A stretch of DNA of 64,000 nucleotides from an uncultured Syntrophaceae bacterium (GCA_964645835.1 CAZYDG010000080.1:1-64000), one strand, 5' to 3'; positions 1 through 64,000 are shown, numbered from the stretch's first letter. Translations and numbers: made by a program. The notes: generated by a model from the sequence alone, not told the origin.

Positions 1-153
1 GGCTTCGGTGTATTCTTTTTTCGATTGCGGACTCATATTCAACCTCCATAGAAATGGCGGTATTCGGTAATATCGAATTATGAGTCAACGATCCTTTTTA
101 TTCACCTCCTTCGGTAACATTTAATTTGAGGCAATTCGCTGAACATTTTATAT

Positions 154-181
154 TTGACATGTCGGCAGGCATGCTTAAAAT
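154..181 (+). promoter_or_regulatory. Candidate sigma-70 promoter (TTGACA-16nt-TAAAAT) for the Hsp20 gene
   Basis: TTGACA at 154-159, TAAAAT at 176-181. It lies inside the long ORF 126-665, which argues for the downstream ATG at 213 as the true start. Confidence 0.35.
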
Positions 182-212
182 AAGTCAAATAAACTTAATG
201 CCGGGGGGCTGT

Positions 213-665
213 ATGAACTATATCAAGATAAGATTCAGAAACGATCGCGGCATGATAGAACGTGAGATTCAGGATGCCCTTGAAGACACATTCCGGATGA
301 CAAGCCCCGCTATGTTTGCCGTGGGTGAACATTCATGGCGGCCAAACACGGACATTTATGAAACGTCCGATTCGATCCTTGTGGTTATGGATCTTGCCGG
401 TGTGAAACGGGATGAAATTCATCTGGAAGTCAGCCGCAAAGCCATTAAGATTTATGGAAAGCGCGATCAGAAAGCCCTTCTGGGTACGACGCGTTATCGG
501 TTGGCAGAAATCGCTTACGGTTATTTCGAACGTCATTTATCCCTTCCCGCTCCCGTCGATGGTGATCGGATCGAGGCGACTTACCGAGACGGGTTCCTGG
601 AAGTCCGCATGACAAAATTGCCGCCGGTAAGCGAGGCTGTGAGGAAGGTCACTATTACGCAATAA
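213..665 (+). CDS. Hsp20/alpha-crystallin family small heat-shock protein
   Basis: Alpha-crystallin-domain-like sequence (WRPNTDIYETSDSILVVMDLAGVKRDEIHLEV...). GGGGG RBS before ATG 213. The ORF track gives a longer 126-665 version. Confidence 0.75.
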   Translation: MNYIKIRFRNDRGMIEREIQDALEDTFRMTSPAMFAVGEHSWRPNTDIYETSDSILVVMDLAGVKRDEIHLEVSRKAIKIYGKRDQKALLGTTRYRLAEIAYGYFERHLSLPAPVDGDRIEATYRDGFLEVRMTKLPPVSEAVRKVTITQ

Positions 666-770
666 TAGTATATATTGCTATTACTGGATAAATAAACCTT
701 ACATTTAAACTGGGGCCGTCTTACCTTGGATAAGACCTCATAGTATATTAAGGAAGTCACGGAGGAATCC

Positions 771-3119
771 ATGCCAGACACTATACAAAATGACGATATG
801 AAACTCATCCAGATGCCGGAGATAATGCCCATTCTCCCTCTGTTCAATTTGCTTGTCTTCCCCAAGATGATGTTGCCCCTGGAGGTATTGGGCGATCAAT
901 CGGTGAATCTTGTCGATGATGCCATGTCCCGGGAGCGAATCATCGGTCTGCTTCTGGCAAAAAAATCTCCTGTTGAGACGAACTATAAGCCGGAGGATTT
1001 TTATGAGATCGGTACCATCGTTGTAATTCTCAAGATGGCCAAGGGTGGTGATAAGAAGGCTCAACTGCTGGTTCAGGGCATAGGCCGGTTTCGCATCAAA
1101 GAGTTCGTAGAAGGCAAATCCTATCTTCAGGCCCGCGTCGAATCCCTGGAAGATGTAGAGGTCAAGGATATCGAAGTGGAGGCCTTGATGGCCAACCTTG
1201 TAACTCTCTTTGAGCGGATTGTCAAACTGACGCCCTTCCTTCCCCAGGAATTCGGCGCCATGGCCAAATCAGTAACGGATGCCGGTGTCCTGGCGGATCT
1301 GATTGCGTCGATCATCAATGTCACGTCCGAGGAGAAGCAGTCGATCCTGGAGATCCTTGACGTCAAGGAGCGCCTGCGTGAGGTGACCCGGCTGGTCAAT
1401 CATCAAATGGAGATCCTGGAATTGGGAAACAAGATTCAGTCCCAGGTCAAGGATGATATCGACAAGAGCCAGCGGGAGTTCTATTTGCGCCAGCAACTCA
1501 ACGCCATCCGCAAGGAGCTTGGTGAAGGGGATGAGCCGAAGGTGGAGATCGAAGAGTACCGGGAAAAAATAGCCAAGAAGGACCTCCCCGAGGAGGCCCG
1601 TAAGGAGGCGACCCGCGAGATCGAACGCCTGGAAAGGATGCACCCGTCCTCCGCTGAATATACAGTTGCGTCCACATATCTGGACTGGATCATTGCCCTT
1701 CCGTGGCATGAAGGGACGGAGGACAACCTGGACATCAAAAAGGCAAGAAAGATACTGGATGAAGACCATTATGGGCTGGAAAAGCCGAAGAAGCGTATTA
1801 TCGAGTATCTATCCGTCAGGAAACTGAAGCCGGACAGCAAAGGTCCTATTTTATGCTTCGTCGGGCCTCCGGGAACGGGCAAGACATCTCTGGGCCAATC
1901 CATAGCCCGGGCTCTGGGCCGGAAATTCGTCCGTATCGCTCTGGGCGGCGTCCGGGACGAGGCGGAGATTCGCGGCCATCGCCGGACATACATCGGAGCC
2001 CTGCCCGGCAGAATCATACAAAGCATACGCCGGGCGGAAACGAATAACCCTGTGTTTATGCTCGATGAAATCGACAAGGTCGGCAGTGATTTCCGTGGCG
2101 ATCCCTCATCGGCGCTCCTTGAGGTCCTCGATCCGGCGCAGAATTTTTCGTTTATGGATCATTACCTTGATCTGCCATTTGATCTGTCCCATGTCATGTT
2201 CATCACAACGGCCAATATCCTGGACACGATCCCACCGGCTTTGAGAGACCGGCTGGAGATCATCGAACTGGTCAGTTATACTCAGGAAGAGAAACTCCAC
2301 ATTGCCGAGCGGTATCTCATCCCGCGCCAGATCGGGGAAAACGGCTTGAAGGAAGGGCAGATTACCTTTACAAAAGGGGCTGTGAAACAAATCATCGCAG
2401 GCTATACGCGGGAAGCGGGAGTCCGGAACCTTGAACGGGAAATTGCCGCGGTTTGTCGTGGCGTGGCAAGTCAGATTGCTGAAGGAACCATGGAAAAGGC
2501 TGTTGTCCATGTGAAAGACATCCACCGTTATCTGGGCCATGTCCGTGTCACTAGCGAAACAGCGGCGCGGACGTCGAAGCCCGGTGTCGTCATGGGCCTG
2601 GCCTGGACGCCTGTGGGCGGCGACCTTCTGTTTATCGAGGCCACGTCCATGAAAGGAAAGAAAGGACTCACCCTGACAGGACAGTTGGGTGACGTGATGA
2701 AGGAATCGGCCATGGCGGCCCTCAGCTTTATCCGGACCAACGCCGAAGCGCTGGGCATCAACAAGGATTTCTATGAAGATGTGGACATCCACATCCATGT
2801 TCCCGCCGGCGCCATGCCTAAAGACGGCCCATCGGCAGGAGTCACGATCCTGACAGCCCTGGTGTCCCTTTTGCTGAACAAACCTGTCAAGAAGGACCTG
2901 GCTATGACGGGTGAAATCACTCTCCGGGGCCTTGTCCTCCCTATCGGCGGCCTCAAGGAGAAGGTTCTGGCAGCCCATCGGGCGGGGATAAAGACGATCA
3001 TCATCCCCCGGTGGAACAAGAAGGACCTAGACGATATTCCTCTCAAGGTCCGCAAGGATATCGACTTCCGGCCTGTTGACGACATGATGGAAGTTCTGAA
3101 AATCGCTCTTGAAAAATAA
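771..3119 (+). CDS. lon: ATP-dependent Lon protease
   Basis: 782 aa. Lon N-domain, Walker [10 protein letters not shown], and a C-terminal Ser-Lys protease domain (PKDGPSAGV...K). RBS GGAGGA. Confidence 0.95.
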
Positions 3120-3122
3120 TCT

Positions 3123-3752
3123 TTAAGCCGGGCGGGTTCGCCTGCCCGGCTCCCTTTTCCCCCGATACCGCCATTGATAAAAGAAGTGGACGCCTGCGGC
3201 GGCTGCGATGATAATGGCTAGAATAAACAGGATATAAAGGCGGACCTTCCAGGATAACAGATTCCATTCTTTGCCGAAAAAGTAACCCATGCACATGAAA
3301 GTTGAGACCCATAGAAAGGCCCCTGTGTATGCAAAGAGGCAGAAATCTGCGGTTTTCAAATCCGATGCGCCTGCAATGAGGGCAACGGCGTGGCGGACGC
3401 CGGGGATGTAATAACCGGCGATGAGGGTCCATTTGCCGACGCGGCTGAACCAGGTATGAGCACGGTCGAGAAGTGATGGCGAAAGATGGAGGCGGGGGCC
3501 GTATCGGCGCAGGACATAGATACCTCCCAAACGGCCGATGGCATAGCTTACGGAAATGCCGCAGACGGAACCGGCAAAGGCGGATATAAAGGCAAGGGCG
3601 GGATGGAGGGAACCCTGAAGGACAAGATAGCCGACAAAGACCAGCAAGGTCTCGTCGGGAACGGGCAGGCCGACAATGCCGAGAACCAGCAACGCAAAGA
3701 TTGCCATATACCCGTAGGATGTGATCCAAAGCTGGAAATTGTCCAAAAGCAT
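3123..3752 (-). CDS. DedA/TVP38 family membrane protein
   Basis: 209 aa, multi-TM. Conserved DedA-like N-terminal region (GYMAIFALLVLGIVGLPVPDETLLVFVGYL). Confidence 0.8.
   Translation of the reverse strand: MLLDNFQLWITSYGYMAIFALLVLGIVGLPVPDETLLVFVGYLVLQGSLHPALAFISAFAGSVCGISVSYAIGRLGGIYVLRRYGPRLHLSPSLLDRAHTWFSRVGKWTLIAGYYIPGVRHAVALIAGASDLKTADFCLFAYTGAFLWVSTFMCMGYFFGKEWNLLSWKVRLYILFILAIIIAAAAGVHFFYQWRYRGKREPGRRTRPA
3130..3160. terminator. GC-rich hairpin between the convergent lon and DedA genes (possible bidirectional terminator)
   Basis: ccgggcgggttcgcctgcccgg inverted repeat followed by a T-rich tract. Confidence 0.35.
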
Positions 3753-3966
3753 GCTTCTTTCCTTTGTGAGGTCTTTAACAGCCTGTCCAAATCGTGTTCT
3801 TCAATAACTTGTTCCTGGCTTATGGATGCCGGTTTCAAATTACTCTTTTTTCAGAAAAAATTATAGAATTTATCTAAAAATATATCTAAAATAATACTTC
3901 AAAGGGTACCTTCTTTACAGATTATCACACCATTTTAACCTCTATGGCAACAGGAAAGGAGTGTTT

Positions 3967-6483
3967 ATGGTTCTCGATCTTGCATTGAAGTATTTGTGGT
4001 ATATCGCCCTGCTGATTCCCGCCGGTATATTGGTGTATGAGTCCGTGGTAATTGTGGGCGGTAACGAGATCGCCCTGATCGAGCGCCGGTGGTTCGGCCG
4101 AAAGATGCCCCAGGGGCGGGTTGTGGCCCTTGGCAGTGAAGTCGGTATTCAGGCACGAACCCTCGGTCCCGGTTTGCACTTTCTGATTCCGTTCATCTAC
4201 AATGCCCGGAAAAGTGTTTTTACGGAGATACTGGAAAACGAGATCGGTCTGATAGAATCCGTGGATGGATCGTCCATCCCGCCCGGCAATATCTTTGCGG
4301 CAGTCGTGGCCGGCCATAATTCCTTTCAGGACGGAGAGGCCTTTATCAAAAACGGCGGTCAGAAGGGACCGCAGATCGAGGTGCTGCCGCCCGGGAAGTA
4401 CCGCATCAATCCCTACCTGTTCAAGCTGACAAAGGGCAGGGTAACGGAAATCAAGGATTTCGAGATCGGCATCGTCGAATCCGTCGACGGCAAGGCTATT
4501 CCGGAGGGGAAGATTTTTGCGCAGGCTGTCGAAGGGCACGCATCCTTTCAGAACGGCGAGGCCTTTATTAAAAATGGCGGGCAAAAAGGTCCCCAGATTG
4601 AAATCATCCCGCCGGGAAACTATCGCATCAATCCCTATCTGTTCAAGGTTACGAAAAGCCAGGCTACCAAGATCAGTGACGGGGAAATTGGGATGATCGA
4701 GTCCGCCGATGGTTCCCCCATACCGGCCGGGCGTATCTTTGCCAATGTCGTGACCGGGCACAACTCCTTCCAACTTGGACAGGAATTCATAAAAAACGGC
4801 GGCCAGAAGGGCCCGCAGACGGAGATCCTCCCGCCGGGCGTCTATCGTATTCATCCTAACCTTTTTAAAATCACGAAGGCCCCGGCCGTGGTGATTGCCA
4901 AAGGCGAAGTCGGCATGGTGACGGCGCAAGACGGAGCACCCATCCCTATGGGACGTCTGCTGGCCCAAAGTGTGACTGGGCACTCGAATTTTGAAAACGG
5001 TGAGGCATTTCTTAAAAACGGCGGTCAGAAAGGGCCCCAGATCGATGTGCTGCTGCCGGGCACCTATCGGATCAACCTGAATCTGTTCCAGATCCAGATT
5101 GCCAAGGCGGTCGTCGTGGAGGCCAACAAGGTCGGCCTGGTCACGGCTTTGGACGGTATCCCGCTCCCGGAACGGGAATATGTCGCCAGCCCCATCACCG
5201 GTCATAACGATTACCAGGACGGCTCGTCGTTTCTCGCCAGACAGGGGCAACGCGGTCCCCAACTCGACGTGTTGCGGCCGGGAACTTACTATATCAATCC
5301 ATTCATGTTCAGTGTGGAAATCGACGATGTTGCCGTCATTGAACGCGGCCAGGTTGGCGTCGTGGTTTCAAACGTCGGGGAGGACCCCACTGAAGAGATG
5401 AAGAAACGGCTGGGTTCCACTCAGATCGGGGCTTCCGAGGAAGAAGGCAAAGAGAAGTACGTTGTTCCCAATGGATTTCGCGGCATACAGGAAGAAGTGG
5501 CCGGTCCGGGGCGCTATTACCTCAACCGGCGGGCCTTCATGATGTATATCATCGATACGACGAATATTACCATTGACTGGGACGATCAGGCGGACACCCG
5601 CTTTGACCAGCTTTCGGTTATCTCCAAGGACGGTTTTCCGATCCAGGTTGCCGTCAAGGTAGTCATTCGCGTACGGCCCGATCAGGCGCCTTACATGGTT
5701 GCCAAAGTCGGTTCCATCGATAACCTGATCCAGCATGTCATTCACCCGATGATCGACTCATCGTTTAGGAACCAGGCCTCCACGGCCTCGGCGATGAACT
5801 TCCTCCAGAGCCGATCGGAAGAACAGACAAAGGCTGAAACACGCGCCCGTGTCGATCTTGAAAGGTATCATGTGGAGTGCGTGTCGGTCCTGATCTGCCA
5901 GATCCGTCTTCCGGAGGAACTCATGCAGACCCAGACCAAACGGATCATCGCCGAACAGCAGCAGGAGATGTACAAGATGGAGCAGCGGTCCCAGGCGGAG
6001 CGGACCGAGATGGAGAAGATGCGGGCAACGGCCGATCAACAGCCCACATTGGTTGCCTCTGAAATCGCCGTGAAGGTGGCTACCCAGAAAAAGACGGAAA
6101 TGATTACCCTTGCCGAAGGCACCGCGGAGGCCAAAGCGCTTGAGGGTTCCGGTGAAGGCAAACGGCTCAAGGCCATCGGCGACGGCGAGGCCTCCAAAAT
6201 AGCTGCGGTCGGAGAAGCGACCGCTCAGGCTTACAACAAGCAGCAGCAGGCTATCGGGGAAGACGCCATCAAGCAGATCAAGATCGTGGAGCTGATCGCC
6301 GCCGCTATTGAAAACGGGAAGATCAAGATAGTCCCCGATGTCCTGGTGACCGGCGGCGGCAGTGCGGCCGACGGATTGATGGGCATGATGACGAAACTGT
6401 TGCCGGGTGTCGATATGGGGAGTTTCGTGAAAAAGGCTGGTACGGCAGCGCCGGAGACGCCCGAAAAGATGGTAAAGTCTTAA
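3967..6483 (+). CDS. Flotillin/SPFH (band 7)-like membrane protein with five tandem 74-aa internal repeats
   Basis: N-terminal TM helix. Five repeats carry the signature GHxxFQxGEAFIKNGGQKGPQIEVLPPGxYRINPYLFK. C-terminal flotillin-like coiled-coil/EA-rich region. RBS AGGAAAGGAG before ATG 3967 (GTG at 3961 also possible). Confidence 0.7.
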   Translation: MVLDLALKYLWYIALLIPAGILVYESVVIVGGNEIALIERRWFGRKMPQGRVVALGSEVGIQARTLGPGLHFLIPFIYNARKSVFTEILENEIGLIESVDGSSIPPGNIFAAVVAGHNSFQDGEAFIKNGGQKGPQIEVLPPGKYRINPYLFKLTKGRVTEIKDFEIGIVESVDGKAIPEGKIFAQAVEGHASFQNGEAFIKNGGQKGPQIEIIPPGNYRINPYLFKVTKSQATKISDGEIGMIESADGSPIPAGRIFANVVTGHNSFQLGQEFIKNGGQKGPQTEILPPGVYRIHPNLFKITKAPAVVIAKGEVGMVTAQDGAPIPMGRLLAQSVTGHSNFENGEAFLKNGGQKGPQIDVLLPGTYRINLNLFQIQIAKAVVVEANKVGLVTALDGIPLPEREYVASPITGHNDYQDGSSFLARQGQRGPQLDVLRPGTYYINPFMFSVEIDDVAVIERGQVGVVVSNVGEDPTEEMKKRLGSTQIGASEEEGKEKYVVPNGFRGIQEEVAGPGRYYLNRRAFMMYIIDTTNITIDWDDQADTRFDQLSVISKDGFPIQVAVKVVIRVRPDQAPYMVAKVGSIDNLIQHVIHPMIDSSFRNQASTASAMNFLQSRSEEQTKAETRARVDLERYHVECVSVLICQIRLPEELMQTQTKRIIAEQQQEMYKMEQRSQAERTEMEKMRATADQQPTLVASEIAVKVATQKKTEMITLAEGTAEAKALEGSGEGKRLKAIGDGEASKIAAVGEATAQAYNKQQQAIGEDAIKQIKIVELIAAAIENGKIKIVPDVLVTGGGSAADGLMGMMTKLLPGVDMGSFVKKAGTAAPETPEKMVKS
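4240..5349 (+). repeat. Five in-frame tandem 222-nt (74-aa) coding repeats inside the flotillin-like gene
   Basis: Direct comparison of translated repeat units R1-R5, with successive divergence. This repeat also creates the long antisense shadow ORF 3925-5262. Confidence 0.6.
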
Positions 6484-6613
6484 CGATATGGAGATGACAA
6501 CCATTAAGCTTTAGCCGAATCGAGTGGAGAGAAGCAGGGCATTGGCCTTCCGGGTCAAGAGATTCTTTCCATCTTTCATGTTGCAGATGGCTCCATTTGT
6601 GTGGGCGGGAAAA

Positions 6614-6706
6614 ATCCAATTCACCTCCGGGCCAATACCCCGCTTCTCTTGGTCAGACGTGCATCAAATCCCTTGGATTTTGGTGGTGGACTTGGGGGTG
6701 GACCTT
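6614..6706 (+). repeat. Roughly 95-nt conserved non-coding element, copy A, about 300 nt upstream of the atpE-like gene
   Basis: Aligns at about 70 % identity with 31382-31475 (caataccc.gct...ttggtcag.gtgcat...ttggattttggtggtgg.cttgg.ggtg). Both copies are + oriented and sit upstream of + strand energy-metabolism genes. Confidence 0.5.
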
Positions 6707-6997
6707 TTCATTTGCAAAAGGAAATTTGGGATTCTACTTTTCGTTCAATTGATACGTTCTTTTGAAAAAAACGTTAAACCGCTGGTGTCCGCGATATAAG
6801 CCATTGTTCCCGACTAACGGTCATAATTTAATGGTTGCGGACTGTTAGAGATATTTTGCCATGGCCGTCTTTTATGGCATGTCTGTTGCACAATCTGGCG
6901 GGAGTTTAATCATAATAACTCTTCCCGTGGGCAATGTTTTGTGCTATGAGGCTGGGTTAAAAGATCAATTGATGACAGTGAAAGGAGAATTGAAAAA

Positions 6998-7375
6998 ATG
7001 GTAAGGAAATTGGGGAAAAGGTTTTTAACGCTGACTTCAGCAATGGCCGCTGTGCTTGTTTCTTCACCGGTCGTTTTCGCCGCTGAGGCCCTGCCGGCAG
7101 CAGGGGAGTCTTATGTTAAGGTTCTATTCGTGTTCGGAGCCATGTTGGGCGCAGGTCTTGCGATCGGCTTGGGCGCCATCGGCGCCGGCGCTGGTATCGG
7201 TAATGCGGCAAATGGCGCTTGTCAGGCTGTCGGAAGAAACCCTGGGGTTCAGGGAAAGATCATGACCGTCATGCTCGTCGGTATGGCCATGGCCGAATCG
7301 GTCGCCATTTACGCGCTGGTCGTCTCCTTGGTTCTTCTCTATGCAAACCCCTACGTGAAGTACTTTTTGGGTTAA
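6998..7375 (+). CDS. atpE: F-type ATP synthase c-subunit-like proteolipid with an N-terminal signal-peptide-like extension
   Basis: C-terminal 80 aa match the c-subunit hairpin (GAIGAGAGIGNAANGACQAVGRNP ... MAMAESVAIYALVVSLVLL, with a conserved carboxylate E). The N-terminus MVRKLGKRFLTLTSAMAAVLVSSPVVFAAEA looks like a Sec signal. Strong RBS AAGGAGAA. Confidence 0.7.
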   Translation: MVRKLGKRFLTLTSAMAAVLVSSPVVFAAEALPAAGESYVKVLFVFGAMLGAGLAIGLGAIGAGAGIGNAANGACQAVGRNPGVQGKIMTVMLVGMAMAESVAIYALVVSLVLLYANPYVKYFLG

Positions 7376-7425
7376 TCCGGAAATCACGTTAACTTCAAAA
7401 TGAACTACGGTTAGGGGGAAAAAGA

Positions 7426-8733
7426 ATGACAGAAAAAAAGAATGATAAGCAGTTTTTCACGGTAGCAAGGGTCTTCTTCCTGCTTATCGTAATCCCCTTA
7501 TCACTGATGGCAATTCTTATCGCCAACGGCATCTTCAAATTAGGGGTTACAGTAAAAGAACGGGCTGTCACTGTTCTTGACCAAAAATCTCAGGAAGAAA
7601 TAAAAATTCGCGCCATGAACATGGCAGATGAAGTGACCAATTTCCTGAATGAACGGAAAAGGGATGTGATGATCGCCACGATCATTCCCTCCAATGAAGC
7701 CGTTTATAAGAAATTCGTCAATGAAAATCGGAGAAATCTATGGGTTAAAGAAGGCGACAAGATCCGTCAGGTCTCGGCGCCCATCTACAAAGAGATGGCC
7801 TTCATCGACAGGAACGGTAACGAGGTGATCAAAATCACCAACGGCGAAGTGGCTCCGAAGGCAAAACTTACCAATGTCGGCGTCCCCGCCAACACAACTT
7901 ACAAGAGTGAAGATTACTTTGCCAAGGCAAAAGGCCTGAATCAGGGTGAAATCTATGTTTCGCCTGTAACAGGCTGGTACGTCAACCGAGCCGCTTTTGA
8001 CAAGGGCGCACGTTTCGAAGGCATTGTCCGCTTTGCCACCCCCGTTTATGGAAAAGACGGGCTTCAGGGCGTCGTTGAGTTAGCCATGGACGCAAGGCAT
8101 CTGGAGGGATTCACGGATCATGTCATTCCGACATCGTCAACCCCCGTGTTCGAGGCCGATGCGTCGACAGGAAACTATGCCTACATGGTGGACAGCAGGG
8201 GATTCATCATCTCTCATCCCAACGATTATCATATCGAGGGACTGAACCAGGACGGAACGCCCGTTCCGGCCCTGACAAAAGAAACTTCGGAAGCCCTCTC
8301 CAAGAAGGGTGAAGAAGTGATTAACCTGAATCAGATGGGTTTTGTGGACCCCGTGATGCCGGAAGTCGCGAAGGATGCGAATGCCGGAAAAGCGGGCATC
8401 AAGACTTACAAGTTCGGCGGCCATACGAAGTTTGTAGCCTATGCGCCGATTAAATTCTACACCCAGGGGCTTCCCGCACCGGCTGGCTTCGGCTGGATCG
8501 GTATGGGTGTCGATCTGGAAAAATTCAATGAGATGGCGACGAAAGCGACCCAGAACATTGATAAGGAAGCGAAGGCCTGGACGACGACAATCATCCTCAT
8601 CCTGGTCATTTCCATCGTAATCCTCTTCCTCATCGCCGCTATCCTGGCCCGCGGTATTTCACGCTCCATTGCAGCGGAAATCCCCATCGGCTCCGAAGCG
8701 CCTTTCTATGATGACGAAGACGAAGATAAATAA
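7426..8733 (+). CDS. Double-Cache (dCache_1)-like periplasmic sensor protein, two TM helices, no recognisable output domain
   Basis: TM near the N-terminus and near the C-terminus bracket a roughly 330-aa periplasmic region with Cache-like composition. Short acidic C-terminal tail (FYDDEDEDK). RBS GGGGGAAAAAG. Confidence 0.65.
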   Translation: MTEKKNDKQFFTVARVFFLLIVIPLSLMAILIANGIFKLGVTVKERAVTVLDQKSQEEIKIRAMNMADEVTNFLNERKRDVMIATIIPSNEAVYKKFVNENRRNLWVKEGDKIRQVSAPIYKEMAFIDRNGNEVIKITNGEVAPKAKLTNVGVPANTTYKSEDYFAKAKGLNQGEIYVSPVTGWYVNRAAFDKGARFEGIVRFATPVYGKDGLQGVVELAMDARHLEGFTDHVIPTSSTPVFEADASTGNYAYMVDSRGFIISHPNDYHIEGLNQDGTPVPALTKETSEALSKKGEEVINLNQMGFVDPVMPEVAKDANAGKAGIKTYKFGGHTKFVAYAPIKFYTQGLPAPAGFGWIGMGVDLEKFNEMATKATQNIDKEAKAWTTTIILILVISIVILFLIAAILARGISRSIAAEIPIGSEAPFYDDEDEDK

Positions 8734-8760
8734 TTTGAAGTTTTATCATTAATAAAAAAA

Positions 8761-8786
8761 GGCCGGATTCGTTCCGGCCTTTTTTA
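8761..8786 (+). terminator. Rho-independent terminator
   Basis: ggccggattcgttccggcc hairpin followed by TTTTTT. Confidence 0.7.
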
Positions 8787-9071
8787 TTATAACATACTTA
8801 TATTATTGTTTATTATTGCGATTGACAACCTCATCCAAAGCTGATACACAGCCCGACGGACCTTTGAATTTTACTGAAGCTTTCGATCATTGTCATTCCC
8901 TTGCAATTGGAAATCGAGTATCTTCGAGACCTTCTGGATTTCCACTCACCAGCTCCGTGGGGAGAAGCTTTATGGGAGTGACCGAAAGCAATATTTTCAA
9001 AGGCCTCCGCATGTATGCGCGTGTGCGAAATGAAAAATCACATCAGTTATGACAATTAGCGGGAGGATTGT

Positions 9072-11483
9072 ATGGATAATAAGAAGTTGGTCTTGTGGTT
9101 TGATGAGCTTCAACTCAGTGATATCCCCGAGGTCGGCGGTAAAAATGCCTCTCTGGGAGAAATGAGAAGAGAATTGCGTCCAAAGGGCGTAAATATTCCC
9201 GACGGCTATGCCGTTACGGCATATGCCTATCGTTATCTTCTGTCATCTGCCGGCATTCGCGAGAAGATGCAGGAAGTCCTTTCGGACCTGGACACCCACG
9301 ATATGGACAATCTCAAGGAAAGAGGCCGGAAGGTCCGTTCCTTGATATACAATGCCGAATTCCCGGAAGACTTGAAGAAGGCTGTTCTGGACGCCTATAA
9401 AACCCTTTGTGACGAATACGGACCCGATACGGATGTTGCCGTACGCAGTTCCGCCACAGCGGAAGACCTGCCCGACGCCAGTTTTGCCGGTCAGCAGGAA
9501 ACATATCTTAATATTCGCGGTGAAGAAGCATTGCTTGAATCATGCAAGCGCTGTTTCGCCTCACTCTTTACGGACCGCGCGATTTCCTATCGCGTCGACA
9601 AGGGATTCGATCACATGTCCATCGCCCTGTCCATCGGTGTTCAGAAAATGGTCCGCTCCGATCTGGCAGCATCCGGCGTCATCTTTTCCATTGATACGGA
9701 ATCGGGCTTCAAGGATGCCATCCTGATTACGGGCGCCTACGGTCTGGGCGAAACGGTAGTGCAGGGAACGGTCAATCCCGATGAATTCTATGTCTTCAAG
9801 CCGACCTTGAAGCTGGGGCACCGGCCCATCGTGCAGAAGAAACTCGGCACTAAGGAAATTAAGATGGTCTATGCCGAGACAAAGGGTGGGGAAGCGACGG
9901 AGACCATTTCCACACCCATCGATGACCGTAGGAAATTCTGCCTGACCGATGACGAAGTCCTTCAACTCGGACGCTGGACGGCCATCATCGAAGATCATTA
10001 CTCTTCGGAAGCGGGTTATTTCAAGCCCATGGATATCGAGTGGAGCAAGGACGGAAGGACGGGGGAACTCTTCATTCTCCAGGCCCGGCCGGAAACGGTG
10101 CAATCCCAGAAAGATGCCAGTGTCATTGAGACCTATATCCTTCAACAGCAGAGCAAGCTTCTCGTGACGGGCACGGCCGTTGGGTCCAAGATCGGTGCAG
10201 GCAGAGTCAATATTATCGAAAGTGTCAACGAGATCAAAGATTTCAAAAAGGGCGAAGTGCTGGTGACAGATATGACCGACCCCGACTGGGAACCGGTCAT
10301 GAAGATCGCCGCCGCCATCGTTACCAACAAGGGCGGCCGGACCTGCCATGCGGCTATTGTCAGCCGCGAGTTGGGCGTTCCCTGTATTGTCGGTACGGAA
10401 AATGGTACAACGGCCCTTAAGGGCATCACGGAAGCCACAGTATCCTGCTCCGAAGGCGAAGTCGGCAATGTCTATGAGGGATCGTTGAAATTCGAGGTTC
10501 AGCGAATCAACGCTCAGAATCTGGAACGCCCCCGGACGAAGATCATGCTTAATGTGGGCAATCCCGAAAATGCTTTCAACCTCGCCGCCATACCGAACGA
10601 CGGTGTGGGCCTTGCCCGGTTGGAATTCATCATCAACCAGTACATCAGTATTCATCCCATGGCCCTGATCCAGTTTGACAAGGTCACGGACAAAGAGGTC
10701 CGCAAGAAGATCGAGGATTCTACATACGGCTATGCAAACCGGTCGGATTTCTTCGTCGACAAGCTGGCCCAGGGCGTTGCCAAGATCGGTGCCGCCTTCT
10801 ATCCCAATGACGTCATCGTCCGGATGAGCGATTTCAAAAGCAACGAGTATGCAAATCTTGTGGGCGGCTCCTACTTCGAACCGCAAGAAGAAAACCCCAT
10901 GATCGGTTTCCGCGGCGCCTCCCGTTATTACGACGAGCGCTACCGTGATGCCTTCGCCCTTGAATGCGAGGCCATGTTGAAAGTCCGAAACGAGATGGGC
11001 CTCACAAACGTCAAGCTCATGATTCCCTTCTGCCGTACCGTGGATGAAGGAAAGAAAGTTGTCGCCGTCATGGCGGACCGCGGTCTCGTCCAAGGTGAAA
11101 ACGGACTAGAAATCTACATGATGGTCGAAATTCCGAGCAACGTTATCCTCATCGAAGAGTTCGGCAAGGTCTTCGACGGATTCTCCATCGGTTCCAACGA
11201 CCTCACACAGCTGACCCTGGGACTTGACCGGGATTCCTTCCTGGTTACCCATATCTTTGACGAACGGAATCAGGCGGTCCTGGATCTCGTGCAGGATGCC
11301 ATTACGAAGGCCAATAAGATGGGCAAGAAGATAGGTATATGCGGGCAGGCGCCGAGCGATTATCCCGAGTTCGCCCGGTTCCTTGTGGAATGCGGCATCA
11401 GCAGCATTTCGCTGAATTCCGATACAGTGATCAAAACCACCCTGGACATCAAGGAAACGGAGAAATCTCTCGGGATTGTATAA
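9072..11483 (+). CDS. ppsA: Phosphoenolpyruvate synthase (pyruvate, water dikinase)
   Basis: 803 aa. N-terminal ATP-grasp region, central phosphohistidine domain (GGRTCHAAIVSRELGVPCIVG), C-terminal PEP-utilising TIM barrel. RBS GGGAGGA. Confidence 0.92.
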   Translation: MDNKKLVLWFDELQLSDIPEVGGKNASLGEMRRELRPKGVNIPDGYAVTAYAYRYLLSSAGIREKMQEVLSDLDTHDMDNLKERGRKVRSLIYNAEFPEDLKKAVLDAYKTLCDEYGPDTDVAVRSSATAEDLPDASFAGQQETYLNIRGEEALLESCKRCFASLFTDRAISYRVDKGFDHMSIALSIGVQKMVRSDLAASGVIFSIDTESGFKDAILITGAYGLGETVVQGTVNPDEFYVFKPTLKLGHRPIVQKKLGTKEIKMVYAETKGGEATETISTPIDDRRKFCLTDDEVLQLGRWTAIIEDHYSSEAGYFKPMDIEWSKDGRTGELFILQARPETVQSQKDASVIETYILQQQSKLLVTGTAVGSKIGAGRVNIIESVNEIKDFKKGEVLVTDMTDPDWEPVMKIAAAIVTNKGGRTCHAAIVSRELGVPCIVGTENGTTALKGITEATVSCSEGEVGNVYEGSLKFEVQRINAQNLERPRTKIMLNVGNPENAFNLAAIPNDGVGLARLEFIINQYISIHPMALIQFDKVTDKEVRKKIEDSTYGYANRSDFFVDKLAQGVAKIGAAFYPNDVIVRMSDFKSNEYANLVGGSYFEPQEENPMIGFRGASRYYDERYRDAFALECEAMLKVRNEMGLTNVKLMIPFCRTVDEGKKVVAVMADRGLVQGENGLEIYMMVEIPSNVILIEEFGKVFDGFSIGSNDLTQLTLGLDRDSFLVTHIFDERNQAVLDLVQDAITKANKMGKKIGICGQAPSDYPEFARFLVECGISSISLNSDTVIKTTLDIKETEKSLGIV

Positions 11484-11629
11484 AAAAATCCGGCATGCAT
11501 CCCCGTTGGGCAATTTGAATCAAATATGCTCAATGGGGGTGCAATCGATGTTGCAATCCGTCATACCAGGGATTCACATCGGTGATTCTCCTGTAAAAGG
11601 CAAAGGCGGGTGTAAGAATGGCGATTAAA

Positions 11630-11656
11630 GGGCGGCTTGAAAAACCGCCCTTTTTT
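11630..11656 (+). terminator. Terminator-like hairpin plus T-run immediately upstream of the next gene RBS (possible attenuator or 3' end of a small RNA)
   Basis: gggcggcttgaaaaaccgccc followed by TTTTTT, about 15 nt before the ATG at 11673. Confidence 0.4.
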
Positions 11657-11672
11657 ATCATAGGGGAAGAAT

Positions 11673-13139
11673 ATGATTCATTCCATCCAGGAAAGTCCGC
11701 TCTATTCTATCGTAAACCCTCGCAGCATCGCCTTCTTCGGCGCTTCCAACAACTTCAGCCGTATGGGCTCCATCATGCTCTCCGCAATGGATGATCTCGG
11801 CTTCGAGGGGCCTGTCTATCCAATCCATCTCACGGAAAAACAAGTGCTGGGGCATCGATCCTATCCACACGTGATGGAGCTGCCCGAGATTCCAGACTTG
11901 GCAATTATAGTATTGCCGACGGAAATTGTCTGCCAAACCATGGAAGAATGCGGCAGAAAAGGCATCAAACACGCTATCGTCGTTTCCGGTGGATTCAGGG
12001 AGGCCAGCGCTGAGGGGCGGGCCATGCAAAAAGAACTGGAAGCAATCGCCGACTGCTACGGCATCCGTTTTCTCGGTCCGAATTGTTTAGGCGTTGCCAA
12101 TCCGCATCTCAAACTGAATCCCACACCTATTACGCTGGAAGGACCGCCCGGCTTTGTCGGGCTGGCTTCTCAAAGCGGCAGTTTCATCACCCAGATGTTC
12201 AATTATCTCCATCGCCATGGACTGGGGTTCAGTGCTGCTTTGAGTGTTGGAAACGAAGCCAACATCGACATCGTGGACTGTATGGAATATCTGGGCGCCT
12301 GCCCCGACACGAAGGTGATCACACTATACATTGAGGGGATCGCCAGAGGCCGGGAATTTATCGAAACGGCAAAGGCCATCGTCCCGCACAAACCGATCGT
12401 GGCCCTTTACGTCGGGGGCTCCGAGACGGGGAAGCGGGCGGGGTTTTCGCATACAGGCTCCCTGTCGGGACCTGACGAGATTTATGACGGCATGTTCCGC
12501 CAGTGTGGTATCATTCGGGCAAAAACCCTGGTGGAGCTTTTCGACTTCGCCCTTGCCTTAGGGACGATGCCACGGCCAAAGGGGAACCGGATCATCATTC
12601 AAACCCATTCAGGAGGACCCGGCGCAACGGCAGCGGATTCCTGCGGTCGAAACGGTCTTGAATTGCCCCATCTGTCGAAGGAAACGGTGGAAAAACTGCG
12701 GCCCCTGATTCCACGGACAGCCAGTACGGCAAATCCTGTGGACATGACCTTCAGTAAGAATTTTATGGACGATTTCTTTAAGATTCCCGACATCTTGCTG
12801 CAGGAAAAGGAAGCGGATATGTTGATGGTGTATTTTCTTTCCCCGGGGATATTCATTGATCGATTCATGGAAAATATGAAAATTCCTCCGGATCAGATCC
12901 CGGAGGCGGCGGCAAAAATCATCAGGCAGCATACGGATGCCTTTTTCAGCCTTACTCGGATTCATGACAAGCCGATCATCGGCTTTACTTACCGGAGTTT
13001 ACAGGAGCAGATGGTTCGGGATCTGCTGGATCGGGGCATACCCATCTACGCCGACCCGGAACGGGCGGCGAGGGCTATAGCGGCTGTTCTCGCCTATTAC
13101 CGCATGCGGGATGGAATAGTCTCGGAGGAGGACCGGTAG
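11673..13139 (+). CDS. NDP-forming acyl-CoA synthetase family protein (CoA-binding plus succinyl-CoA-synthetase-like flavodoxin domains)
   Basis: 488 aa. N-terminal CoA-binding Rossmann region (IAFFGASNN...VVSGGF) followed by a ligase-CoA domain, as in acetate--CoA ligase (ADP-forming) alpha-type subunits. Confidence 0.7.
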   Translation: MIHSIQESPLYSIVNPRSIAFFGASNNFSRMGSIMLSAMDDLGFEGPVYPIHLTEKQVLGHRSYPHVMELPEIPDLAIIVLPTEIVCQTMEECGRKGIKHAIVVSGGFREASAEGRAMQKELEAIADCYGIRFLGPNCLGVANPHLKLNPTPITLEGPPGFVGLASQSGSFITQMFNYLHRHGLGFSAALSVGNEANIDIVDCMEYLGACPDTKVITLYIEGIARGREFIETAKAIVPHKPIVALYVGGSETGKRAGFSHTGSLSGPDEIYDGMFRQCGIIRAKTLVELFDFALALGTMPRPKGNRIIIQTHSGGPGATAADSCGRNGLELPHLSKETVEKLRPLIPRTASTANPVDMTFSKNFMDDFFKIPDILLQEKEADMLMVYFLSPGIFIDRFMENMKIPPDQIPEAAAKIIRQHTDAFFSLTRIHDKPIIGFTYRSLQEQMVRDLLDRGIPIYADPERAARAIAAVLAYYRMRDGIVSEEDR

Positions 13140-13179
13140 CGGCGTTACTTTAGCAGACTGTTGAAAAACTCTATCTTGG

Positions 13180-13302
13180 CCAGGCTGTTCAAAAATGTCC
13201 AGATGCAAGGCGCGCAAAAGCTGAGGAATGAGTCGTACATAGAGGTACGTCGATTGACGAGGCTTGCAGCGTAACGCAGCAGATGGGCGTTTTTCAACAG
13301 CC
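13180..13302 (+). mobile_element. MITE-like element, copy 1 (about 123 bp, imperfect terminal inverted repeats CAGGCTGTTCAAAAATG / CGTTTTTCAACAGCCTG)
   Basis: Near-identical to the reverse complement of 29973-30120. Its own ends are inverted repeats. No coding capacity. Confidence 0.5.
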
Positions 13303-13318
13303 TGTGGGAGAAGCGTTC

Positions 13319-14539
13319 ATGGCGGATGAAGACATTGCAAGACTGAAAATAGAAGCATCTGAGAAGAAGATCGGGGGAAGAAAGAAAAGGACGAAGGCGT
13401 TCGTGTTTGCCGTGGTTATTGCCGTCTTAGTGATCATCGGCAGCCTTTACGCTCTGGGTGTCATCGCCCCGGCCATAACGGTCGATGTGACAACCGTATC
13501 CCGCATATATCCCGCCCAATCACTGTCTCTGCTGAACGCCAGCGGCTATATTGTCGCCCAGCGGAAGGCTGCCGTGGCCTCCAAAGTTACTGGGCGTTTG
13601 ATTGCCATGTCTGTGGAGGAAGGAAGTCGCGTGCGGGAAGGACAGGTAATTGCCCGAATGGAGAATGCCGACGTGACCGCAGGAAGGGATCAGGCCGCCG
13701 CCAATGTGAAAAATCTGCAGGCTACGCTCGATCAGGCCAAGGCGGATAGGGACAATGCTCTCGCAGAATATCGCCGTTATAAAAAACTGCTTGCCGGCGA
13801 GTTTGTATCAAAATCGGATTACGATACGGTGGAAACCCGTGCCATACGGACAGCGGAAGTGGTGAAGGCTGCGGAGGCAGCCCTTCGGGCCGGGGGCGCA
13901 GCCCTGCGAAACGCCGAAGCCTCTGTGGAATACACAGTTGTCCGTGCCCCCTTCGATGCTGTCGTGTTGACCAAAAATGCCGATATCGGCGACATCGTGA
14001 CACCCATCGGCTCTGCGGCCAATGCCAAGGCCGCTGTCGTGACCATTGCGGATATGAATTCTCTCCAGGTGGAAATCGACGTCTCGGAGACGAGTATTAC
14101 GGCCGTTCGCCAGGGACAACCCTGCGACATCCAGCTCGATGCCCTGCCGGACCAGCGATTCCGGGGTAAGGTCCACGCCATTGTCCCGACAGTTGACCGA
14201 TCCAAGGCGACCGTCATGGTCAAGGTCAGTTTTCTTGACAAAGACCAGCGCATGCTGCCGGATATGAGCGCCAAGGTCTCCTTCCTGTCCCGGGACCTGA
14301 AACCTGACGAGTTGAAACCCCGTCTGGCGGTAAACCAGTCGGCCCTGATTACTCGGAACGGCAAGACCTTTGCGTATCTCGTCAAGGAAAACCGGGTGAT
14401 GGAAAGGCCTGTCGTGGTGGCGGTAAAACTGGGCGATATGACGGAAGTCGTCTCGGGATTGACCCAGGGAGACCGGGTTGTTGTCAAGCCGCCGCAGGGG
14501 CTCAAAGATGGGTCGAAGATCAAGATTGCTGAACGATAG
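13319..14539 (+). CDS. Efflux transporter periplasmic adaptor subunit (HlyD/MacA family)
   Basis: N-terminal TM anchor, coiled-coil, then beta-barrel/lipoyl-like domains. RBS GGGAGAAG before ATG 13319 (the ORF track starts at 13283, inside the MITE). Confidence 0.8.
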   Translation: MADEDIARLKIEASEKKIGGRKKRTKAFVFAVVIAVLVIIGSLYALGVIAPAITVDVTTVSRIYPAQSLSLLNASGYIVAQRKAAVASKVTGRLIAMSVEEGSRVREGQVIARMENADVTAGRDQAAANVKNLQATLDQAKADRDNALAEYRRYKKLLAGEFVSKSDYDTVETRAIRTAEVVKAAEAALRAGGAALRNAEASVEYTVVRAPFDAVVLTKNADIGDIVTPIGSAANAKAAVVTIADMNSLQVEIDVSETSITAVRQGQPCDIQLDALPDQRFRGKVHAIVPTVDRSKATVMVKVSFLDKDQRMLPDMSAKVSFLSRDLKPDELKPRLAVNQSALITRNGKTFAYLVKENRVMERPVVVAVKLGDMTEVVSGLTQGDRVVVKPPQGLKDGSKIKIAER

Positions 14540-14548
14540 TTTATATCC

Positions 14549-15256
14549 ATGACCGACCCCAAACAAAACATCGTCGAAATCAGGCATCTCTACAAGGCCT
14601 ATCACCGGGAAAACCTTGTTGTGCCCGTTCTGCACGATATTACCTTCGACATCGCCGACGGCGAATTCCTGTCGCTGATGGGACCGTCCGGATCGGGTAA
14701 GACGACACTCCTGAATCTTCTGGCCGGGATCGACAAAGCGGATCAAGGCACAATCCACATAGGCGGCACGGATATTACAACCCTTTCTGAGACGGAACTG
14801 GCCCACTGGCGGGCCAATCATGTAGGTTTCATCTTCCAGTTCTACAACCTGATTCCGGTCCTTAAGGCTATCGAGAACGTCGAACTTCCCCTTCATTTGA
14901 CCTCGCTTACCGGCAGAAGCAGGCGGGAGCATGCCGAAACGGCCCTGCGCATGGTTGGTCTGGCCCATCGGATGGATCATTACCCCAAGGAGATGTCCGG
15001 CGGGGAACAACAGCGGGTGGCCATCGCCCGCGCCATCGTCACGGACCCGGCCATCCTCGTCGCCGACGAGCCGACGGGGGATCTGGACCGCGTCTCCGCG
15101 GAGGAAATTCTGGACATGATGGAACGCCTCAACGCGGATATGGGCAAAACGATCATCATGGTCACCCATGACCCCAGGGCGGCGTCGCGGGCGAAGGTCC
15201 TTCGGCACCTGGATAAGGGATATCTCATCGATGCTCCTGATCAAAATCCTCTTTAG
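14549..15256 (+). CDS. ABC transporter ATP-binding protein (MacB/LolD-like)
   Basis: Walker A GPSGSGKTT, ABC signature MSGGEQQRVAIARA, Walker B ILVADEPTGDLD. Confidence 0.9.
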   Translation: MTDPKQNIVEIRHLYKAYHRENLVVPVLHDITFDIADGEFLSLMGPSGSGKTTLLNLLAGIDKADQGTIHIGGTDITTLSETELAHWRANHVGFIFQFYNLIPVLKAIENVELPLHLTSLTGRSRREHAETALRMVGLAHRMDHYPKEMSGGEQQRVAIARAIVTDPAILVADEPTGDLDRVSAEEILDMMERLNADMGKTIIMVTHDPRAASRAKVLRHLDKGYLIDAPDQNPL

Positions 15257-16388
15257 GAACGCATTTCACAACAAGCTTCGCAGCGGCTTGACCATTTTCG
15301 GCATCGCCGTGGCCATCCTTGCCTTCGGCCTCCTTCGGACGGTCATCGGCGCCTGGTATGCCGGTGTCGAAGCTGCATCGACGTCACGCCTTGTCACCAG
15401 GAATGCCATTTCAATCATTTTTACGCTGCCCATTTCCTATAATGAAAAGATCCGCCAGATCGAGGGCGTGAAGAGGGTGTCCTATGGTAACTGGTTCGGC
15501 GGCATTTACATTGACGAGAAGAATTTCTTCCCCAATTTTTGTGTCGATGCCAAGACCTACTTTGATATTTATCCTGAATTCGCCCTTGCGCCCCAGGAGA
15601 AAAAGGCATTCCTGGCGGATCGGAAAGGCTTTGTCGCCGGACGGAAACTGGCCGCAAAATATGGATGGAAGATCGGTGATATAGTTACCCTCAAGGGGAC
15701 CATCTATCCGGGCAACTGGGATTTTGTCCTCCGGGGTATCTACAAAGGCAGGGATGAAACGGCGGACGAGACCCAATTCTATTTCCATTGGGATTACCTG
15801 AACGAAACCATGAAAAAAACGATGCCTCAGAGGGCAGATCAGGTGGGATTTTACATGATCGCCGTCACGAGGCCCGATGTGTCCGCCGACGTGGCCCTGG
15901 CCGTGGATCGGACTTTTAAAAACTCCCTTGCCGAGACGCTGACGGAAACGGAAAAGGCATTCAACCAAGGTTTTATTGCCATGAGTGGGGCCATCATCAC
16001 GGCCATTCAGATGGTCTCCTTTGTGGTTATTATCATCATCATGGCCGTCGTTGCCAATACGATGGCCATGACCACCCGGGAACGGCTCGGCGATTATGCG
16101 ATCATGAAAACCCTGGGATTTGGCAGCGGTTCCATTTCCGTCCTCATCTTCGGGGAATCCCTTGTCATCACCCTGACGGGCGGCCTTGCGGGAATGGCCC
16201 TGACCTTTCCCGCCGCGAAGGCCTTCGGCCATTCCCTTTCCATGTACTTTCCCGTTTTTCGCGTGGCAACGGATACGATCTACCTCGACCTTTTGGCGGC
16301 GTTCATCATCGCCTTCTGCGCTGCCCTCATCCCTACGCGCCATGCAATCAAGATCGGCATTGCCGATGGACTCCGGAGGATCGGATAG
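15231..16388 (+). CDS. ABC transporter permease, FtsX-like (MacB/LolC-type)
   Basis: N-terminal TM, large periplasmic domain, three C-terminal TMs typical of FtsX/MacB permeases. Overlaps the ATPase gene end. Confidence 0.8.
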   Translation: MLLIKILFRNAFHNKLRSGLTIFGIAVAILAFGLLRTVIGAWYAGVEAASTSRLVTRNAISIIFTLPISYNEKIRQIEGVKRVSYGNWFGGIYIDEKNFFPNFCVDAKTYFDIYPEFALAPQEKKAFLADRKGFVAGRKLAAKYGWKIGDIVTLKGTIYPGNWDFVLRGIYKGRDETADETQFYFHWDYLNETMKKTMPQRADQVGFYMIAVTRPDVSADVALAVDRTFKNSLAETLTETEKAFNQGFIAMSGAIITAIQMVSFVVIIIIMAVVANTMAMTTRERLGDYAIMKTLGFGSGSISVLIFGESLVITLTGGLAGMALTFPAAKAFGHSLSMYFPVFRVATDTIYLDLLAAFIIAFCAALIPTRHAIKIGIADGLRRIG

Positions 16389-17563
16389 TGGCCGTCCCTT
16401 TGTCTTACAGCGCCCGGAATCTTTGGAAACGCAGGATGACGACAATCCTGACCATCTCCGGCATGGCCCTGGTCGTCTTCGTCTTCGCCGCAGTTCTGAT
16501 GATGGCCGAGGGCCTCCAGAAGACCCTTGTGGAGATGGGCGCCTATGATAATGTCGTTGTCTTCCGTAAGGGGTCGACGTCGGAGGTCATGAGCAGTATC
16601 GAGCGCAAACAGGCTGCCATTGTGGAAATGATTCCCCAGGCCGCTGCAGGTCCTGACGGGAAACCGCTGTTGGCCAAGGAGGTCGTGGTCCTGATCGCCT
16701 TGCAGAAAAAGGGGGCTGCCAAGACGGCAAGCCACTCCAATATCGTGGTCCGCGGTGTACAGGAAGCATCGCTCCCATTGCGGCCACAGGTCAAACTCGT
16801 CTCGGGACGGCTTTTTAGAATGGGGTCATCGGAAATCATTGTCGGCAACAGTATTGCCAAGAACTTCAAAGGAGTCGGCCTTCAGGAGACTCTCCATTGG
16901 GGGCATCGGACTTGGACCGTCGTGGGGATTTTCGATGCGGGAAATACGGGATTCAGCTCCGAGATCTGGGGTGATGTGGACCAGGTCATGCAGGCCTTCC
17001 GGCGGCCCGTTTATTCGTCGATTATCTTCAAGCTCCAGGTCCCCGACGCCTACCAGGCCGCCAAATCGACACTGGAGAAGGACCCGCGCCTGACCCTGGA
17101 AGCCAAGCGGGAGACGACCTATTATCTCGATCAGTCAAAGATGATGGCCAAGTTCCTCCGCATTCTCGGCCTGTCCCTGACGATCATCTTTTCCATCGGG
17201 GCGGTCATCGGCGCAATGATCACCATGTATTCCGCCGTGGCCAACCGGATCGGGGAAATCGGCACCCTCCGGTCCCTGGGCTTCCTGCGGCGCGCCATTC
17301 TCCTGGCTTTCCTTGCCGAGTCGCTCCTTTTGGGTGGGATAGGAGGCGTCGTCGGCCTTTTCTGCGCCTCTTTCATGCAATTGATTACCGTCTCGACGGT
17401 GAACTTCCAAACCTTTTCGGAACTGGCCTTCAAGTTCACCCTCACGTGGCCAATCATCTTTCAGTCAATGGCCTTTTCGCTGTTCATGGGCCTCATAGGC
17501 GGCCTGCTGCCGGCCTTCCGCGCTGCCCGCATGAACATTGTCGAGGCACTCCGGGCTGCATAA
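16388..17563 (+). CDS. Second ABC transporter permease, FtsX-like
   Basis: Same architecture as the preceding permease. GTG start at 16388 overlapping the upstream stop (ATG at 16436 is an alternative). Confidence 0.8.
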   Translation: MAVPLSYSARNLWKRRMTTILTISGMALVVFVFAAVLMMAEGLQKTLVEMGAYDNVVVFRKGSTSEVMSSIERKQAAIVEMIPQAAAGPDGKPLLAKEVVVLIALQKKGAAKTASHSNIVVRGVQEASLPLRPQVKLVSGRLFRMGSSEIIVGNSIAKNFKGVGLQETLHWGHRTWTVVGIFDAGNTGFSSEIWGDVDQVMQAFRRPVYSSIIFKLQVPDAYQAAKSTLEKDPRLTLEAKRETTYYLDQSKMMAKFLRILGLSLTIIFSIGAVIGAMITMYSAVANRIGEIGTLRSLGFLRRAILLAFLAESLLLGGIGGVVGLFCASFMQLITVSTVNFQTFSELAFKFTLTWPIIFQSMAFSLFMGLIGGLLPAFRAARMNIVEALRAA

Positions 17564-17582
17564 CAGTCCTGACCGGAAAAAA

Positions 17583-18590
17583 TCAAGCGTTCACATCGAC
17601 GATCAGGCGGCCGCGAACCTTGCCCGATACGATATCCTTGGCGGCGGCCTCCAAATTGTTAAGGGACAGTGTTTTTGGATTGATAAGGGTCAGGGCCTCT
17701 TCTGTCAGATCATTGACCAGTCGGTTCCATGCCTGCTTTCGCCTCGGAATGGGGCACATGACGGAATCGACGCCTCTGAGGCTCACACTGCGAAGGATAA
17801 AGGGCATGACGGTCGTCGGAAGATCCGTTCCCCCCGCAAGGCCGCAATTGGCTACACAACCGCCGTAATTGATCTCCGCCAGAACCCTTGCCAGGACCTT
17901 GCTGCCGACGGTGTCCACTGCGCCGGACCATCGCTGGGTTTCCAGAGGCAGGGGCGTCTCGTTCCATTCAGGACCCGACACTATCTCTGCCGCACCAAGG
18001 GAGTGGAGGTAATCGTGAGTGTGTTCCTGGCCCTGTGCCGTGAGAGCTGCTACCTTGTAACCCAGTTTGGCCAGTATGGCGATGGCGACGCTGCCTACGC
18101 CTCCCGCAGCGCCTGTTACGAGGACCGTACCGCTTCCCGGCAGAACGCCGGCTTCTTCAATGGTCATGATGCACAGCATGGCCGTGAAGCCCGCCGTGCC
18201 GATGATCATGGCTTTTTTCGTGTCCATCCCTTTCGCCAGAGGAACAAGCCATTTGGAGTTCACTCGGGCCTTCTGGGTGTAGCCACCCCAGAAACGTTCA
18301 CCGATACTCCATCCCGTCAGGACAACCTTATCGCCCGGTTGATACAGGGGCGATGCAGATTCCAGCACTGTCCCGGCCAGGTCGATACCGGGGACCATAG
18401 GGAACGAACGGACAATCTTGCCGACACCTGCTATGGCCATGCCGTCTTTGTAGTTCAGTGACGAATAATCGACGGCCACCAGGACGTCTCCCTCGGGCAG
18501 GTCATCAATGGTCAGCCGTTCGATGCCCTGGGTCGTTTTCCCACCTTCCTGCCGGATCACGAAAGTTTTGAATGTGTTGTCTGTAGCCAT
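17583..18590 (-). CDS. acuI: YhdH/AcuI-family MDR quinone oxidoreductase (acrylyl-CoA reductase-like)
   Basis: About 335 aa zinc-free MDR. Nucleotide-binding GAAGGVG motif. High similarity pattern to the YhdH/YhfP family. Start taken at MATDNTF. Confidence 0.8.
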   Translation of the reverse strand: MATDNTFKTFVIRQEGGKTTQGIERLTIDDLPEGDVLVAVDYSSLNYKDGMAIAGVGKIVRSFPMVPGIDLAGTVLESASPLYQPGDKVVLTGWSIGERFWGGYTQKARVNSKWLVPLAKGMDTKKAMIIGTAGFTAMLCIMTIEEAGVLPGSGTVLVTGAAGGVGSVAIAILAKLGYKVAALTAQGQEHTHDYLHSLGAAEIVSGPEWNETPLPLETQRWSGAVDTVGSKVLARVLAEINYGGCVANCGLAGGTDLPTTVMPFILRSVSLRGVDSVMCPIPRRKQAWNRLVNDLTEEALTLINPKTLSLNNLEAAAKDIVSGKVRGRLIVDVNA

Positions 18591-18636
18591 TTTTTGAGGC
18601 TCCTTTCTCATCCGATTTTTTTAGAAAGCAGCTCTT

Positions 18637-21600
18637 TTAAAGCCGCCTGCATCCGGGGCCGGATAGTATGCTTCGCCCGCCGGACCCGGGCGTCACCTGA
18701 ATCTGTGTAGCGATGCGTTCCTTGAGGGCTGTCACATGAGAGATGACGCCGATTATTTTGCTGTCTTGCCGGAGGTTTGCCAGGGTTGCCAGGGCCGTTT
18801 CAAGGGCCTCATCGTCCAGGGTTCCGAAGCCTTCATCAAGAAAAAGGGAATCAACCCGGACTTTGCGGCTGGCCATCTGAGAAAGCCCGAGAGCAAGAGC
18901 CAGGCTCACGATAAAACTTTCGCCTCCGGAAAGGTTTTTGGCTGAACGGATTTCGCCTGCCTGGTAATTGTCGATAACATTGAGTTCCAGAGGTTCCCGC
19001 TCGTCACGAATCAGCAGATATCGATCCGTCATTTTCCGGAGACGCTGATTGGCCTGAAGAATCATCATCTCGAAGGTAAGTCCCTGGGCAAAATTCCTGA
19101 ACTTCTTCCCGTCGGCAGACCCGATCAACTGATGTAATGCCTCCCAATGATCCCGTTCTTTTTTTCGGGCTTCAATAATGTTCATATGTTCCCGTTGCTT
19201 CTCCCGGAGTATGCTATTGTTGTGCAGGCTGCCCTTGATGGCGCCTATAGCCTCCTGGATATGTTTTAATGACGATTCGACCTCTTCCAACTCATGGCGC
19301 AGGGCCTCCATGGGTTTGTCCGTCTCGTTCTTGGCTTTCTCGGCCGCCAAGGCCTCCGACCGGTCCTTCATACGGGCATCCAGTTCGGTTTTTTCTTTCA
19401 GCAGGGCATTCTCCCGTTCTGCCAGCCGGTCCCTCGATTCCTCGGTCAGGCGTGCGGCGACAAAGTCCTGTTCATCTGCAAACCCGGCTTTCGTGAGGCA
19501 TTCGGCCCATCGCCGTTCTGCCGGGACAGACTCCTCGGCCCTATGGTCCGTCTTCTCCGTCAGCACGGCGATCTTTTCTTTCAGGGCCCCGAGTTCGTTG
19601 GTCAAGGCCCCCTGGATCTCCCGTCCATGATTCAGTGCCGCCTCGGCCTGCGCCACAGCATCGGCCAGACTTTTTTCCTCTTCATCGGCGTTTTTGTCCG
19701 CGAAGATCTCGCGCCGGGCTGTCCGTAACGCTTCGTATTCTCCTACCAGGGCTTGCCGTTCCCCGCGCCGGGTTTCCAAATCCGCTTCAATTTTTGACAA
19801 TTCGGCCTGATCAAGAGTGATGCGGGTCTTGATCGCCTGGAGATTTTTCTCCAATTCATCCTTCTCTTGAGTCTTCTGCTGCCAGGCATCCCGTCGTTCT
19901 TCAAGATCCTTTAATACAGCATCGAGTCTTTCAGGCGAAACAGACAGCACACCGAAAGGCCTTACATCCTCCAGGGCTGCTGCGCCGGCCTTCTTAGCTT
20001 CTCTCTCCAGGTTGTCCACTTCTTCGGTCCGCCGCTTACGATCAAGCATAGCTGTTTCCTTCTTCAACCTCGATTCCTGAAGGGATTTGGCTGCAAGGTC
20101 TCGCTGTTCCCGCATTTTTTCCAGACCTTGACGGGCCTCTTGTTCCTTTTTAATGCGTTGTTCAACATCAGCGATGATTCGGTCGGTCTCCGTGATTTTA
20201 GCCAGTACATCCGCCCGGGTGTTCCGGACGAGAGCAGCCCGTTTTTCCGGTGAGGCCTGCAGATGAAGCTGAAGGAACCATTCGGCGCAATGCCGCTCAT
20301 CATTGGCCAGGGCTACCCGCTTTTCCCCTTCCTCATTTTCCAGAAAGGCAATGCGGGTCTGTGTCCGAACTGCTTCGTTTTCCAGCTTGCCCAGGGCCTC
20401 TGCTGTCTTTTTGACATCTTTCCTGGCCTCTTGCAGGGCCTCCTCGGCACGGTTCATCTCGGGGATTTGGCCCGGTTGCCCGTAAGGATGATCGACAGCG
20501 CCGCAGAGGGGACAAGGCTTGCCGTCTTCAAGCCGTTTCCTTTCTTCTTCGAGATCGCGGATGTGGCCTAAGAGGGCCACTTGGGTCTCCTGAGTTTGCA
20601 CATCCCTATCCAGAAGGGCCTTGCGATCCGAAAGCGTCTTTATCTCCCCAAGAAGAGCTCCATGGGCATTCTTTAAGGCCTCGATGTCAAGGGTCATCCC
20701 ATTTATAGCGGTCCGGATCTTGTCTGCCCGCTCGACGGCATCACCCGCTTGCGCCAGGATGCGTTCCCTGTCCTTCATGGCACTGTTCTCCTTGTGCCAA
20801 TCACCGATATGGCGGCCCCGAAGGATCGCTGCCATTTCATCGGCCAAACCCTTCAGCTCCCGTTGTCCCTCCTCGCATTGACGGTCATATTTTTCATGGT
20901 TTGCGGCGATTTTCGCATGAGATTCTGCGGTAGCCTCCTGGAGACTTTCCGCCGCGGCAAGGTCTTTCTTTGCCTTTTCATACTTGACCAAAAGTTCGCG
21001 AAGGGTTGCAAACCCTCTGGCAACGGCGGAAAACTGGGTCGCCACAAGTTTATCGGCTTCATGGGCGGTCAGGTATTCCCGGATCGACTCCAAATTGGCA
21101 GTCGTCTCCTTCAAATCCTGATCGAGGTTCTGGAGGCTGTTCTTGAAGGCCATCTCCTGGTATTCCAGGGGTCTGATAGTCTTTTTCTTATCGTCGGCCT
21201 GCTTTTTCCGTTCCGCCGACCGGATGTCAATGTCCCGCACCTTCTTTATGACCTCTCCCGTATCCTGCTGCCGCAATCGCACCTCGGCCAGGGCATTCTC
21301 GGCTATCGATTTCCGGGCTATTGCTTCGGCCAAGGCCTGTTCCTTATCCGGATAGGTGGCCACAGCTTCGGCAAGCTCTTTTATCTCCATTGCCTGGTCA
21401 CGGCGCATGACCAGAACGGCCCGATAATCTCCTTCGAGGCCGTCGGCCTTCCGGGCCCGTTCCAGGGATGCTTTATCCGGGGCAAAAGACATCCAATGTG
21501 TCTCCAAGGTTTCCCATTGGCGGTGAAGTTCGGCGATTGACGTCTCCAAAGCGGTTACCGTTTCCAGCCATAGGACGGTCTTGCGGAGGTCGGCAGCCCG

Positions 21601-22311
21601 ACGGCTGAAGGTCCCTTCTAGGACACTCTTGTGCGAGAGATCCCCTTCCAGAGCCTTCACATCCTGTTCGTTCAGCACTTGGAAACCGTTGAACTCGGCC
21701 TGCAACAGGTCGAGACTGGCTCGTTCTTTCCGTAGACGTTCATGAACGTTCATAGAGATGCGGCTGTAGATCTCCGTGCCCGTGATCTGCTCCAGGATGG
21801 GCGCCCGTTCGTCCGGCGGGGCCTGGAGGAAAGCCGCAAATCCGCCCTGGGCCAGGAGCATGGACCGTGTGAAACGATCGAAGTCCATTCCCGTGACGTT
21901 TTCAATAAAGGCACCTACCTGGACGATCTTCGATTCCAGGACGGCCCCGGAATCGGCATCGGCAATTTCATGGCGTGCCTGCTGCAACTCGCCGCCGGGC
22001 AGTTTCCTGGCGCGGCGCTGGCTCCAGTGGCACCTGTACCGGCCCTTTTGGGTTTCGAAGGTCACTTCTGCAAAACACTCTCCCGTCTGCAGGGACATGA
22101 TTTCATTGCCGGTCTTCGTGACTCTCTCAAGGCGCGGTGTCCGGCCGTAAAGAGCGAGGCATAAGGCGTCCAGGATAGTCGTCTTGCCCGCCCCCGTGGG
22201 CCCCGTAATGGCAAATATGCCGTCGGAGGCGTAATCGGGGTGGGTAAAGTCAACCTGCCACTCGCCCTCAAGAGAATTCAGGTTTTTAAAACGTATACCA
22301 AGAATCTTCAT
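18637..22311 (-). CDS. sbcC: Exonuclease SbcC (SMC-like ATPase)
   Basis: 1224 aa. N-terminal Walker A (GPTGAGKTT), long coiled-coil with central CPLCG zinc hook, C-terminal signature/Walker B (LSGGESF...LFLDEGFGTLD). Confidence 0.92.
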   Translation of the reverse strand: MKILGIRFKNLNSLEGEWQVDFTHPDYASDGIFAITGPTGAGKTTILDALCLALYGRTPRLERVTKTGNEIMSLQTGECFAEVTFETQKGRYRCHWSQRRARKLPGGELQQARHEIADADSGAVLESKIVQVGAFIENVTGMDFDRFTRSMLLAQGGFAAFLQAPPDERAPILEQITGTEIYSRISMNVHERLRKERASLDLLQAEFNGFQVLNEQDVKALEGDLSHKSVLEGTFSRRAADLRKTVLWLETVTALETSIAELHRQWETLETHWMSFAPDKASLERARKADGLEGDYRAVLVMRRDQAMEIKELAEAVATYPDKEQALAEAIARKSIAENALAEVRLRQQDTGEVIKKVRDIDIRSAERKKQADDKKKTIRPLEYQEMAFKNSLQNLDQDLKETTANLESIREYLTAHEADKLVATQFSAVARGFATLRELLVKYEKAKKDLAAAESLQEATAESHAKIAANHEKYDRQCEEGQRELKGLADEMAAILRGRHIGDWHKENSAMKDRERILAQAGDAVERADKIRTAINGMTLDIEALKNAHGALLGEIKTLSDRKALLDRDVQTQETQVALLGHIRDLEEERKRLEDGKPCPLCGAVDHPYGQPGQIPEMNRAEEALQEARKDVKKTAEALGKLENEAVRTQTRIAFLENEEGEKRVALANDERHCAEWFLQLHLQASPEKRAALVRNTRADVLAKITETDRIIADVEQRIKKEQEARQGLEKMREQRDLAAKSLQESRLKKETAMLDRKRRTEEVDNLEREAKKAGAAALEDVRPFGVLSVSPERLDAVLKDLEERRDAWQQKTQEKDELEKNLQAIKTRITLDQAELSKIEADLETRRGERQALVGEYEALRTARREIFADKNADEEEKSLADAVAQAEAALNHGREIQGALTNELGALKEKIAVLTEKTDHRAEESVPAERRWAECLTKAGFADEQDFVAARLTEESRDRLAERENALLKEKTELDARMKDRSEALAAEKAKNETDKPMEALRHELEEVESSLKHIQEAIGAIKGSLHNNSILREKQREHMNIIEARKKERDHWEALHQLIGSADGKKFRNFAQGLTFEMMILQANQRLRKMTDRYLLIRDEREPLELNVIDNYQAGEIRSAKNLSGGESFIVSLALALGLSQMASRKVRVDSLFLDEGFGTLDDEALETALATLANLRQDSKIIGVISHVTALKERIATQIQVTPGSGGRSILSGPGCRRL

Positions 22312-22326
22312 CGGCCTTTCTCCATC

Positions 22327-23556
22327 TTATTCTGCCATCGGGTCTGCTTCATTCAGGGAAACCAGGATTTCCCGATAAGCGCTGAGCAAGACTTCCCGTT
22401 GTTCTTTCGGCACATCGCGGCTCTCCAGGCAACGCTGAAAAACCTCCATCACATCCAGATCATCCAGATGTTCCTCGCCGTCCGTCAAGTTCAAGGCCTT
22501 TGCCATGATCCGGTTGTTCCGGATTCGGAGGATTGAAAGTTCCGTTCCGGCTACGGCCTCTTCCAGGCGCTCCCGGAGAACCCCGGCCATTTCGTCGCCG
22601 TTGTATACTATCTCAAGCCAAGCCCTGCTTCCTTCGGCCCGAAGGCTGTCGATGGCCCGGGCTATGGCCGGCCAATCTCCCTGGATGGTCTGAAGTGCCT
22701 GAAATACTGGGACGAAAACGATCTTGACTGTCGGCGCGGCGCCCGAGAATTCCACAAGGCAGACGCCCTTCTTTTGTGCCCCCTCGTTAAAGCCGATAGG
22801 CAGGGGAGAGCCGCAGTAGCGGATAACCTCCGAGCCGCCTACGGTCTGGGGGACGTGGAGATGGCCCAAGGCGACGTAGTCGATGGCCGGTGGAAAGACA
22901 TCGGTCCGGACCTGGGCCAAAGAGCCGATATACAATTCCCGCACCCCGTCACCATCAACTATCCGGCTGCCGGCGGCAAACAGATGGCCCATAGCGATGA
23001 GTGGAACGGACTGTTTCAAGGCAGCCCGCTTTGTCTCGGCAGCTTTGCAAACCTGCCGGTAATGGTCCCTGATTCCTTCGATGATCTTTCGTTCCTTATC
23101 ATCGGCGCTTTCACCAGCCTCGGTGACACGGATATCGCGGTCCCGAAGATATGGTACAGCACAGACGAAAAGAGCGGGTTTCCCGTCGGGTCCGTCAAGT
23201 ACGATGAGTTCATCGGCGGGATCATCGGTGATGCAGCCCACAACATGAACATTGAGACATTTCAGAAGCTCACGTGGTGCGTTCAGAAACGACGCCGAAT
23301 CGTGATTTCCCGCCGTGACGACGACGTGGCGGTCAGGGGCGGCCGCAACACGGCAGAGAAAGCGATAATACAAGGTTTGGGCACGGTTGCTGGGCGTACT
23401 GTTATCAAAGACATCGCCCGCCACGAGGAGGACGTCGATGCTCTCCGACTCTATGAGATCCGCCAGCCAATTTAAAAATGCCTCATATTCCTCGTAGCGG
23501 CTGCGCTCGTAAAGGGCCCGGCCAATGTGCCAATCGGAAGTATGGAGAACCTTCAT
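22327..23556 (-). CDS. sbcD: Exonuclease SbcD (Mre11-like phosphoesterase)
   Basis: MKVLHTSDWHIG calcineurin-like phosphoesterase motifs. Directly upstream of sbcC on the same strand. Confidence 0.9.
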   Translation of the reverse strand: MKVLHTSDWHIGRALYERSRYEEYEAFLNWLADLIESESIDVLLVAGDVFDNSTPSNRAQTLYYRFLCRVAAAPDRHVVVTAGNHDSASFLNAPRELLKCLNVHVVGCITDDPADELIVLDGPDGKPALFVCAVPYLRDRDIRVTEAGESADDKERKIIEGIRDHYRQVCKAAETKRAALKQSVPLIAMGHLFAAGSRIVDGDGVRELYIGSLAQVRTDVFPPAIDYVALGHLHVPQTVGGSEVIRYCGSPLPIGFNEGAQKKGVCLVEFSGAAPTVKIVFVPVFQALQTIQGDWPAIARAIDSLRAEGSRAWLEIVYNGDEMAGVLRERLEEAVAGTELSILRIRNNRIMAKALNLTDGEEHLDDLDVMEVFQRCLESRDVPKEQREVLLSAYREILVSLNEADPMAE

Positions 23557-23752
23557 ATTCGTCCTTTTTAAGCCTCTTTGATAAACAGATTTAGCAGCAT
23601 TTTCAGCCAAATTCTATACCTTTTTCCAAAGCACAAGTTCCAATATTTTCATTTGGCGTATTTTTATTGACATATGGGCGGCGGCTCATTATCCTCATGT
23701 CATTTTAAAACCCTGACTTATATCTTTTCAATCGAAGCGACGAGGCGAATCG

Positions 23753-24260
23753 ATGAAGGATACTTTTCGCATCAACCGGCAGCTTCAACCCGGTGAATAC
23801 AAACTGATGGACGTCTTTGCCGATGTCTGCATATGTCGTTGCCTACTTACCGTCTTCGAAGGGGAAGAGGAGTTCAGGCAGGTTATGGCATCAGCAAAGG
23901 TCGTTGTGGCTGATCTCCAGGTTGAGATGTTCGTTACCAACGAAAGACGGTACGATAATTATCGGCCATGACCACTTGAAGAATGCCCCTGATGAGATCC
24001 TGTACCTGGACATCATTCATGAGCTTTGTCACGTCAAACAGTACATGACCGGCCGTGACCTTTACGATGCCACCAAAGCCTATGTGGACCGGGAGACGGA
24101 AATCGAGGCCTACGGGGTTACAGTTGATGAGGCACGCCGTACCGGTATGGACGAGAAACACATTGCTGATTACCTCCGCGTTTCGTGGATCACACCCGAA
24201 GAACATAAACGTCTGGCCCGCAGGTTGAATGTTGCCGTAAAAGGCGAAGGTGAGGATTGA
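23753..24260 (+). pseudogene. Small HExxH-motif (putative zinc metallopeptidase-like) gene split by a frameshift near 23940-23970
   Basis: Protein-like frame-2 ORF 23753-23971 stops, and protein-like sequence continues in frame 0 (…KDGTIIIGHDHL…YLDIIHELCHVKQ…). The N-terminal part of the frame-0 ORF (R/W-rich) looks non-coding. Confidence 0.4.
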
Positions 24261-24348
24261 TTTCCTTGATTATTTGTGAAGTTTTTGATAGGCCGCTATG
24301 CAGAAATGCCGATAATATTGACAGGAGACCCAATTTATTAAGGAGAGC

Positions 24349-25488
24349 ATGATGAGAAGATCTTATTGCGGATGGATGATTGTTATTCTGTGTTGTGTTT
24401 TCTTTACCGGTTGTGCGTCAACCATGAAATTTTCCGCCGTCGATCTCAATGATCAGATCAAGTCTGGTCAATTGATGAAAAAAGTGGACAATGCCGTCAT
24501 TCTTGTGGACCGGTCCGCTTCCATGGAAGAGCGTTATGGCAACGCCCGGCGGCTGGAACTGGGGAGTGACGTAACGAATCACTTCGTGGAAACCATGCCG
24601 GATATCGATCTTAAAGTAGGCGTACGTAGTTTTGCCGGTGATGAAACCCCTCTTATCTACGGCATGTCGGCTTTTAATAAAGCCGACCTCCTTCAAAACA
24701 TCCAAAGCAACAGCCAGGGTGCGGGTAGAACGCCTCTCGGTGAAGCCATCCGTGCTGCAGGGGATGATCTGAAACCCTATTCAGGTCCGTTGGCGCTGAT
24801 CATTGTGAGTGATTTCGAGACACTTCTTAACCTCGACGATATACGCCCCAAATATGCTCTGGAAAGCGTCGCCCAAGTGAAGGCCCTTTACGGCGACAGA
24901 TTGTGCATCTATACGATTCAGGTGGCCCAGGCACCCGGCGGCACGGCGTTGGTCCAGGCCATACAGAAGGAAGCCAAATGCGGCCTTGCGGTCAATGCCG
25001 ATGATCTGGCAACACAGAAAGCGATGTCCGAATTTGTGAAGAAAATCTTCCTGGCCGATGCCGACCAGACTATGGGAGCCCAAAAGAAAGCTGCTGCGGG
25101 AACAGCCGAAAGTGATGCAAAAAATGCAGAGTCAGTCCAAGACAATTCCTTGACACTGGAAGATATCCATTTCGCTTTCGACAAAGCAGCTCTCACTGAA
25201 GATGGGCAACGCATTCTTAAAAAACACGCCGCATGGCTTAAGGAAAACAAAAAGGGAACACTCACTGTTGAAGGTCATTGTGATGAACGGGGAACCACGG
25301 AATACAATCTTGCTCTGGGAGAGAAAAGGGCTACCGAAGCGAAGAAGTTCCTCGTGACATTGGGTGTCGAGAATACCCGTATCAAGACGATCAGCTACGG
25401 GAAGGAAAGACCGCTGGATCCGGGACATACGGAAACGGCGTGGGCCAAGAACCGCCGGGACCGTTTTGTTGTTTCACCGGTGAAATAA
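24349..25488 (+). CDS. Lipoprotein with vWA-like domain and C-terminal OmpA/MotB peptidoglycan-binding domain
   Basis: Lipobox (FFTGC). Central VILVDRSASM vWA-like region. C-terminal OmpA-like domain (TVEGHCDERGTTEYNLALGEKRA). RBS AAGGAGAG. Confidence 0.8.
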   Translation: MMRRSYCGWMIVILCCVFFTGCASTMKFSAVDLNDQIKSGQLMKKVDNAVILVDRSASMEERYGNARRLELGSDVTNHFVETMPDIDLKVGVRSFAGDETPLIYGMSAFNKADLLQNIQSNSQGAGRTPLGEAIRAAGDDLKPYSGPLALIIVSDFETLLNLDDIRPKYALESVAQVKALYGDRLCIYTIQVAQAPGGTALVQAIQKEAKCGLAVNADDLATQKAMSEFVKKIFLADADQTMGAQKKAAAGTAESDAKNAESVQDNSLTLEDIHFAFDKAALTEDGQRILKKHAAWLKENKKGTLTVEGHCDERGTTEYNLALGEKRATEAKKFLVTLGVENTRIKTISYGKERPLDPGHTETAWAKNRRDRFVVSPVK

Positions 25489-25750
25489 TTGCCTTTTCCA
25501 TGTTAGTCTCTTGGATTCGATGAGGCCAAATGCATTTGGCGCATGGTGGGCGGTGGACGTGACGAACGTCCTCCGCCTCTTTGACATCTTGCAGGTTGGT
25601 GAAAAATACCTTCCATGGGTAGTCCGGTCATGGCCAATAATTCCGGTTACCTCTCTATAATCTTTCTGTTGAATTTTTTTATAAGACATGGGTAGTATCG
25701 CCACACTCACTAGTGTGAATGATATCTATAATTCCAGAAGAGGACTTATC

Positions 25751-25933
25751 ATGCAAGAGGTCTTGACGGCGGTTACTTATCTCGTGGTTTGGCTAATCTG
25801 CCAGCGGGTCTTGGGAATCGAGAGCGGTCTTGCCAACCTTCTTATTTCACTGTCGGCGGCGATTGGCGTCTATATTTTTATGGCCGTCCGGGACTATCGG
25901 GCAAAAAAGAAGCAGGGGATGGACGATGAGTGA
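25751..25933 (+). CDS. Small two-TM membrane protein translationally coupled to the downstream histidine kinase
   Basis: Hydrophobic, about 60 aa. Its stop overlaps the kinase ATG (ATGAGTGA). RBS AGAAGAGGA. Confidence 0.4.
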   Translation: MQEVLTAVTYLVVWLICQRVLGIESGLANLLISLSAAIGVYIFMAVRDYRAKKKQGMDDE

Positions 25934-27995
25934 TCTGGATGCCCATGAATGCGTCAATGGCCATACGGAGCAGATCATCTATGATCGGAAGACCATCATG
26001 GATATCATCGAAGGGTCTCCCATTCCCAAATTCGTCATTAACAAAGAACACAAGGTCATCTTCTGGAACCGGGCATGTGAGGAACTGACGGGCTTTGGCG
26101 CAAAGGCTATGATCGGAACGGATCGTCATTATCTCCCGTTTTACGGGGAGAAGCGTCCCCTCATTGCCGATTTGATTGTTGACAATGATATAGAGGGCCT
26201 GGAGAGATATTACGGCACCAAACGGGTCCGCAAGTCGGATAAGGTCGCCGGGGCTTATGAAGCCCGGGATTATTATGTCAACCTCAACGGCAAAAGCCGT
26301 CACCTTTATTTCCTTGCCTCTCCCATTTATAATGAGCATGGCGAGATTATCGCTGCCGTCGAGACTCTTCAGGATGTTACCCGTGAGCGGGAGATGGAAC
26401 TCAGCCTCAAAGAATACGCCGAGAGCCTCCGGGATGAGTTGGACAAAAACATCACCCTCCAAAAAACCATCGAGGGTATTATTGAAGGATCACCTATCCC
26501 GATGTTTGTCATCGACAAGAATCATCAAGTCATGTTCTGGAATAAGGCCTTGGCCGAATTGACGGGTTACAGCGCCAAATCGATGGTTAAGACTGATCTC
26601 CATTATCTTCCTTTTTACTCCGAAGGGCGTCCTCTCATTGCCGATTTGATCGTGGACAACGATATTGACAGCCTGAATAAGTATTATATCAGCAAAAAGG
26701 TACGCATATCATCGGTGATCACCGGCGCCTACGAGGCTTGGGATTATTATGAAAACCTGGGCGGCAAGAGCCGTTACCTCCATTTTCAGGCAGCGCCAAT
26801 CTATGATGACCATGGGGAGATCATCGCTGCCATCGAGACCCTTGAAGACATCACCCGTGAAGAGGAGATGTCCCGTAATCTCAAGGAATACGCGGAAAGT
26901 CTCCAGAACGAGTTGGACGAAAATATCCATCTGAGGACGGAAATCGAGGGGCTGTACAATTACATCCAATCCATTCTGGAAAATTCTCCCGATATGCTCA
27001 TAGAGGTCAATCGGGATGGCTATATTACGTTCGCCAGTCGTGGACGGGCAGACGGATGGAGCGTTTCCCAGATCACGGGGAAGCATTTCACGGAGACGAA
27101 TCCGGATTGCCGGGACTTTCTCTTAACCCGATGGGAAGAGGTCAAAAAGGGGAACTTTCAGCCTTACGAAATAGAATATATAAGCAGGAAGGGGATGAAA
27201 AGATCATTTTTAACATCACCTCGCCCTATGAAGGATCGGGACCGGTATCTGTTCGTCATGCGTGATATTACGGAATTCAAGGAGTTGGAAAAGAAGTATT
27301 ACGAAACGCAAAAACTGGCGGCCATGGGTCAACTATCGGCAGGCATCGCCCATGAGGTTCGCAATCCCCTGTCTTCCATCAAAATGAGCCTTCAAATTTT
27401 GGAGAAGCGGCTCCAGCCCGAAGGGAACGACCTGCGGCGCTTTAAGATCGCTCAGCGCGAGGTCGAGCACCTGGAAGAACTTGTCAATGATGTCCTCATT
27501 TTTGCCCGGCCTGTGGAACCCAAGAAAAAGCCTTACGAGGTGAAGCGGGTTGTTGAAAACGCTCTGGAGATGGCGGAAAAGATGATTTCCGATAAAAATA
27601 TTGACGTTGTGACGTCCTTCGCTGAAGACCTGCCCCTCTTCCTTGTCGACGGACCCATGCTGGAGCAGGCCCTTCAGAATCTTTTCCGCAATGCCATCGA
27701 GGCAATGGAGAATGATGGATGCCTGACCATATCCGCGGAAAGGATGGAAGGCGATCCGTTTGCCATACTCCTTAAAGTTGTGGACAACGGATGTGGCATG
27801 GAGGATGGCGAAGCGTCCAATATCTTCAATCCTTTTTTTACAAGGAAGAAATACGGAACAGGCCTGGGGATGACCCAGGTTAAGAAGATCATCGATCTCC
27901 ACCATGGGAGCATCGAAATAGAGAGCAAAAAAGGGGAGGGAACGAAGATCCTCCTGTCCATTCCCGTGCAAGCAGTTGAGCAGCCTATATTGTAA
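25926..27995 (+). CDS. Cytoplasmic sensor histidine kinase with three PAS domains (two tandem-duplicated)
   Basis: Two roughly 160-aa PAS modules at about 65 % identity, a third PAS, the HisKA H-box (AHEVRNPLSSI), and HATPase_c (DNGCGM...GTGLGM). Confidence 0.85.
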   Translation: MSDLDAHECVNGHTEQIIYDRKTIMDIIEGSPIPKFVINKEHKVIFWNRACEELTGFGAKAMIGTDRHYLPFYGEKRPLIADLIVDNDIEGLERYYGTKRVRKSDKVAGAYEARDYYVNLNGKSRHLYFLASPIYNEHGEIIAAVETLQDVTREREMELSLKEYAESLRDELDKNITLQKTIEGIIEGSPIPMFVIDKNHQVMFWNKALAELTGYSAKSMVKTDLHYLPFYSEGRPLIADLIVDNDIDSLNKYYISKKVRISSVITGAYEAWDYYENLGGKSRYLHFQAAPIYDDHGEIIAAIETLEDITREEEMSRNLKEYAESLQNELDENIHLRTEIEGLYNYIQSILENSPDMLIEVNRDGYITFASRGRADGWSVSQITGKHFTETNPDCRDFLLTRWEEVKKGNFQPYEIEYISRKGMKRSFLTSPRPMKDRDRYLFVMRDITEFKELEKKYYETQKLAAMGQLSAGIAHEVRNPLSSIKMSLQILEKRLQPEGNDLRRFKIAQREVEHLEELVNDVLIFARPVEPKKKPYEVKRVVENALEMAEKMISDKNIDVVTSFAEDLPLFLVDGPMLEQALQNLFRNAIEAMENDGCLTISAERMEGDPFAILLKVVDNGCGMEDGEASNIFNPFFTRKKYGTGLGMTQVKKIIDLHHGSIEIESKKGEGTKILLSIPVQAVEQPIL

Positions 27996-28013
27996 GGAGA
28001 ACCCTCTTTTCCC

Positions 28014-29390
28014 ATGGCAAAGATTCTTGTTATCGACGACGACAGCTCCATTGCGGAAACCCTGGATTTATACCTCACGGAAGAAGGCTATACGGTCTTT
28101 ACGGCCCTGACGGGGACGGACGGGCTCAATCAGTATGTCAAGAATTCACCTGATCTTGTCATCCTGGATATCCGCCTTCCTGATATCGACGGATTTACCG
28201 TCCTGGAAGATCTGCGCGAGGAGGATGAAAACGTTAAGGTCATTATGATTACAGCCTTTCATGATATGGATTCAACAATCCGGGCCATGAAGGGCGGCGC
28301 CTTCGACTACATACATAAACCCATCAATGTCGAGGAGTTGGACATGGCCATCAAGAAGGTCTTGAAGACCCTCGAAATGGAGAAAAAGATTAGCGGCCTG
28401 CTCAATGAACCTTCCCGGAGCTTCAAGGTTGGGGATATCGTGGCCAATAACAAGGAGATGAAGGAGATATTCAAGATCATCGGCGTCGTCTCCCAAAGCA
28501 AAACGACGGTCCTTATCCAGGGAGAAAGCGGAACGGGAAAGGAACTCATAGCCAAGGTTATCCACCATAATACCTCGCCCGATGAACCATATATTGCCGT
28601 CAACTGTTCTGCCATCGTAGAGACCCTTCTGGAATCGGAACTTTTCGGCCATGAAAAGGGGTCTTTTACCGGGGCCGTTACGCGGAAGCTGGGAAAATTT
28701 GAATTGGCCCGTCAGGGGACAGTCTTTCTTGACGAGATCAGCGAAATGTCTTTGAATCTCCAGGCCAAGCTGCTGCGGGTCCTGCAGGAAATGGAGTTCG
28801 AGCGCGTCGGCGGCCGGGAGCGCGTGAAAGTCAACGCCCGGATCATCACGGCGACCAACAAGGATCTGCGGACCATGGTTAAGGAGGGTAAGTTCAGAGA
28901 GGATTTGTTCTACCGCCTGAATATCGTCTCCATTCACCTGCCTCCCCTGCGGGAACGCCGGGAGGATATCCCCTATCTGGTCGATTATCTGCTGACGAAG
29001 ATCAACAGGGAACTTCATAAGCGGGTCGTCGGAGTCTCCAACGAGATGATGGAGATATTCATGAAATACCGCTGGCCGGGTAATGTCCGGGAATTGGAGA
29101 ATCTACTGACCCGTGCCGTTGTGGTCGCCAAAGGCCATGTGCTGGCCCGCGGCGACTTTCCCGAATTGATCGATGAGGCGCCCGAGGTTGTGAGGGATAA
29201 AGTGGACGACGTTATGGGCGAACCGGGAGCCCTGATGACACTTGATGCCATCGAGGAAAAGTATATCCGCAAAGTCATGCGGGAAAACAGCGGTAAAAAT
29301 AAAGGAGAGATTTGCGAAATCCTGGGGATTTCCCGTCCCACCTTCGAACGAAAACTGGAAAAGTACGGAATTACGTTCGAAAAGGATTAA
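28014..29390 (+). CDS. Sigma-54-dependent response regulator (NtrC family: REC, AAA+, Fis-type HTH)
   Basis: REC domain with DxxxD...D, Walker A GESGTGKE, GAFTGA-like motif (GSFTGAV), R-finger, C-terminal HTH. Confidence 0.9.
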   Translation: MAKILVIDDDSSIAETLDLYLTEEGYTVFTALTGTDGLNQYVKNSPDLVILDIRLPDIDGFTVLEDLREEDENVKVIMITAFHDMDSTIRAMKGGAFDYIHKPINVEELDMAIKKVLKTLEMEKKISGLLNEPSRSFKVGDIVANNKEMKEIFKIIGVVSQSKTTVLIQGESGTGKELIAKVIHHNTSPDEPYIAVNCSAIVETLLESELFGHEKGSFTGAVTRKLGKFELARQGTVFLDEISEMSLNLQAKLLRVLQEMEFERVGGRERVKVNARIITATNKDLRTMVKEGKFREDLFYRLNIVSIHLPPLRERREDIPYLVDYLLTKINRELHKRVVGVSNEMMEIFMKYRWPGNVRELENLLTRAVVVAKGHVLARGDFPELIDEAPEVVRDKVDDVMGEPGALMTLDAIEEKYIRKVMRENSGKNKGEICEILGISRPTFERKLEKYGITFEKD

Positions 29391-29393
29391 CGC

Positions 29394-29969
29394 ATGAAAA
29401 TCATTTCCGCTGACTTCATCAAATCGGGGACGGCACCGGCCCACTATCCCCCGGATGACCTGCCTGAGGTGGCCTTTGCCGGCCGTTCCAATGTCGGCAA
29501 GTCATCCCTGATCAATTGCCTCGTCAACCGCAAGGGCCTTGCCAAGACAAGCAATACTCCCGGCCGGACCCAGGTCCTGAATTTTTTCGTGATCAATGGA
29601 AAATGGTATTTTACCGATCTGCCGGGCTATGGTTATGCGAAAGTGCCCCAGGCAATCAAGCGCTTCTGGGGTCCTATGGCAGAGATTTACCTTAAGGAGA
29701 GGACGAATCTTCGTCTGGTTCTGCTGATCCTCGATATTCGCCGGGAACCCAACGAGGATGACCTCTCACTTCTCGATTGGCTTCGTGAATATGATATCCC
29801 GTGCCTGCCGGTCATTACCAAAGCGGACAAGCTCTCACGGGGTCAGGCCAAGGTCCGTCAAAGTGAAATCAGCCGTCTATTGGGCATGGATGCCGCGTAC
29901 ACAGTTCTGTTCTCCGCCCAAACGGGTGTGGGGAGGGATCTGATCTGGAAGAGGATACAGGAAGTGTAG
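29394..29969 (+). CDS. engB: Ribosome biogenesis GTPase YihA/EngB
   Basis: G1 GRSNVGKSS, G3 DLPGYG, G4 TKADK. Confidence 0.9.
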   Translation: MKIISADFIKSGTAPAHYPPDDLPEVAFAGRSNVGKSSLINCLVNRKGLAKTSNTPGRTQVLNFFVINGKWYFTDLPGYGYAKVPQAIKRFWGPMAEIYLKERTNLRLVLLILDIRREPNEDDLSLLDWLREYDIPCLPVITKADKLSRGQAKVRQSEISRLLGMDAAYTVLFSAQTGVGRDLIWKRIQEV

Positions 29970-29972
29970 GGG

Positions 29973-30120
29973 CAGGCTGTTGAAAAACGTCCATCCCACG
30001 CTTTCGCGGGGACGGCGTCTGCTGCGTTGCGCCGCAAGCTTCTTCAATCAAAGTACTTCTATGTACGTCTCATTCCTCAGCTTTTGCGCGCCTTGCATCT
30101 GGGCATTTTTGAACAGCCTG
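29973..30120 (-). mobile_element. MITE-like element, copy 2 (inverted relative to copy 1)
   Basis: Reverse complement aligns with 13180-13302 at high identity, including both terminal inverted repeats. Confidence 0.5.
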
Positions 30121-30165
30121 CCCAACATCATGTTTTCAACGACTCGCTAAGATTCCTGAATCAAA

Positions 30166-30220
30166 GTAGTCCATCCCTTCAGGGCTGCAAGAAAGCAGGG
30201 CTGAAGCCCTGCACTACATT
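30166..30220. repeat. REP-like palindromic repeat (hairpins cagccc/gggctg and cagggct-gaa-gccctg)
   Basis: Matches 43474-43532 (gtagtcca.ccctt.agggctg...aagaaagcagggct.aagccctgc.ctacatt). Confidence 0.4.
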
Positions 30221-30336
30221 CTCTTGGAAGTTTGCAACACCCGGGCTGAAAGAGTTGCAGTATGGGTTCCGCTCGCTGATGCCTGGAAGGTGAGCTGAAC
30301 ATGCTCTACAAGACGTCCCTTGTTTGTATGTATTAG

Positions 30337-31212
30337 TTAGCTAAGCCCCTCAAGGATTGCCTGTAGCTCCTTCTTTTCAAAATGATATGTTGTCCGGCAG
30401 AACTCGCACGTAATGTCAATATCCCCATGTTCCTCAATCAATGATGCGATTTCCGCCGGTCCCAGAGAGATGACGACCCGTTCGAGACGCCTCTGGTTGC
30501 AGGAACAGGCTAGATTCAGCGCCCCCATTTCCAGGGTGTGTAAGGGAGTATCGCCGAAAATAGCTTCCAGTATTGTTCCCGGCGTTCCCCCGTTGCGAAG
30601 GATCTGGGTGACGGGCGGCAATTTTTCCAGCCTTTCCATAAGGGTATCGATCATCGCGTCATCGGCGGGAGGAAATGCCTGGATCAGAAAACCGCCGGAT
30701 GCGGTAACGGTTTCGTCGGGCTCGACAAAAACGCCCAGTCCCACGGCCGATGGGATCTGTTCTGATTCGGCGAAATAGTAGGCCAGATCCTGTGCAATTT
30801 CTCCGCTGCGGATGGTGACGATTCCCTGATAGTTTTCCTGTCCTCCCAAATCCTTGATGACCGTGAGAAGACCGTTGTTCCCGACGACGCCCGAGACGTC
30901 GAGCTTTCCGGCCCGGGGCGGCAGGTCGGCATCCGGGTTGCCCACGAGCCCACGGACGTTGCCCAGGCGGTCGGCTTCGACGACAATGCGCCCAAGAGGG
31001 CCGTTCCCCTCGAACTTAAGAGCGAGGCTCTGGTCTTTCTTCAGGAGCATGGCCATGAGAGCTCCACCGGTCAGCGCCCGTCCCAGAGCCGCTGAGGCCG
31101 TGGGGGCTGTGCAATGAAGCTGAACTGCCTGATTCACGAGGTCGGTGGTCACGGCGGCCAAGCCCAGGATATTGCCGCTTTGCGTCATGGTTCGGATAAA
31201 GTAATTCTTCAT
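30337..31212 (-). CDS. hslO: Redox-regulated chaperone Hsp33
   Basis: 291 aa. C-terminal zinc-binding CxC...CxxC (LACSCNQRR ... CEFCRTTY). Confidence 0.88.
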   Translation of the reverse strand: MKNYFIRTMTQSGNILGLAAVTTDLVNQAVQLHCTAPTASAALGRALTGGALMAMLLKKDQSLALKFEGNGPLGRIVVEADRLGNVRGLVGNPDADLPPRAGKLDVSGVVGNNGLLTVIKDLGGQENYQGIVTIRSGEIAQDLAYYFAESEQIPSAVGLGVFVEPDETVTASGGFLIQAFPPADDAMIDTLMERLEKLPPVTQILRNGGTPGTILEAIFGDTPLHTLEMGALNLACSCNQRRLERVVISLGPAEIASLIEEHGDIDITCEFCRTTYHFEKKELQAILEGLS

Positions 31213-31381
31213 GGCCGGATCGTCTATCAGAAATGCCCATAACCTGCAAGCCCTATGGTAATCGTAATTTGTACTAAATTTCAGCCAAATCGAATGGAAG
31301 ATAGCGAGGCATTACCTCTCCGGGTCAGGGGATTTTTCTTCTATTTCACCTGCAGATGACGCCACTGAGGCGAGTTGGAAT

Positions 31382-31475
31382 ATCCCATTCACCTTCAACC
31401 AATACCCTGCTACCCCATTTCTTTGGGTCAGGGTGCATTGTAGTCTTTGCATTTTGGTGGTGGGTTGGAGGTGAT
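31382..31475 (+). repeat. Roughly 95-nt conserved non-coding element, copy B, about 240 nt upstream of hdrL
   Basis: See copy A at 6614-6706. Confidence 0.5.
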
Positions 31476-31716
31476 TGGTGAGTGAGGCGGCCACGGATGG
31501 CGGGGGATGGGAATGGGCTCCGGATGCCGACCGGCGGTCATAAATTGCAAAACTGGTTTTCCTTTTAGAGTACGGGACTTTCGGGATGTGAGAAACAATT
31601 TGGGCTTGACAGATTATACGAATCGTGGTAGCGCCCCCATTGTTTGTGCAACAAGGGTTAACCAGTTAAAAAATGAATTATTGATTGAATGCAAACATAT
31701 CTTGAGGTGGTAACAC

Positions 31717-34700
31717 GTGATAAAAGATAACGAAAAAATCGGTGCTGTCATGGTGGTCGGAGCCGGGATCGCAGGTATCCAGGCTTCTCTCGATTTGGCC
31801 AATTCCGGAATGAAGGTATATCTCGTGGAAAAGGGAATCAGCATCGGCGGCGTCATGGCCCAGCTGGACAAGACATTCCCGACGAACGACTGTTCAGCCT
31901 GCATCCTTTCCCCGAAGCTGGTTGAAGTAGGCCGTCATCCAAATGTGGAAATCCTGACCCAGCGGACTGTCGAGGCCGTAGAGGGAGAGGCGGGCCGTTT
32001 CAAGGTTCGTCTGACAAGGGCGCCGCGTTACGTTAACCTGAACAAATGTACGGGCTGCGGTGATTGTGCCAAGGTCTGCCCCGTTAACGTTCCTTCCGAT
32101 TTCAATGAACGCCTCTCCGAAAGACAGGCTACATACCGCCACTTTCCCCAGGCAATTCCCAGCGGTTTTGCCATAGATAAATTGGGAACATCTCCCTGTA
32201 AAGCAAACTGCCCAACTCATATCAGTGTCCAGGGTTATGTGGCCCTGATCGGCGCCGGGAAGTTCAAAGAAGCCCTTAAACTCATTAAGCAGGACAATCC
32301 CTTTCCCATCGTCTGCGGCCGCGTTTGTAACCATCCTTGCGAGACGGCATGTATGCGGGGTAAGGTGGATGATCCCATCGATATTATGCATCTGAAGCAG
32401 TTTGTCGCCGATCTGGATCTGAATGCCGAAACGCGCTATGTTCCCGAAAAGAAAGAAAGCAAGGGCAAGAAGGTCGCCATCGTCGGCGCCGGACCATCCA
32501 GTTTGACCTGCGCTTATTACCTGGCTATCGAGGGCTATGATGTGGACGTCTTTGAAGCCCTGCCCGTAGCGGGCGGCTGGCTTGCCGTCGGCATCCCCGA
32601 ATACCGGCTGCCCAAGAAAGTCCTGAAGGCCGAGATTCAGGTCATTGAAGATCTGGGCGTGAAGATCCATCTCAACACACGAATCGGTAAAGACATTTCT
32701 TTCGATAAACTCCAGAAAGATTACAACGCCGTCTTCATCGGCTGCGGAACCATGAAGAGCAGCAAGCTCAACATCCCCGGCGAGGACATGCAGGGCGTCA
32801 TCCACGGTGTTGACTATCTCATGCGCGTCAACCTGGGGGAAAAGGTCGCCCTGGGCGACAAGGTTGCTGTAGTCGGCGGCGGAAACGTGGCCATGGATGC
32901 AGTCCGGACCGCCGTCAGAATGGGGACCAAGGATGTCTTTATCCTCTACCGCCGGACCCGTGCGGAAATGCCTGCTGCGCCAGAGGAAATCGAAGAGGCC
33001 ATTGAAGAAGGCGTTGAGATGAAATTTCTCGTCGCCCCCAAGCGCGTCGTCGGCAAGGACGGCAAAGTGACAGGTATTGAATGTACAAGGATGGAGTTGG
33101 GTGAACCCGATAAAAGCGGCCGCCGCCGCCCCATCGAGATCAAGGGGTCCGAATTCATCGTTGAATGCGATGCCATCGTGCCCGCCATCGGCCAGGAGGC
33201 TGACCTTTCTTTCATTACGCAGGAAAGCGGCGTCTCCATCAATAAATGGAACAACATCGATTACGATGAACTGACGTATGCAACGACGACTCCCGGTATC
33301 TTCTCCGGCGGTGATGTCGTTACGGGTCCCCAGACCGTTGTCAAGGCTGTCTATGCCGGCAAGGAAGCGGCGAAATCCATCAACCGCTACTTGTCGGGTG
33401 AGGATATAAAGGCCGGCAGGGAGAAAGATTGGACCAAGGATCTGGCCGATAAGGCCGATGTCTCCAAAGTGCCCAAGAGCCCCCGCACGAAATATCCCCT
33501 CATGAAACCCGAAGACCGCCGGACAAACTTCAAGGAAGTCGGCCTCGGCTTCGATGAAGCGCAAGCCAAGGCGGAAGCCCTGCGCTGCCTTAACTGCGGG
33601 ATCTGTTCCGAGTGCTACCAGTGCGTTGACGCCTGTATCGCCGGGGCGATCAACCACGAAGATACATATGAGGAAGAGATGATCGAGGTCGGCGCCGTCA
33701 TCGCGTCGCCCGGATTTGAGATATTTGACGCCGGTATTCGTGGCGAATACGGATACGGTACGTTCAAGAACGTCGTAACAGCCATCCAGTTCGAGCGGAT
33801 CCTGTCGGCATCGGGCCCTTATTTCGGTCACGTGCAGCGGATTTCCGATGGCGTGGAACCGAAAAAAGTCGCCTTTATCCAGTGCGTAGGTTCCCGTGAT
33901 ACGTCCTGTGATAACAGCTGGTGTTCTTCCGTCTGCTGCATGTACGCGACGAAGGAAGCGATTATCGGCAAGGAACACGCAAAAAATCTAGAACCGACCA
34001 TCTTCTACATGGACATTCGCGCCCATGGAAAGGACTTCGACCGGTTTGTCAACCGGGCCAAGAACGAATACGGTATTCGTTATATCCGTTCCATGCCCTC
34101 CACCATTAAGGAACTTCAGCAGTCCAAGAACCTGCTGATCAAATATGTCCAGGAAGACGGCAGCCTTGTAGAAGAGGAATTCGACATGGTCGTTCTTTCT
34201 GTAGGCTTGACGCCGCCCAAAGAGGCCGCCCAGCTTGCCAAGGCAATGGGAGTCAATTTGGAAGAACACGGTTTCTGCGCTACGGCCTTGGACAATCCAG
34301 TCCAGAGCAGCCGGGAAGGGATCTTTGTCTGCGGCGCCTTCGGCGGTCCGAAAGACATACCCGAGACGGTCATGGAGGCCAGCAGCGCCGCCGCCTGTGC
34401 ATCGGGAATTCTTGCCAGCCAGCGGGGCACCCTGATCACGGCTGAAGAATTGCCAATGGAAAACGATCTCCGCGGCATCGGCCCACGGACGGGCGTCTTT
34501 GTCTGTCACTGCGGCATCAATATCGGCGGCGTCGTCAATGTCCCCGAGGTGGTGGAATACTGCAAGACCCTTCCCAATGTCGTCTATGCGACGGATAACC
34601 TCTTTACCTGTTCTCAGGATACGGCGGTCAAGATGGGCGAAGTCATCAAGGAACAAAACTTAAGCCGTGTCGTCGTCGCCTCCTGCTCACCCCGGACCCA

Positions 34701-36141
34701 TGAAGGGCTTTTCCAGGAAAACTGCGAGAAGGCCGGTCTTAATCGCTATCTGTTCGAGATGGCCAATATCCGCGACCAGGATTCCTGGGTCCACATGCAT
34801 GAACCGAAGGAAGCAACGGAAAAGGCCAAAGACCTTGTCCGCATGTCCATCGCCAAGGCCCAGTTCCTAAAACCTCTGAAACCGGGTCAGTTATCCGTCA
34901 ACCGCGCCACCATGATTATCGGCGGCGGTCTGGCCGGTATTACGGCGGCCCTTGCGCTGGCGGAACAGGGTTTTGAATCTTATATCATCGAGAAAAAGCC
35001 AGTTTTGGGCGGTAATTACAGGGATCTTTATTTCACACTGGAAGGCCTTGATACGAAGAAGCATTTGGCCGGCCTTCTGGATAAGGTGAAAGCCAGCAAA
35101 CTCATCCATGTCTATGCAGGTGCCGATATCGAAAAGATTGAAGGCTTCATCGGCAACTACAAGACGACGATCAAGAACAAGGACGGCCAGGCAACCTTTG
35201 AGCACGGTGTCGTCATCGTCGCCACCGGCGCTTATGAACTGGAAACCAGCGAATACCTCCACGGCCAGTCGGCAAACGTCGTCACCCAGCGGGACCTGGA
35301 AAAGATGCTCGCCGAAAAGGATGCCAAGGCGACCCAGGCCAAGAGCGTCGTCATGATTCAGTGTGTCGGGTCACGTATCCCCGAGCGGCCCTATTGCAGC
35401 CGTTATTGTTGCTCCGAGGCCATGAAGAATGCCCTCAAGATCAAAGAGATGGATCCGGAAAAGGATGTCACGATCATTTACCGCGATATCCGCACCTTCG
35501 GGTTGAAGGAAGATTATTACAAGAAAGCCCGCGAGCTTAATGTCAAGTTTGTTCGCTATGATGAAGACCGGAAACCGGAGGTCACCCAGAGCGGCAACCA
35601 GGTTTCCATCAGAGTCTTCGATCCGATCCTCAATGGCCCGGTCGATTTAGCGGCCGATCTGCTGGCCCTGTCCGTCGGTTCCGTTCCCAATCCTGAGAAT
35701 GCGGAGATTGGCCAGCGGCTGAAGGTCCCGACCAATCAGGACGGCTTCTTCCTTGAGGCCCATGTGAAGCTTCGTCCCGTCGATTTTGCAACGGACGGCG
35801 TCTTCATGTGCGGCATGGCCCATGCGCCGAAACTCAGCGAAGACGCCATTGTCCAGGCCAATGCGGCGGTGTCTCGCGCCTGCACTATCCTGACGAAAGA
35901 CTTCATCGAAGCGGAAGGAAAGACGGCTTTCGTCAATAAGGATCGCTGCTCCGCTTGTGGCCTCTGCGAGGAGAACTGCCCCTTCGGCGCCATTTCGGTG
36001 AATGTTGTCGAGGGATGCGCAGAAGTAAACGCCGTCCTGTGCAAAGGCTGCGGCGTCTGCACGGCCTCTTGCCGGATGAACGCCGTCGATCTAAACGGTT
36101 TCAGCAACGAAGAGGAATTGGAACAGATATATAATATGTAA
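31717..36141 (+). CDS. hdrA: Giant HdrA-like flavoprotein (HdrL-type: HdrA module, inserted GltD/NfnB-like module, second HdrA module)
   Basis: 1474 aa. Several FAD Rossmann motifs (VVGAGIAGI, VAIVGAGPSS, VAVVGGGNVAMD, IIGGGLAGITAAL). Two HdrA signatures (CVGSRD...CSSVCC and CVGSRIPERPYCSRYCC). Several CxxCxxCxxxCP ferredoxin motifs. GltD-like Fe-S region (CGRVCNHPCETAC). GTG start with RBS GAGGTGG. Confidence 0.85.
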   Translation: MIKDNEKIGAVMVVGAGIAGIQASLDLANSGMKVYLVEKGISIGGVMAQLDKTFPTNDCSACILSPKLVEVGRHPNVEILTQRTVEAVEGEAGRFKVRLTRAPRYVNLNKCTGCGDCAKVCPVNVPSDFNERLSERQATYRHFPQAIPSGFAIDKLGTSPCKANCPTHISVQGYVALIGAGKFKEALKLIKQDNPFPIVCGRVCNHPCETACMRGKVDDPIDIMHLKQFVADLDLNAETRYVPEKKESKGKKVAIVGAGPSSLTCAYYLAIEGYDVDVFEALPVAGGWLAVGIPEYRLPKKVLKAEIQVIEDLGVKIHLNTRIGKDISFDKLQKDYNAVFIGCGTMKSSKLNIPGEDMQGVIHGVDYLMRVNLGEKVALGDKVAVVGGGNVAMDAVRTAVRMGTKDVFILYRRTRAEMPAAPEEIEEAIEEGVEMKFLVAPKRVVGKDGKVTGIECTRMELGEPDKSGRRRPIEIKGSEFIVECDAIVPAIGQEADLSFITQESGVSINKWNNIDYDELTYATTTPGIFSGGDVVTGPQTVVKAVYAGKEAAKSINRYLSGEDIKAGREKDWTKDLADKADVSKVPKSPRTKYPLMKPEDRRTNFKEVGLGFDEAQAKAEALRCLNCGICSECYQCVDACIAGAINHEDTYEEEMIEVGAVIASPGFEIFDAGIRGEYGYGTFKNVVTAIQFERILSASGPYFGHVQRISDGVEPKKVAFIQCVGSRDTSCDNSWCSSVCCMYATKEAIIGKEHAKNLEPTIFYMDIRAHGKDFDRFVNRAKNEYGIRYIRSMPSTIKELQQSKNLLIKYVQEDGSLVEEEFDMVVLSVGLTPPKEAAQLAKAMGVNLEEHGFCATALDNPVQSSREGIFVCGAFGGPKDIPETVMEASSAAACASGILASQRGTLITAEELPMENDLRGIGPRTGVFVCHCGINIGGVVNVPEVVEYCKTLPNVVYATDNLFTCSQDTAVKMGEVIKEQNLSRVVVASCSPRTHEGLFQENCEKAGLNRYLFEMANIRDQDSWVHMHEPKEATEKAKDLVRMSIAKAQFLKPLKPGQLSVNRATMIIGGGLAGITAALALAEQGFESYIIEKKPVLGGNYRDLYFTLEGLDTKKHLAGLLDKVKASKLIHVYAGADIEKIEGFIGNYKTTIKNKDGQATFEHGVVIVATGAYELETSEYLHGQSANVVTQRDLEKMLAEKDAKATQAKSVVMIQCVGSRIPERPYCSRYCCSEAMKNALKIKEMDPEKDVTIIYRDIRTFGLKEDYYKKARELNVKFVRYDEDRKPEVTQSGNQVSIRVFDPILNGPVDLAADLLALSVGSVPNPENAEIGQRLKVPTNQDGFFLEAHVKLRPVDFATDGVFMCGMAHAPKLSEDAIVQANAAVSRACTILTKDFIEAEGKTAFVNKDRCSACGLCEENCPFGAISVNVVEGCAEVNAVLCKGCGVCTASCRMNAVDLNGFSNEEELEQIYNM

Positions 36142-36189
36142 ACTAAGGTAAATGGCTGCTAAAGCCAATTGCCAATGGAGGGAGTATAT

Positions 36190-36627
36190 ATGGCCGAAGA
36201 TTCAACAAACAAGGAATGGGTACCGAAAATCGTTGCCATTGTCTGCAATTGGTGTACTTACGCGGGCGCCGATCTGGCTGGTATCAGCAGAATTCAGTAT
36301 CCGCCGAATGTACGCATCATGCGCGTTCCCTGCACGGGAAGGATCAACCCTTTTTACATCGTGAAAGCCTTGCAGACGGGAGCCGACGGCGTTCTCGTAT
36401 CGGGTTGACACCCCGGTGAATGCCACTATATTTCGGGAAATCTGGTGGCGCGCCGCAAGTTTGCGACGTTAAAAAGTTTCCTGGACTACATCGGTGTGGA
36501 AGGTGACAGGACCATTTTTACATGGGTGTCAGCTTCTGAAGGAGAGCGTTTCGCCAATGTCATCAAAGGCGTGACGGCGAAGGTAAAAGCCCTCGGTCCG
36601 CCCGCCCGGCTGGTTAAGTCTTTGTAA
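36190..36627 (+). CDS. mvhD: MvhD (methyl-viologen-reducing hydrogenase delta subunit) homolog with in-frame UGA, predicted selenocysteine
   Basis: ORFs 36169-36408 and 36445-36627 share one frame, separated only by TGA 36406-36408. The translation VSG-U-HPGECHY aligns the UGA with the conserved Cys of the MvhD GCHxGDCHY motif. N-terminal CNWC and C-terminal [10 protein letters not shown] motifs are conserved. RBS GGAGGGA. Confidence 0.8.
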
Positions 36628-36687
36628 TAAAAACAGGGTTTATTAGAAAAACCGGTTGATCACACTAAAAACGAGGATTCATAAAAA

Positions 36688-37695
36688 GTGGAAAACATAG
36701 ATAAAAAGTTACGGGAAGAGGCAAAGAGGCTCCTCGAAGAGAAGAAGGTCGAAGTCATTGTAGGTTATGAAGAGGGAACCCTTCCCTTGACAGCCACGCC
36801 CTGCTTTATCACCCAGCCCGAGGAGGCCGAAAAACTGGTCTGGAACGCCTATTGCACCCAGAACCTGGCGAAGTTCGTCCATGACCTCATTTCGCAGCAT
36901 AAAAACGCCCAGAAACGCGTGAAGCCGGAAGATAAGAAAAAGAAGATCGTCGGTGTCATCGCACGGGGTTGCACCACCCGTTCCATTATTCTGCATATCC
37001 AGGAACGGCAATACAGCCGTGAGGAAGTCGTCGTCATCGGTGTTCCCTGCACAGGCTATGTGGATCGAAAGACCTTAAGTGTTGCCTTGAACGGCGAAGA
37101 AGTCATCGGCGGAAGCTTGAACGGCGATCAGTTTACAATCCAGACACCGGGCGGCGAAAAGAAACTGGCTTTGGCCGATGTTCTGGCCGAAAATTGCGTG
37201 ACCTGCCGGTTCAACAATCCCCTGATCAGCGACGTTATGATCGGTTCGCCTGCGCCGGCAATGAAGCCCGAGCAGGAATACGACGATGTGAAGGCTTTTG
37301 AGAGCATGTCGGCCGATGAGCGATGGGCCTATTTTCAAAAGGAGATGGGCAAGTGCATCCGTTGCTACGCCTGCCGTCAGGCCTGTCCCTCCTGCTATTG
37401 CCCCACCTGTTTCATGGAGCAGAGTCAGCCCCAGTGGGTCGGTATCGGTGAGGGTGCGTCGGATACCCAGGTATTTCAGATCATGCGGATATTCCACATG
37501 GCCGGTCGTTGTGTGGACTGCGGGTCCTGCATCACCGTTTGTCCCATGGGTGTCGATTTGAGAAAATTCCTTAAGAAGCTCGACAAAGACGGCTTTGAGA
37601 TGTTTGGCGGCCGCTGCGGGTCTTCCCTGGAAGATCGACCGATCCTTTCCACATTCAAAGAACACGAGGCGGAAGATTTCATCTATAATCCTTAA
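36688..37695 (+). CDS. Fe-S cluster oxidoreductase subunit (two 4Fe-4S ferredoxin-type motifs; FrhB/FlxC-like), exact family unclear
   Basis: CIRCYACRQACPSCYCPTC and CVDCGSCITVCPMG cluster-binding motifs. GTG start with RBS GAGGA. Confidence 0.55.
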   Translation: MENIDKKLREEAKRLLEEKKVEVIVGYEEGTLPLTATPCFITQPEEAEKLVWNAYCTQNLAKFVHDLISQHKNAQKRVKPEDKKKKIVGVIARGCTTRSIILHIQERQYSREEVVVIGVPCTGYVDRKTLSVALNGEEVIGGSLNGDQFTIQTPGGEKKLALADVLAENCVTCRFNNPLISDVMIGSPAPAMKPEQEYDDVKAFESMSADERWAYFQKEMGKCIRCYACRQACPSCYCPTCFMEQSQPQWVGIGEGASDTQVFQIMRIFHMAGRCVDCGSCITVCPMGVDLRKFLKKLDKDGFEMFGGRCGSSLEDRPILSTFKEHEAEDFIYNP

Positions 37696-37782
37696 AGCCG
37701 CATGCCTGGAAAAAAGATCCTGGTCAAGTCCTACGGGTGCTGGCCATTGACGGAAGATGATCAAGTAAGAAATGGAGCAAGC

Positions 37783-38304
37783 ATGAAAACCTTTCTCGAT
37801 GAAGTAAATGAAAAGATAAACGGAGTGCCGATTCAGCGCTGCTACCACTGTCGCAAATGCACGGCCGGGTGCCCGTTGGCCTTCACCATGGAGTACAATC
37901 CAAACCGGGTAATCAAGATGATACAGATGGGTCAGAAGAGAGAGGTCCTCTCCAGTGCTACGATCTGGCTCTGTGCATCTTGCGAGACCTGTATTACCCG
38001 TTGCCCGAATAATGTGGATATTGCACGGATGATGGATGTCCTTAGGGAAATGGCCATAGCGGAAGGCGTGGCCGCGAAAGAGGCGAATGTCCTGAAGTTC
38101 CATGAGGCGTTCCTCTGGAGTATCAAATTTGGCGGACGGATCAATGAGCCGCTTTTGATGGTCAATTACAAGCTTAAATCCGGTGACCTGTTCGCCGATA
38201 TGGGCATGGGCATCGATATGTTCATGAAGGGCAAGTTGTCCCTGGTGTCACCCCGGACGAAGGATCTCAAATCGGTTAAGCAGATATTTGAAAAAACGAA
38301 GTAA
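37783..38304 (+). CDS. hdrC: Heterodisulfide reductase subunit C-like (two 4Fe-4S)
   Basis: CYHCRKCTAGCP and CASCETCITRCP motifs. Size and helical C-terminal half typical of HdrC. Confidence 0.8.
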   Translation: MKTFLDEVNEKINGVPIQRCYHCRKCTAGCPLAFTMEYNPNRVIKMIQMGQKREVLSSATIWLCASCETCITRCPNNVDIARMMDVLREMAIAEGVAAKEANVLKFHEAFLWSIKFGGRINEPLLMVNYKLKSGDLFADMGMGIDMFMKGKLSLVSPRTKDLKSVKQIFEKTK

Positions 38305-38328
38305 GCATAACGCACAAGGAGGCAAGCG

Positions 38329-39180
38329 TTGAAAGTTTCATATTATCCGGGATGTTCCCTGCATGGGACGGCGAAGGAATATGACCAGTCCGTCAAAGCG
38401 GTAAGCAAGGCCCTGGACATCGAACTCAAAGAAGTCCAGGATTGGTCTTGCTGCGGCGCCACATCGGCCCATGCCACGAATTTTAAGCTGTCCGTAGCGC
38501 TTCCGGCACGAAATCTCGTGGCGATCGAAAAGAGCGCGGACAAAGAGGTAATGGTTCCCTGCGCCGCCTGTTTTAACCGCTTTAAAACGGCTCAGCATAA
38601 TATGGCCCATGACGCCTCACTGAAGAAAGAAATCGAAGGCATTCTCGGCAGTTCCTATGCTGGAACGGCCGTGGTGAAGAATCCCATCGGAATCATCCAT
38701 GATGACGTGGGTCTTGATGTCCTGGCGAAGAAAGTTGTAAAGAAGCTTGCCGGTCTTAAGCCTGTCTCCTACTATGGATGCCTCCTTGTGAGACCGCCTG
38801 AGGCCTGCGAGTTCGAGAATGTCGAAAACCCCTATATGCTCGATGATATCCTCAGAACCCTGGGGGCCGATGTCAAGCCCTGGTCGTACAAAACGGATTG
38901 CTGTGGTGGAAGCTTAACCATCAGCCGGACGGATATCGTTCACAAACTCGTGGATAAACTGATGACCATGGCCCGTGAAGCGGGGGCAAACTGTGTCGTA
39001 ACGGCCTGCCCCGTCTGCCTGACGAACCTGGACGCCCGGGTGAGCGAAAATCTGCAGCTTCCCGTCTTTTATTTCACGGAACTTGTGGCTTTGGCCCTTG
39101 GACTTCCGGGAGCATCCGACTGGTTCAAATTGCATATGGTAGACCCGACACCGCTCATGGGCGGCTTGGGCTTGATCTAA
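38329..39180 (+). CDS. hdrB: Heterodisulfide reductase subunit B-like (two CCG domains)
   Basis: Two Cys-rich CCG motifs (CxxxCCG...C; WSCCGATSAH and DCCGGSL). TTG start with RBS AAGGAGG. Confidence 0.8.
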   Translation: MKVSYYPGCSLHGTAKEYDQSVKAVSKALDIELKEVQDWSCCGATSAHATNFKLSVALPARNLVAIEKSADKEVMVPCAACFNRFKTAQHNMAHDASLKKEIEGILGSSYAGTAVVKNPIGIIHDDVGLDVLAKKVVKKLAGLKPVSYYGCLLVRPPEACEFENVENPYMLDDILRTLGADVKPWSYKTDCCGGSLTISRTDIVHKLVDKLMTMAREAGANCVVTACPVCLTNLDARVSENLQLPVFYFTELVALALGLPGASDWFKLHMVDPTPLMGGLGLI

Positions 39181-39212
39181 AATATCCTAAATTTAGACGA
39201 TTGAAGGACGAT

Positions 39213-40235
39213 ATGGAAAAACGGTTGATAAAGAAAGACGCTCTGGCAGGGATCGTAAAAAAGATAGGCGCCGATCTGACCATCTATGCACCGGTGAAGG
39301 TCGAGGACAACGTCTTGTTCAAAGTGCTGGAAAAGGGGGAAGAGCCCCTCACCGTATATGCGAACAGCAAGAATGCGCCGAAGAACTTTTTCTTTCCCCG
39401 TACGGAAGTGATGATGCGCTATACGCGGACCACCAAGGGTATGGAACTCAAGAACGAAGAGCTTGCGTCTACGGAATCCGTCCTATTCGGCGTCCGCCCT
39501 TGTGATACGCGCAGTTTTGCTCTTTTGGACATGCTTTTCGATCAGGAAAAATATAAGGATCCCTACTATATCGAAAAGAGGAACAAGACAACGATCGTCT
39601 CCCTGGCCTGCTCACATCCTCCCTATTCAACGTGCTTCTGCACCTCAGTGGGCGGTCGTCCCGTGGATGACAAGGGCAGCGATGTCCTGCTGACGGACCT
39701 GGGGGATCAATATCTGGCGGAATTCGTGACGCCCAAGGGAGAAAAACTGACCAAATATTTCGGTGACGCAAAGGCCGATGACGGGGCGGAAAAGAAGAAG
39801 GAAGCTATTGCCGCCCAGGCGGAAGGTGAGATAAAATCACATATCCCCGCTAAGGAGATCAAACCGATCCTTGACGTGAACTTCGAGCACCCCTTCTGGA
39901 ACACGATTCATCAGAAGTGTCTGGCCTGCGGAACCTGCACGTACCTGTGCCCCACATGCCACTGTTTTGATATCAGCGACGAGTCAAAATATGATGACGG
40001 CAGGCGCCTGAGAAATTGGGACTCCTGCATGTTTGCCCTCTTTACGAAAGAGACCTCGGGCCACAATCCCCGCACGTCTCAAAAGGAGAGATGGCGTCAG
40101 CGGACCATGCATAAATTCAAGTATTACGTGGATAACTTCGATGCCATCGCCTGTGTGGGTTGCGGTCGGTGTGTCATGTCCTGTCCGGTTAATATTGACA
40201 TCCGGAAAATCGTCGAAGACATTTCGAAATTATAG
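39213..40235 (+). CDS. AsrA/HydB-like Fe-S subunit (anaerobic sulfite reductase subunit A / sulfhydrogenase beta family)
   Basis: About 340 aa with C-terminal CLACGTCTYLCPTCHC and CVGCGRCVMSCP ferredoxin motifs. Pairs with the downstream FAD/2Fe-2S subunit, as in AsrAB/HydBG. Confidence 0.7.
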   Translation: MEKRLIKKDALAGIVKKIGADLTIYAPVKVEDNVLFKVLEKGEEPLTVYANSKNAPKNFFFPRTEVMMRYTRTTKGMELKNEELASTESVLFGVRPCDTRSFALLDMLFDQEKYKDPYYIEKRNKTTIVSLACSHPPYSTCFCTSVGGRPVDDKGSDVLLTDLGDQYLAEFVTPKGEKLTKYFGDAKADDGAEKKKEAIAAQAEGEIKSHIPAKEIKPILDVNFEHPFWNTIHQKCLACGTCTYLCPTCHCFDISDESKYDDGRRLRNWDSCMFALFTKETSGHNPRTSQKERWRQRTMHKFKYYVDNFDAIACVGCGRCVMSCPVNIDIRKIVEDISKL

Positions 40236-40252
40236 CAGCGCGGGAGATTGTC

Positions 40253-41092
40253 ATGCAGAATCCATATGTACCTTATCCGGTTGAACTGATCAAAATCGTG
40301 ACTGAAGTGGACACGAAGGACATCAAGACCTTTCGCTTTGCCTTCGTGAATAAGGAAGACGAGGCAAAATACAGTTACATTCCCGGTCAGTTCGGTGAAC
40401 TGTCCGTCTTCGGGAAAGGAGAGTCGCCCATCGGGATCGCCTCTTCCCCCACGAACCCCGGTTATGTCGAATTCACCGTTCAGAAGGCCGGTGTCGTAAC
40501 GTCGGCCCTCCATGAGATGGAAGAGGGTACCCGGATGGGCCTTCGCGGCCCCTTGGGCAATTCCTGGCCCATTGAATTTCTGGAAGGGAAAAACATCGTC
40601 ATCGTCGGCGGCGGTTTCGCCTTCACGACCCTGCGGTCCCTCATTCAATACATGATTCACGACGAAAACAGAAAGCGCTTCGGCAAGATTACAGTCATCT
40701 ACGGAGCCAGAAACCCGGGCTTGCTGCTTTACAAGGACGAACTGGAAGTTTGGGCGAAGCGGGGTGACATTGACCTGAATGTCACCGTGGACAAGGGCGA
40801 TGCCGGCTGGAAGGGGCGCGAAGGGTTTGTGCCCACGGTCTGCAAGGAAGTGGCGCCGAGCCCCGAGAATGCCGTGACCCTGATCTGTGGACCCCCGATC
40901 ATGATCCGCTTTACGCTGCCTGTTTTCTTTGAATTGGGCTTCTCTAACGAGAATATCATCACATCTCTGGAAATGCGCATGAAATGCGGTATCGGCAAGT
41001 GCGGCCGTTGCAATGTGGGCAGCAAGTATGTCTGCAAGGACGGTCCGGTCTTTTCCCTGGCCGAGCTTGACAAGCTGACGAAAGAGTATTAA
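40253..41092 (+). CDS. AsrB/HydG/PyrK-like FAD/NAD(P)-binding subunit with C-terminal 2Fe-2S
   Basis: Ferredoxin-NADP-reductase-like fold motifs (RFAFV, GGGFAFTTL). C-terminal CGIGKCGRCNVG cluster. Confidence 0.75.
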   Translation: MQNPYVPYPVELIKIVTEVDTKDIKTFRFAFVNKEDEAKYSYIPGQFGELSVFGKGESPIGIASSPTNPGYVEFTVQKAGVVTSALHEMEEGTRMGLRGPLGNSWPIEFLEGKNIVIVGGGFAFTTLRSLIQYMIHDENRKRFGKITVIYGARNPGLLLYKDELEVWAKRGDIDLNVTVDKGDAGWKGREGFVPTVCKEVAPSPENAVTLICGPPIMIRFTLPVFFELGFSNENIITSLEMRMKCGIGKCGRCNVGSKYVCKDGPVFSLAELDKLTKEY

Positions 41093-41187
41093 TTTCTTTT
41101 CAGTTTTTTCCAGGGACAGAAAAGTGCTGATCAGAGGGGATGCCTGGGTATCCCCTCTTTTTTTATAGCAGAGGAGACTGATAAAAA

Positions 41188-42024
41188 TTGAATACCATAA
41201 CAAAGAAAATCCAGTTGTCCGAGAATGTATGCCAGATGGACATTGAGGCCCCGGAGATTGCGCGGAAGCGCAGGGCGGGGCAATTCGTCATCCTGAAGGT
41301 GAATGAAACGGGGGAGCGGATCCCCTTGACGATTGTCGACTCAGATGCCGCCAAGGGAACGATAACGATCATCTTTCAGATTGTCGGAAAAACGACGGAT
41401 CTCATGTCGCATCTGAACGTTGGCGATAGCTTTCAGGATATCCAGGGACCGTTGGGAAACCCTACAGAGGTCGAGAACTACGGCCATGTAGTGTGCATCG
41501 GCGGCGGTGTCGGCGTCGGGGTCATCTATCCTATCACGAAGGCTTTAAAAGAAGCGGGAAATAAGGTGACGTCCATCATCGGTGCCCGTACGAAAGACCT
41601 GGTGATCCTGGAAGATGAGATGCGCAAGGTTAGTGATACTCTCGTCGTCACAACGGATGACGGGAGTTACGGTGTCCACGGTTTTGTCAGTGCCGTCCTT
41701 CAGAAGATGATCGCCGAAGGAGAAAAAATAGACCGGGTCTTTGCTATCGGTCCTGTTCCCATGATGAGGGTTGTCGCCGATGTCACCCGTTCCCACGAGA
41801 TCAAGACAATCGTCAGCCTGAATGCGATTATGGTCGACGCTACGGGCATGTGCGGCGCCTGTCGGGTGGCCGTTGCGGGGAAGACGAAGTTCACATGCGT
41901 GGACGGTCCGGAATTCGACGGCCACGAAGTGGATTTCGACATATTGACAAAACGGCTCCGCATGTATTGCGAAGAGGAAAAAAAGTCCTATGAAGGGCAC
42001 AGGTGTGGATGGAATGGAAACTGA
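41188..42024 (+). CDS. nfnA: NfnA/SudB-like subunit (FAD, 2Fe-2S) of NADH-dependent ferredoxin:NADP+ oxidoreductase
   Basis: PyrK-like fold with CGACRVAV...C cluster. Immediately followed by, and overlapping, the GltD-like partner. Confidence 0.75.
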   Translation: MNTITKKIQLSENVCQMDIEAPEIARKRRAGQFVILKVNETGERIPLTIVDSDAAKGTITIIFQIVGKTTDLMSHLNVGDSFQDIQGPLGNPTEVENYGHVVCIGGGVGVGVIYPITKALKEAGNKVTSIIGARTKDLVILEDEMRKVSDTLVVTTDDGSYGVHGFVSAVLQKMIAEGEKIDRVFAIGPVPMMRVVADVTRSHEIKTIVSLNAIMVDATGMCGACRVAVAGKTKFTCVDGPEFDGHEVDFDILTKRLRMYCEEEKKSYEGHRCGWNGN

Positions 42025-43435
42025 ACCGAAAAAAGAGAAGAAAGAAAAGATTCCCCGGCAGGCTATGCCGGAGCAGGAGCCGGGGGAACGGCGACGAAAC
42101 TTTGATGAAGTGCCCCTGGGGTATAGTTCTGAAACAGCCATTTTAGAGGCTTCGCGTTGCATCCAGTGTAAAAAGCCGGGCTGCATTACCGGTTGCCCTG
42201 TTGATGTAAAGATTCCCGAATTTATCAAACAGATCGTCGAAGGGGATTTTCTGGCCGCTGCAAAGACGCTCAAGGAAACGAACAGCCTTCCGGCTGTTTG
42301 CGGCCGGGTCTGTCCCCAGGAGGATCAATGCGAAAAACTCTGTATCCTCGGCAAGAAAGGTGATCCCGTGGCCATTGGTCGCCTGGAGCGTTTTGCCGCA
42401 GATTTCGAACGGGCGTCGGGAACGGTTGAAATTCCTGCCGTTATTGAGGCAAAGGGGAAAAAGGTCGCCATCGTCGGCGCCGGTCCATCGGGGCTCACAA
42501 TCGCCGGCGATCTGGTCAAACTCGGTTATGACGTCACGATCTTCGAGGCCCTTCACAAGGCCGGAGGGGTACTGATATATGGGATTCCTGAATTCCGCCT
42601 GCCCAAGGCCATCGTCGATGCCGAGGTTGCGTACCTTGAAAGGCTGGGCGTCAAGATTGTCCTCAACGCCGTTGTCGGCAGGCTAAAGACCGTGGATGAG
42701 CTTTTTGAAGAAGGATTCGACGCCGTCTACATTGCCGTCGGCGCCGGTGCCCCCGTTTTTATGAATATCCCAGGAGAGAATCTGCTGGGCATTTACTCGG
42801 CCAACGAATACCTGACGCGGTCGAATCTTATGAAGGCATACCGGTTCCCCGAATACGATACACCTATCGTCCGCGGGAAGAACGTCGCTGTTGTTGGCGG
42901 CGGCAATGTGGCAATGGATTCCGTCCGGACGGCCTTGCGTCTGGGGGCGGAAAATGCCTATATCGTTTATCGCCGTAGCGAAGTGGAGTTGCCTGCCCGG
43001 AAGGAGGAGGTCCATCATGCGCAGGAGGAAGGTGTCCAGTTTCTCCTGCTGACGAATCCTGTTGGGTACATCGGTGACGAACACGGCTGGGTGACGGGCA
43101 TGAGATGCATCCGTATGGAACTTGGTGAACCGGATGCTTCAGGAAGGCGCAGCCCCGTTCCGATTCCGGATTCGGAGTTCATCATTGATGTGGATACAGT
43201 CGTCGTATCCGTAGGGACCATGGCCAATCCCGTCGTCCCGTCGACGACACCCGGCCTGGAGACAAATCGCTGGGGCTATATCGTGACAAAAGGTGAATCG
43301 GGCGAGACGACCCGTCAAGGCGTCTATGCCGGAGGTGACATTGTGACAGGGTCCGCCACGGTCATCCTGGCCATGGGCGCAGGCCGTCAAGCCGCTCGCG
43401 CCATTCACGAGTATCTTTCCGGGAAAGGGTGTTAG
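42014..43435 (+). CDS. nfnB: NfnB/SudA-like subunit (GltD-type: two 4Fe-4S, FAD and NAD(P)H sites)
   Basis: CIQCKKPGCITGCP and CGRVCPQEDQCEKLC Fe-S motifs. Two Rossmann motifs (VAIVGAGPSGL, VAVVGGGNVAMD). ATG overlaps the nfnA stop. Confidence 0.8.
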   Translation: METEPKKEKKEKIPRQAMPEQEPGERRRNFDEVPLGYSSETAILEASRCIQCKKPGCITGCPVDVKIPEFIKQIVEGDFLAAAKTLKETNSLPAVCGRVCPQEDQCEKLCILGKKGDPVAIGRLERFAADFERASGTVEIPAVIEAKGKKVAIVGAGPSGLTIAGDLVKLGYDVTIFEALHKAGGVLIYGIPEFRLPKAIVDAEVAYLERLGVKIVLNAVVGRLKTVDELFEEGFDAVYIAVGAGAPVFMNIPGENLLGIYSANEYLTRSNLMKAYRFPEYDTPIVRGKNVAVVGGGNVAMDSVRTALRLGAENAYIVYRRSEVELPARKEEVHHAQEEGVQFLLLTNPVGYIGDEHGWVTGMRCIRMELGEPDASGRRSPVPIPDSEFIIDVDTVVVSVGTMANPVVPSTTPGLETNRWGYIVTKGESGETTRQGVYAGGDIVTGSATVILAMGAGRQAARAIHEYLSGKGC

Positions 43436-43473
43436 GCTAAAGGCTAAAGGTCTTCTTCATTTTACGATGTTTT

Positions 43474-43532
43474 GTAGTCCAGCCCTTTAGGGCTGTAAAA
43501 AAGAAAGCAGGGCTAAAGCCCTGCGCTACATT
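43474..43532. repeat. REP-like palindromic repeat, second copy
   Basis: See 30166-30220. Confidence 0.4.
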
Positions 43533-43552
43533 AGGGTTAGGAATTGCAAACA

Positions 43553-43594
43553 AAAAAAAGGCCGGCAGAGCGCTAATCTGCCGGCCTTTTTTTT
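43553..43594. terminator. Bidirectional rho-independent terminator between the convergent nfnB and atpB genes
   Basis: A-run, gccggcagagcgctaatctgccggc hairpin, T-run. Confidence 0.7.
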
Positions 43595-43606
43595 GTTATG
43601 AGAATC

Positions 43607-44266
43607 TTAGTGGTGTTCTTCCATGGCGCCTGCAATGTACATCATGGACAAGAGCATGAAGACGAGGGTCTGAATGAAGCAAATCAAGAGCTTCAGGACC
43701 AGAATGGGCAGCGGTACCAGTAGGGGAACAAGAAGAAGGATAACGGCGAGGACGATATGGCCGCCTTCAATGTTTCCAAACAAACGGAACGTCAGGGAGA
43801 CGGGGCGTGCGATATGGCCGACAAGTTCGATGGGGATCATAAGGGGAGCAAGCCACGGATTTGGTCCGACAAACTGTTTCAGGTATTTCACGCCCTGGAC
43901 CTTGACTCCGACGATATGGGTCAGCAAGAAAACGATCAGGGCCATGCAGAGGTTGGTATTAAGATTTCCCGTCGGGGATTCGAAACCCGGGATGAGTCCC
44001 AGGACGTTGGAAACAAGGATGAACAGGCCGATGGTGGCAATGAGGGGAAAGAATTTCTTCCCATGTTCGCCCATTGTGTCGAGCAACAGCGTATAGAAGG
44101 CGTCGATGATCACTTCCATGATGTTCTGGATGGAGCCGGGGTTGATGTTTAAGCGGCGCGTGGCCAGAAACGACACCAGAATCAATAAGGCCATGACCAG
44201 CCATGTATAGGTCACATGGGTGGGTATGGAAGGGAATGCAAGGTTAAAAAACGACATGGTATGCAT
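43607..44266 (-). CDS. atpB: F0F1 ATP synthase subunit a
   Basis: 219 aa, 5-6 TM helices. Conserved stator arginine motif (LTFRLFGN). Confidence 0.9.
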
Positions 44267-44269
44267 CTT

Positions 44270-44665
44270 CTATTGAACCTCCTCAAGGCAGTTTTTTTTT
44301 GATAGTGTCATGACAGCGGTCAAAACAATGTTGATCAAGACAATGGAGAGACCAACGAGCAGACCGATGACATCCACGATATGGCTGGAGATAATGAAAT
44401 ATAAAACAACGGCGGAAACACCGAAACGAATGTAGTATTTAAGCATGACACGGGTTTTGGCCCGGTCATCCAAGGTTTGAAATACTTTTTTCAAGTCGTG
44501 ATTGAGCCAGTGATAGTTAATAATGCTGATGAATCCGCCCAGGAGGACACCAAGGGTAAACAGGGATGAGAAAAGGATCTGGCTGACTAGTACGAATGCG
44601 CCCAGCATGATCCAATTGAAGACTTCAAGTTTTTGCTGGAACGGATCTTTTTCTGTGAATTTCAC
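44270..44665 (-). CDS. atpI: ATP synthase protein I (AtpI)-like small membrane protein
   Basis: About 120-130 aa, 4 TM helices, located between atpZ-like and atpB. Start uncertain (44665 or 44608). Confidence 0.6.
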   Translation of the reverse strand: MKFTEKDPFQQKLEVFNWIMLGAFVLVSQILFSSLFTLGVLLGGFISIINYHWLNHDLKKVFQTLDDRAKTRVMLKYYIRFGVSAVVLYFIISSHIVDVIGLLVGLSIVLINIVLTAVMTLSKKNCLEEVQ

Positions 44666-44909
44666 TTTTTATGGACCGAATAACTATCTTTTCGTCTCTG
44701 AAATAATTTCTTATCAATTGGTACAAACTGCGGAACCCGGCAACAATGCCCATCAGCAACAGCAGAAAGGTAAAGAAGGGTGACGTTCCCAGCTTGTTAT
44801 CCAGAAAATTGCCCAAAAACAACCCGCCAAACACTGCGAGAACCATGCCGATACCGATACTGCTTGCATAGGCCATCTGTGTGTAGGCTCTATTCTGTTC
44901 CTTCTTCAT
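44625..44909 (-). CDS. AtpZ/AtpR-like putative F0F1-ATPase accessory subunit
   Basis: About 95 aa, two TM helices (AYASSIGIGMVLAVFGGLFLGNFLD). RBS GAGGTG. First gene of the atp F0 fragment. Confidence 0.55.
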   Translation of the reverse strand: MKKEQNRAYTQMAYASSIGIGMVLAVFGGLFLGNFLDNKLGTSPFFTFLLLLMGIVAGFRSLYQLIRNYFRDEKIVIRSIKSEIHRKRSVPAKT

Positions 44910-45364
44910 GTTGCGGCACCTCATATCATGCAAGGGTAATGAAGTCAACAAAAATAAGACCGGCAAGCATTTGATATACCCTGTTCCAATTCTAAATCAA
45001 AGCTCTGTTTCGTTGTCTTCGTCATCACCTCCTCGAACTATTTCTGTAAACGCCTTAAGTCACTTTTTCCTTGCCGCCTGCATATCGTCTTTGAATTAGA
45101 ACCGGAATTACTCAGCTTTTGTCTGCCTTGTAACTGGGTATTTTTATCATTCCTCCTTGAAAAGGCATGTGGAGAGGTAACGTTCCCCCGTATCCAAGAT
45201 ATAGCCCCCATGGACACGGCGCATTCAGGGATTGATCAGCTGCCACAGGTACTTTGATGCCCCAAGCCCTCTTTTTATTTCGATAATCACACAGTACCCC
45301 TCAAGTATTTTTTAAAATTGCCGACATACAGGTAGCACGATAGAAAGCAGAAATATGCAGGAGT

Positions 45365-45862
45365 ATGGCGATGAAACACAGTGTTACGATTAATGGTTAT
45401 ACTGATCCGTTCATGATGTCCATGGATTGGACATTTAAATGCTTGGAAATGATTATGGATTCAGCAAATGTTGTCAGTCAACGGGCAGGTCTTGCATTGG
45501 TTGCATCACCGATTATGGACGATGACTACAGGTCTGAATTGTTCCTCATGGTTCAGGAAAAGGTTGATGCCGCTGAAGAATCGGTTCAGGCGGTTATGGC
45601 TTACATGATGGCTTGGAACCGGCAATTGGGAGCACAATCGGTTAAACATGTGATGGCCCTGGCGACAGCCATGATCTTGCCGACAGACAGTAGGGCACTG
45701 GGTAAATCCTTGCTTGATCAAGTGGAGTTCGTATTTATCATGGGTGAGACGGCAATTATGACAACAAAAGTTTCCGATAACGTCATCAATCTTGCCCACA
45801 GGGGGCTCAAGCCCTTCCATTCCCGGGTTATGGCAAACGTCAAGCGGCTTGCCGGGGGGTAA
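45365..45862 (+). CDS. Hypothetical protein (Met/Ala-rich, helical; possibly phasin-like), located in a lower-GC tract
   Basis: ORF with reasonable codon usage. No confident family assignment from sequence alone. Confidence 0.45.
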   Translation: MAMKHSVTINGYTDPFMMSMDWTFKCLEMIMDSANVVSQRAGLALVASPIMDDDYRSELFLMVQEKVDAAEESVQAVMAYMMAWNRQLGAQSVKHVMALATAMILPTDSRALGKSLLDQVEFVFIMGETAIMTTKVSDNVINLAHRGLKPFHSRVMANVKRLAGG

Positions 45863-46168
45863 AGGATCTGCTAGTTATTAAATCATTATTCTTTAAGCTC
45901 ATCTTGATATTCAATCTGAAAAGATAGGCCTTACCTACCGATACACGTACAGTTTATCATCATTGTCTATTGGTATCTATTGTGTATCCTGATAAAATCA
46001 AAGACATAATTAAAACCACCCCTGCACCACCGCTGGCGGGGGACAACGGCCCCGGTAATGTGCGAGGAATAGTAAGATGTCCAACCTCCATGGACAGCCT
46101 ATAGGCTATATAATTGGCTGTTGTGCGGATGCATCAGCTGTTGCACAGTGTTTTCATGCAGATAAAAC

Positions 46169-47563
46169 ATGACATTCATTAGACCACTTTTTTTGTTCCT
46201 CCTGTCGGCTTCCATCCTGGGTATCAGCAGCGGCTGTGCGACCTTACCAAATGTTTCCAAGAAGATTGACGCGGCGCGGTCTGCCCGGGAACCGCGCCAA
46301 ATCGTTTCAGCCAAAGGACTGTTATCCCCAAAACAGAGCAAAGCTATCATGGATCGGCTGAAGCGATGTGTCGACAATACCGACTTACTGGAACGCTACA
46401 CTGCCGTGGCAGAATCAGTCATTGAAAGTCCGTTGACGAAGGGAAACAAAGTCACTCTCCTCATCGATGGTCAGGATACCTATGCCGCAATGTTAAAAGC
46501 CATGCAGAGCGCCAGAAACCATATCAACATCGAAACCTTTATCATCGATGATGATGATGTGGGCCGTGAGTTTTCCGATCTGATGTTGAAAAAACGGTCG
46601 GAAGGTGTTCAAGTCAATCTCATTTATGACAGCGTCGGCAGTTACACTAATCCCACGGCCTTCTTTAAGCGTTTGCGGGACGGGGGAATTCAGGTAGTTG
46701 AATTCAATCCGATCAATCCGCTGAAGGCTCAGGGGGACTGGCTCCCAGCGCATCCGGATCACCGCAAAATCTTGATTGTTGACGGCAAAATCGCCATTAC
46801 AGGCGGTATCAACATCAGTAGCGTATACTCAAGTAGTAAGCTTTCGGGAAGAGATATAGACGATGAAACAGAATTGCCCTGGCGTGACACGGACGTCCAA
46901 ATTGAAGGTCCCGCTGTGGCTGAATTCCAAAAACTCTTTCTTGACACATGGTCCAAGCAGAATGGGCCTGAATTATCCGACCGGAACTATTACCCAAGAC
47001 TTAAAGAAGAGGGGAAGGAACTGGTGCAGGTCATCGGCAGTAAGCCAGGTACGGACAACAGAATCATGTTTATCGCGTATGTGGCTGCCATTACGTTTGC
47101 TGAGCATTCTATCCATCTGACGAACGCCTATTTTATACCCGACGACCAGATACTGACGTCTTTCATGGATGCAGCCGGTAGAGGTGTTGACGTAAAAATC
47201 ATCCTTCCCGGGACCACCGATTCCTCGATAGCCTTATATGCAGCGCGGTATAATTATTCCGAACTGCTGGAATCGGGGGTAAAAATATACGAACGCCGCA
47301 ATGCCCTACTGCATGCGAAAACTGCGGTCATTGACAATGTCTGGTCGACAGTCGGTTCTACCAACATGGACTACTGGAGCCTTTTAAGCAATGACGAGGT
47401 GAATGCGGTTATTCTGAGCCGTCAGTTCGCTGCTGAGATGGAAAAGATATTTGACAAGGATCTTGTGGAGTCCTACCAGATAAAACGGGAAGAATGGGAA
47501 AAGAGGCCCTTTTCCGCAAAGATTGGGGAATGGTTTGCGCATTTACTTGCCCAATGGTTGTAA
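46169..47563 (+). CDS. cls: Phospholipase D family protein / cardiolipin synthase (two HKD motifs), lipoprotein signal
   Basis: HxKxxxxD motifs (HRKILIVDGKIAITGGINIS and HAKTAVIDNVWSTVGSTNMD). N-terminal lipobox (SSGC). Confidence 0.8.
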   Translation: MTFIRPLFLFLLSASILGISSGCATLPNVSKKIDAARSAREPRQIVSAKGLLSPKQSKAIMDRLKRCVDNTDLLERYTAVAESVIESPLTKGNKVTLLIDGQDTYAAMLKAMQSARNHINIETFIIDDDDVGREFSDLMLKKRSEGVQVNLIYDSVGSYTNPTAFFKRLRDGGIQVVEFNPINPLKAQGDWLPAHPDHRKILIVDGKIAITGGINISSVYSSSKLSGRDIDDETELPWRDTDVQIEGPAVAEFQKLFLDTWSKQNGPELSDRNYYPRLKEEGKELVQVIGSKPGTDNRIMFIAYVAAITFAEHSIHLTNAYFIPDDQILTSFMDAAGRGVDVKIILPGTTDSSIALYAARYNYSELLESGVKIYERRNALLHAKTAVIDNVWSTVGSTNMDYWSLLSNDEVNAVILSRQFAAEMEKIFDKDLVESYQIKREEWEKRPFSAKIGEWFAHLLAQWL

Positions 47564-47580
47564 ACCAGCTAGAGAGAACT

Positions 47581-48804
47581 ATGACACTTAGGAAGCTATA
47601 CCTATTCTTTTTTTCTTTGGCATTGATAGTCTCCCTGCTGATTCCTGCATTAATGGCGGAGACAGGCGTATCCGCAGAGAAAAGGCAGCAGGTCTCGGAC
47701 CACTTCGATGGCATCCGATATTTTAATCCCGATGTTCCTCAAGATCCGCTATATTCTCCGGGATCGGCGCCAAAACGTGGCGCCACCTGGTGGGTATGGA
47801 ACTGGATTCTGGGCAATGATTGGCCGGAATGGCCGGAAATGAAGGATATCCCACCTGGACCGCGTCCTTTCGCCCGCGTCCGGAAAGGTGAGATCAGCGT
47901 GACCCCCGTCGGTCACTCCACGTTCCTTATCCAAATGGATGATCTTAACATTCTCACCGATCCAATTTGGTCGGACCGTTGCAGTCCGTTATCATGGGTG
48001 GGTCCCAAGAGACACAGTCAGCCGGGCATCCGTTTTGAAGATCTTCCCTCTATTGATGTCATACTGGTATCCCACAATCATTATGATCACCTTGATCTTC
48101 CTACCCTGGAGCGTCTCGCGGAGAAGGGAACACCACGTTCCATCGTGCCCCTTGGCAATCTCAATCTTGTAAAGGGTGCAGGCATCCCTACTGTGGACGA
48201 GCTTGATTGGTGGCAGTCGGTCCGCTTGTCTCCCGATGTAACGATAACTTTGGTTCCCGCCCAGCACTTTTCGAGTCGCACCCTGTGGGACCGCAATAAA
48301 ACCCTCTGGGGAGGTTTTGTCATATCAAGCCCCTCGGGTAATATTTTTTATTCCGGTGATACGGGTTACGGTCCCCATTTTCAAGAAATCGCCCGCCGTT
48401 TTTCACCGATTCGGGTGGCACTGCTTCCAATCGCCCCTTTCCGGCCACAAAAGACAAATGACTCACCACCCGCATATCGGCTCATTGTTCATATGGGACC
48501 CGTGGAGGCGGTCAAGGCGCATCTGGATCTTGGAGCCCCATTCACAATCGCAGCCCATTTCCAGGTCTTTCGGCTTGGCATCGAGGGGTTTGATGATGCT
48601 GTGACTGTTCTGGCATCGACGTTGAAAGAGCATAATCTGAAGCCGGGCAGCTTCGTCGCGCCTGTTTTTGGCCAAGCTATTATCATGCCCCCCATGCCGA
48701 ATGTATTTCCGTCGCTCGTATTTAAAAAGCAGTGTAATGGATCGAAGCTTTCAAGCAGCTGCGAGCCTGAAAATATGAATATCGAAGAGGAAGTATTTCG
48801 CTGA
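47581..48804 (+). CDS. MBL-fold metallo-hydrolase (NAPE-PLD-like), exported
   Basis: HNHYDH zinc motif. DHFDGIRYFNPD N-terminal region typical of the NAPE-PLD-type MBL family. Signal peptide. ATG 47581 follows the cls stop. Confidence 0.8.
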   Translation: MTLRKLYLFFFSLALIVSLLIPALMAETGVSAEKRQQVSDHFDGIRYFNPDVPQDPLYSPGSAPKRGATWWVWNWILGNDWPEWPEMKDIPPGPRPFARVRKGEISVTPVGHSTFLIQMDDLNILTDPIWSDRCSPLSWVGPKRHSQPGIRFEDLPSIDVILVSHNHYDHLDLPTLERLAEKGTPRSIVPLGNLNLVKGAGIPTVDELDWWQSVRLSPDVTITLVPAQHFSSRTLWDRNKTLWGGFVISSPSGNIFYSGDTGYGPHFQEIARRFSPIRVALLPIAPFRPQKTNDSPPAYRLIVHMGPVEAVKAHLDLGAPFTIAAHFQVFRLGIEGFDDAVTVLASTLKEHNLKPGSFVAPVFGQAIIMPPMPNVFPSLVFKKQCNGSKLSSSCEPENMNIEEEVFR

Positions 48805-48891
48805 TAGGAAGGCAAAAGACCAATACTATGTTCTATTAGAGCTTGCCTTTCGGCTGTTTTGAATCTGAGGTATGGATTAAGGATCTACTAT

Positions 48892-49260
48892 ATGAAGAAA
48901 GTGATTCCGATATTACTCATCATGCTTATTTTGCTGGTTGCGGTAAATGCTTACGCTCAAGATTCCCGGGAGACGGCTAAAATCAAGTATTTAATTGCCT
49001 CAGTCGAAACGCTGGAAGGGGCAAAGTTTATCAGAAACGGCAGAGAGTATGATGCCCGGTCGGCGGCAAACCACTTGCGCCTTAAGCTCAAAAATGCGGG
49101 TAGCCATGTAAAGACAGCGGAAGATTTCATCAAGTTTTGTGGCTCTAAATCTTCTATGTCAGGTGAACCATACCTAATAAGGCTTAAAGATGGCACTATT
49201 TTGAAAACCGAGGTATTTTTCAGGAAAAAGCTCATAGCGTTTGCTAAAGATGGACCATAG
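48892..49260 (+). CDS. Small secreted hypothetical protein
   Basis: Signal peptide (MKKVIPILLIMLILLVAVNAYA), about 120 aa. No family recognised. Confidence 0.45.
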   Translation: MKKVIPILLIMLILLVAVNAYAQDSRETAKIKYLIASVETLEGAKFIRNGREYDARSAANHLRLKLKNAGSHVKTAEDFIKFCGSKSSMSGEPYLIRLKDGTILKTEVFFRKKLIAFAKDGP

Positions 49261-49286
49261 CCCCACATAAGTGTACGGCCCCATTA

Positions 49287-50252
49287 TCAAAGCGTGATTT
49301 TTCCTCGGCAGGAACTTCCCATTCCTGCGGTGCAGCCGTAACAATGTTCCCCGGTGACGATCTGGCGGGTGGCGAGTTTGGCCAGGTTAAATTGTGAAAT
49401 ATGCTCCGGGGCACCGTGATTCACGGTCATGCCCAGCATCTGGTTGAAGTCGCAATCATAGAGCTTACCGTCCCAGGCAACAGACAGGGTGGTTTTGCAC
49501 ATGACGTTCGAAAGGGTCTCCCGATTGAAGGCATTGACCAAAGTCGCCATATAGTCTTCATAATTGCCGGTTCTTTGAAGATAGGCCAAATACCGGCCAA
49601 TGGGCATGTTCGTAATGCAAAAAAGATTGTTGAAAGAGATACCGAATCTTTCTTTGAGCGCTTTCCGGTAATGGTCTTCGAGACTTTCCTGTAAGCCTGG
49701 AAGATAGGCCCCGCTGGGATTATAGACCAGATTCAGGATCAGTCCATTATCGCCCTGCCCATACCCTTTTTTATTGATTTTCAGAAGGCAGTCAATTAGC
49801 CGAGAATAGACGCCTGCACCTCGTTGCCGGTCTGTTGTCTTTAAATCCATATGGGGAAAGGATATGATGATTTCTACGCGATAACGGGCATAGAGATCAA
49901 GAAGATGGGCATATGCTTTTTCAAGAAGAATCACGCCGTTTGTACGTACAAGCAATCGGCGGCCCAAAGCAGCGCATTGTTCAAGAAACCAGGTGAAATC
50001 GGGGTGCATCTCCGGGGTTCCGCCCGTGATGTCGATAGCCGGAATGGCATGACGTCTCAAAACCTGAAGGCACATCTCCATCACTGACCGCGGCATGAGT
50101 TCCAGCCGCCCCGGACCCGCTTCGACATGGCAATGCCTGCATTCCAGGTTGCACCGGTATCCAAGGTTGATCTGGAATACATCGATTCCTGCCGCTTTCA
50201 AAGGGCTGTCCGACATCTGTTCGAAGGATGGATGCATGGAGCTTCCGTCCAT
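49287..50252 (-). CDS. Radical SAM / Cys-rich-domain protein of the ArsS-like family
   Basis: CNLECRHC (CxxxCxxC) rSAM motif. C-terminal Cys-rich tail (CDFNQ...EHCYGCTAGMGSSCRG). Translationally coupled to the upstream AhpD-like gene. Confidence 0.8.
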   Translation of the reverse strand: MDGSSMHPSFEQMSDSPLKAAGIDVFQINLGYRCNLECRHCHVEAGPGRLELMPRSVMEMCLQVLRRHAIPAIDITGGTPEMHPDFTWFLEQCAALGRRLLVRTNGVILLEKAYAHLLDLYARYRVEIIISFPHMDLKTTDRQRGAGVYSRLIDCLLKINKKGYGQGDNGLILNLVYNPSGAYLPGLQESLEDHYRKALKERFGISFNNLFCITNMPIGRYLAYLQRTGNYEDYMATLVNAFNRETLSNVMCKTTLSVAWDGKLYDCDFNQMLGMTVNHGAPEHISQFNLAKLATRQIVTGEHCYGCTAGMGSSCRGKITL

Positions 50253-50254
50253 TG

Positions 50255-50587
50255 TTACATTTCCTTTTTCTTAACGATTTTTCTCATTTGCGTGGAATGA
50301 GCCAGAACGACGCCGGCAGTGATGGCCGCGCCTACATGAACGGATTCCATCATTTCCTCTTGGGAAATGCCAAGAGAAAGGCACTCATTTGTATAAGCGT
50401 CGATGCAATAAGGGCACCTCTGCGTTGTGGACACGGCCAGGGCGATCAGCGCTTTTTCCCTTGCCGTCAGGGCGCCGGCTTTCATCGCCTCGCCATAGTA
50501 TGCAAAATACATCTCCCCCAAGGCCGGTGCATATTCGCCGATATTTGTGAAATCCGTCAGGTCTTTTGACTCATAATAGTCAGACAT
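50255..50587 (-). CDS. AhpD-like / carboxymuconolactone decarboxylase family protein (CxxC peroxidase-like)
   Basis: 110 aa. CMD-family signature TQRCPYCIDAY. RBS AAGGAAA. Confidence 0.75.
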   Translation of the reverse strand: MSDYYESKDLTDFTNIGEYAPALGEMYFAYYGEAMKAGALTAREKALIALAVSTTQRCPYCIDAYTNECLSLGISQEEMMESVHVGAAITAGVVLAHSTQMRKIVKKKEM

Positions 50588-50622
50588 ACAGCCGTTTCCT
50601 TTCCATGTCTTGTCCCGTTATG

Positions 50623-51243
50623 TCAGGGACGCAGGAGCCGTGCAGCACCTGCCATGGTTTCGACAATATCGTACATGTTTGAAATGTGCCCCACGGCAAT
50701 TTGGTCTCCAAGGCTGAAATAGTTGATGCAGGTCCCGCAAACCAGAATCTCTGTCCCGGCCTTTTCCAATGACTGCAAATCATCCAGGACAGTCGAGTCT
50801 CCAGTAGCCAGCTTGACGCCGGCATTATAACAAATAATGGTATCGGGCAGAGGTTTCAATTGTAGAAGGGTATGGATAAAGCTTCGTATCAGAACATCCC
50901 CCAGAGTATCATCACCTCGTCCCATGCGGTTGTCCGAAAGGACTACAACAAGGGCGCCCGTTGCCTTTTCAGTAGAGCAGGCAAGCTCTTCAGCAAAGGC
51001 CTCGGCATCCATCTGGTGCTCCTCCGACGCTGCTGTTCGGGCCAAAAAAATTTCCCGGATACCGTTTCCTCTATCAGTTACAGAGACAGTGCAGGCCATT
51101 TTAACAGCGAGTCGCCGAATATTCTCCACTGCGGCGTCATTATCGACGAGGATGGTCATGGCTTGGTTGTCTTCGATGGCCTTTTTCGCCAAAATTACAG
51201 GTTGCGGGCAGGCAAGCCCTCGGGCGTCAATGGTTACCGGCAT
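50623..51243 (-). CDS. yedF: YedF-like protein (N-terminal TusA/SirA-like CPxP domain fused to a DsrE/DsrF-like domain)
   Basis: ARGLACPQPV TusA motif, followed by a DsrE-like domain with conserved Cys (ILVCGTC). Confidence 0.75.
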   Translation of the reverse strand: MPVTIDARGLACPQPVILAKKAIEDNQAMTILVDNDAAVENIRRLAVKMACTVSVTDRGNGIREIFLARTAASEEHQMDAEAFAEELACSTEKATGALVVVLSDNRMGRGDDTLGDVLIRSFIHTLLQLKPLPDTIICYNAGVKLATGDSTVLDDLQSLEKAGTEILVCGTCINYFSLGDQIAVGHISNMYDIVETMAGAARLLRP

Positions 51244-51337
51244 AGGTTATGTCCTTTTATCAGTTGCTTGATAGCAACATTATTTCATGATCCTTTCTCA
51301 CCTGCAAGGTCTTTCAGCAACAGATCTTTCAGTAATA

Positions 51338-51865
51338 GAATTGAGATGTGCGGGGCATTGGTCTTACGGTTCAGGTGATTTTCCCCTATTTCAATTGCAG
51401 TTTACGGTAGTTATACCAGTTGGGGAAAATCATATTTACCTCCAGACCAAACCCCGCCCATCCTGTACAGATTTTATCAAAGTATTTGTGGTTCTGTGGT
51501 GTATTACAGATGGAATTGAGATGTGCGGGGCATTGGTCTTTACGGTTCAGGTGATTTTCCCCTATTTCAATTGCAGTTTACGGTAGTTATACCAGTCGGG
51601 AAAAATCATATTCACCTTCAGACCAAAACCCCGCCCATCCTGGACAGATTTTTTCAAAGTATTTGTGGTTCTGTGGTGTATTACAGATGGAATTGAGATG
51701 TGCGGGGCATTGGTCTTACGGTTCAGGTGATTTTCCCCTATTTCAATCGCAATTAACAGCAGTTATACCAGTCGGGAAAAATCATATTCACCTCCAGACC
51801 AAAACTCCGCCCATCTTGGGCAGCTTTTATTAAAGTCTTTTGGGCTTTTGTGGTGTATTCGGAAA
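51338..51865. repeat. Three tandem direct repeats of about 176 bp, each with nested inverted repeats (predicted extended hairpin)
   Basis: Units begin at 51338, 51513 and 51690 (gaattgagatgtgcggggcattggtc...). Within each unit GCGGGGCATTGGTC pairs with GACCAAACCCCGC, and GATTTTCCCC pairs with GGGGAAAATC. Confidence 0.8.
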
Positions 51866-51922
51866 TAAGGTAGCCTTAATTAAGATAATTATGTTTCTCG
51901 ACATATTAATGATTAGTAGCCA

Positions 51923-53269
51923 TCACGCGATTTTGTTGCTTCTTCTCCAGATACCCTGATTTTGTGCTGCTTTGATCAGGTCGTCACGCTTGTCGGGATG
52001 GGCGATGCTGATGAGCAGGGCCGCCCGTTCCCATGTGGATTTCCCTTTAAGGTTGACCATGCCGAATTCTGTCACGATATAGTGCACAACCGTATATGGA
52101 ACCGTAACGATGGCTCCGGGCGTCAGTGTGGGGACAATTCGTGATTTGATTTCTCCACTTTTCTTATTAAGTTTCGTCGCGCTCATGCAAATGAAAGCCT
52201 TTCCTCCCTTAGAGAGATAGGCGCCGTAAGTGTAGTCGAATTGCCCGCCCGTCCCGGATATCTGCCTTACGCCTGACGACTCGGAACAGACTTGACCGTA
52301 AAGATCGATTTCCACTGCGTTGTTGATGGCCACCATGTTGTTGTTCATGGCGATGCGCGAGGGATTATTGGTATAGTCGCAAGGATATATTGCACAAGTG
52401 GGATTATGATCGAGAAATTCGTAGAGCTTGGAACTTCCCATGGCGAAAGTATAGACCATTTTACCTGTATCCACAGACTTCTTCGAATTGTTGACTCGAC
52501 CTGCCTGACACATGTCGACAAACGAGTCACAAAGCATTTCCGTATGGACGCCTAGATCTTTCAAGTCGGATTGAGCAATCATCATCCCGACCGCATTCGG
52601 CATGCCGCCGATACCAAGTTGAATGCACGAGCCATCATGGATCTCATCGACGATAAATTTGGCAATCTTGCTGTCTTCCTCGCTCATCGGGAGTGCTGGT
52701 ACACTGAAGAGCGGCTGGTTGTCTGATTCGACGATATGGTGCACTTCGGAAATATGCAGCGCTTCGCTAAAGCCGCCATAGCAGTAAGGAACAGCATCGT
52801 TCACTTCAACGATAATCTTCTTTGAGCGACGGCTGGTGGCCTTGGACGACGAGCATGATGGCCCGAAATTGAAGTAGCCGCTCTTGTTCATCGGGGCAAC
52901 TTTCACGATGAAAACGTCTGACTGGCAGAACCCATTGTCCCAGTAGGAAGCGCCTTCAGAATAGAGAAGGGGAATGTAATTGCAAAGTCCTTTGTCGTGA
53001 AGCATGCGATCACCACCGCTGAAATGCCAGCAGTTGTAGTTGAACTTCTCCCGCGTGGGATCCGCCACTGCGACGGCTGCCAGACCCGGATAAGTGACTC
53101 CGCACACATTGACATCGGTTAATTCATCGGCTCGTTTGGCCAGAAACGGATCAAGATATGTCGGAGAGCAGGCAAAGTGACCGTAATTCACCCAATCGCC
53201 GGATTTTACGATGCCAACAGCGTCCTCGGCAGTAGTCAGTTTATTCTTGTATTCTTCCATGTAATTCAT
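51923..53269 (-). CDS. abfT: 4-hydroxybutyrate CoA-transferase (acetyl-CoA hydrolase/transferase family)
   Basis: About 448 aa. Family-typical N- and C-terminal CoA-transferase domains. RBS AAGGAGA before ATG 53269 (the ORF track starts further upstream). Confidence 0.85.
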
Positions 53270-53282
53270 GGCATATTCTCCT

Positions 53283-54017
53283 TTAAGGTTTGATGAACGG
53301 TTTTGGTACGGGAATAATTGCTTTTCCGTAAGCCGTGTTAACCATGATCGCACCGGCATGATAGAGCGAACTGAGACCGATGAATACAAAGCCATAAGCG
53401 ATGATCAACTTTGTCGTCTTGACATCGATGATACTGAACCATCCAGTATCCAGACCCGCAAGGAGGAATAGCAGGATATCGGCCAAAACAAATCCTGAAA
53501 AGAAAACCCAACTTCCCCGAGCATAGCATGGGGTCGCAACGGTCAGAAATCCTGCGCCTGCCATCCACATCCAGCCTTCAACATGCACCGCTTTCTGAAT
53601 CATGGCGCCGACGGCTGGACCGACACTAGACATAGCCGTCTTGATCTGGTCGGGAGACAGCATGTCCGGCTTCAGGCCGGCAGCGGCAGCGGCCGCTTCC
53701 AGGGCCGCCTTGGCGGCTTTAGGTCCAAATATGAAGGAAATCATATACCATTTCATAAAGACGCTCATGGCTGCCGCCAACATGAAAAAAGCGCTGAAGA
53801 AAAGAAAAACGTTGCCGCCTGCAATGTTATGATCTTTCATCTCCACAATGCCTACAATAAACTGTACGATAAAACCGGCTACGAGCCAGCAGGCCAGAAG
53901 CGGTAGACCGTTTACATCCACTAATCCGAGAAAATAGGCCGCAAATCCGAAAACGGCAATTGCCAGCGCTCCTAAACCCGCCGGAGCCGGTGATGCAAAA
54001 CTGTGATCTTGAGACAT
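53283..54017 (-). CDS. GPR1/FUN34/YaaH (SatP)-family acetate/succinate transporter
   Basis: Six TM helices. N-terminal (N/S)PAPxGL motif ([14 protein letters not shown]). RBS AAGGGGGG. Confidence 0.75.
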
Positions 54018-54134
54018 AAAACCCCCCTTATTTGATTGTTTGATGATGCTGTCAAAACCATTGTCCAACTTTAATATGCCGTATCCATGATATTGCCGCG
54101 CCCTGCATCACCTCCTTCTATAACGGATCGAGAC

Positions 54135-55592
54135 TCAGTCGTTGATATCAGCCAGAGCCTTCGCCCATTTGATCTTCTGCGGAAGCATGCCCAGACGCTG
54201 GTACATGACACGCTGACTCTGAGGAGGACCAGCACCGTGCATGCTTTCGACCAGGCATGTCCCGCCAGTCATGTTCTCGATGAGCCGCAGGATCTTCATC
54301 CTAGACAAGACCGGTATACCGGCGACTCCGGCCATGTATTTTTCGACAAACTTTCCTATTTCGGGGCTCTTGAAATCATTGGCAAACGGCATGGTCGCCA
54401 TGATCCCGCCGGCCACATCATGGGCCAGGCGGGAGATCTCATAGATGTTGCGGGTTATGTTATGCTTCGTACAATTTGCGAGGATCGGATCTGGATAGAA
54501 AGAGCCGCATGCGGTCTTCGATCCCATGGCCGAACAGGCAATGGAACCTGAATAGACCGTCTCCGCCAGGTGCATCATCTCGATGATCTTGTCCTTGACA
54601 TGAGAGGCGTTTGCCGTGCCCTGATACTGGGTAGCCAAAGCTGTGGCCCCGATAATGATATCCGACACGCCACCCTTGCAGCCTCCGTAATTCTGCCGAT
54701 GGAAGGTGGCGAAGCGCTCGACAAGAAGGCCGCTGAAGGCAGTCTCGCCGCACATGAAGACCCGTTCCCAGGGAACAAAGACATCCTCGAAGACGACAAG
54801 CGCCTCGCCGCCCACAACGCCGAATTCTTTATTGCCGGCATCGATTCCATCTTCGAGCTTCCTTTCCTCATTTGTCTGGCGACCGAAGATCAGCGTGATT
54901 CCAGGCGAATTGAGTGGAATGGCGGCGGCCACGGCATAGTCTTCATCGCCCCGGCCCATGTTCTGCGTGGGCATGATGAGAATTTCGTGACTGTTCACGG
55001 CGCCCGTCTGGTGCGCCTTCGCCCCGCGGATCACAATGCCGTTTTCGCGCTTCTCGACGATGCGGGTGAAGAGATCCGGATCTGCTTGTTCACCGGGACG
55101 TTTGGAGCGGTCGCCCTTCGGATCGGTCATGCCGCCCACCACCATGCGGTTCTCTTCCTGGATCATCTTCAGGAAAGCGACAAAACGGCGGAAGTAATCG
55201 GTCTTGCATGCAGCGTCAATCTCGTAGGTGGTCATATAGAGGGCATTCATGGCATCAAAGCCGACACATCGCTGATAGCAGCTCCCCGTTTCATGGGAGA
55301 TGAGACGCAGCATCTGGACTTTCCTCATTAGGTCATCCACCGACTGATGGATATGCGTAAATCGACTGATTTTTTTGCCCGTCAAGTGGCTGGTCGCCGT
55401 CAGCAGATCTTCGGTTTCCGGATTCAGCGCAAGCTCATAGGTTTTTGCGGCGGCGTTGATATGGGGAATGAAGGCCGGATGGGCCGTCACGTCGTCAATC
55501 TTCTTTCCGTTGTAATAGACATTCAAATGCTGTTCCTGCAAACTTCTAATGTAATCTTCTTTCGTCTTGATCATGATCTCCTCACTTTTCAT
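54135..55592 (-). CDS. abfD: 4-hydroxybutyryl-CoA dehydratase / vinylacetyl-CoA delta-isomerase
   Basis: 485 aa HpaB-fold flavoprotein with Cys-rich [4Fe-4S] ligands (SCYQRCVG ... C). Typical AbfD length. Confidence 0.88.
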   Translation of the reverse strand: MKSEEIMIKTKEDYIRSLQEQHLNVYYNGKKIDDVTAHPAFIPHINAAAKTYELALNPETEDLLTATSHLTGKKISRFTHIHQSVDDLMRKVQMLRLISHETGSCYQRCVGFDAMNALYMTTYEIDAACKTDYFRRFVAFLKMIQEENRMVVGGMTDPKGDRSKRPGEQADPDLFTRIVEKRENGIVIRGAKAHQTGAVNSHEILIMPTQNMGRGDEDYAVAAAIPLNSPGITLIFGRQTNEERKLEDGIDAGNKEFGVVGGEALVVFEDVFVPWERVFMCGETAFSGLLVERFATFHRQNYGGCKGGVSDIIIGATALATQYQGTANASHVKDKIIEMMHLAETVYSGSIACSAMGSKTACGSFYPDPILANCTKHNITRNIYEISRLAHDVAGGIMATMPFANDFKSPEIGKFVEKYMAGVAGIPVLSRMKILRLIENMTGGTCLVESMHGAGPPQSQRVMYQRLGMLPQKIKWAKALADIND

Positions 55593-57388
55593 GTCATAAA
55601 ATGCGTTTCTTCAATCTTCATCAGGGACCGGTCATGTCTGTTGATGGCCGCAATTCTGCCATGGACTGCGGGAAGAATAGTGTTGGTATAGAACTGTGCC
55701 GTCAGGATTTTCGCCTCGTAATAGTTTTCGGTTTCGGTGTCTTGAGCCTGTTTGAGGCAGGCAATTGCGGCCTGCCAGATAAGTATCCACCCAATGACCA
55801 CGTCGCCTAAGATTTCCAGATAGGGTGTTGCCCAGGAATAGGCCAGATAGGCGTCCTCGGTTGAGGAGGCAGCGATCAGCGAATCCGTCAGGGTCGCTAT
55901 GGCCGCAACCGCATGCCCCAACTCCTGGGCAGAATCCCACAGTTTATCTATCTCCATTGCCGATAAAACAGTCTCTTTCATACGGTCCACAAGCAGCGCA
56001 AAGGCCCGCCCTTTCTTCATCCTGATTTTCCTGCCGAAGAGATCCATCGCCTGGATGCCATTTGTGCCTTCGTAGATGGAGGTGATCTTGCTGTCCCGGG
56101 CGCACTGCTCAACCTTGTACTCATGGCAGTAGCCGTAGCCGCCGTGAACCTGGATGGCGCGGACGCAGGTATCGAAACCGCGGTCGGAGCAATAAGCCTT
56201 GCAGATGGGTGTCAGGATTTCGACCAGATCGTGCCATTCGCTCCTGTCGGCATCGTTTTCGGCCACCGCCTCCTTGTCCATGCAGTAGGCCGTAAAGAGG
56301 ATGAGTGCCCTCATGCCTTCCGAATGGGCCTTCATCCAGACAAGATTTCTCCGGACGTCGGGATGATTGATGATGGCCGCCTGCGAGGTGTCCTTTGCGC
56401 CGAATGTTGGTCCCTGGCGTCTTTCGGAGGCAAAATGCAGCGTGTGATGATAGGCCGCCGATGCCTGGGCCATGCCCTGCATGCCGACGAGAATGCGCTG
56501 CTCGTTCATCATGTGGAACATAACCTGGATGCCCTTGCGTTCCGGTCCCAGAAGCTCTGCTTGACAGTGGCCCCGGTCGCCGAAGTTGAGCACGGCAGTC
56601 GCTGAACCTTTCATGCCCATTTTGTGCTCGATGCCGGAACAGACGATGTCATTATCAGCGAGCATTGTCCCCGTCTCATCCAGTCTGATCTTGGGAAGGA
56701 CAAAACACGTTAGGCCTCCGGTTCCCTCCGGATCGCCTTCAATCCGCGCCAGAAGAATATGGATAATATTCTCCGTCAGGTCCTGCTCTCCTCCCGTAAT
56801 GAAGATCTTGCTGCCCGTGATACTGAAGGAGCCGTCACCGTTGCGCACCGCTTTTGTGCGTATGGAGCCCACGTCGGAACCGGCCTGGGCTTCCGTAAGA
56901 TCCATGACACCGGCATACCGGCCCTCATAGAGGGGAACCATGTATTTTCTCTTCTGCTCTTCTGTGCCATAGAGCTCGATGACCTTGGCGGCGCTGTGGG
57001 TCAGGCCCGTATAGCCCATCAATGAATGGTTGGCGGCAAAGAACATCATGCTGCATGCATAGTGGAGTGAGCGAGGGGCATTCTGCCCGCCGACGCTGTA
57101 ATCCTCCGCCAAGGACATCCAGCCGCCCTCGCAGAACTTCTGATAAGGCGCCCGGTAGGGCTCGGGAATCATGACCCGTCCCTCTTTCCAGGCACAGCCG
57201 ATTTTATCACCAGGGCCGTTGGCAGGTGCGAAATCATTCTCGGCGAGTTTTTCGGCTGCCGTCAGAATCATCTCGAATGTTTCCCGCGAATGATCGTCAA
57301 AACGCGCCTCCCGGCAGAGTTCCTCAATGTGCAACTGTTCATAAAGAATAAAGCGGGTATCCCGCAGATCATTTAAATTGCTTGTCAT
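55589..57388 (-). CDS. Long-type acyl-CoA dehydrogenase (about 600 aa, with C-terminal extension)
   Basis: ACAD N, middle and C domains (YAGVMDLTEAQAGSDV, FITGGEQD...). C-terminal helical extension. ATGA overlap with abfD. Confidence 0.85.
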   Translation of the reverse strand: MTSNLNDLRDTRFILYEQLHIEELCREARFDDHSRETFEMILTAAEKLAENDFAPANGPGDKIGCAWKEGRVMIPEPYRAPYQKFCEGGWMSLAEDYSVGGQNAPRSLHYACSMMFFAANHSLMGYTGLTHSAAKVIELYGTEEQKRKYMVPLYEGRYAGVMDLTEAQAGSDVGSIRTKAVRNGDGSFSITGSKIFITGGEQDLTENIIHILLARIEGDPEGTGGLTCFVLPKIRLDETGTMLADNDIVCSGIEHKMGMKGSATAVLNFGDRGHCQAELLGPERKGIQVMFHMMNEQRILVGMQGMAQASAAYHHTLHFASERRQGPTFGAKDTSQAAIINHPDVRRNLVWMKAHSEGMRALILFTAYCMDKEAVAENDADRSEWHDLVEILTPICKAYCSDRGFDTCVRAIQVHGGYGYCHEYKVEQCARDSKITSIYEGTNGIQAMDLFGRKIRMKKGRAFALLVDRMKETVLSAMEIDKLWDSAQELGHAVAAIATLTDSLIAASSTEDAYLAYSWATPYLEILGDVVIGWILIWQAAIACLKQAQDTETENYYEAKILTAQFYTNTILPAVHGRIAAINRHDRSLMKIEETHFMT

Positions 57389-57461
57389 TTCAATCTTCCT
57401 CTTTTCTATTCGACACTCCAGTTCATGTAGAAACTGTGATGACTTCGGAATTATGATTTGG

Positions 57462-58673
57462 TCAATCGACGCGGATGACGGCGGCATCTCCCTGGGCCAA
57501 GCCTCCGCAGATGCCGCAGGCACCGATGCCTCCGCCACGCCGCCGCAGTTCGTAGACCATGGTCAGAAGGATCCGTGCGCCGCTGGCGCCGACGGGATGC
57601 CCCATGGCAATGGCGCCGCCATTGGGGTTGGTCTTTGCCGCCACTGTCTCCCATCGGTTCTCATAGATATCTGCCAGGAGTTTTGTCGAGACAAGGGGCA
57701 CAGCAGCAAATGCCTCATTTATTTCAACTACATCCACTTGATCGAGAGTTAAATGGGCCTTTGCCAGCGCACGTTGAATAGCTAAGCCGGGCACCTCCGC
57801 CATCCGTCGGGGCGCCTTGGCTATGCTGGCCATGGATATAATTGTTGCCAGGGGTTTGGCGCCAAGGGCTTTTGCTTGAGATCTTGTCATGACGATTACT
57901 GCCGATGCTCCGGCATCGAGACCGGGGGCGTTTCCCGCTGTAACGGTGGGACTTCCATAAACGGTTTTCAGCTTTGCCAATCCATCCAGCGTTGTATCGG
58001 CCTTGGGAAAATCATCGGCGGCAAATATCTTGGCTGGTCCTCGTTTCTGTGGAATCTCCACCGGCACGATTTCATCGGCGAACTTGCCTGCCGCTTTCGC
58101 AGTTTGATATTTACGTTGGGAATCGAGCGCCCATCCGTCTTGCATCTCCCTGGTAATCCCGTATTCAAGGGCCACCTCCCCGGCATCGGCAGCGAGTATA
58201 CCGAAACCGTTGTACTGGATGGGATTCAAGTGGTCGACCATGGCCAGAGGCGTAAGTCCGCGCCCCCATCGGTGGCCATTTATCACCACCGGAGTATTGC
58301 TCATATTCTCCGCCCCAACGGCCATGCAGGTCTTCGCCTCGCCGAGACGAATCGCCCGGTAGGCGAGCTGCACACAGACGAGAGATGAGCAACAGGCGCG
58401 ATCCACCGTGAGCGAGATCAGATCTTCCGGCAGGCCGGCTTTCAGGAGGGCTTGACGCCCGATGACATTATAATTGAGTGCAGCTTCGGACTGGATGCAC
58501 ATGCCGTAGTAGAGTTCGTCCAGATCGGCACCTTTAAGCCCCGCCTGGCCGAGGCATGCCTTGATGGCGGCAATGCCGAGTTCCATGCTGTGCATTTCGC
58601 GCAGATCGCCACCAAATCGGGAAAACGGCGTTCTCACACCGCTGACAATAACGATTTCATCTTTCTTATCCAT
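57462..58673 (-). CDS. Acetyl-CoA C-acetyltransferase (thiolase II)
   Basis: Active-site regions VDRACCSSL, GHPVGASG and CGGLAQG. Confidence 0.9.
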   Translation of the reverse strand: MDKKDEIVIVSGVRTPFSRFGGDLREMHSMELGIAAIKACLGQAGLKGADLDELYYGMCIQSEAALNYNVIGRQALLKAGLPEDLISLTVDRACCSSLVCVQLAYRAIRLGEAKTCMAVGAENMSNTPVVINGHRWGRGLTPLAMVDHLNPIQYNGFGILAADAGEVALEYGITREMQDGWALDSQRKYQTAKAAGKFADEIVPVEIPQKRGPAKIFAADDFPKADTTLDGLAKLKTVYGSPTVTAGNAPGLDAGASAVIVMTRSQAKALGAKPLATIISMASIAKAPRRMAEVPGLAIQRALAKAHLTLDQVDVVEINEAFAAVPLVSTKLLADIYENRWETVAAKTNPNGGAIAMGHPVGASGARILLTMVYELRRRGGGIGACGICGGLAQGDAAVIRVD

Positions 58674-58763
58674 TGATACCATCTCTTTCTACTATAATAT
58701 AAATTTTATACTAATATCTTAATATATGGCGATGACACACCGGTCGTTCGGATTAAGATTTCC

Positions 58764-59531
58764 TCACCAGATTGTATAGCCGCCGTCGATTGTCAGTACG
58801 GCGCCTGTCATATAGCCGGAAGCTTCCGAGGCGAGAAACATGGCCGCCCCAACTATTTCTTCGGGCTTCCCCAAGCGCTTGAGGGGGATTTTAAACCGGA
58901 GAAATTTCTTATGGGTCTCATCTTCCTGCTGTTGCCGTGTCATTTCCGTTTCAAAGAAGCCTGGTGCAATGCAGTTGACATTAATGCCGAATGGCGCCCA
59001 TTCAAGTGCCAGAGCTCGCGTCATCTGAGCAATGCCTGCCTTGGTGACGCAGTATGGCATCGTGACGTTTGCTGCCATGGTCCCCAGGATTGATCCGATA
59101 TTGATAATCTTGCCGCTATGACGCTCAACCATGCCCGCGCCCACAGCCTTGGAGAGGAGAAAGGCAGACTTCAGGTTTGTATCGATCACATCTTCCCAAT
59201 CCTCAACAGTCGTATCGAGGGCATACTTCATCGGAGCGATGCCGGCGTTGTTGATTAGAATATCCACTCGGCCGTATATGGAGAGGACCTTCTGTACCAT
59301 TGCGTCAATGCTTTCGGGGCTCTTGACATCAGTGGAGACGGCAATCGCCTTACCGCCCTTCTGAGTGATGTCATTCGCCGTTTCTTCAATCAGCGCCTTT
59401 GACCGGCTTGTCACCACGACCTTTGCGCCGCCCTCTCCGAGAGCCAGAGCCATCTCTCGGCCAAGCCCCTTGCTGCCGCCCGTCACGATGGCCACCTTGT
59501 CCGATGTCTTGAATCTTTCGAGATAATCCAT
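58764..59531 (-). CDS. SDR-family oxidoreductase (3-hydroxyacyl-CoA / 3-oxoacyl reductase-like)
   Basis: TGGSKGLG Rossmann motif, NNAG, catalytic YxxxK (YCVTK). Start taken at MDYLERF. Confidence 0.85.
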   Translation of the reverse strand: MDYLERFKTSDKVAIVTGGSKGLGREMALALGEGGAKVVVTSRSKALIEETANDITQKGGKAIAVSTDVKSPESIDAMVQKVLSIYGRVDILINNAGIAPMKYALDTTVEDWEDVIDTNLKSAFLLSKAVGAGMVERHSGKIINIGSILGTMAANVTMPYCVTKAGIAQMTRALALEWAPFGINVNCIAPGFFETEMTRQQQEDETHKKFLRFKIPLKRLGKPEEIVGAAMFLASEASGYMTGAVLTIDGGYTIW

Positions 59532-59576
59532 AACTTGCCCGGCAATTATCCTTTCCTTCGATTTGCCGTTCAATAT

Positions 59577-59592
59577 TGCACTGCTTGTGCCA
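59577..59592 (-). promoter_or_regulatory. Sigma-54 (-24/-12) promoter candidate for the SDR-thiolase-ACAD-abfD-satP-abfT operon
   Basis: The minus strand reads TGGCACaagcaGTGCA (consensus TGGCAC-N5-TTGCA, one mismatch), about 50 nt upstream of ATG 59531. Confidence 0.5.
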
Positions 59593-59689
59593 ACACGCAC
59601 GACGAGCAGGCCATGCCATATAAATCGTTGAATATATTTTAAAATTATTAAAGCTTGCATTTAGATTCAATCTGTGATGTTTCAATAAC

Positions 59690-59729
59690 TGTCCCATAGC
59701 GGGACGGTATCGTGTCCCGATACGGAACA
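59690..59729. promoter_or_regulatory. Two inverted-repeat enhancer-like sites (TGTCCC-N5-GGGACG and TGTCCC-N5-GGAACA), likely UAS for the adjacent sigma-54 activator
   Basis: Palindromes at 59690-59706 and 59713-59729, about 100-140 bp upstream of the sigma-54 promoter and just upstream of the regulator gene. Confidence 0.45.
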
Positions 59730-59750
59730 TAATAGAGGAGATATTTAGCC

Positions 59751-61775
59751 ATGACGACACCAGGCATTCCTGTTACTGCTACACCTGCCTTTGCCGGGCC
59801 GGAATCCCTAATGCTCAACTATGATGATAAATTTCAGAAAACTCTAAGAGAATGGGATAGATACATAAAAGGAGACCTGGAGATTGACACCCTTGTCATT
59901 CCCTATGAGATTCTTGAATCGTGGCGCCGATGCAGAGCTTATGGTGTAAATCCGCGGCGTGCTAAGATCGGCCAGGCGCTATCGGAGGCTGAATTAGCGG
60001 ATATCCTGGACGATAACGAGGAATTGATCAGTATCAGCCTCCCTTTCATGACGCATCTCTACCGCTTTGTGGAGGGTTCGGGATTCATTGTCGCGCTTTT
60101 CAACCATGAAGGATATCTCCTGGAAATTATGGGCGATGCACTTGATGTATCCCATGTCCGAACGGGGAATTTCGTTCCCGGTGCTTCCTGGTGCGAGGAG
60201 AGGGCGGGAACAAACGGTATCGGTACACAGCTCAAGGTGCGAAAGCCTCTCCAGATTTTCGGATGCCAGCACTTTTGCCGCAATTTTCATAAAGAGACGG
60301 CATCGAGCGCGCCCATCTTCAGCCCCGGGGGCGAGTTTCTCGGCGGTCTAGTCCTTACCGGACGCTATTTGCGGGCAACCCCTCACACTCTGGGTATGAC
60401 GGTCGCCGCAGCGGTGGCAATTGAAAATGAACTGCGCATCAATAAAGCTCTGGCCGAGGTCCAGATTGCAAGCAGCTACCAGAAGACGGTAATTTCCTCC
60501 ATTCCCGAGGCCCTGATCGCCATCGACAACGTCGGATGCATCTCCCTCATAAACGACAATGCTCTGAAGATGTTCTCCCTGTCACGGCAGGAAGTCACTG
60601 GCCGTCCGATTCGTGAGGTGTTCGGTGCGGGAAATGACAATTTCTTCCGCAAGCTCGAAAACAACCTTACGCTGACGGACTCGGAAGTACATATCGCGAC
60701 GGTGAACGGCGCTAACGACTACACGCTGACCTTGAATCCAATCCTGTCCCAAAATGGAACGGTAATTGGCAGGATATTGATTCTAAACGAATATCGGCGA
60801 GCAAAGACCCTTGTTGCCAAAATGATCGGTGCCAAAGCGAATTTTCGTTTTGAGGATATCCATGGCGTCGATCACGGCTTCATGGAAACGGTGAAGCATG
60901 CGCGCCTTGCTTCCCGGACGAGCTCGAATGTTTTGCTCCTTGGAGAGAGCGGAACAGGGAAGGACATCTTCGCCCAGGCGATCCATAATGCCAGTAATCG
61001 ACGGAACGGTCCCTATATCGCCATCAACTGCGCAGCCATTCCACGGGACTTGATTACCTCCGAACTTTTCGGCCATACGGAGGGCGCCTTTACCGGTGCC
61101 CGCCGGGGCGGCAGCCAAGGCAAATTCGAGCTTGCGGATGGCGGGACGATCTTTCTCGACGAGATCGCCGAGACTCCCCTGGAGTTGCAAGCCGTGCTTC
61201 TCAGGGTTATCGAGGACAAATCGATTGTCCGTATTGGGGGAACGCACGTCCGCCCCGTCGATGTGCGGATCATCGCTGCCACAAACAAGGATCTTCTGGA
61301 AGCGGTCCGGAAGGGAAGTTTCCGACACGATCTCTATTACCGCGCCAATGTCCTTACCATCCGCATCGCTTCCCTGCGTGACAGAAAGGATGATATCCCC
61401 CTCCTTGTAGATGCCTTCATCAAGAAGGTTTCCAGAACCCTGGGAAAGAAGATCGAAGACATCGATGAAAAGGTGATCGAGGCTTTTATGAACTATTCCT
61501 GGCCCGGAAATGTACGGGAACTACAGAATATCATCGAGAGAATGATGAATTTTGCCACAGGCAACAAGCTCACGGCAGATCTTATTCCCGAGGAGCTTAT
61601 CCAACCGCCGCGCCTTTTTACTGTAGGTGATACTTTTGAGTCGGCGCGGGACATGGAATACCGTATGATCAAGAAGATGCTCGTCCTCAATATTCCGAAG
61701 ATGGATATGGCAAAGAAGCTGAAAATCTCCCGAAGCTCGCTTTACCGTAAACTGGAGAAGTATGGGCTGCTGTGA
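59751..61775 (+). CDS. Sigma-54-dependent transcriptional activator with N-terminal sensory domains (AcoR/PrpR-like)
   Basis: Central AAA+ domain ([15 protein letters not shown]-finger), C-terminal Fis HTH, and about 330 aa of N-terminal GAF/PAS-like region. Divergent from the catabolic operon. Confidence 0.88.
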
Positions 61776-61979
61776 CGGATGAACGGAGAAGGGCCGGATT
61801 ATCGCAGAAGACATAGAAAGACGCCTTACCGATCCGTGCAGAGATTCCTGCCATCAGTGTAAATACGTTGTTAAAACATAAGTTGATAAAAAAGTTGACG
61901 GGGCCGGTGTTTTTTTGCAAGGTATGCTTGGTTTTGCTTCGATATGGGTTAGACAATCATCACGATTTTAAGGAATCAC

Positions 61980-63500
61980 ATGAATCCCGAGTATCTCCTG
62001 GATATTGCCTATACGAAACATTTCTACGAGAACCTGAATCCCTGGCTGATCAATTATGTCTGTGCCATCAACGGGTTTGCGCCCCATCACCTAAATGACG
62101 AGTTCACCTATTGTGAACTGGGATGCGGAAACGGTGTCAGTCTCAATATCCTGGCTGCGGCCAACCCCAAGGGCCGCTTCTACGGCCTGGACTTCAATCC
62201 CGAGCACATGGCCAACGCCCGCCAGGTTATGGAGGAGGGAGGCCTTGCCAATGTTACGCTTCTGGAACATAATTTTTCCGATCTCCCAAACCTGACACTG
62301 CCCGATTTCGATTTTATCACTCTCCATGGCGTTTTCTCCTGGATCAGCCCGGAGATGAGGAACAGGATTACTACCTTCATAGCCCGTAAGCTAAAACAAG
62401 GCGGCAAGGTCATGGTGAGCTACAACACACCCCAGGGCTGGGCCGTTGTCTCGCCTATGCGGGATTTTCTTCGAAGTTTTATCGAAGACGGCAGAGGTGG
62501 CGATTTGATGGAGAAGGCCAGAAGGGGCCTGGAAGAGCTCTGTTTTCTCCGGGATGCCAAAGCGGCCTTTTTCCAGATGAATCCTATGGCGGGTATGGTG
62601 CTCGATTCTTACCTCCGCTTCGATCTTCGCTACATCGTTCATGAATTTCTCACGCCCCACTGGCAGCCCCTCAACTTCAGCGAGGTCCTGGGCAGTATGA
62701 CGTGCGCTGGTCTGAATTATGCCGGATCTTATCCCGTCGCCCTCAATTACGGGCAGATCACCATTCCCGATACCCTCCATGAATATTTCCAGGGCATAAA
62801 AAACCGGACCGTCTTCGAGATGCGCAAGGATTTAGTGCGCATGACCCTTTTCCGCAGCGATATGTTTTGCCGGGAGACGGCCAAACAGCCGGATACTTAC
62901 CTGGATAAATTCCGTGGTATGGTCTTCGGGACGGTCCTGCGGACAAAGGACTTCAAGTTTAAAATCGATGTACCCGGATGTAACACCATCAACATGCAGT
63001 CTCCTGTATTCGAGATTCTGGCGAGGCTGATGGGGGGCAATGCGATGACCATGGACGCCATCCTCGCAGCTCCAGATCTCAAGCCATATTCACCGGAAGA
63101 AATCACGTCCGCCATCGAATGGCTTGTCTCGACGGATCAAATCAAGCCCTATGCCCGACCCGCACCGAACCTTGAGGGGAACGGCGGGTTCGACATGTCG
63201 CGTTTCAATAAGTCTCTGCTCCAGCGAGAGCTATCCAGGAGCCAACATCTCGCCCTTGCCTCCTGGACAGTCGGCAGCGGCATCCCCATTACCTCTAAGG
63301 ATGGCCTGGCTCTACTGGCCCTGGCGGAGGCAGGCAGTGGGGAGAAGGCAGAGGAATGGGCCGGTCTTTGGAGTGTTCACCACAATCTGGCAGGTCAGAG
63401 CGGCGGCAATGCCCTGCCTTTGGCCACAGTTATAAAGAATGCGGCCTCCCAACCGGCTTATCTGTCCGCTCTGGGACTGGGTGAGGCGCCAGAAGAATAA
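61980..63500 (+). CDS. Class I SAM-dependent methyltransferase with C-terminal methyltransferase-regulatory-type domain
   Basis: SAM-binding motif ELGCGNGVSL...LDFNPEHM in the N-terminal 200 aa. Long C-terminal domain of unknown function. Confidence 0.65.
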   Translation: MNPEYLLDIAYTKHFYENLNPWLINYVCAINGFAPHHLNDEFTYCELGCGNGVSLNILAAANPKGRFYGLDFNPEHMANARQVMEEGGLANVTLLEHNFSDLPNLTLPDFDFITLHGVFSWISPEMRNRITTFIARKLKQGGKVMVSYNTPQGWAVVSPMRDFLRSFIEDGRGGDLMEKARRGLEELCFLRDAKAAFFQMNPMAGMVLDSYLRFDLRYIVHEFLTPHWQPLNFSEVLGSMTCAGLNYAGSYPVALNYGQITIPDTLHEYFQGIKNRTVFEMRKDLVRMTLFRSDMFCRETAKQPDTYLDKFRGMVFGTVLRTKDFKFKIDVPGCNTINMQSPVFEILARLMGGNAMTMDAILAAPDLKPYSPEEITSAIEWLVSTDQIKPYARPAPNLEGNGGFDMSRFNKSLLQRELSRSQHLALASWTVGSGIPITSKDGLALLALAEAGSGEKAEEWAGLWSVHHNLAGQSGGNALPLATVIKNAASQPAYLSALGLGEAPEE

Positions 63501-63526
63501 AACCGGACAATAAAAAAGGAGCTCTT

Positions 63527-64000
63527 ATGGCAGACTTCAGCAGTGAAGCGTTTCATGGAAAGAGATTCACCTTCAAAGGAGCATCTTTTCCGGACAGCAA
63601 ATTTGCCGTGGTCAGCTTCCGAGGCTATGAAGCCATCTCCAGGCTCTACCGTTTCGAAATCGATCTTGCAACGGATGATTCCGATATCGATGGTATGATC
63701 AATAAACCTGCCGATTTTGCCATCCGTGGTGACGGTGGACGCGGCAAGATTGTCCACTATCGGGGAATCATAACGGACTTCGAGCAATCGCGCCGCGTAA
63801 ATGATCTTGTTCTTTACCGTGCCGTCCTGATGCCGCGTTTATTCACCCTTACGGGAAGCCGGTTTTCCGAGGTATACCTGGACGAGAAGACGGTACCCGA
63901 AATCATTACCCAAGCCATGAAGAACTGTGGCCTGACCACAAACGATTTCCAGATGAATCTCCTGTCCAGCAGCTACCGCGGCCGGTCCTACGTCTGCCAA
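63527..64000 (+). CDS. vgrG: Type VI secretion system VgrG (N-terminal gp27-like part; gene truncated by the window end)
   Basis: Open frame from ATG 63527 to the window end, preceded by RBS AAGGAG. The translation (FKGASFPD...FRGYEAISRLYRFEIDL...) matches the conserved VgrG N-terminal pattern (FxGxEaISxxYxFxIxL...HYRGIIT). Confidence 0.7.
   Translation, partial: MADFSSEAFHGKRFTFKGASFPDSKFAVVSFRGYEAISRLYRFEIDLATDDSDIDGMINKPADFAIRGDGGRGKIVHYRGIITDFEQSRRVNDLVLYRAVLMPRLFTLTGSRFSEVYLDEKTVPEIITQAMKNCGLTTNDFQMNLLSSSYRGRSYVCQ

What the first reader, a model, noticed from the sequence alone, without database searches (positions are those of the whole stretch)
51338..51865. Three tandem 176-bp repeats with nested long-range complementarity, immediately upstream of the YedF operon
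Units start at 51338, 51513 and 51690 and are near-identical. Each unit contains an outer pairing (GCGGGGCATTGGTC with GACCAAACCCCGC) and an inner pairing (GATTTTCCCC with GGGGAAAATC), predicting an extended hairpin of about 120 nt.

The array lies between the end of abfT and the start of yedF, which fits a tandemly amplified structured ncRNA or leader, a triplicated promoter/operator module, or a MITE-like insertion array.

It is not CRISPR-like: the units are long, and there are no unique spacers.
Basis: seen in the sequence. Interest (0 to 1): 0.6.

Follow-up and report, generated by a model that had tools for sequence, protein, structure and literature searches.

The report
Triplicated copy of dispersed hairpin repeat
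The three 176-bp repeats are real, but they are a local triplication of one member of a family of about 180-bp hairpin-forming repeats scattered between unrelated genes in this Syntrophus genome, so they look like a selfish or structural repeat element, not a control element specific to the YedF operon.

Summary
There are three head-to-tail units of 175-177 bp at 51338-51865, 88-95% identical, and each holds a roughly 120-nt imperfect hairpin.

The unit is not unique to this locus. Diverged copies (about 70-83% identity) lie at window 6510-6706 and 31280-31474. A further full copy and a half-copy fragment lie 1.2-1.5 kb upstream of the window start. That makes four unrelated intergenic loci in 83 kb, all in the same orientation.

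The stems covary. G·U wobbles and folding energies show that the folded strand is the window's minus strand, which is the coding strand of abfT and yedF.

No copy was found in about 130 kb from the closest relatives, including the orthologous hslO and atpE loci. The one exception is a relic upstream of yedF in one relative. I found no match in Rfam, phages, plasmids, E. coli genomes or the two large contig collections, and no conserved promoter, terminator or consistently open reading frame.

Best reading: a lineage-specific, non-autonomous, REPIN/MITE-like hairpin repeat, amplified locally by tandem duplication. A family of multi-copy small RNA genes remains possible. A yedF-specific leader or operator is very unlikely. 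This is a new member of a known kind, of modest interest.

The parts
51338..51512 (-). Repeat unit 1, the unit nearest yedF. Hairpin core 51344-51462 plus a CA-rich tail on the minus strand.
   Evidence: TRF, alignment, folds
51513..51689 (-). Repeat unit 2. Hairpin core 51519-51640.
   Evidence: Best match to covariance model R1: 200.8 bits.
51690..51865 (-). Repeat unit 3, the unit nearest abfT and the most diverged. Hairpin core 51696-51817.
6510..6706 (-). Solo family member A, about 70% identical to the array units and 83% identical to copy C. It lies 26 nt beyond the stop of the + strand SPFH gene (3961-6483) and upstream of an ATP-synthase-c-like gene (6998-7375).
   Evidence: blastn, nhmmer E=1e-49, CM 169 bits, folds
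31280..31474 (-). Solo family member B, about 70% identical to the others and partly decayed. It lies 67 nt upstream of the hslO (HSP33) start codon at 31212(-), in the divergent spacer shared with the HdrA-like gene at 31717(+).
   Evidence: blastn, nhmmer E=1e-46, CM 68.8 bits. The long hairpin forms only on the minus strand, and only as RNA.
51923..53395 (-). Upstream flanking gene: acetyl-CoA hydrolase/transferase family (abfT-like).
   Evidence: Pfam PF02550 and PF13336
50623..51243 (-). Downstream flanking gene: TusA-domain YedF-like protein, first gene of the yedF-CMD-radical SAM (DUF3641) cluster.
   Evidence: Pfam PF01206. Homologues are named 'selenium metabolism protein YedF' by their sources.

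Best explanation
The array is a head-to-tail triplication of one resident member of a lineage-specific family of non-coding intergenic repeats, each about 180-190 bp. Read on the window's minus strand, a member has three parts: a weakly conserved CA-rich 5' tail of about 45 nt, an imperfect hairpin of about 120 nt, and a short conserved 3' end (CTCGATTCGGCTGAAA-like). The hairpin has a variable outer stem, a conserved GCGGGGUAUUGG stem, two conserved asymmetric internal loops (GGA and GAAU on the 5' side, CUUGA and GGA on the 3' side), an AU-rich inner stem and a variable apex.

Shown: the family is dispersed; the hairpin is kept by compensatory and wobble changes; the minus strand is the better-folding strand; partial and decayed copies exist; close relatives lack the element at orthologous loci.

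Inferred: (1) The elements spread, or once spread, as non-autonomous hairpin-dependent DNA elements (REPIN/MITE-like), using an enzyme encoded elsewhere in the genome that recognises the single-stranded hairpin. (2) The 3-unit array arose at this site by unequal recombination or replication slippage that copied the element together with its flanking tail, as described for REPIN clusters. (3) For the host the array is mostly neutral. It lies in sense orientation between abfT and yedF, so any read-through transcript would carry three very stable hairpins (-46 to -53 kcal/mol each). These could act as an exonuclease barrier, an RNase III target or an insulator between the two transcription units.
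For: Dispersed family:
- blastn with word size 7 and an nhmmer profile find copies at window 6516-6702 and 31286-31474.
- The 9.2 kb upstream of the window holds one more full copy (L015:7717-7891) and a fragment with one arm only (L015:~7981-8040).
- All copies are intergenic, all are in the same orientation, and their neighbouring genes are unrelated: SPFH/atpE-like, hslO/HdrA-like, epimerase/hypothetical, and abfT/yedF.

Structure under selection:
- On the model-guided alignment of 4 independent copies, 88.5% of pair cells are standard pairs, against 44-55% when partners are slid by 1-3 columns.
- 6 pairs show changes on both sides, and one outer-stem position shows A-U, C-G, G-C and U-A in the four lineages.
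- The covariation score is 0.329, against 0.222 in shuffles (2 of 500 reach it).

Strand:
- There are 21 G·U cells on the minus strand, against 5 A·C cells that would be G·U on the plus strand.
- With RNA parameters the minus-strand core folds better in 6 of 6 copies, by 1.6 to 10.9 kcal/mol. With DNA parameters it folds better in 5 of 6.

Non-coding:
- No reading frame is open across all copies.
- The 99-aa ORF that crosses unit 1 has no relative among 1.84 billion protein representatives.

Not a conserved gene or leader:
- The CM search with filters off finds nothing in 62 kb (L017-19) plus 69 kb (L020-22) from the closest relatives (Lon 88-89% identical, HdrA-like protein 91-95% identical). 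These stretches include the orthologous hslO-HdrA spacers and the atpE-upstream regions.
- In L013, yedF follows a sigma-54 activator gene after only 15 bp. L014 keeps only a diverged relic at the same place.

Known parallel:
- REPINs form hairpins 'in ssDNA or mRNA'. [quoted passage not shown] REP singlets are remnants of REPINs (PMC3116915, read).
Against: - No transposase or RAYT gene lies in the 83 kb examined. The rest of the genome could not be searched.
- No target-site duplications and no clean empty site were found, so mobility is not demonstrated.
- Only four loci were seen, so the genome-wide copy number is an extrapolation.
- Copies at different loci are only 70-83% identical, which means no evidence of recent transposition.
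- The internal loops are more conserved than the stems. Copy B forms the long hairpin only as RNA. Both points would also fit a protein-binding structured RNA.
- Three of four loci have the folded strand in sense orientation 67-104 nt upstream of a start codon, which could hint at a role in transcripts.
Confidence: 0.55

Rival explanations
1. The elements are a multi-copy family of small RNA genes, or of cis-acting structured RNA modules, transcribed from the minus strand. The conserved internal loops (including a GGAGGUGA Shine-Dalgarno-like motif) would bind a protein, ribosomes or mRNAs. The array would then be a tandem gene amplification, as seen for some sRNA families.
For: - The stems covary, and the G·U pattern points to one strand.
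- The internal loops are the best-conserved parts.
- Copy B keeps the long hairpin only with RNA parameters.
- At 3 of 4 loci the folded strand runs in the same direction as the downstream gene and ends 67-104 nt before its start codon.
Against: - Neither strand of the unit carries a conserved promoter or an intrinsic terminator.
- The element is absent from orthologous loci and from about 130 kb of the closest relatives.
- A truncated one-arm copy and a decayed copy exist.
- Copy A is antisense to its neighbours.
- There is no Rfam match, even at permissive thresholds.
Confidence: 0.22
2. The elements act as DNA-level architectural or protein-binding sites, like BIMEs, which bind IHF, gyrase and Pol I. 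They could also be extruded cruciforms or single-strand hairpins that act during replication. The array would be a cluster of such sites.
For: - The arm motifs are conserved, and all four loci share the same chromosomal orientation.
- The hairpins are also stable with DNA parameters: -20 to -29 kcal/mol, z = -4 to -6.5.
- REP/BIME clusters are reported to bind IHF, DNA polymerase I and gyrase (PMC3184786).
Against: - No binding motif of a known protein was identified.
- The wobble asymmetry and compensatory changes argue for a single-stranded form, not a duplex site.
- With only four loci, a shared orientation has a 1 in 8 chance of arising by accident.
Confidence: 0.1
3. The array is a regulatory element specific to the yedF operon: a riboswitch or leader, or a triplicated promoter/operator.
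For: The array lies 80-95 nt upstream of yedF, and the units carry a strong structure.
Against: - The same element sits at three other, unrelated loci.
- In L013, yedF has no such element.
- About 95 nt of sequence conserved with L014 lies between the array and the yedF ATG. This stretch is the likelier place for the gene's own signals.
- The units contain no promoter consensus.
Confidence: 0.03
4. Each element encodes a micro-peptide of 12-15 aa on the minus strand (for example MIFPDWYNYRKLQLK), preceded by GGAGG and occluded by the hairpin. This would resemble a leader peptide or a type I toxin-like module.
For: - Every lineage has a GGAGG/GAAGG motif followed 3-5 nt later by ATG or TTG.
- The distance from the start codon to a conserved CTGCA(A/G) is 33 nt in all four lineages, despite indels.
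- This was read from the sequences.
Against: - The stop position is not conserved: the peptides would be 10, 12, 15 and 98 aa long.
- The peptides are poorly conserved and are not hydrophobic.
- The start codon shifts column between copies.
- The sample is too small for a test of synonymous against non-synonymous change.
Confidence: 0.04

Closest known systems
[quoted passage not shown]
   Same: - Both are non-coding, extragenic and dispersed.
- Both are long imperfect hairpins built from two inverted arms around a less conserved spacer.
- Both show compensatory changes across the hairpin and an asymmetric single-stranded tail.
- Half elements survive as remnants in both.
- Ordered clusters are tandem repeats of nearly identical elements that include flanking sequence, which is exactly the architecture at 51338-51865.
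   Different: - This element is larger: the hairpin is about 120 nt and the whole element about 180-190 nt.
- The arms do not contain an obvious short 20-40-bp REP palindrome, and there is no conserved GTAG/CGTC head.
- No RAYT gene was seen in the 83 kb available.
- Copies at different loci are much more diverged (70-83% identity) than typical REPIN populations.
Bacterial MITEs with long RNA stem-loops (ERIC/RU-1 127 bp, RU-2 168 bp, Correia/NEMIS, RUP; reviewed in PMC3184786 and PMC2759123)
   Same: - Both are under 200 bp, intergenic and multi-copy.
- Both fold into long, thermodynamically stable stem-loops.
- Both can carry short ORFs and functional motifs.
- Both are often co-transcribed with neighbouring genes.
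   Different: - No target-site duplication was found, and no related autonomous IS.
- The inverted repeat is not terminal: conserved asymmetric tails lie outside it.
- The outermost stem is the most variable part, whereas in a MITE the ends are the best-conserved transposase-binding part.
- There is no sequence similarity to E. coli genomes, which hold ERIC, REP and BIME.
MIRUs and BOX-type interspersed minisatellites (from my own knowledge; Supply et al. 1997 is listed in the references of PMC3184786)
   Same: The unit is both dispersed at several intergenic loci and tandemly repeated at some of them. It is often oriented with the surrounding operon and contains small ORFs.
   Different: MIRUs are 46-101 bp and are not long hairpins. 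BOX elements are modular (boxA-B-C). There is no sequence relationship to either.
Tandem sRNA gene arrays (for example NsiR1 or LhrC-type; from my own knowledge)
   Same: Near-identical structured units are repeated head to tail in an intergenic region.
   Different: In those arrays each unit carries its own promoter and terminator. Here neither was found.

Membership tests
REPIN/REP-RAYT system | Two inverted arms plus a spacer fold into a long hairpin, with compensatory changes | tested here: met
   Folds. Covariation: 88.5% of cells paired, 6 pairs changed on both sides.
REPIN/REP-RAYT system | Each arm contains a short (20-40 bp) REP palindrome with a conserved GTAG or CGTC head (PMC3733652 abstract) | tested here: not met
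   The aligned arms have no conserved GTAG/CGTC at either end; GTAG occurs only in copy B. No conserved small palindrome is present in all copies.
REPIN/REP-RAYT system | A cognate RAYT (Y1 HUH transposase) gene in the genome, usually flanked by the repeats | not testable with these tools
   No transposase-like gene lies in the window or its two 10-kb extensions. The rest of the 914-kb contig and of the assembly could not be read.
REPIN/REP-RAYT system | Many copies dispersed in extragenic space, with some ordered tandem clusters that include flanks | tested here: inconclusive
   Four loci in 83 kb and one 3-unit cluster that includes the tail. The genome-wide number is unknown.
Classical MITE | Terminal inverted repeats at the very ends of the element | tested here: not met
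   The inverted repeat is internal. About 45 nt of conserved tail lies outside it on one side and about 15 nt on the other.
Classical MITE | Flanking target-site duplication | tested here: not met
   No shared direct repeat flanks copies A, B, C or the array.
Classical MITE | Under about 200-400 bp, no transposase gene, folds into a long stem-loop at the RNA level | tested here: met
   The element is 180-190 bp, no frame is open across copies, and the hairpins are stable.
Classical MITE | Insertion polymorphism or an empty site in related genomes | tested here: inconclusive
   The element is absent at the orthologous hslO and atpE loci of relatives. However, the surrounding spacer DNA is not alignable there, so no precise empty site can be defined.
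Any Rfam RNA family | A match to a curated covariance model | tested here: not met
   No match at gathering score in the whole window. Permissive scans give only chance-level hits: osmY at E=2.2 and SNORD87 at E=0.53.
CRISPR array | Short repeats of 24-48 bp separated by unique spacers, usually near cas genes | tested here: not met
   The units are 176 bp and contiguous, with no spacers. The neighbouring genes are metabolic.
yedF-specific leader or riboswitch | Conserved upstream of yedF orthologues and restricted to that context | tested here: not met
   L013 has no element and L014 has only a relic. Copies also sit at three unrelated loci.

The most novel reading that the evidence does not exclude
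The elements could be a so far undescribed class of structured RNA modules of about 180 nt, specific to one Syntrophus lineage and read from the minus strand. Their covarying hairpin would present conserved internal loops, including a perfect Shine-Dalgarno-like GGAGGUGA, and would occlude a 12-15-codon micro-ORF. The modules would multiply both by dispersal and by tandem duplication, making them mobile regulatory RNA cassettes and not inert repeats.
Probability: 0.12. Interest if true: 0.55.

Novelty: new member of a known kind. Interest (0 to 1): 0.3.

Why it matters
If the main reading holds, this adds a new hairpin-repeat family to the catalogue of bacterial REPIN/MITE-like elements. It comes from a poorly studied syntrophic deltaproteobacterial lineage, it shows clear compensatory evolution and a clear folded-strand signal, and it is easily mistaken for a regulatory RNA upstream of a selenium/arsenic-related operon.

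There are two practical consequences. The array should not be annotated as a yedF riboswitch or leader. The family may also break assemblies, and its tandem copy number may vary between strains.

The family would matter more if it proved to be transcribed and functional, or if its mobilising enzyme turned out to be new.

Tried and rejected
- **Genome-contig scan.** The invariant 19-mer GGTTCAGGTGATTTTCCCC gave 4 hits. All were chance matches of 19-20 nt only. Neither this genome nor a carrier of the array is in that collection.
- **Metagenome-contig scan.** The family-conserved pattern GGCATT-N7-8-CGGKTCARG-N45-75-ATTYACCT gave 7 chance hits, none confirmed by nhmmer. The pattern would have missed copy C (ATTCGCCT), so its sensitivity is limited.
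- **Viral-contig scan.** A relaxed pattern gave 1 chance hit, rejected by the CM.
- **blastn 'distant'.** No match against plasmids, phages or E. coli genomes.
- **Rfam.** Nothing at gathering or permissive thresholds.
- **Protein trick.** I searched the 99-aa ORF that crosses unit 1 against 1.84 billion representatives, hoping for spuriously called ORFs in other copies. There were 0 hits.
- **Exact look-up of the abfT product.** It is not on record, because the annotation uses a different start.
- **Empty-site test at the hslO and atpE loci.** Relatives lack the element, but their spacers are too diverged to define insertion boundaries.
- **Target-site duplications.** None found.
- **Sigma-54 or sigma-70 promoter inside the unit.** None found by eye or by scan.
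- **Literature.** No paper mentions 'SKADARSKE-3', and none combines Syntrophus with MITEs.
- **Rejected readings.** CRISPR, integron attC, retron, 6S RNA, type I toxin (the peptide is too short and not hydrophobic) and aromatic-amino-acid leader peptide (the downstream genes are unrelated).

Full report
**Source.** The window is identical to part of contig JARLUC010000001.1 of assembly GCA_030920355.1. A source names this a MAG, 'Syntrophus sp. SKADARSKE-3'. Window position 1 corresponds to record position 827691.

**1.
- Tandem Repeats Finder reports one array in the whole 64 kb: 51338-51859, period 176, 3.0 copies, 92% matches.
- The three units (51338-51512, 51513-51689, 51690-51865) align with 95% mean column identity. 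The first 58 positions are invariant apart from one indel, and differences cluster in the hairpin apex and the 3' part.
This hairpin is far more stable than shuffled sequence on either strand (z = -4.6 and -5.2).
- Both flanking genes are on the minus strand. The abfT-like CoA-transferase gene (51923-53395) ends about 60 nt before the array. The TusA/YedF gene (50623-51243) starts about 80-95 nt after it and is followed by CMD-family and radical-SAM/DUF3641 genes.

**2. The unit is not unique to this locus.**
- A low-stringency blastn of unit 1 against the window found two further matches on the same strand, at about 6534-6643 and 31321-31410, with 70-72% identity.
- Aligned with flanks, homology runs through the whole unit. 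It starts at a head motif (TTTCAGCC-AATCGAG), passes through the hairpin, and ends in a G/T-rich tail (TTTTGGTGGTGG).
- An nhmmer profile finds exactly five copies in the window: three in tandem, plus 6516-6702 and 31286-31474.
- I fetched 10 kb on either side of the window. The upstream piece holds one more full copy (L015:7717-7891, about 1.4 kb before the window start). About 100 nt further on it also holds a fragment with only one arm (L015:~7981-8040). Both sit in one spacer between two minus-strand genes. The downstream extension holds none.
- In total there are four loci in 83 kb, all in the same orientation, all intergenic, and next to unrelated genes: SPFH/ATP-synthase-c-like, HSP33/HdrA-like oxidoreductase, epimerase/hypothetical, and abfT/yedF.
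- Identities between loci are 69-74%, except copies A and C at 83%.

**3. The structure is under selection, and on one strand.**
- I built a covariance model (R1: 181 positions, 38 pairs) from the minus-strand alignment and used it to align four independent copies.
- On that alignment 88.5% of pair cells are standard pairs, against 44-55% when the 3' partners are slid by 1-3 columns. Six pairs change on both sides. One outer-stem pair shows A-U, C-G, G-C and U-A in the four lineages. The covariation score exceeds all but 2 of 500 shuffles. With four sequences, and an alignment fitted to the model, this is supportive but not conclusive.
- Independent per-sequence folds agree. With RNA parameters the hairpin core is more stable on the minus strand in all six full copies, by 1.6, 7.2, 5.0, 5.3, 10.2 and 10.9 kcal/mol. 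Copy B forms the long hairpin only on the minus strand. With DNA parameters the minus strand wins in 5 of 6 copies, and copy B forms the long hairpin on neither strand.
- Across the aligned pairs there are 21 G·U cells on the minus strand, against 5 A·C cells that would be G·U on the plus strand.
- The most conserved parts are the middle stem (GCGGGGUAUUGG paired with CCAAUGCCCCGC, with a fixed U·G) and the two asymmetric internal loops. The outer stem, the apex and the tail vary.

**4. It is not a known RNA, a coding sequence or a locus-specific regulator.**
- Rfam gives nothing at gathering score over the whole window, and only chance-level hits in permissive scans of the copies.
- No reading frame stays open across copies. 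The 99-aa ORF that crosses unit 1 has no relative among 1.84 billion protein representatives.
- Consensus scans find no sigma-70 promoter or intrinsic terminator that recurs in the units or the solo copies.
- YedF orthologues do not share the element. In the relative with 83% identical YedF (L013), a sigma-54 activator gene ends 15 bp before yedF. In the relative with 88% identical YedF (L014, whose contig ends 184 bp upstream), the 95 nt next to yedF are conserved. Beyond them only a diverged relic of one arm remains (CGTAAGGCTAATGCCCCAC). It can pair with a short upstream partner, but the fold is no more stable than shuffled sequence.

**5. Distribution.**
- The closest relatives were found through Lon (88-89% identical) and the 1474-aa HdrA-like protein (91-95% identical). 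Together they gave about 130 kb of sequence.
- This sequence includes the orthologous hslO-HdrA spacers and the region upstream of the ATP-synthase-c-like gene.
- The covariance model, run with filters off, finds no member there.
- At the orthologous spacers the conserved host sequence stops short of the element, and the rest is not alignable. The element is therefore absent, but no precise empty site can be defined.
- Pattern scans of the GTDB representative genomes, JGI metagenomes and IMG/VR gave only chance matches.
- blastn against plasmids, phages and E. coli genomes gave nothing.
- As far as these searches reach, the family is restricted to this lineage.

**6. Interpretation.**
- A functional RNA gene or leader conserved at its locus should have orthologues in relatives whose neighbouring genes are 90% identical. 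It does not.
- A purely neutral relic should not keep a 120-nt hairpin through compensatory and wobble changes in copies that are 30% diverged.
- The combination fits a population of non-autonomous elements whose propagation depends on a single-stranded hairpin. The points that fit are: dispersed intergenic copies; hairpin selection on one strand; truncated and decayed members; the same chromosomal orientation at all loci; restriction to one lineage; and one ordered tandem cluster.
- The published description of REPINs matches point by point. [quoted passage not shown]
- Reviews of bacterial MITEs describe the same size range, the long RNA-level stem-loops, the occasional ORFs, and effects on neighbouring transcripts. 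For REP/BIME they also describe effects on mRNA stability and binding of IHF, gyrase and Pol I (PMC3184786 and PMC2759123).
- The unit junction in the array reads tail ...GTATTACAGATG followed directly by head GAATTGAG..., without the TTTCAGCC part seen in solo heads. This fits duplication of element plus tail by unequal recombination or slippage. It does not fit three independent insertions. This point is inference.

**7. Membership.**
- The element works like a REPIN or MITE, but I do not file it as either.
- The arms show no conserved short REP palindrome and no GTAG/CGTC head.
- The inverted repeat is not terminal, and there are no target-site duplications.
- No RAYT or other transposase lies in the 83 kb seen.
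- The remainder of the genome could not be read with the tools left.

**8. Rivals.**
- A multi-copy sRNA or structured-RNA module, at about 0.2, remains the main rival. The internal loops are the best-conserved parts. Copy B keeps the long hairpin only as RNA. Three of four loci place the folded strand in sense orientation 67-104 nt upstream of a start codon.
- A DNA-level architectural site is possible, at about 0.1.
- A yedF-specific leader or operator is essentially excluded.
- A micro-ORF is a curiosity. It has a GGAGG motif, ATG or TTG 3-5 nt later, and 33 nt to a conserved CTGCA(A/G) in all four lineages. The peptides would be MIFPDWYNYRKLQLK, MGYSNSPQWRHLQVK and MDFSRPHKRSHL. Its stop position is not conserved (10, 12, 15 and 98 codons) and the peptides are neither conserved nor hydrophobic, so I rate it low.

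**9. Verdict.** The array is a local amplification of a dispersed, lineage-specific hairpin repeat. It is a new member of a known kind, and the interest is modest (0.3). The most useful next step is a whole-genome census with the model built here, together with a search for a cognate transposase and strand-specific transcript mapping.

Noticed in passing
window 13158-13300 (+) and window ~29975-30145 (-): A second, unrelated intergenic repeat family. The two copies are 88% identical over 124 nt. Each is about 145 nt and is bounded by perfect 12-bp terminal inverted repeats, CTGTTGAAAAAC ... GTTTTTCAACAG. This is a more classical MITE-like layout. A similar-looking motif is repeated in relative L018 at 8169-8269 and 16344-16444.
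   Followed up: partly
window 30166-30220 and 43474-43532: Another short repeat, 85% identical over 59 nt, shared by two intergenic regions. This genome seems to carry several small repeat families.
   Followed up: no
window 51562-51610 (-), 31366-31413 (-), 6581-6619 (-); L015:7788-7826 (-): A tiny ORF lies inside the element on the minus strand, 3-5 nt after a conserved GGAGG/GAAGG. The peptides would be MIFP(N/D)WYNYRKLQLK in units 1-2, MGYSNSPQWRHLQVK in copy B and MDFSRPHKRSHL in copy C. Copy A has no stop at that place. The distance from the start codon to a conserved CTGCA(A/G) is 33 nt in all lineages, but the stop position and the peptide sequence are not conserved.
   Followed up: partly
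window 51301-51308 and 31243-31250 (motif CCTGCAAG on +, CTTGCAGG on -): The same CTTGCAGG motif lies between the element and the start codon of both yedF and hslO. It is conserved in relatives that lack the element (L014, L020, L021), so it belongs to the host upstream regions. It does not fit a sigma-54 or sigma-32 consensus by eye.
   Followed up: partly
window 49287-51243 (-): A gene cluster of yedF (TusA-domain), a CMD-family gene and a radical-SAM gene with DUF3641 lies next to genes typical of 4-hydroxybutyrate/acyl-CoA metabolism: an abfT-like gene, an HpaB-like gene (possibly 4-hydroxybutyryl-CoA dehydratase), an acyl-CoA dehydrogenase and a thiolase.
   Followed up: no
window 4239-5147 (+), inside the 840-aa SPFH-domain gene 3961-6483: Internal repeats of about 222 nt, about 66% identical. 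They correspond to several copies of a 74-aa module (...FIKNGGQKGPQIEVLPPGxYRINPxLFK...) placed N-terminal to the Band 7 domain.
   Followed up: no
window 18637-23610 (-): sbcC and sbcD, which encode the nuclease that cleaves hairpins and palindromes, lie in the same window as the long-hairpin repeats. The repeats have 35-nt loops and mismatches, which may spare them.
   Followed up: no
L016:11548-19233 (just downstream of the window end): A VgrG-like gene (Phage_GPD/base_V), DUF2169 with pentapeptide repeats, DUF3540 and PAAR-like toxin genes follow a methyltransferase gene. This looks like a type VI secretion effector island.
   Followed up: no
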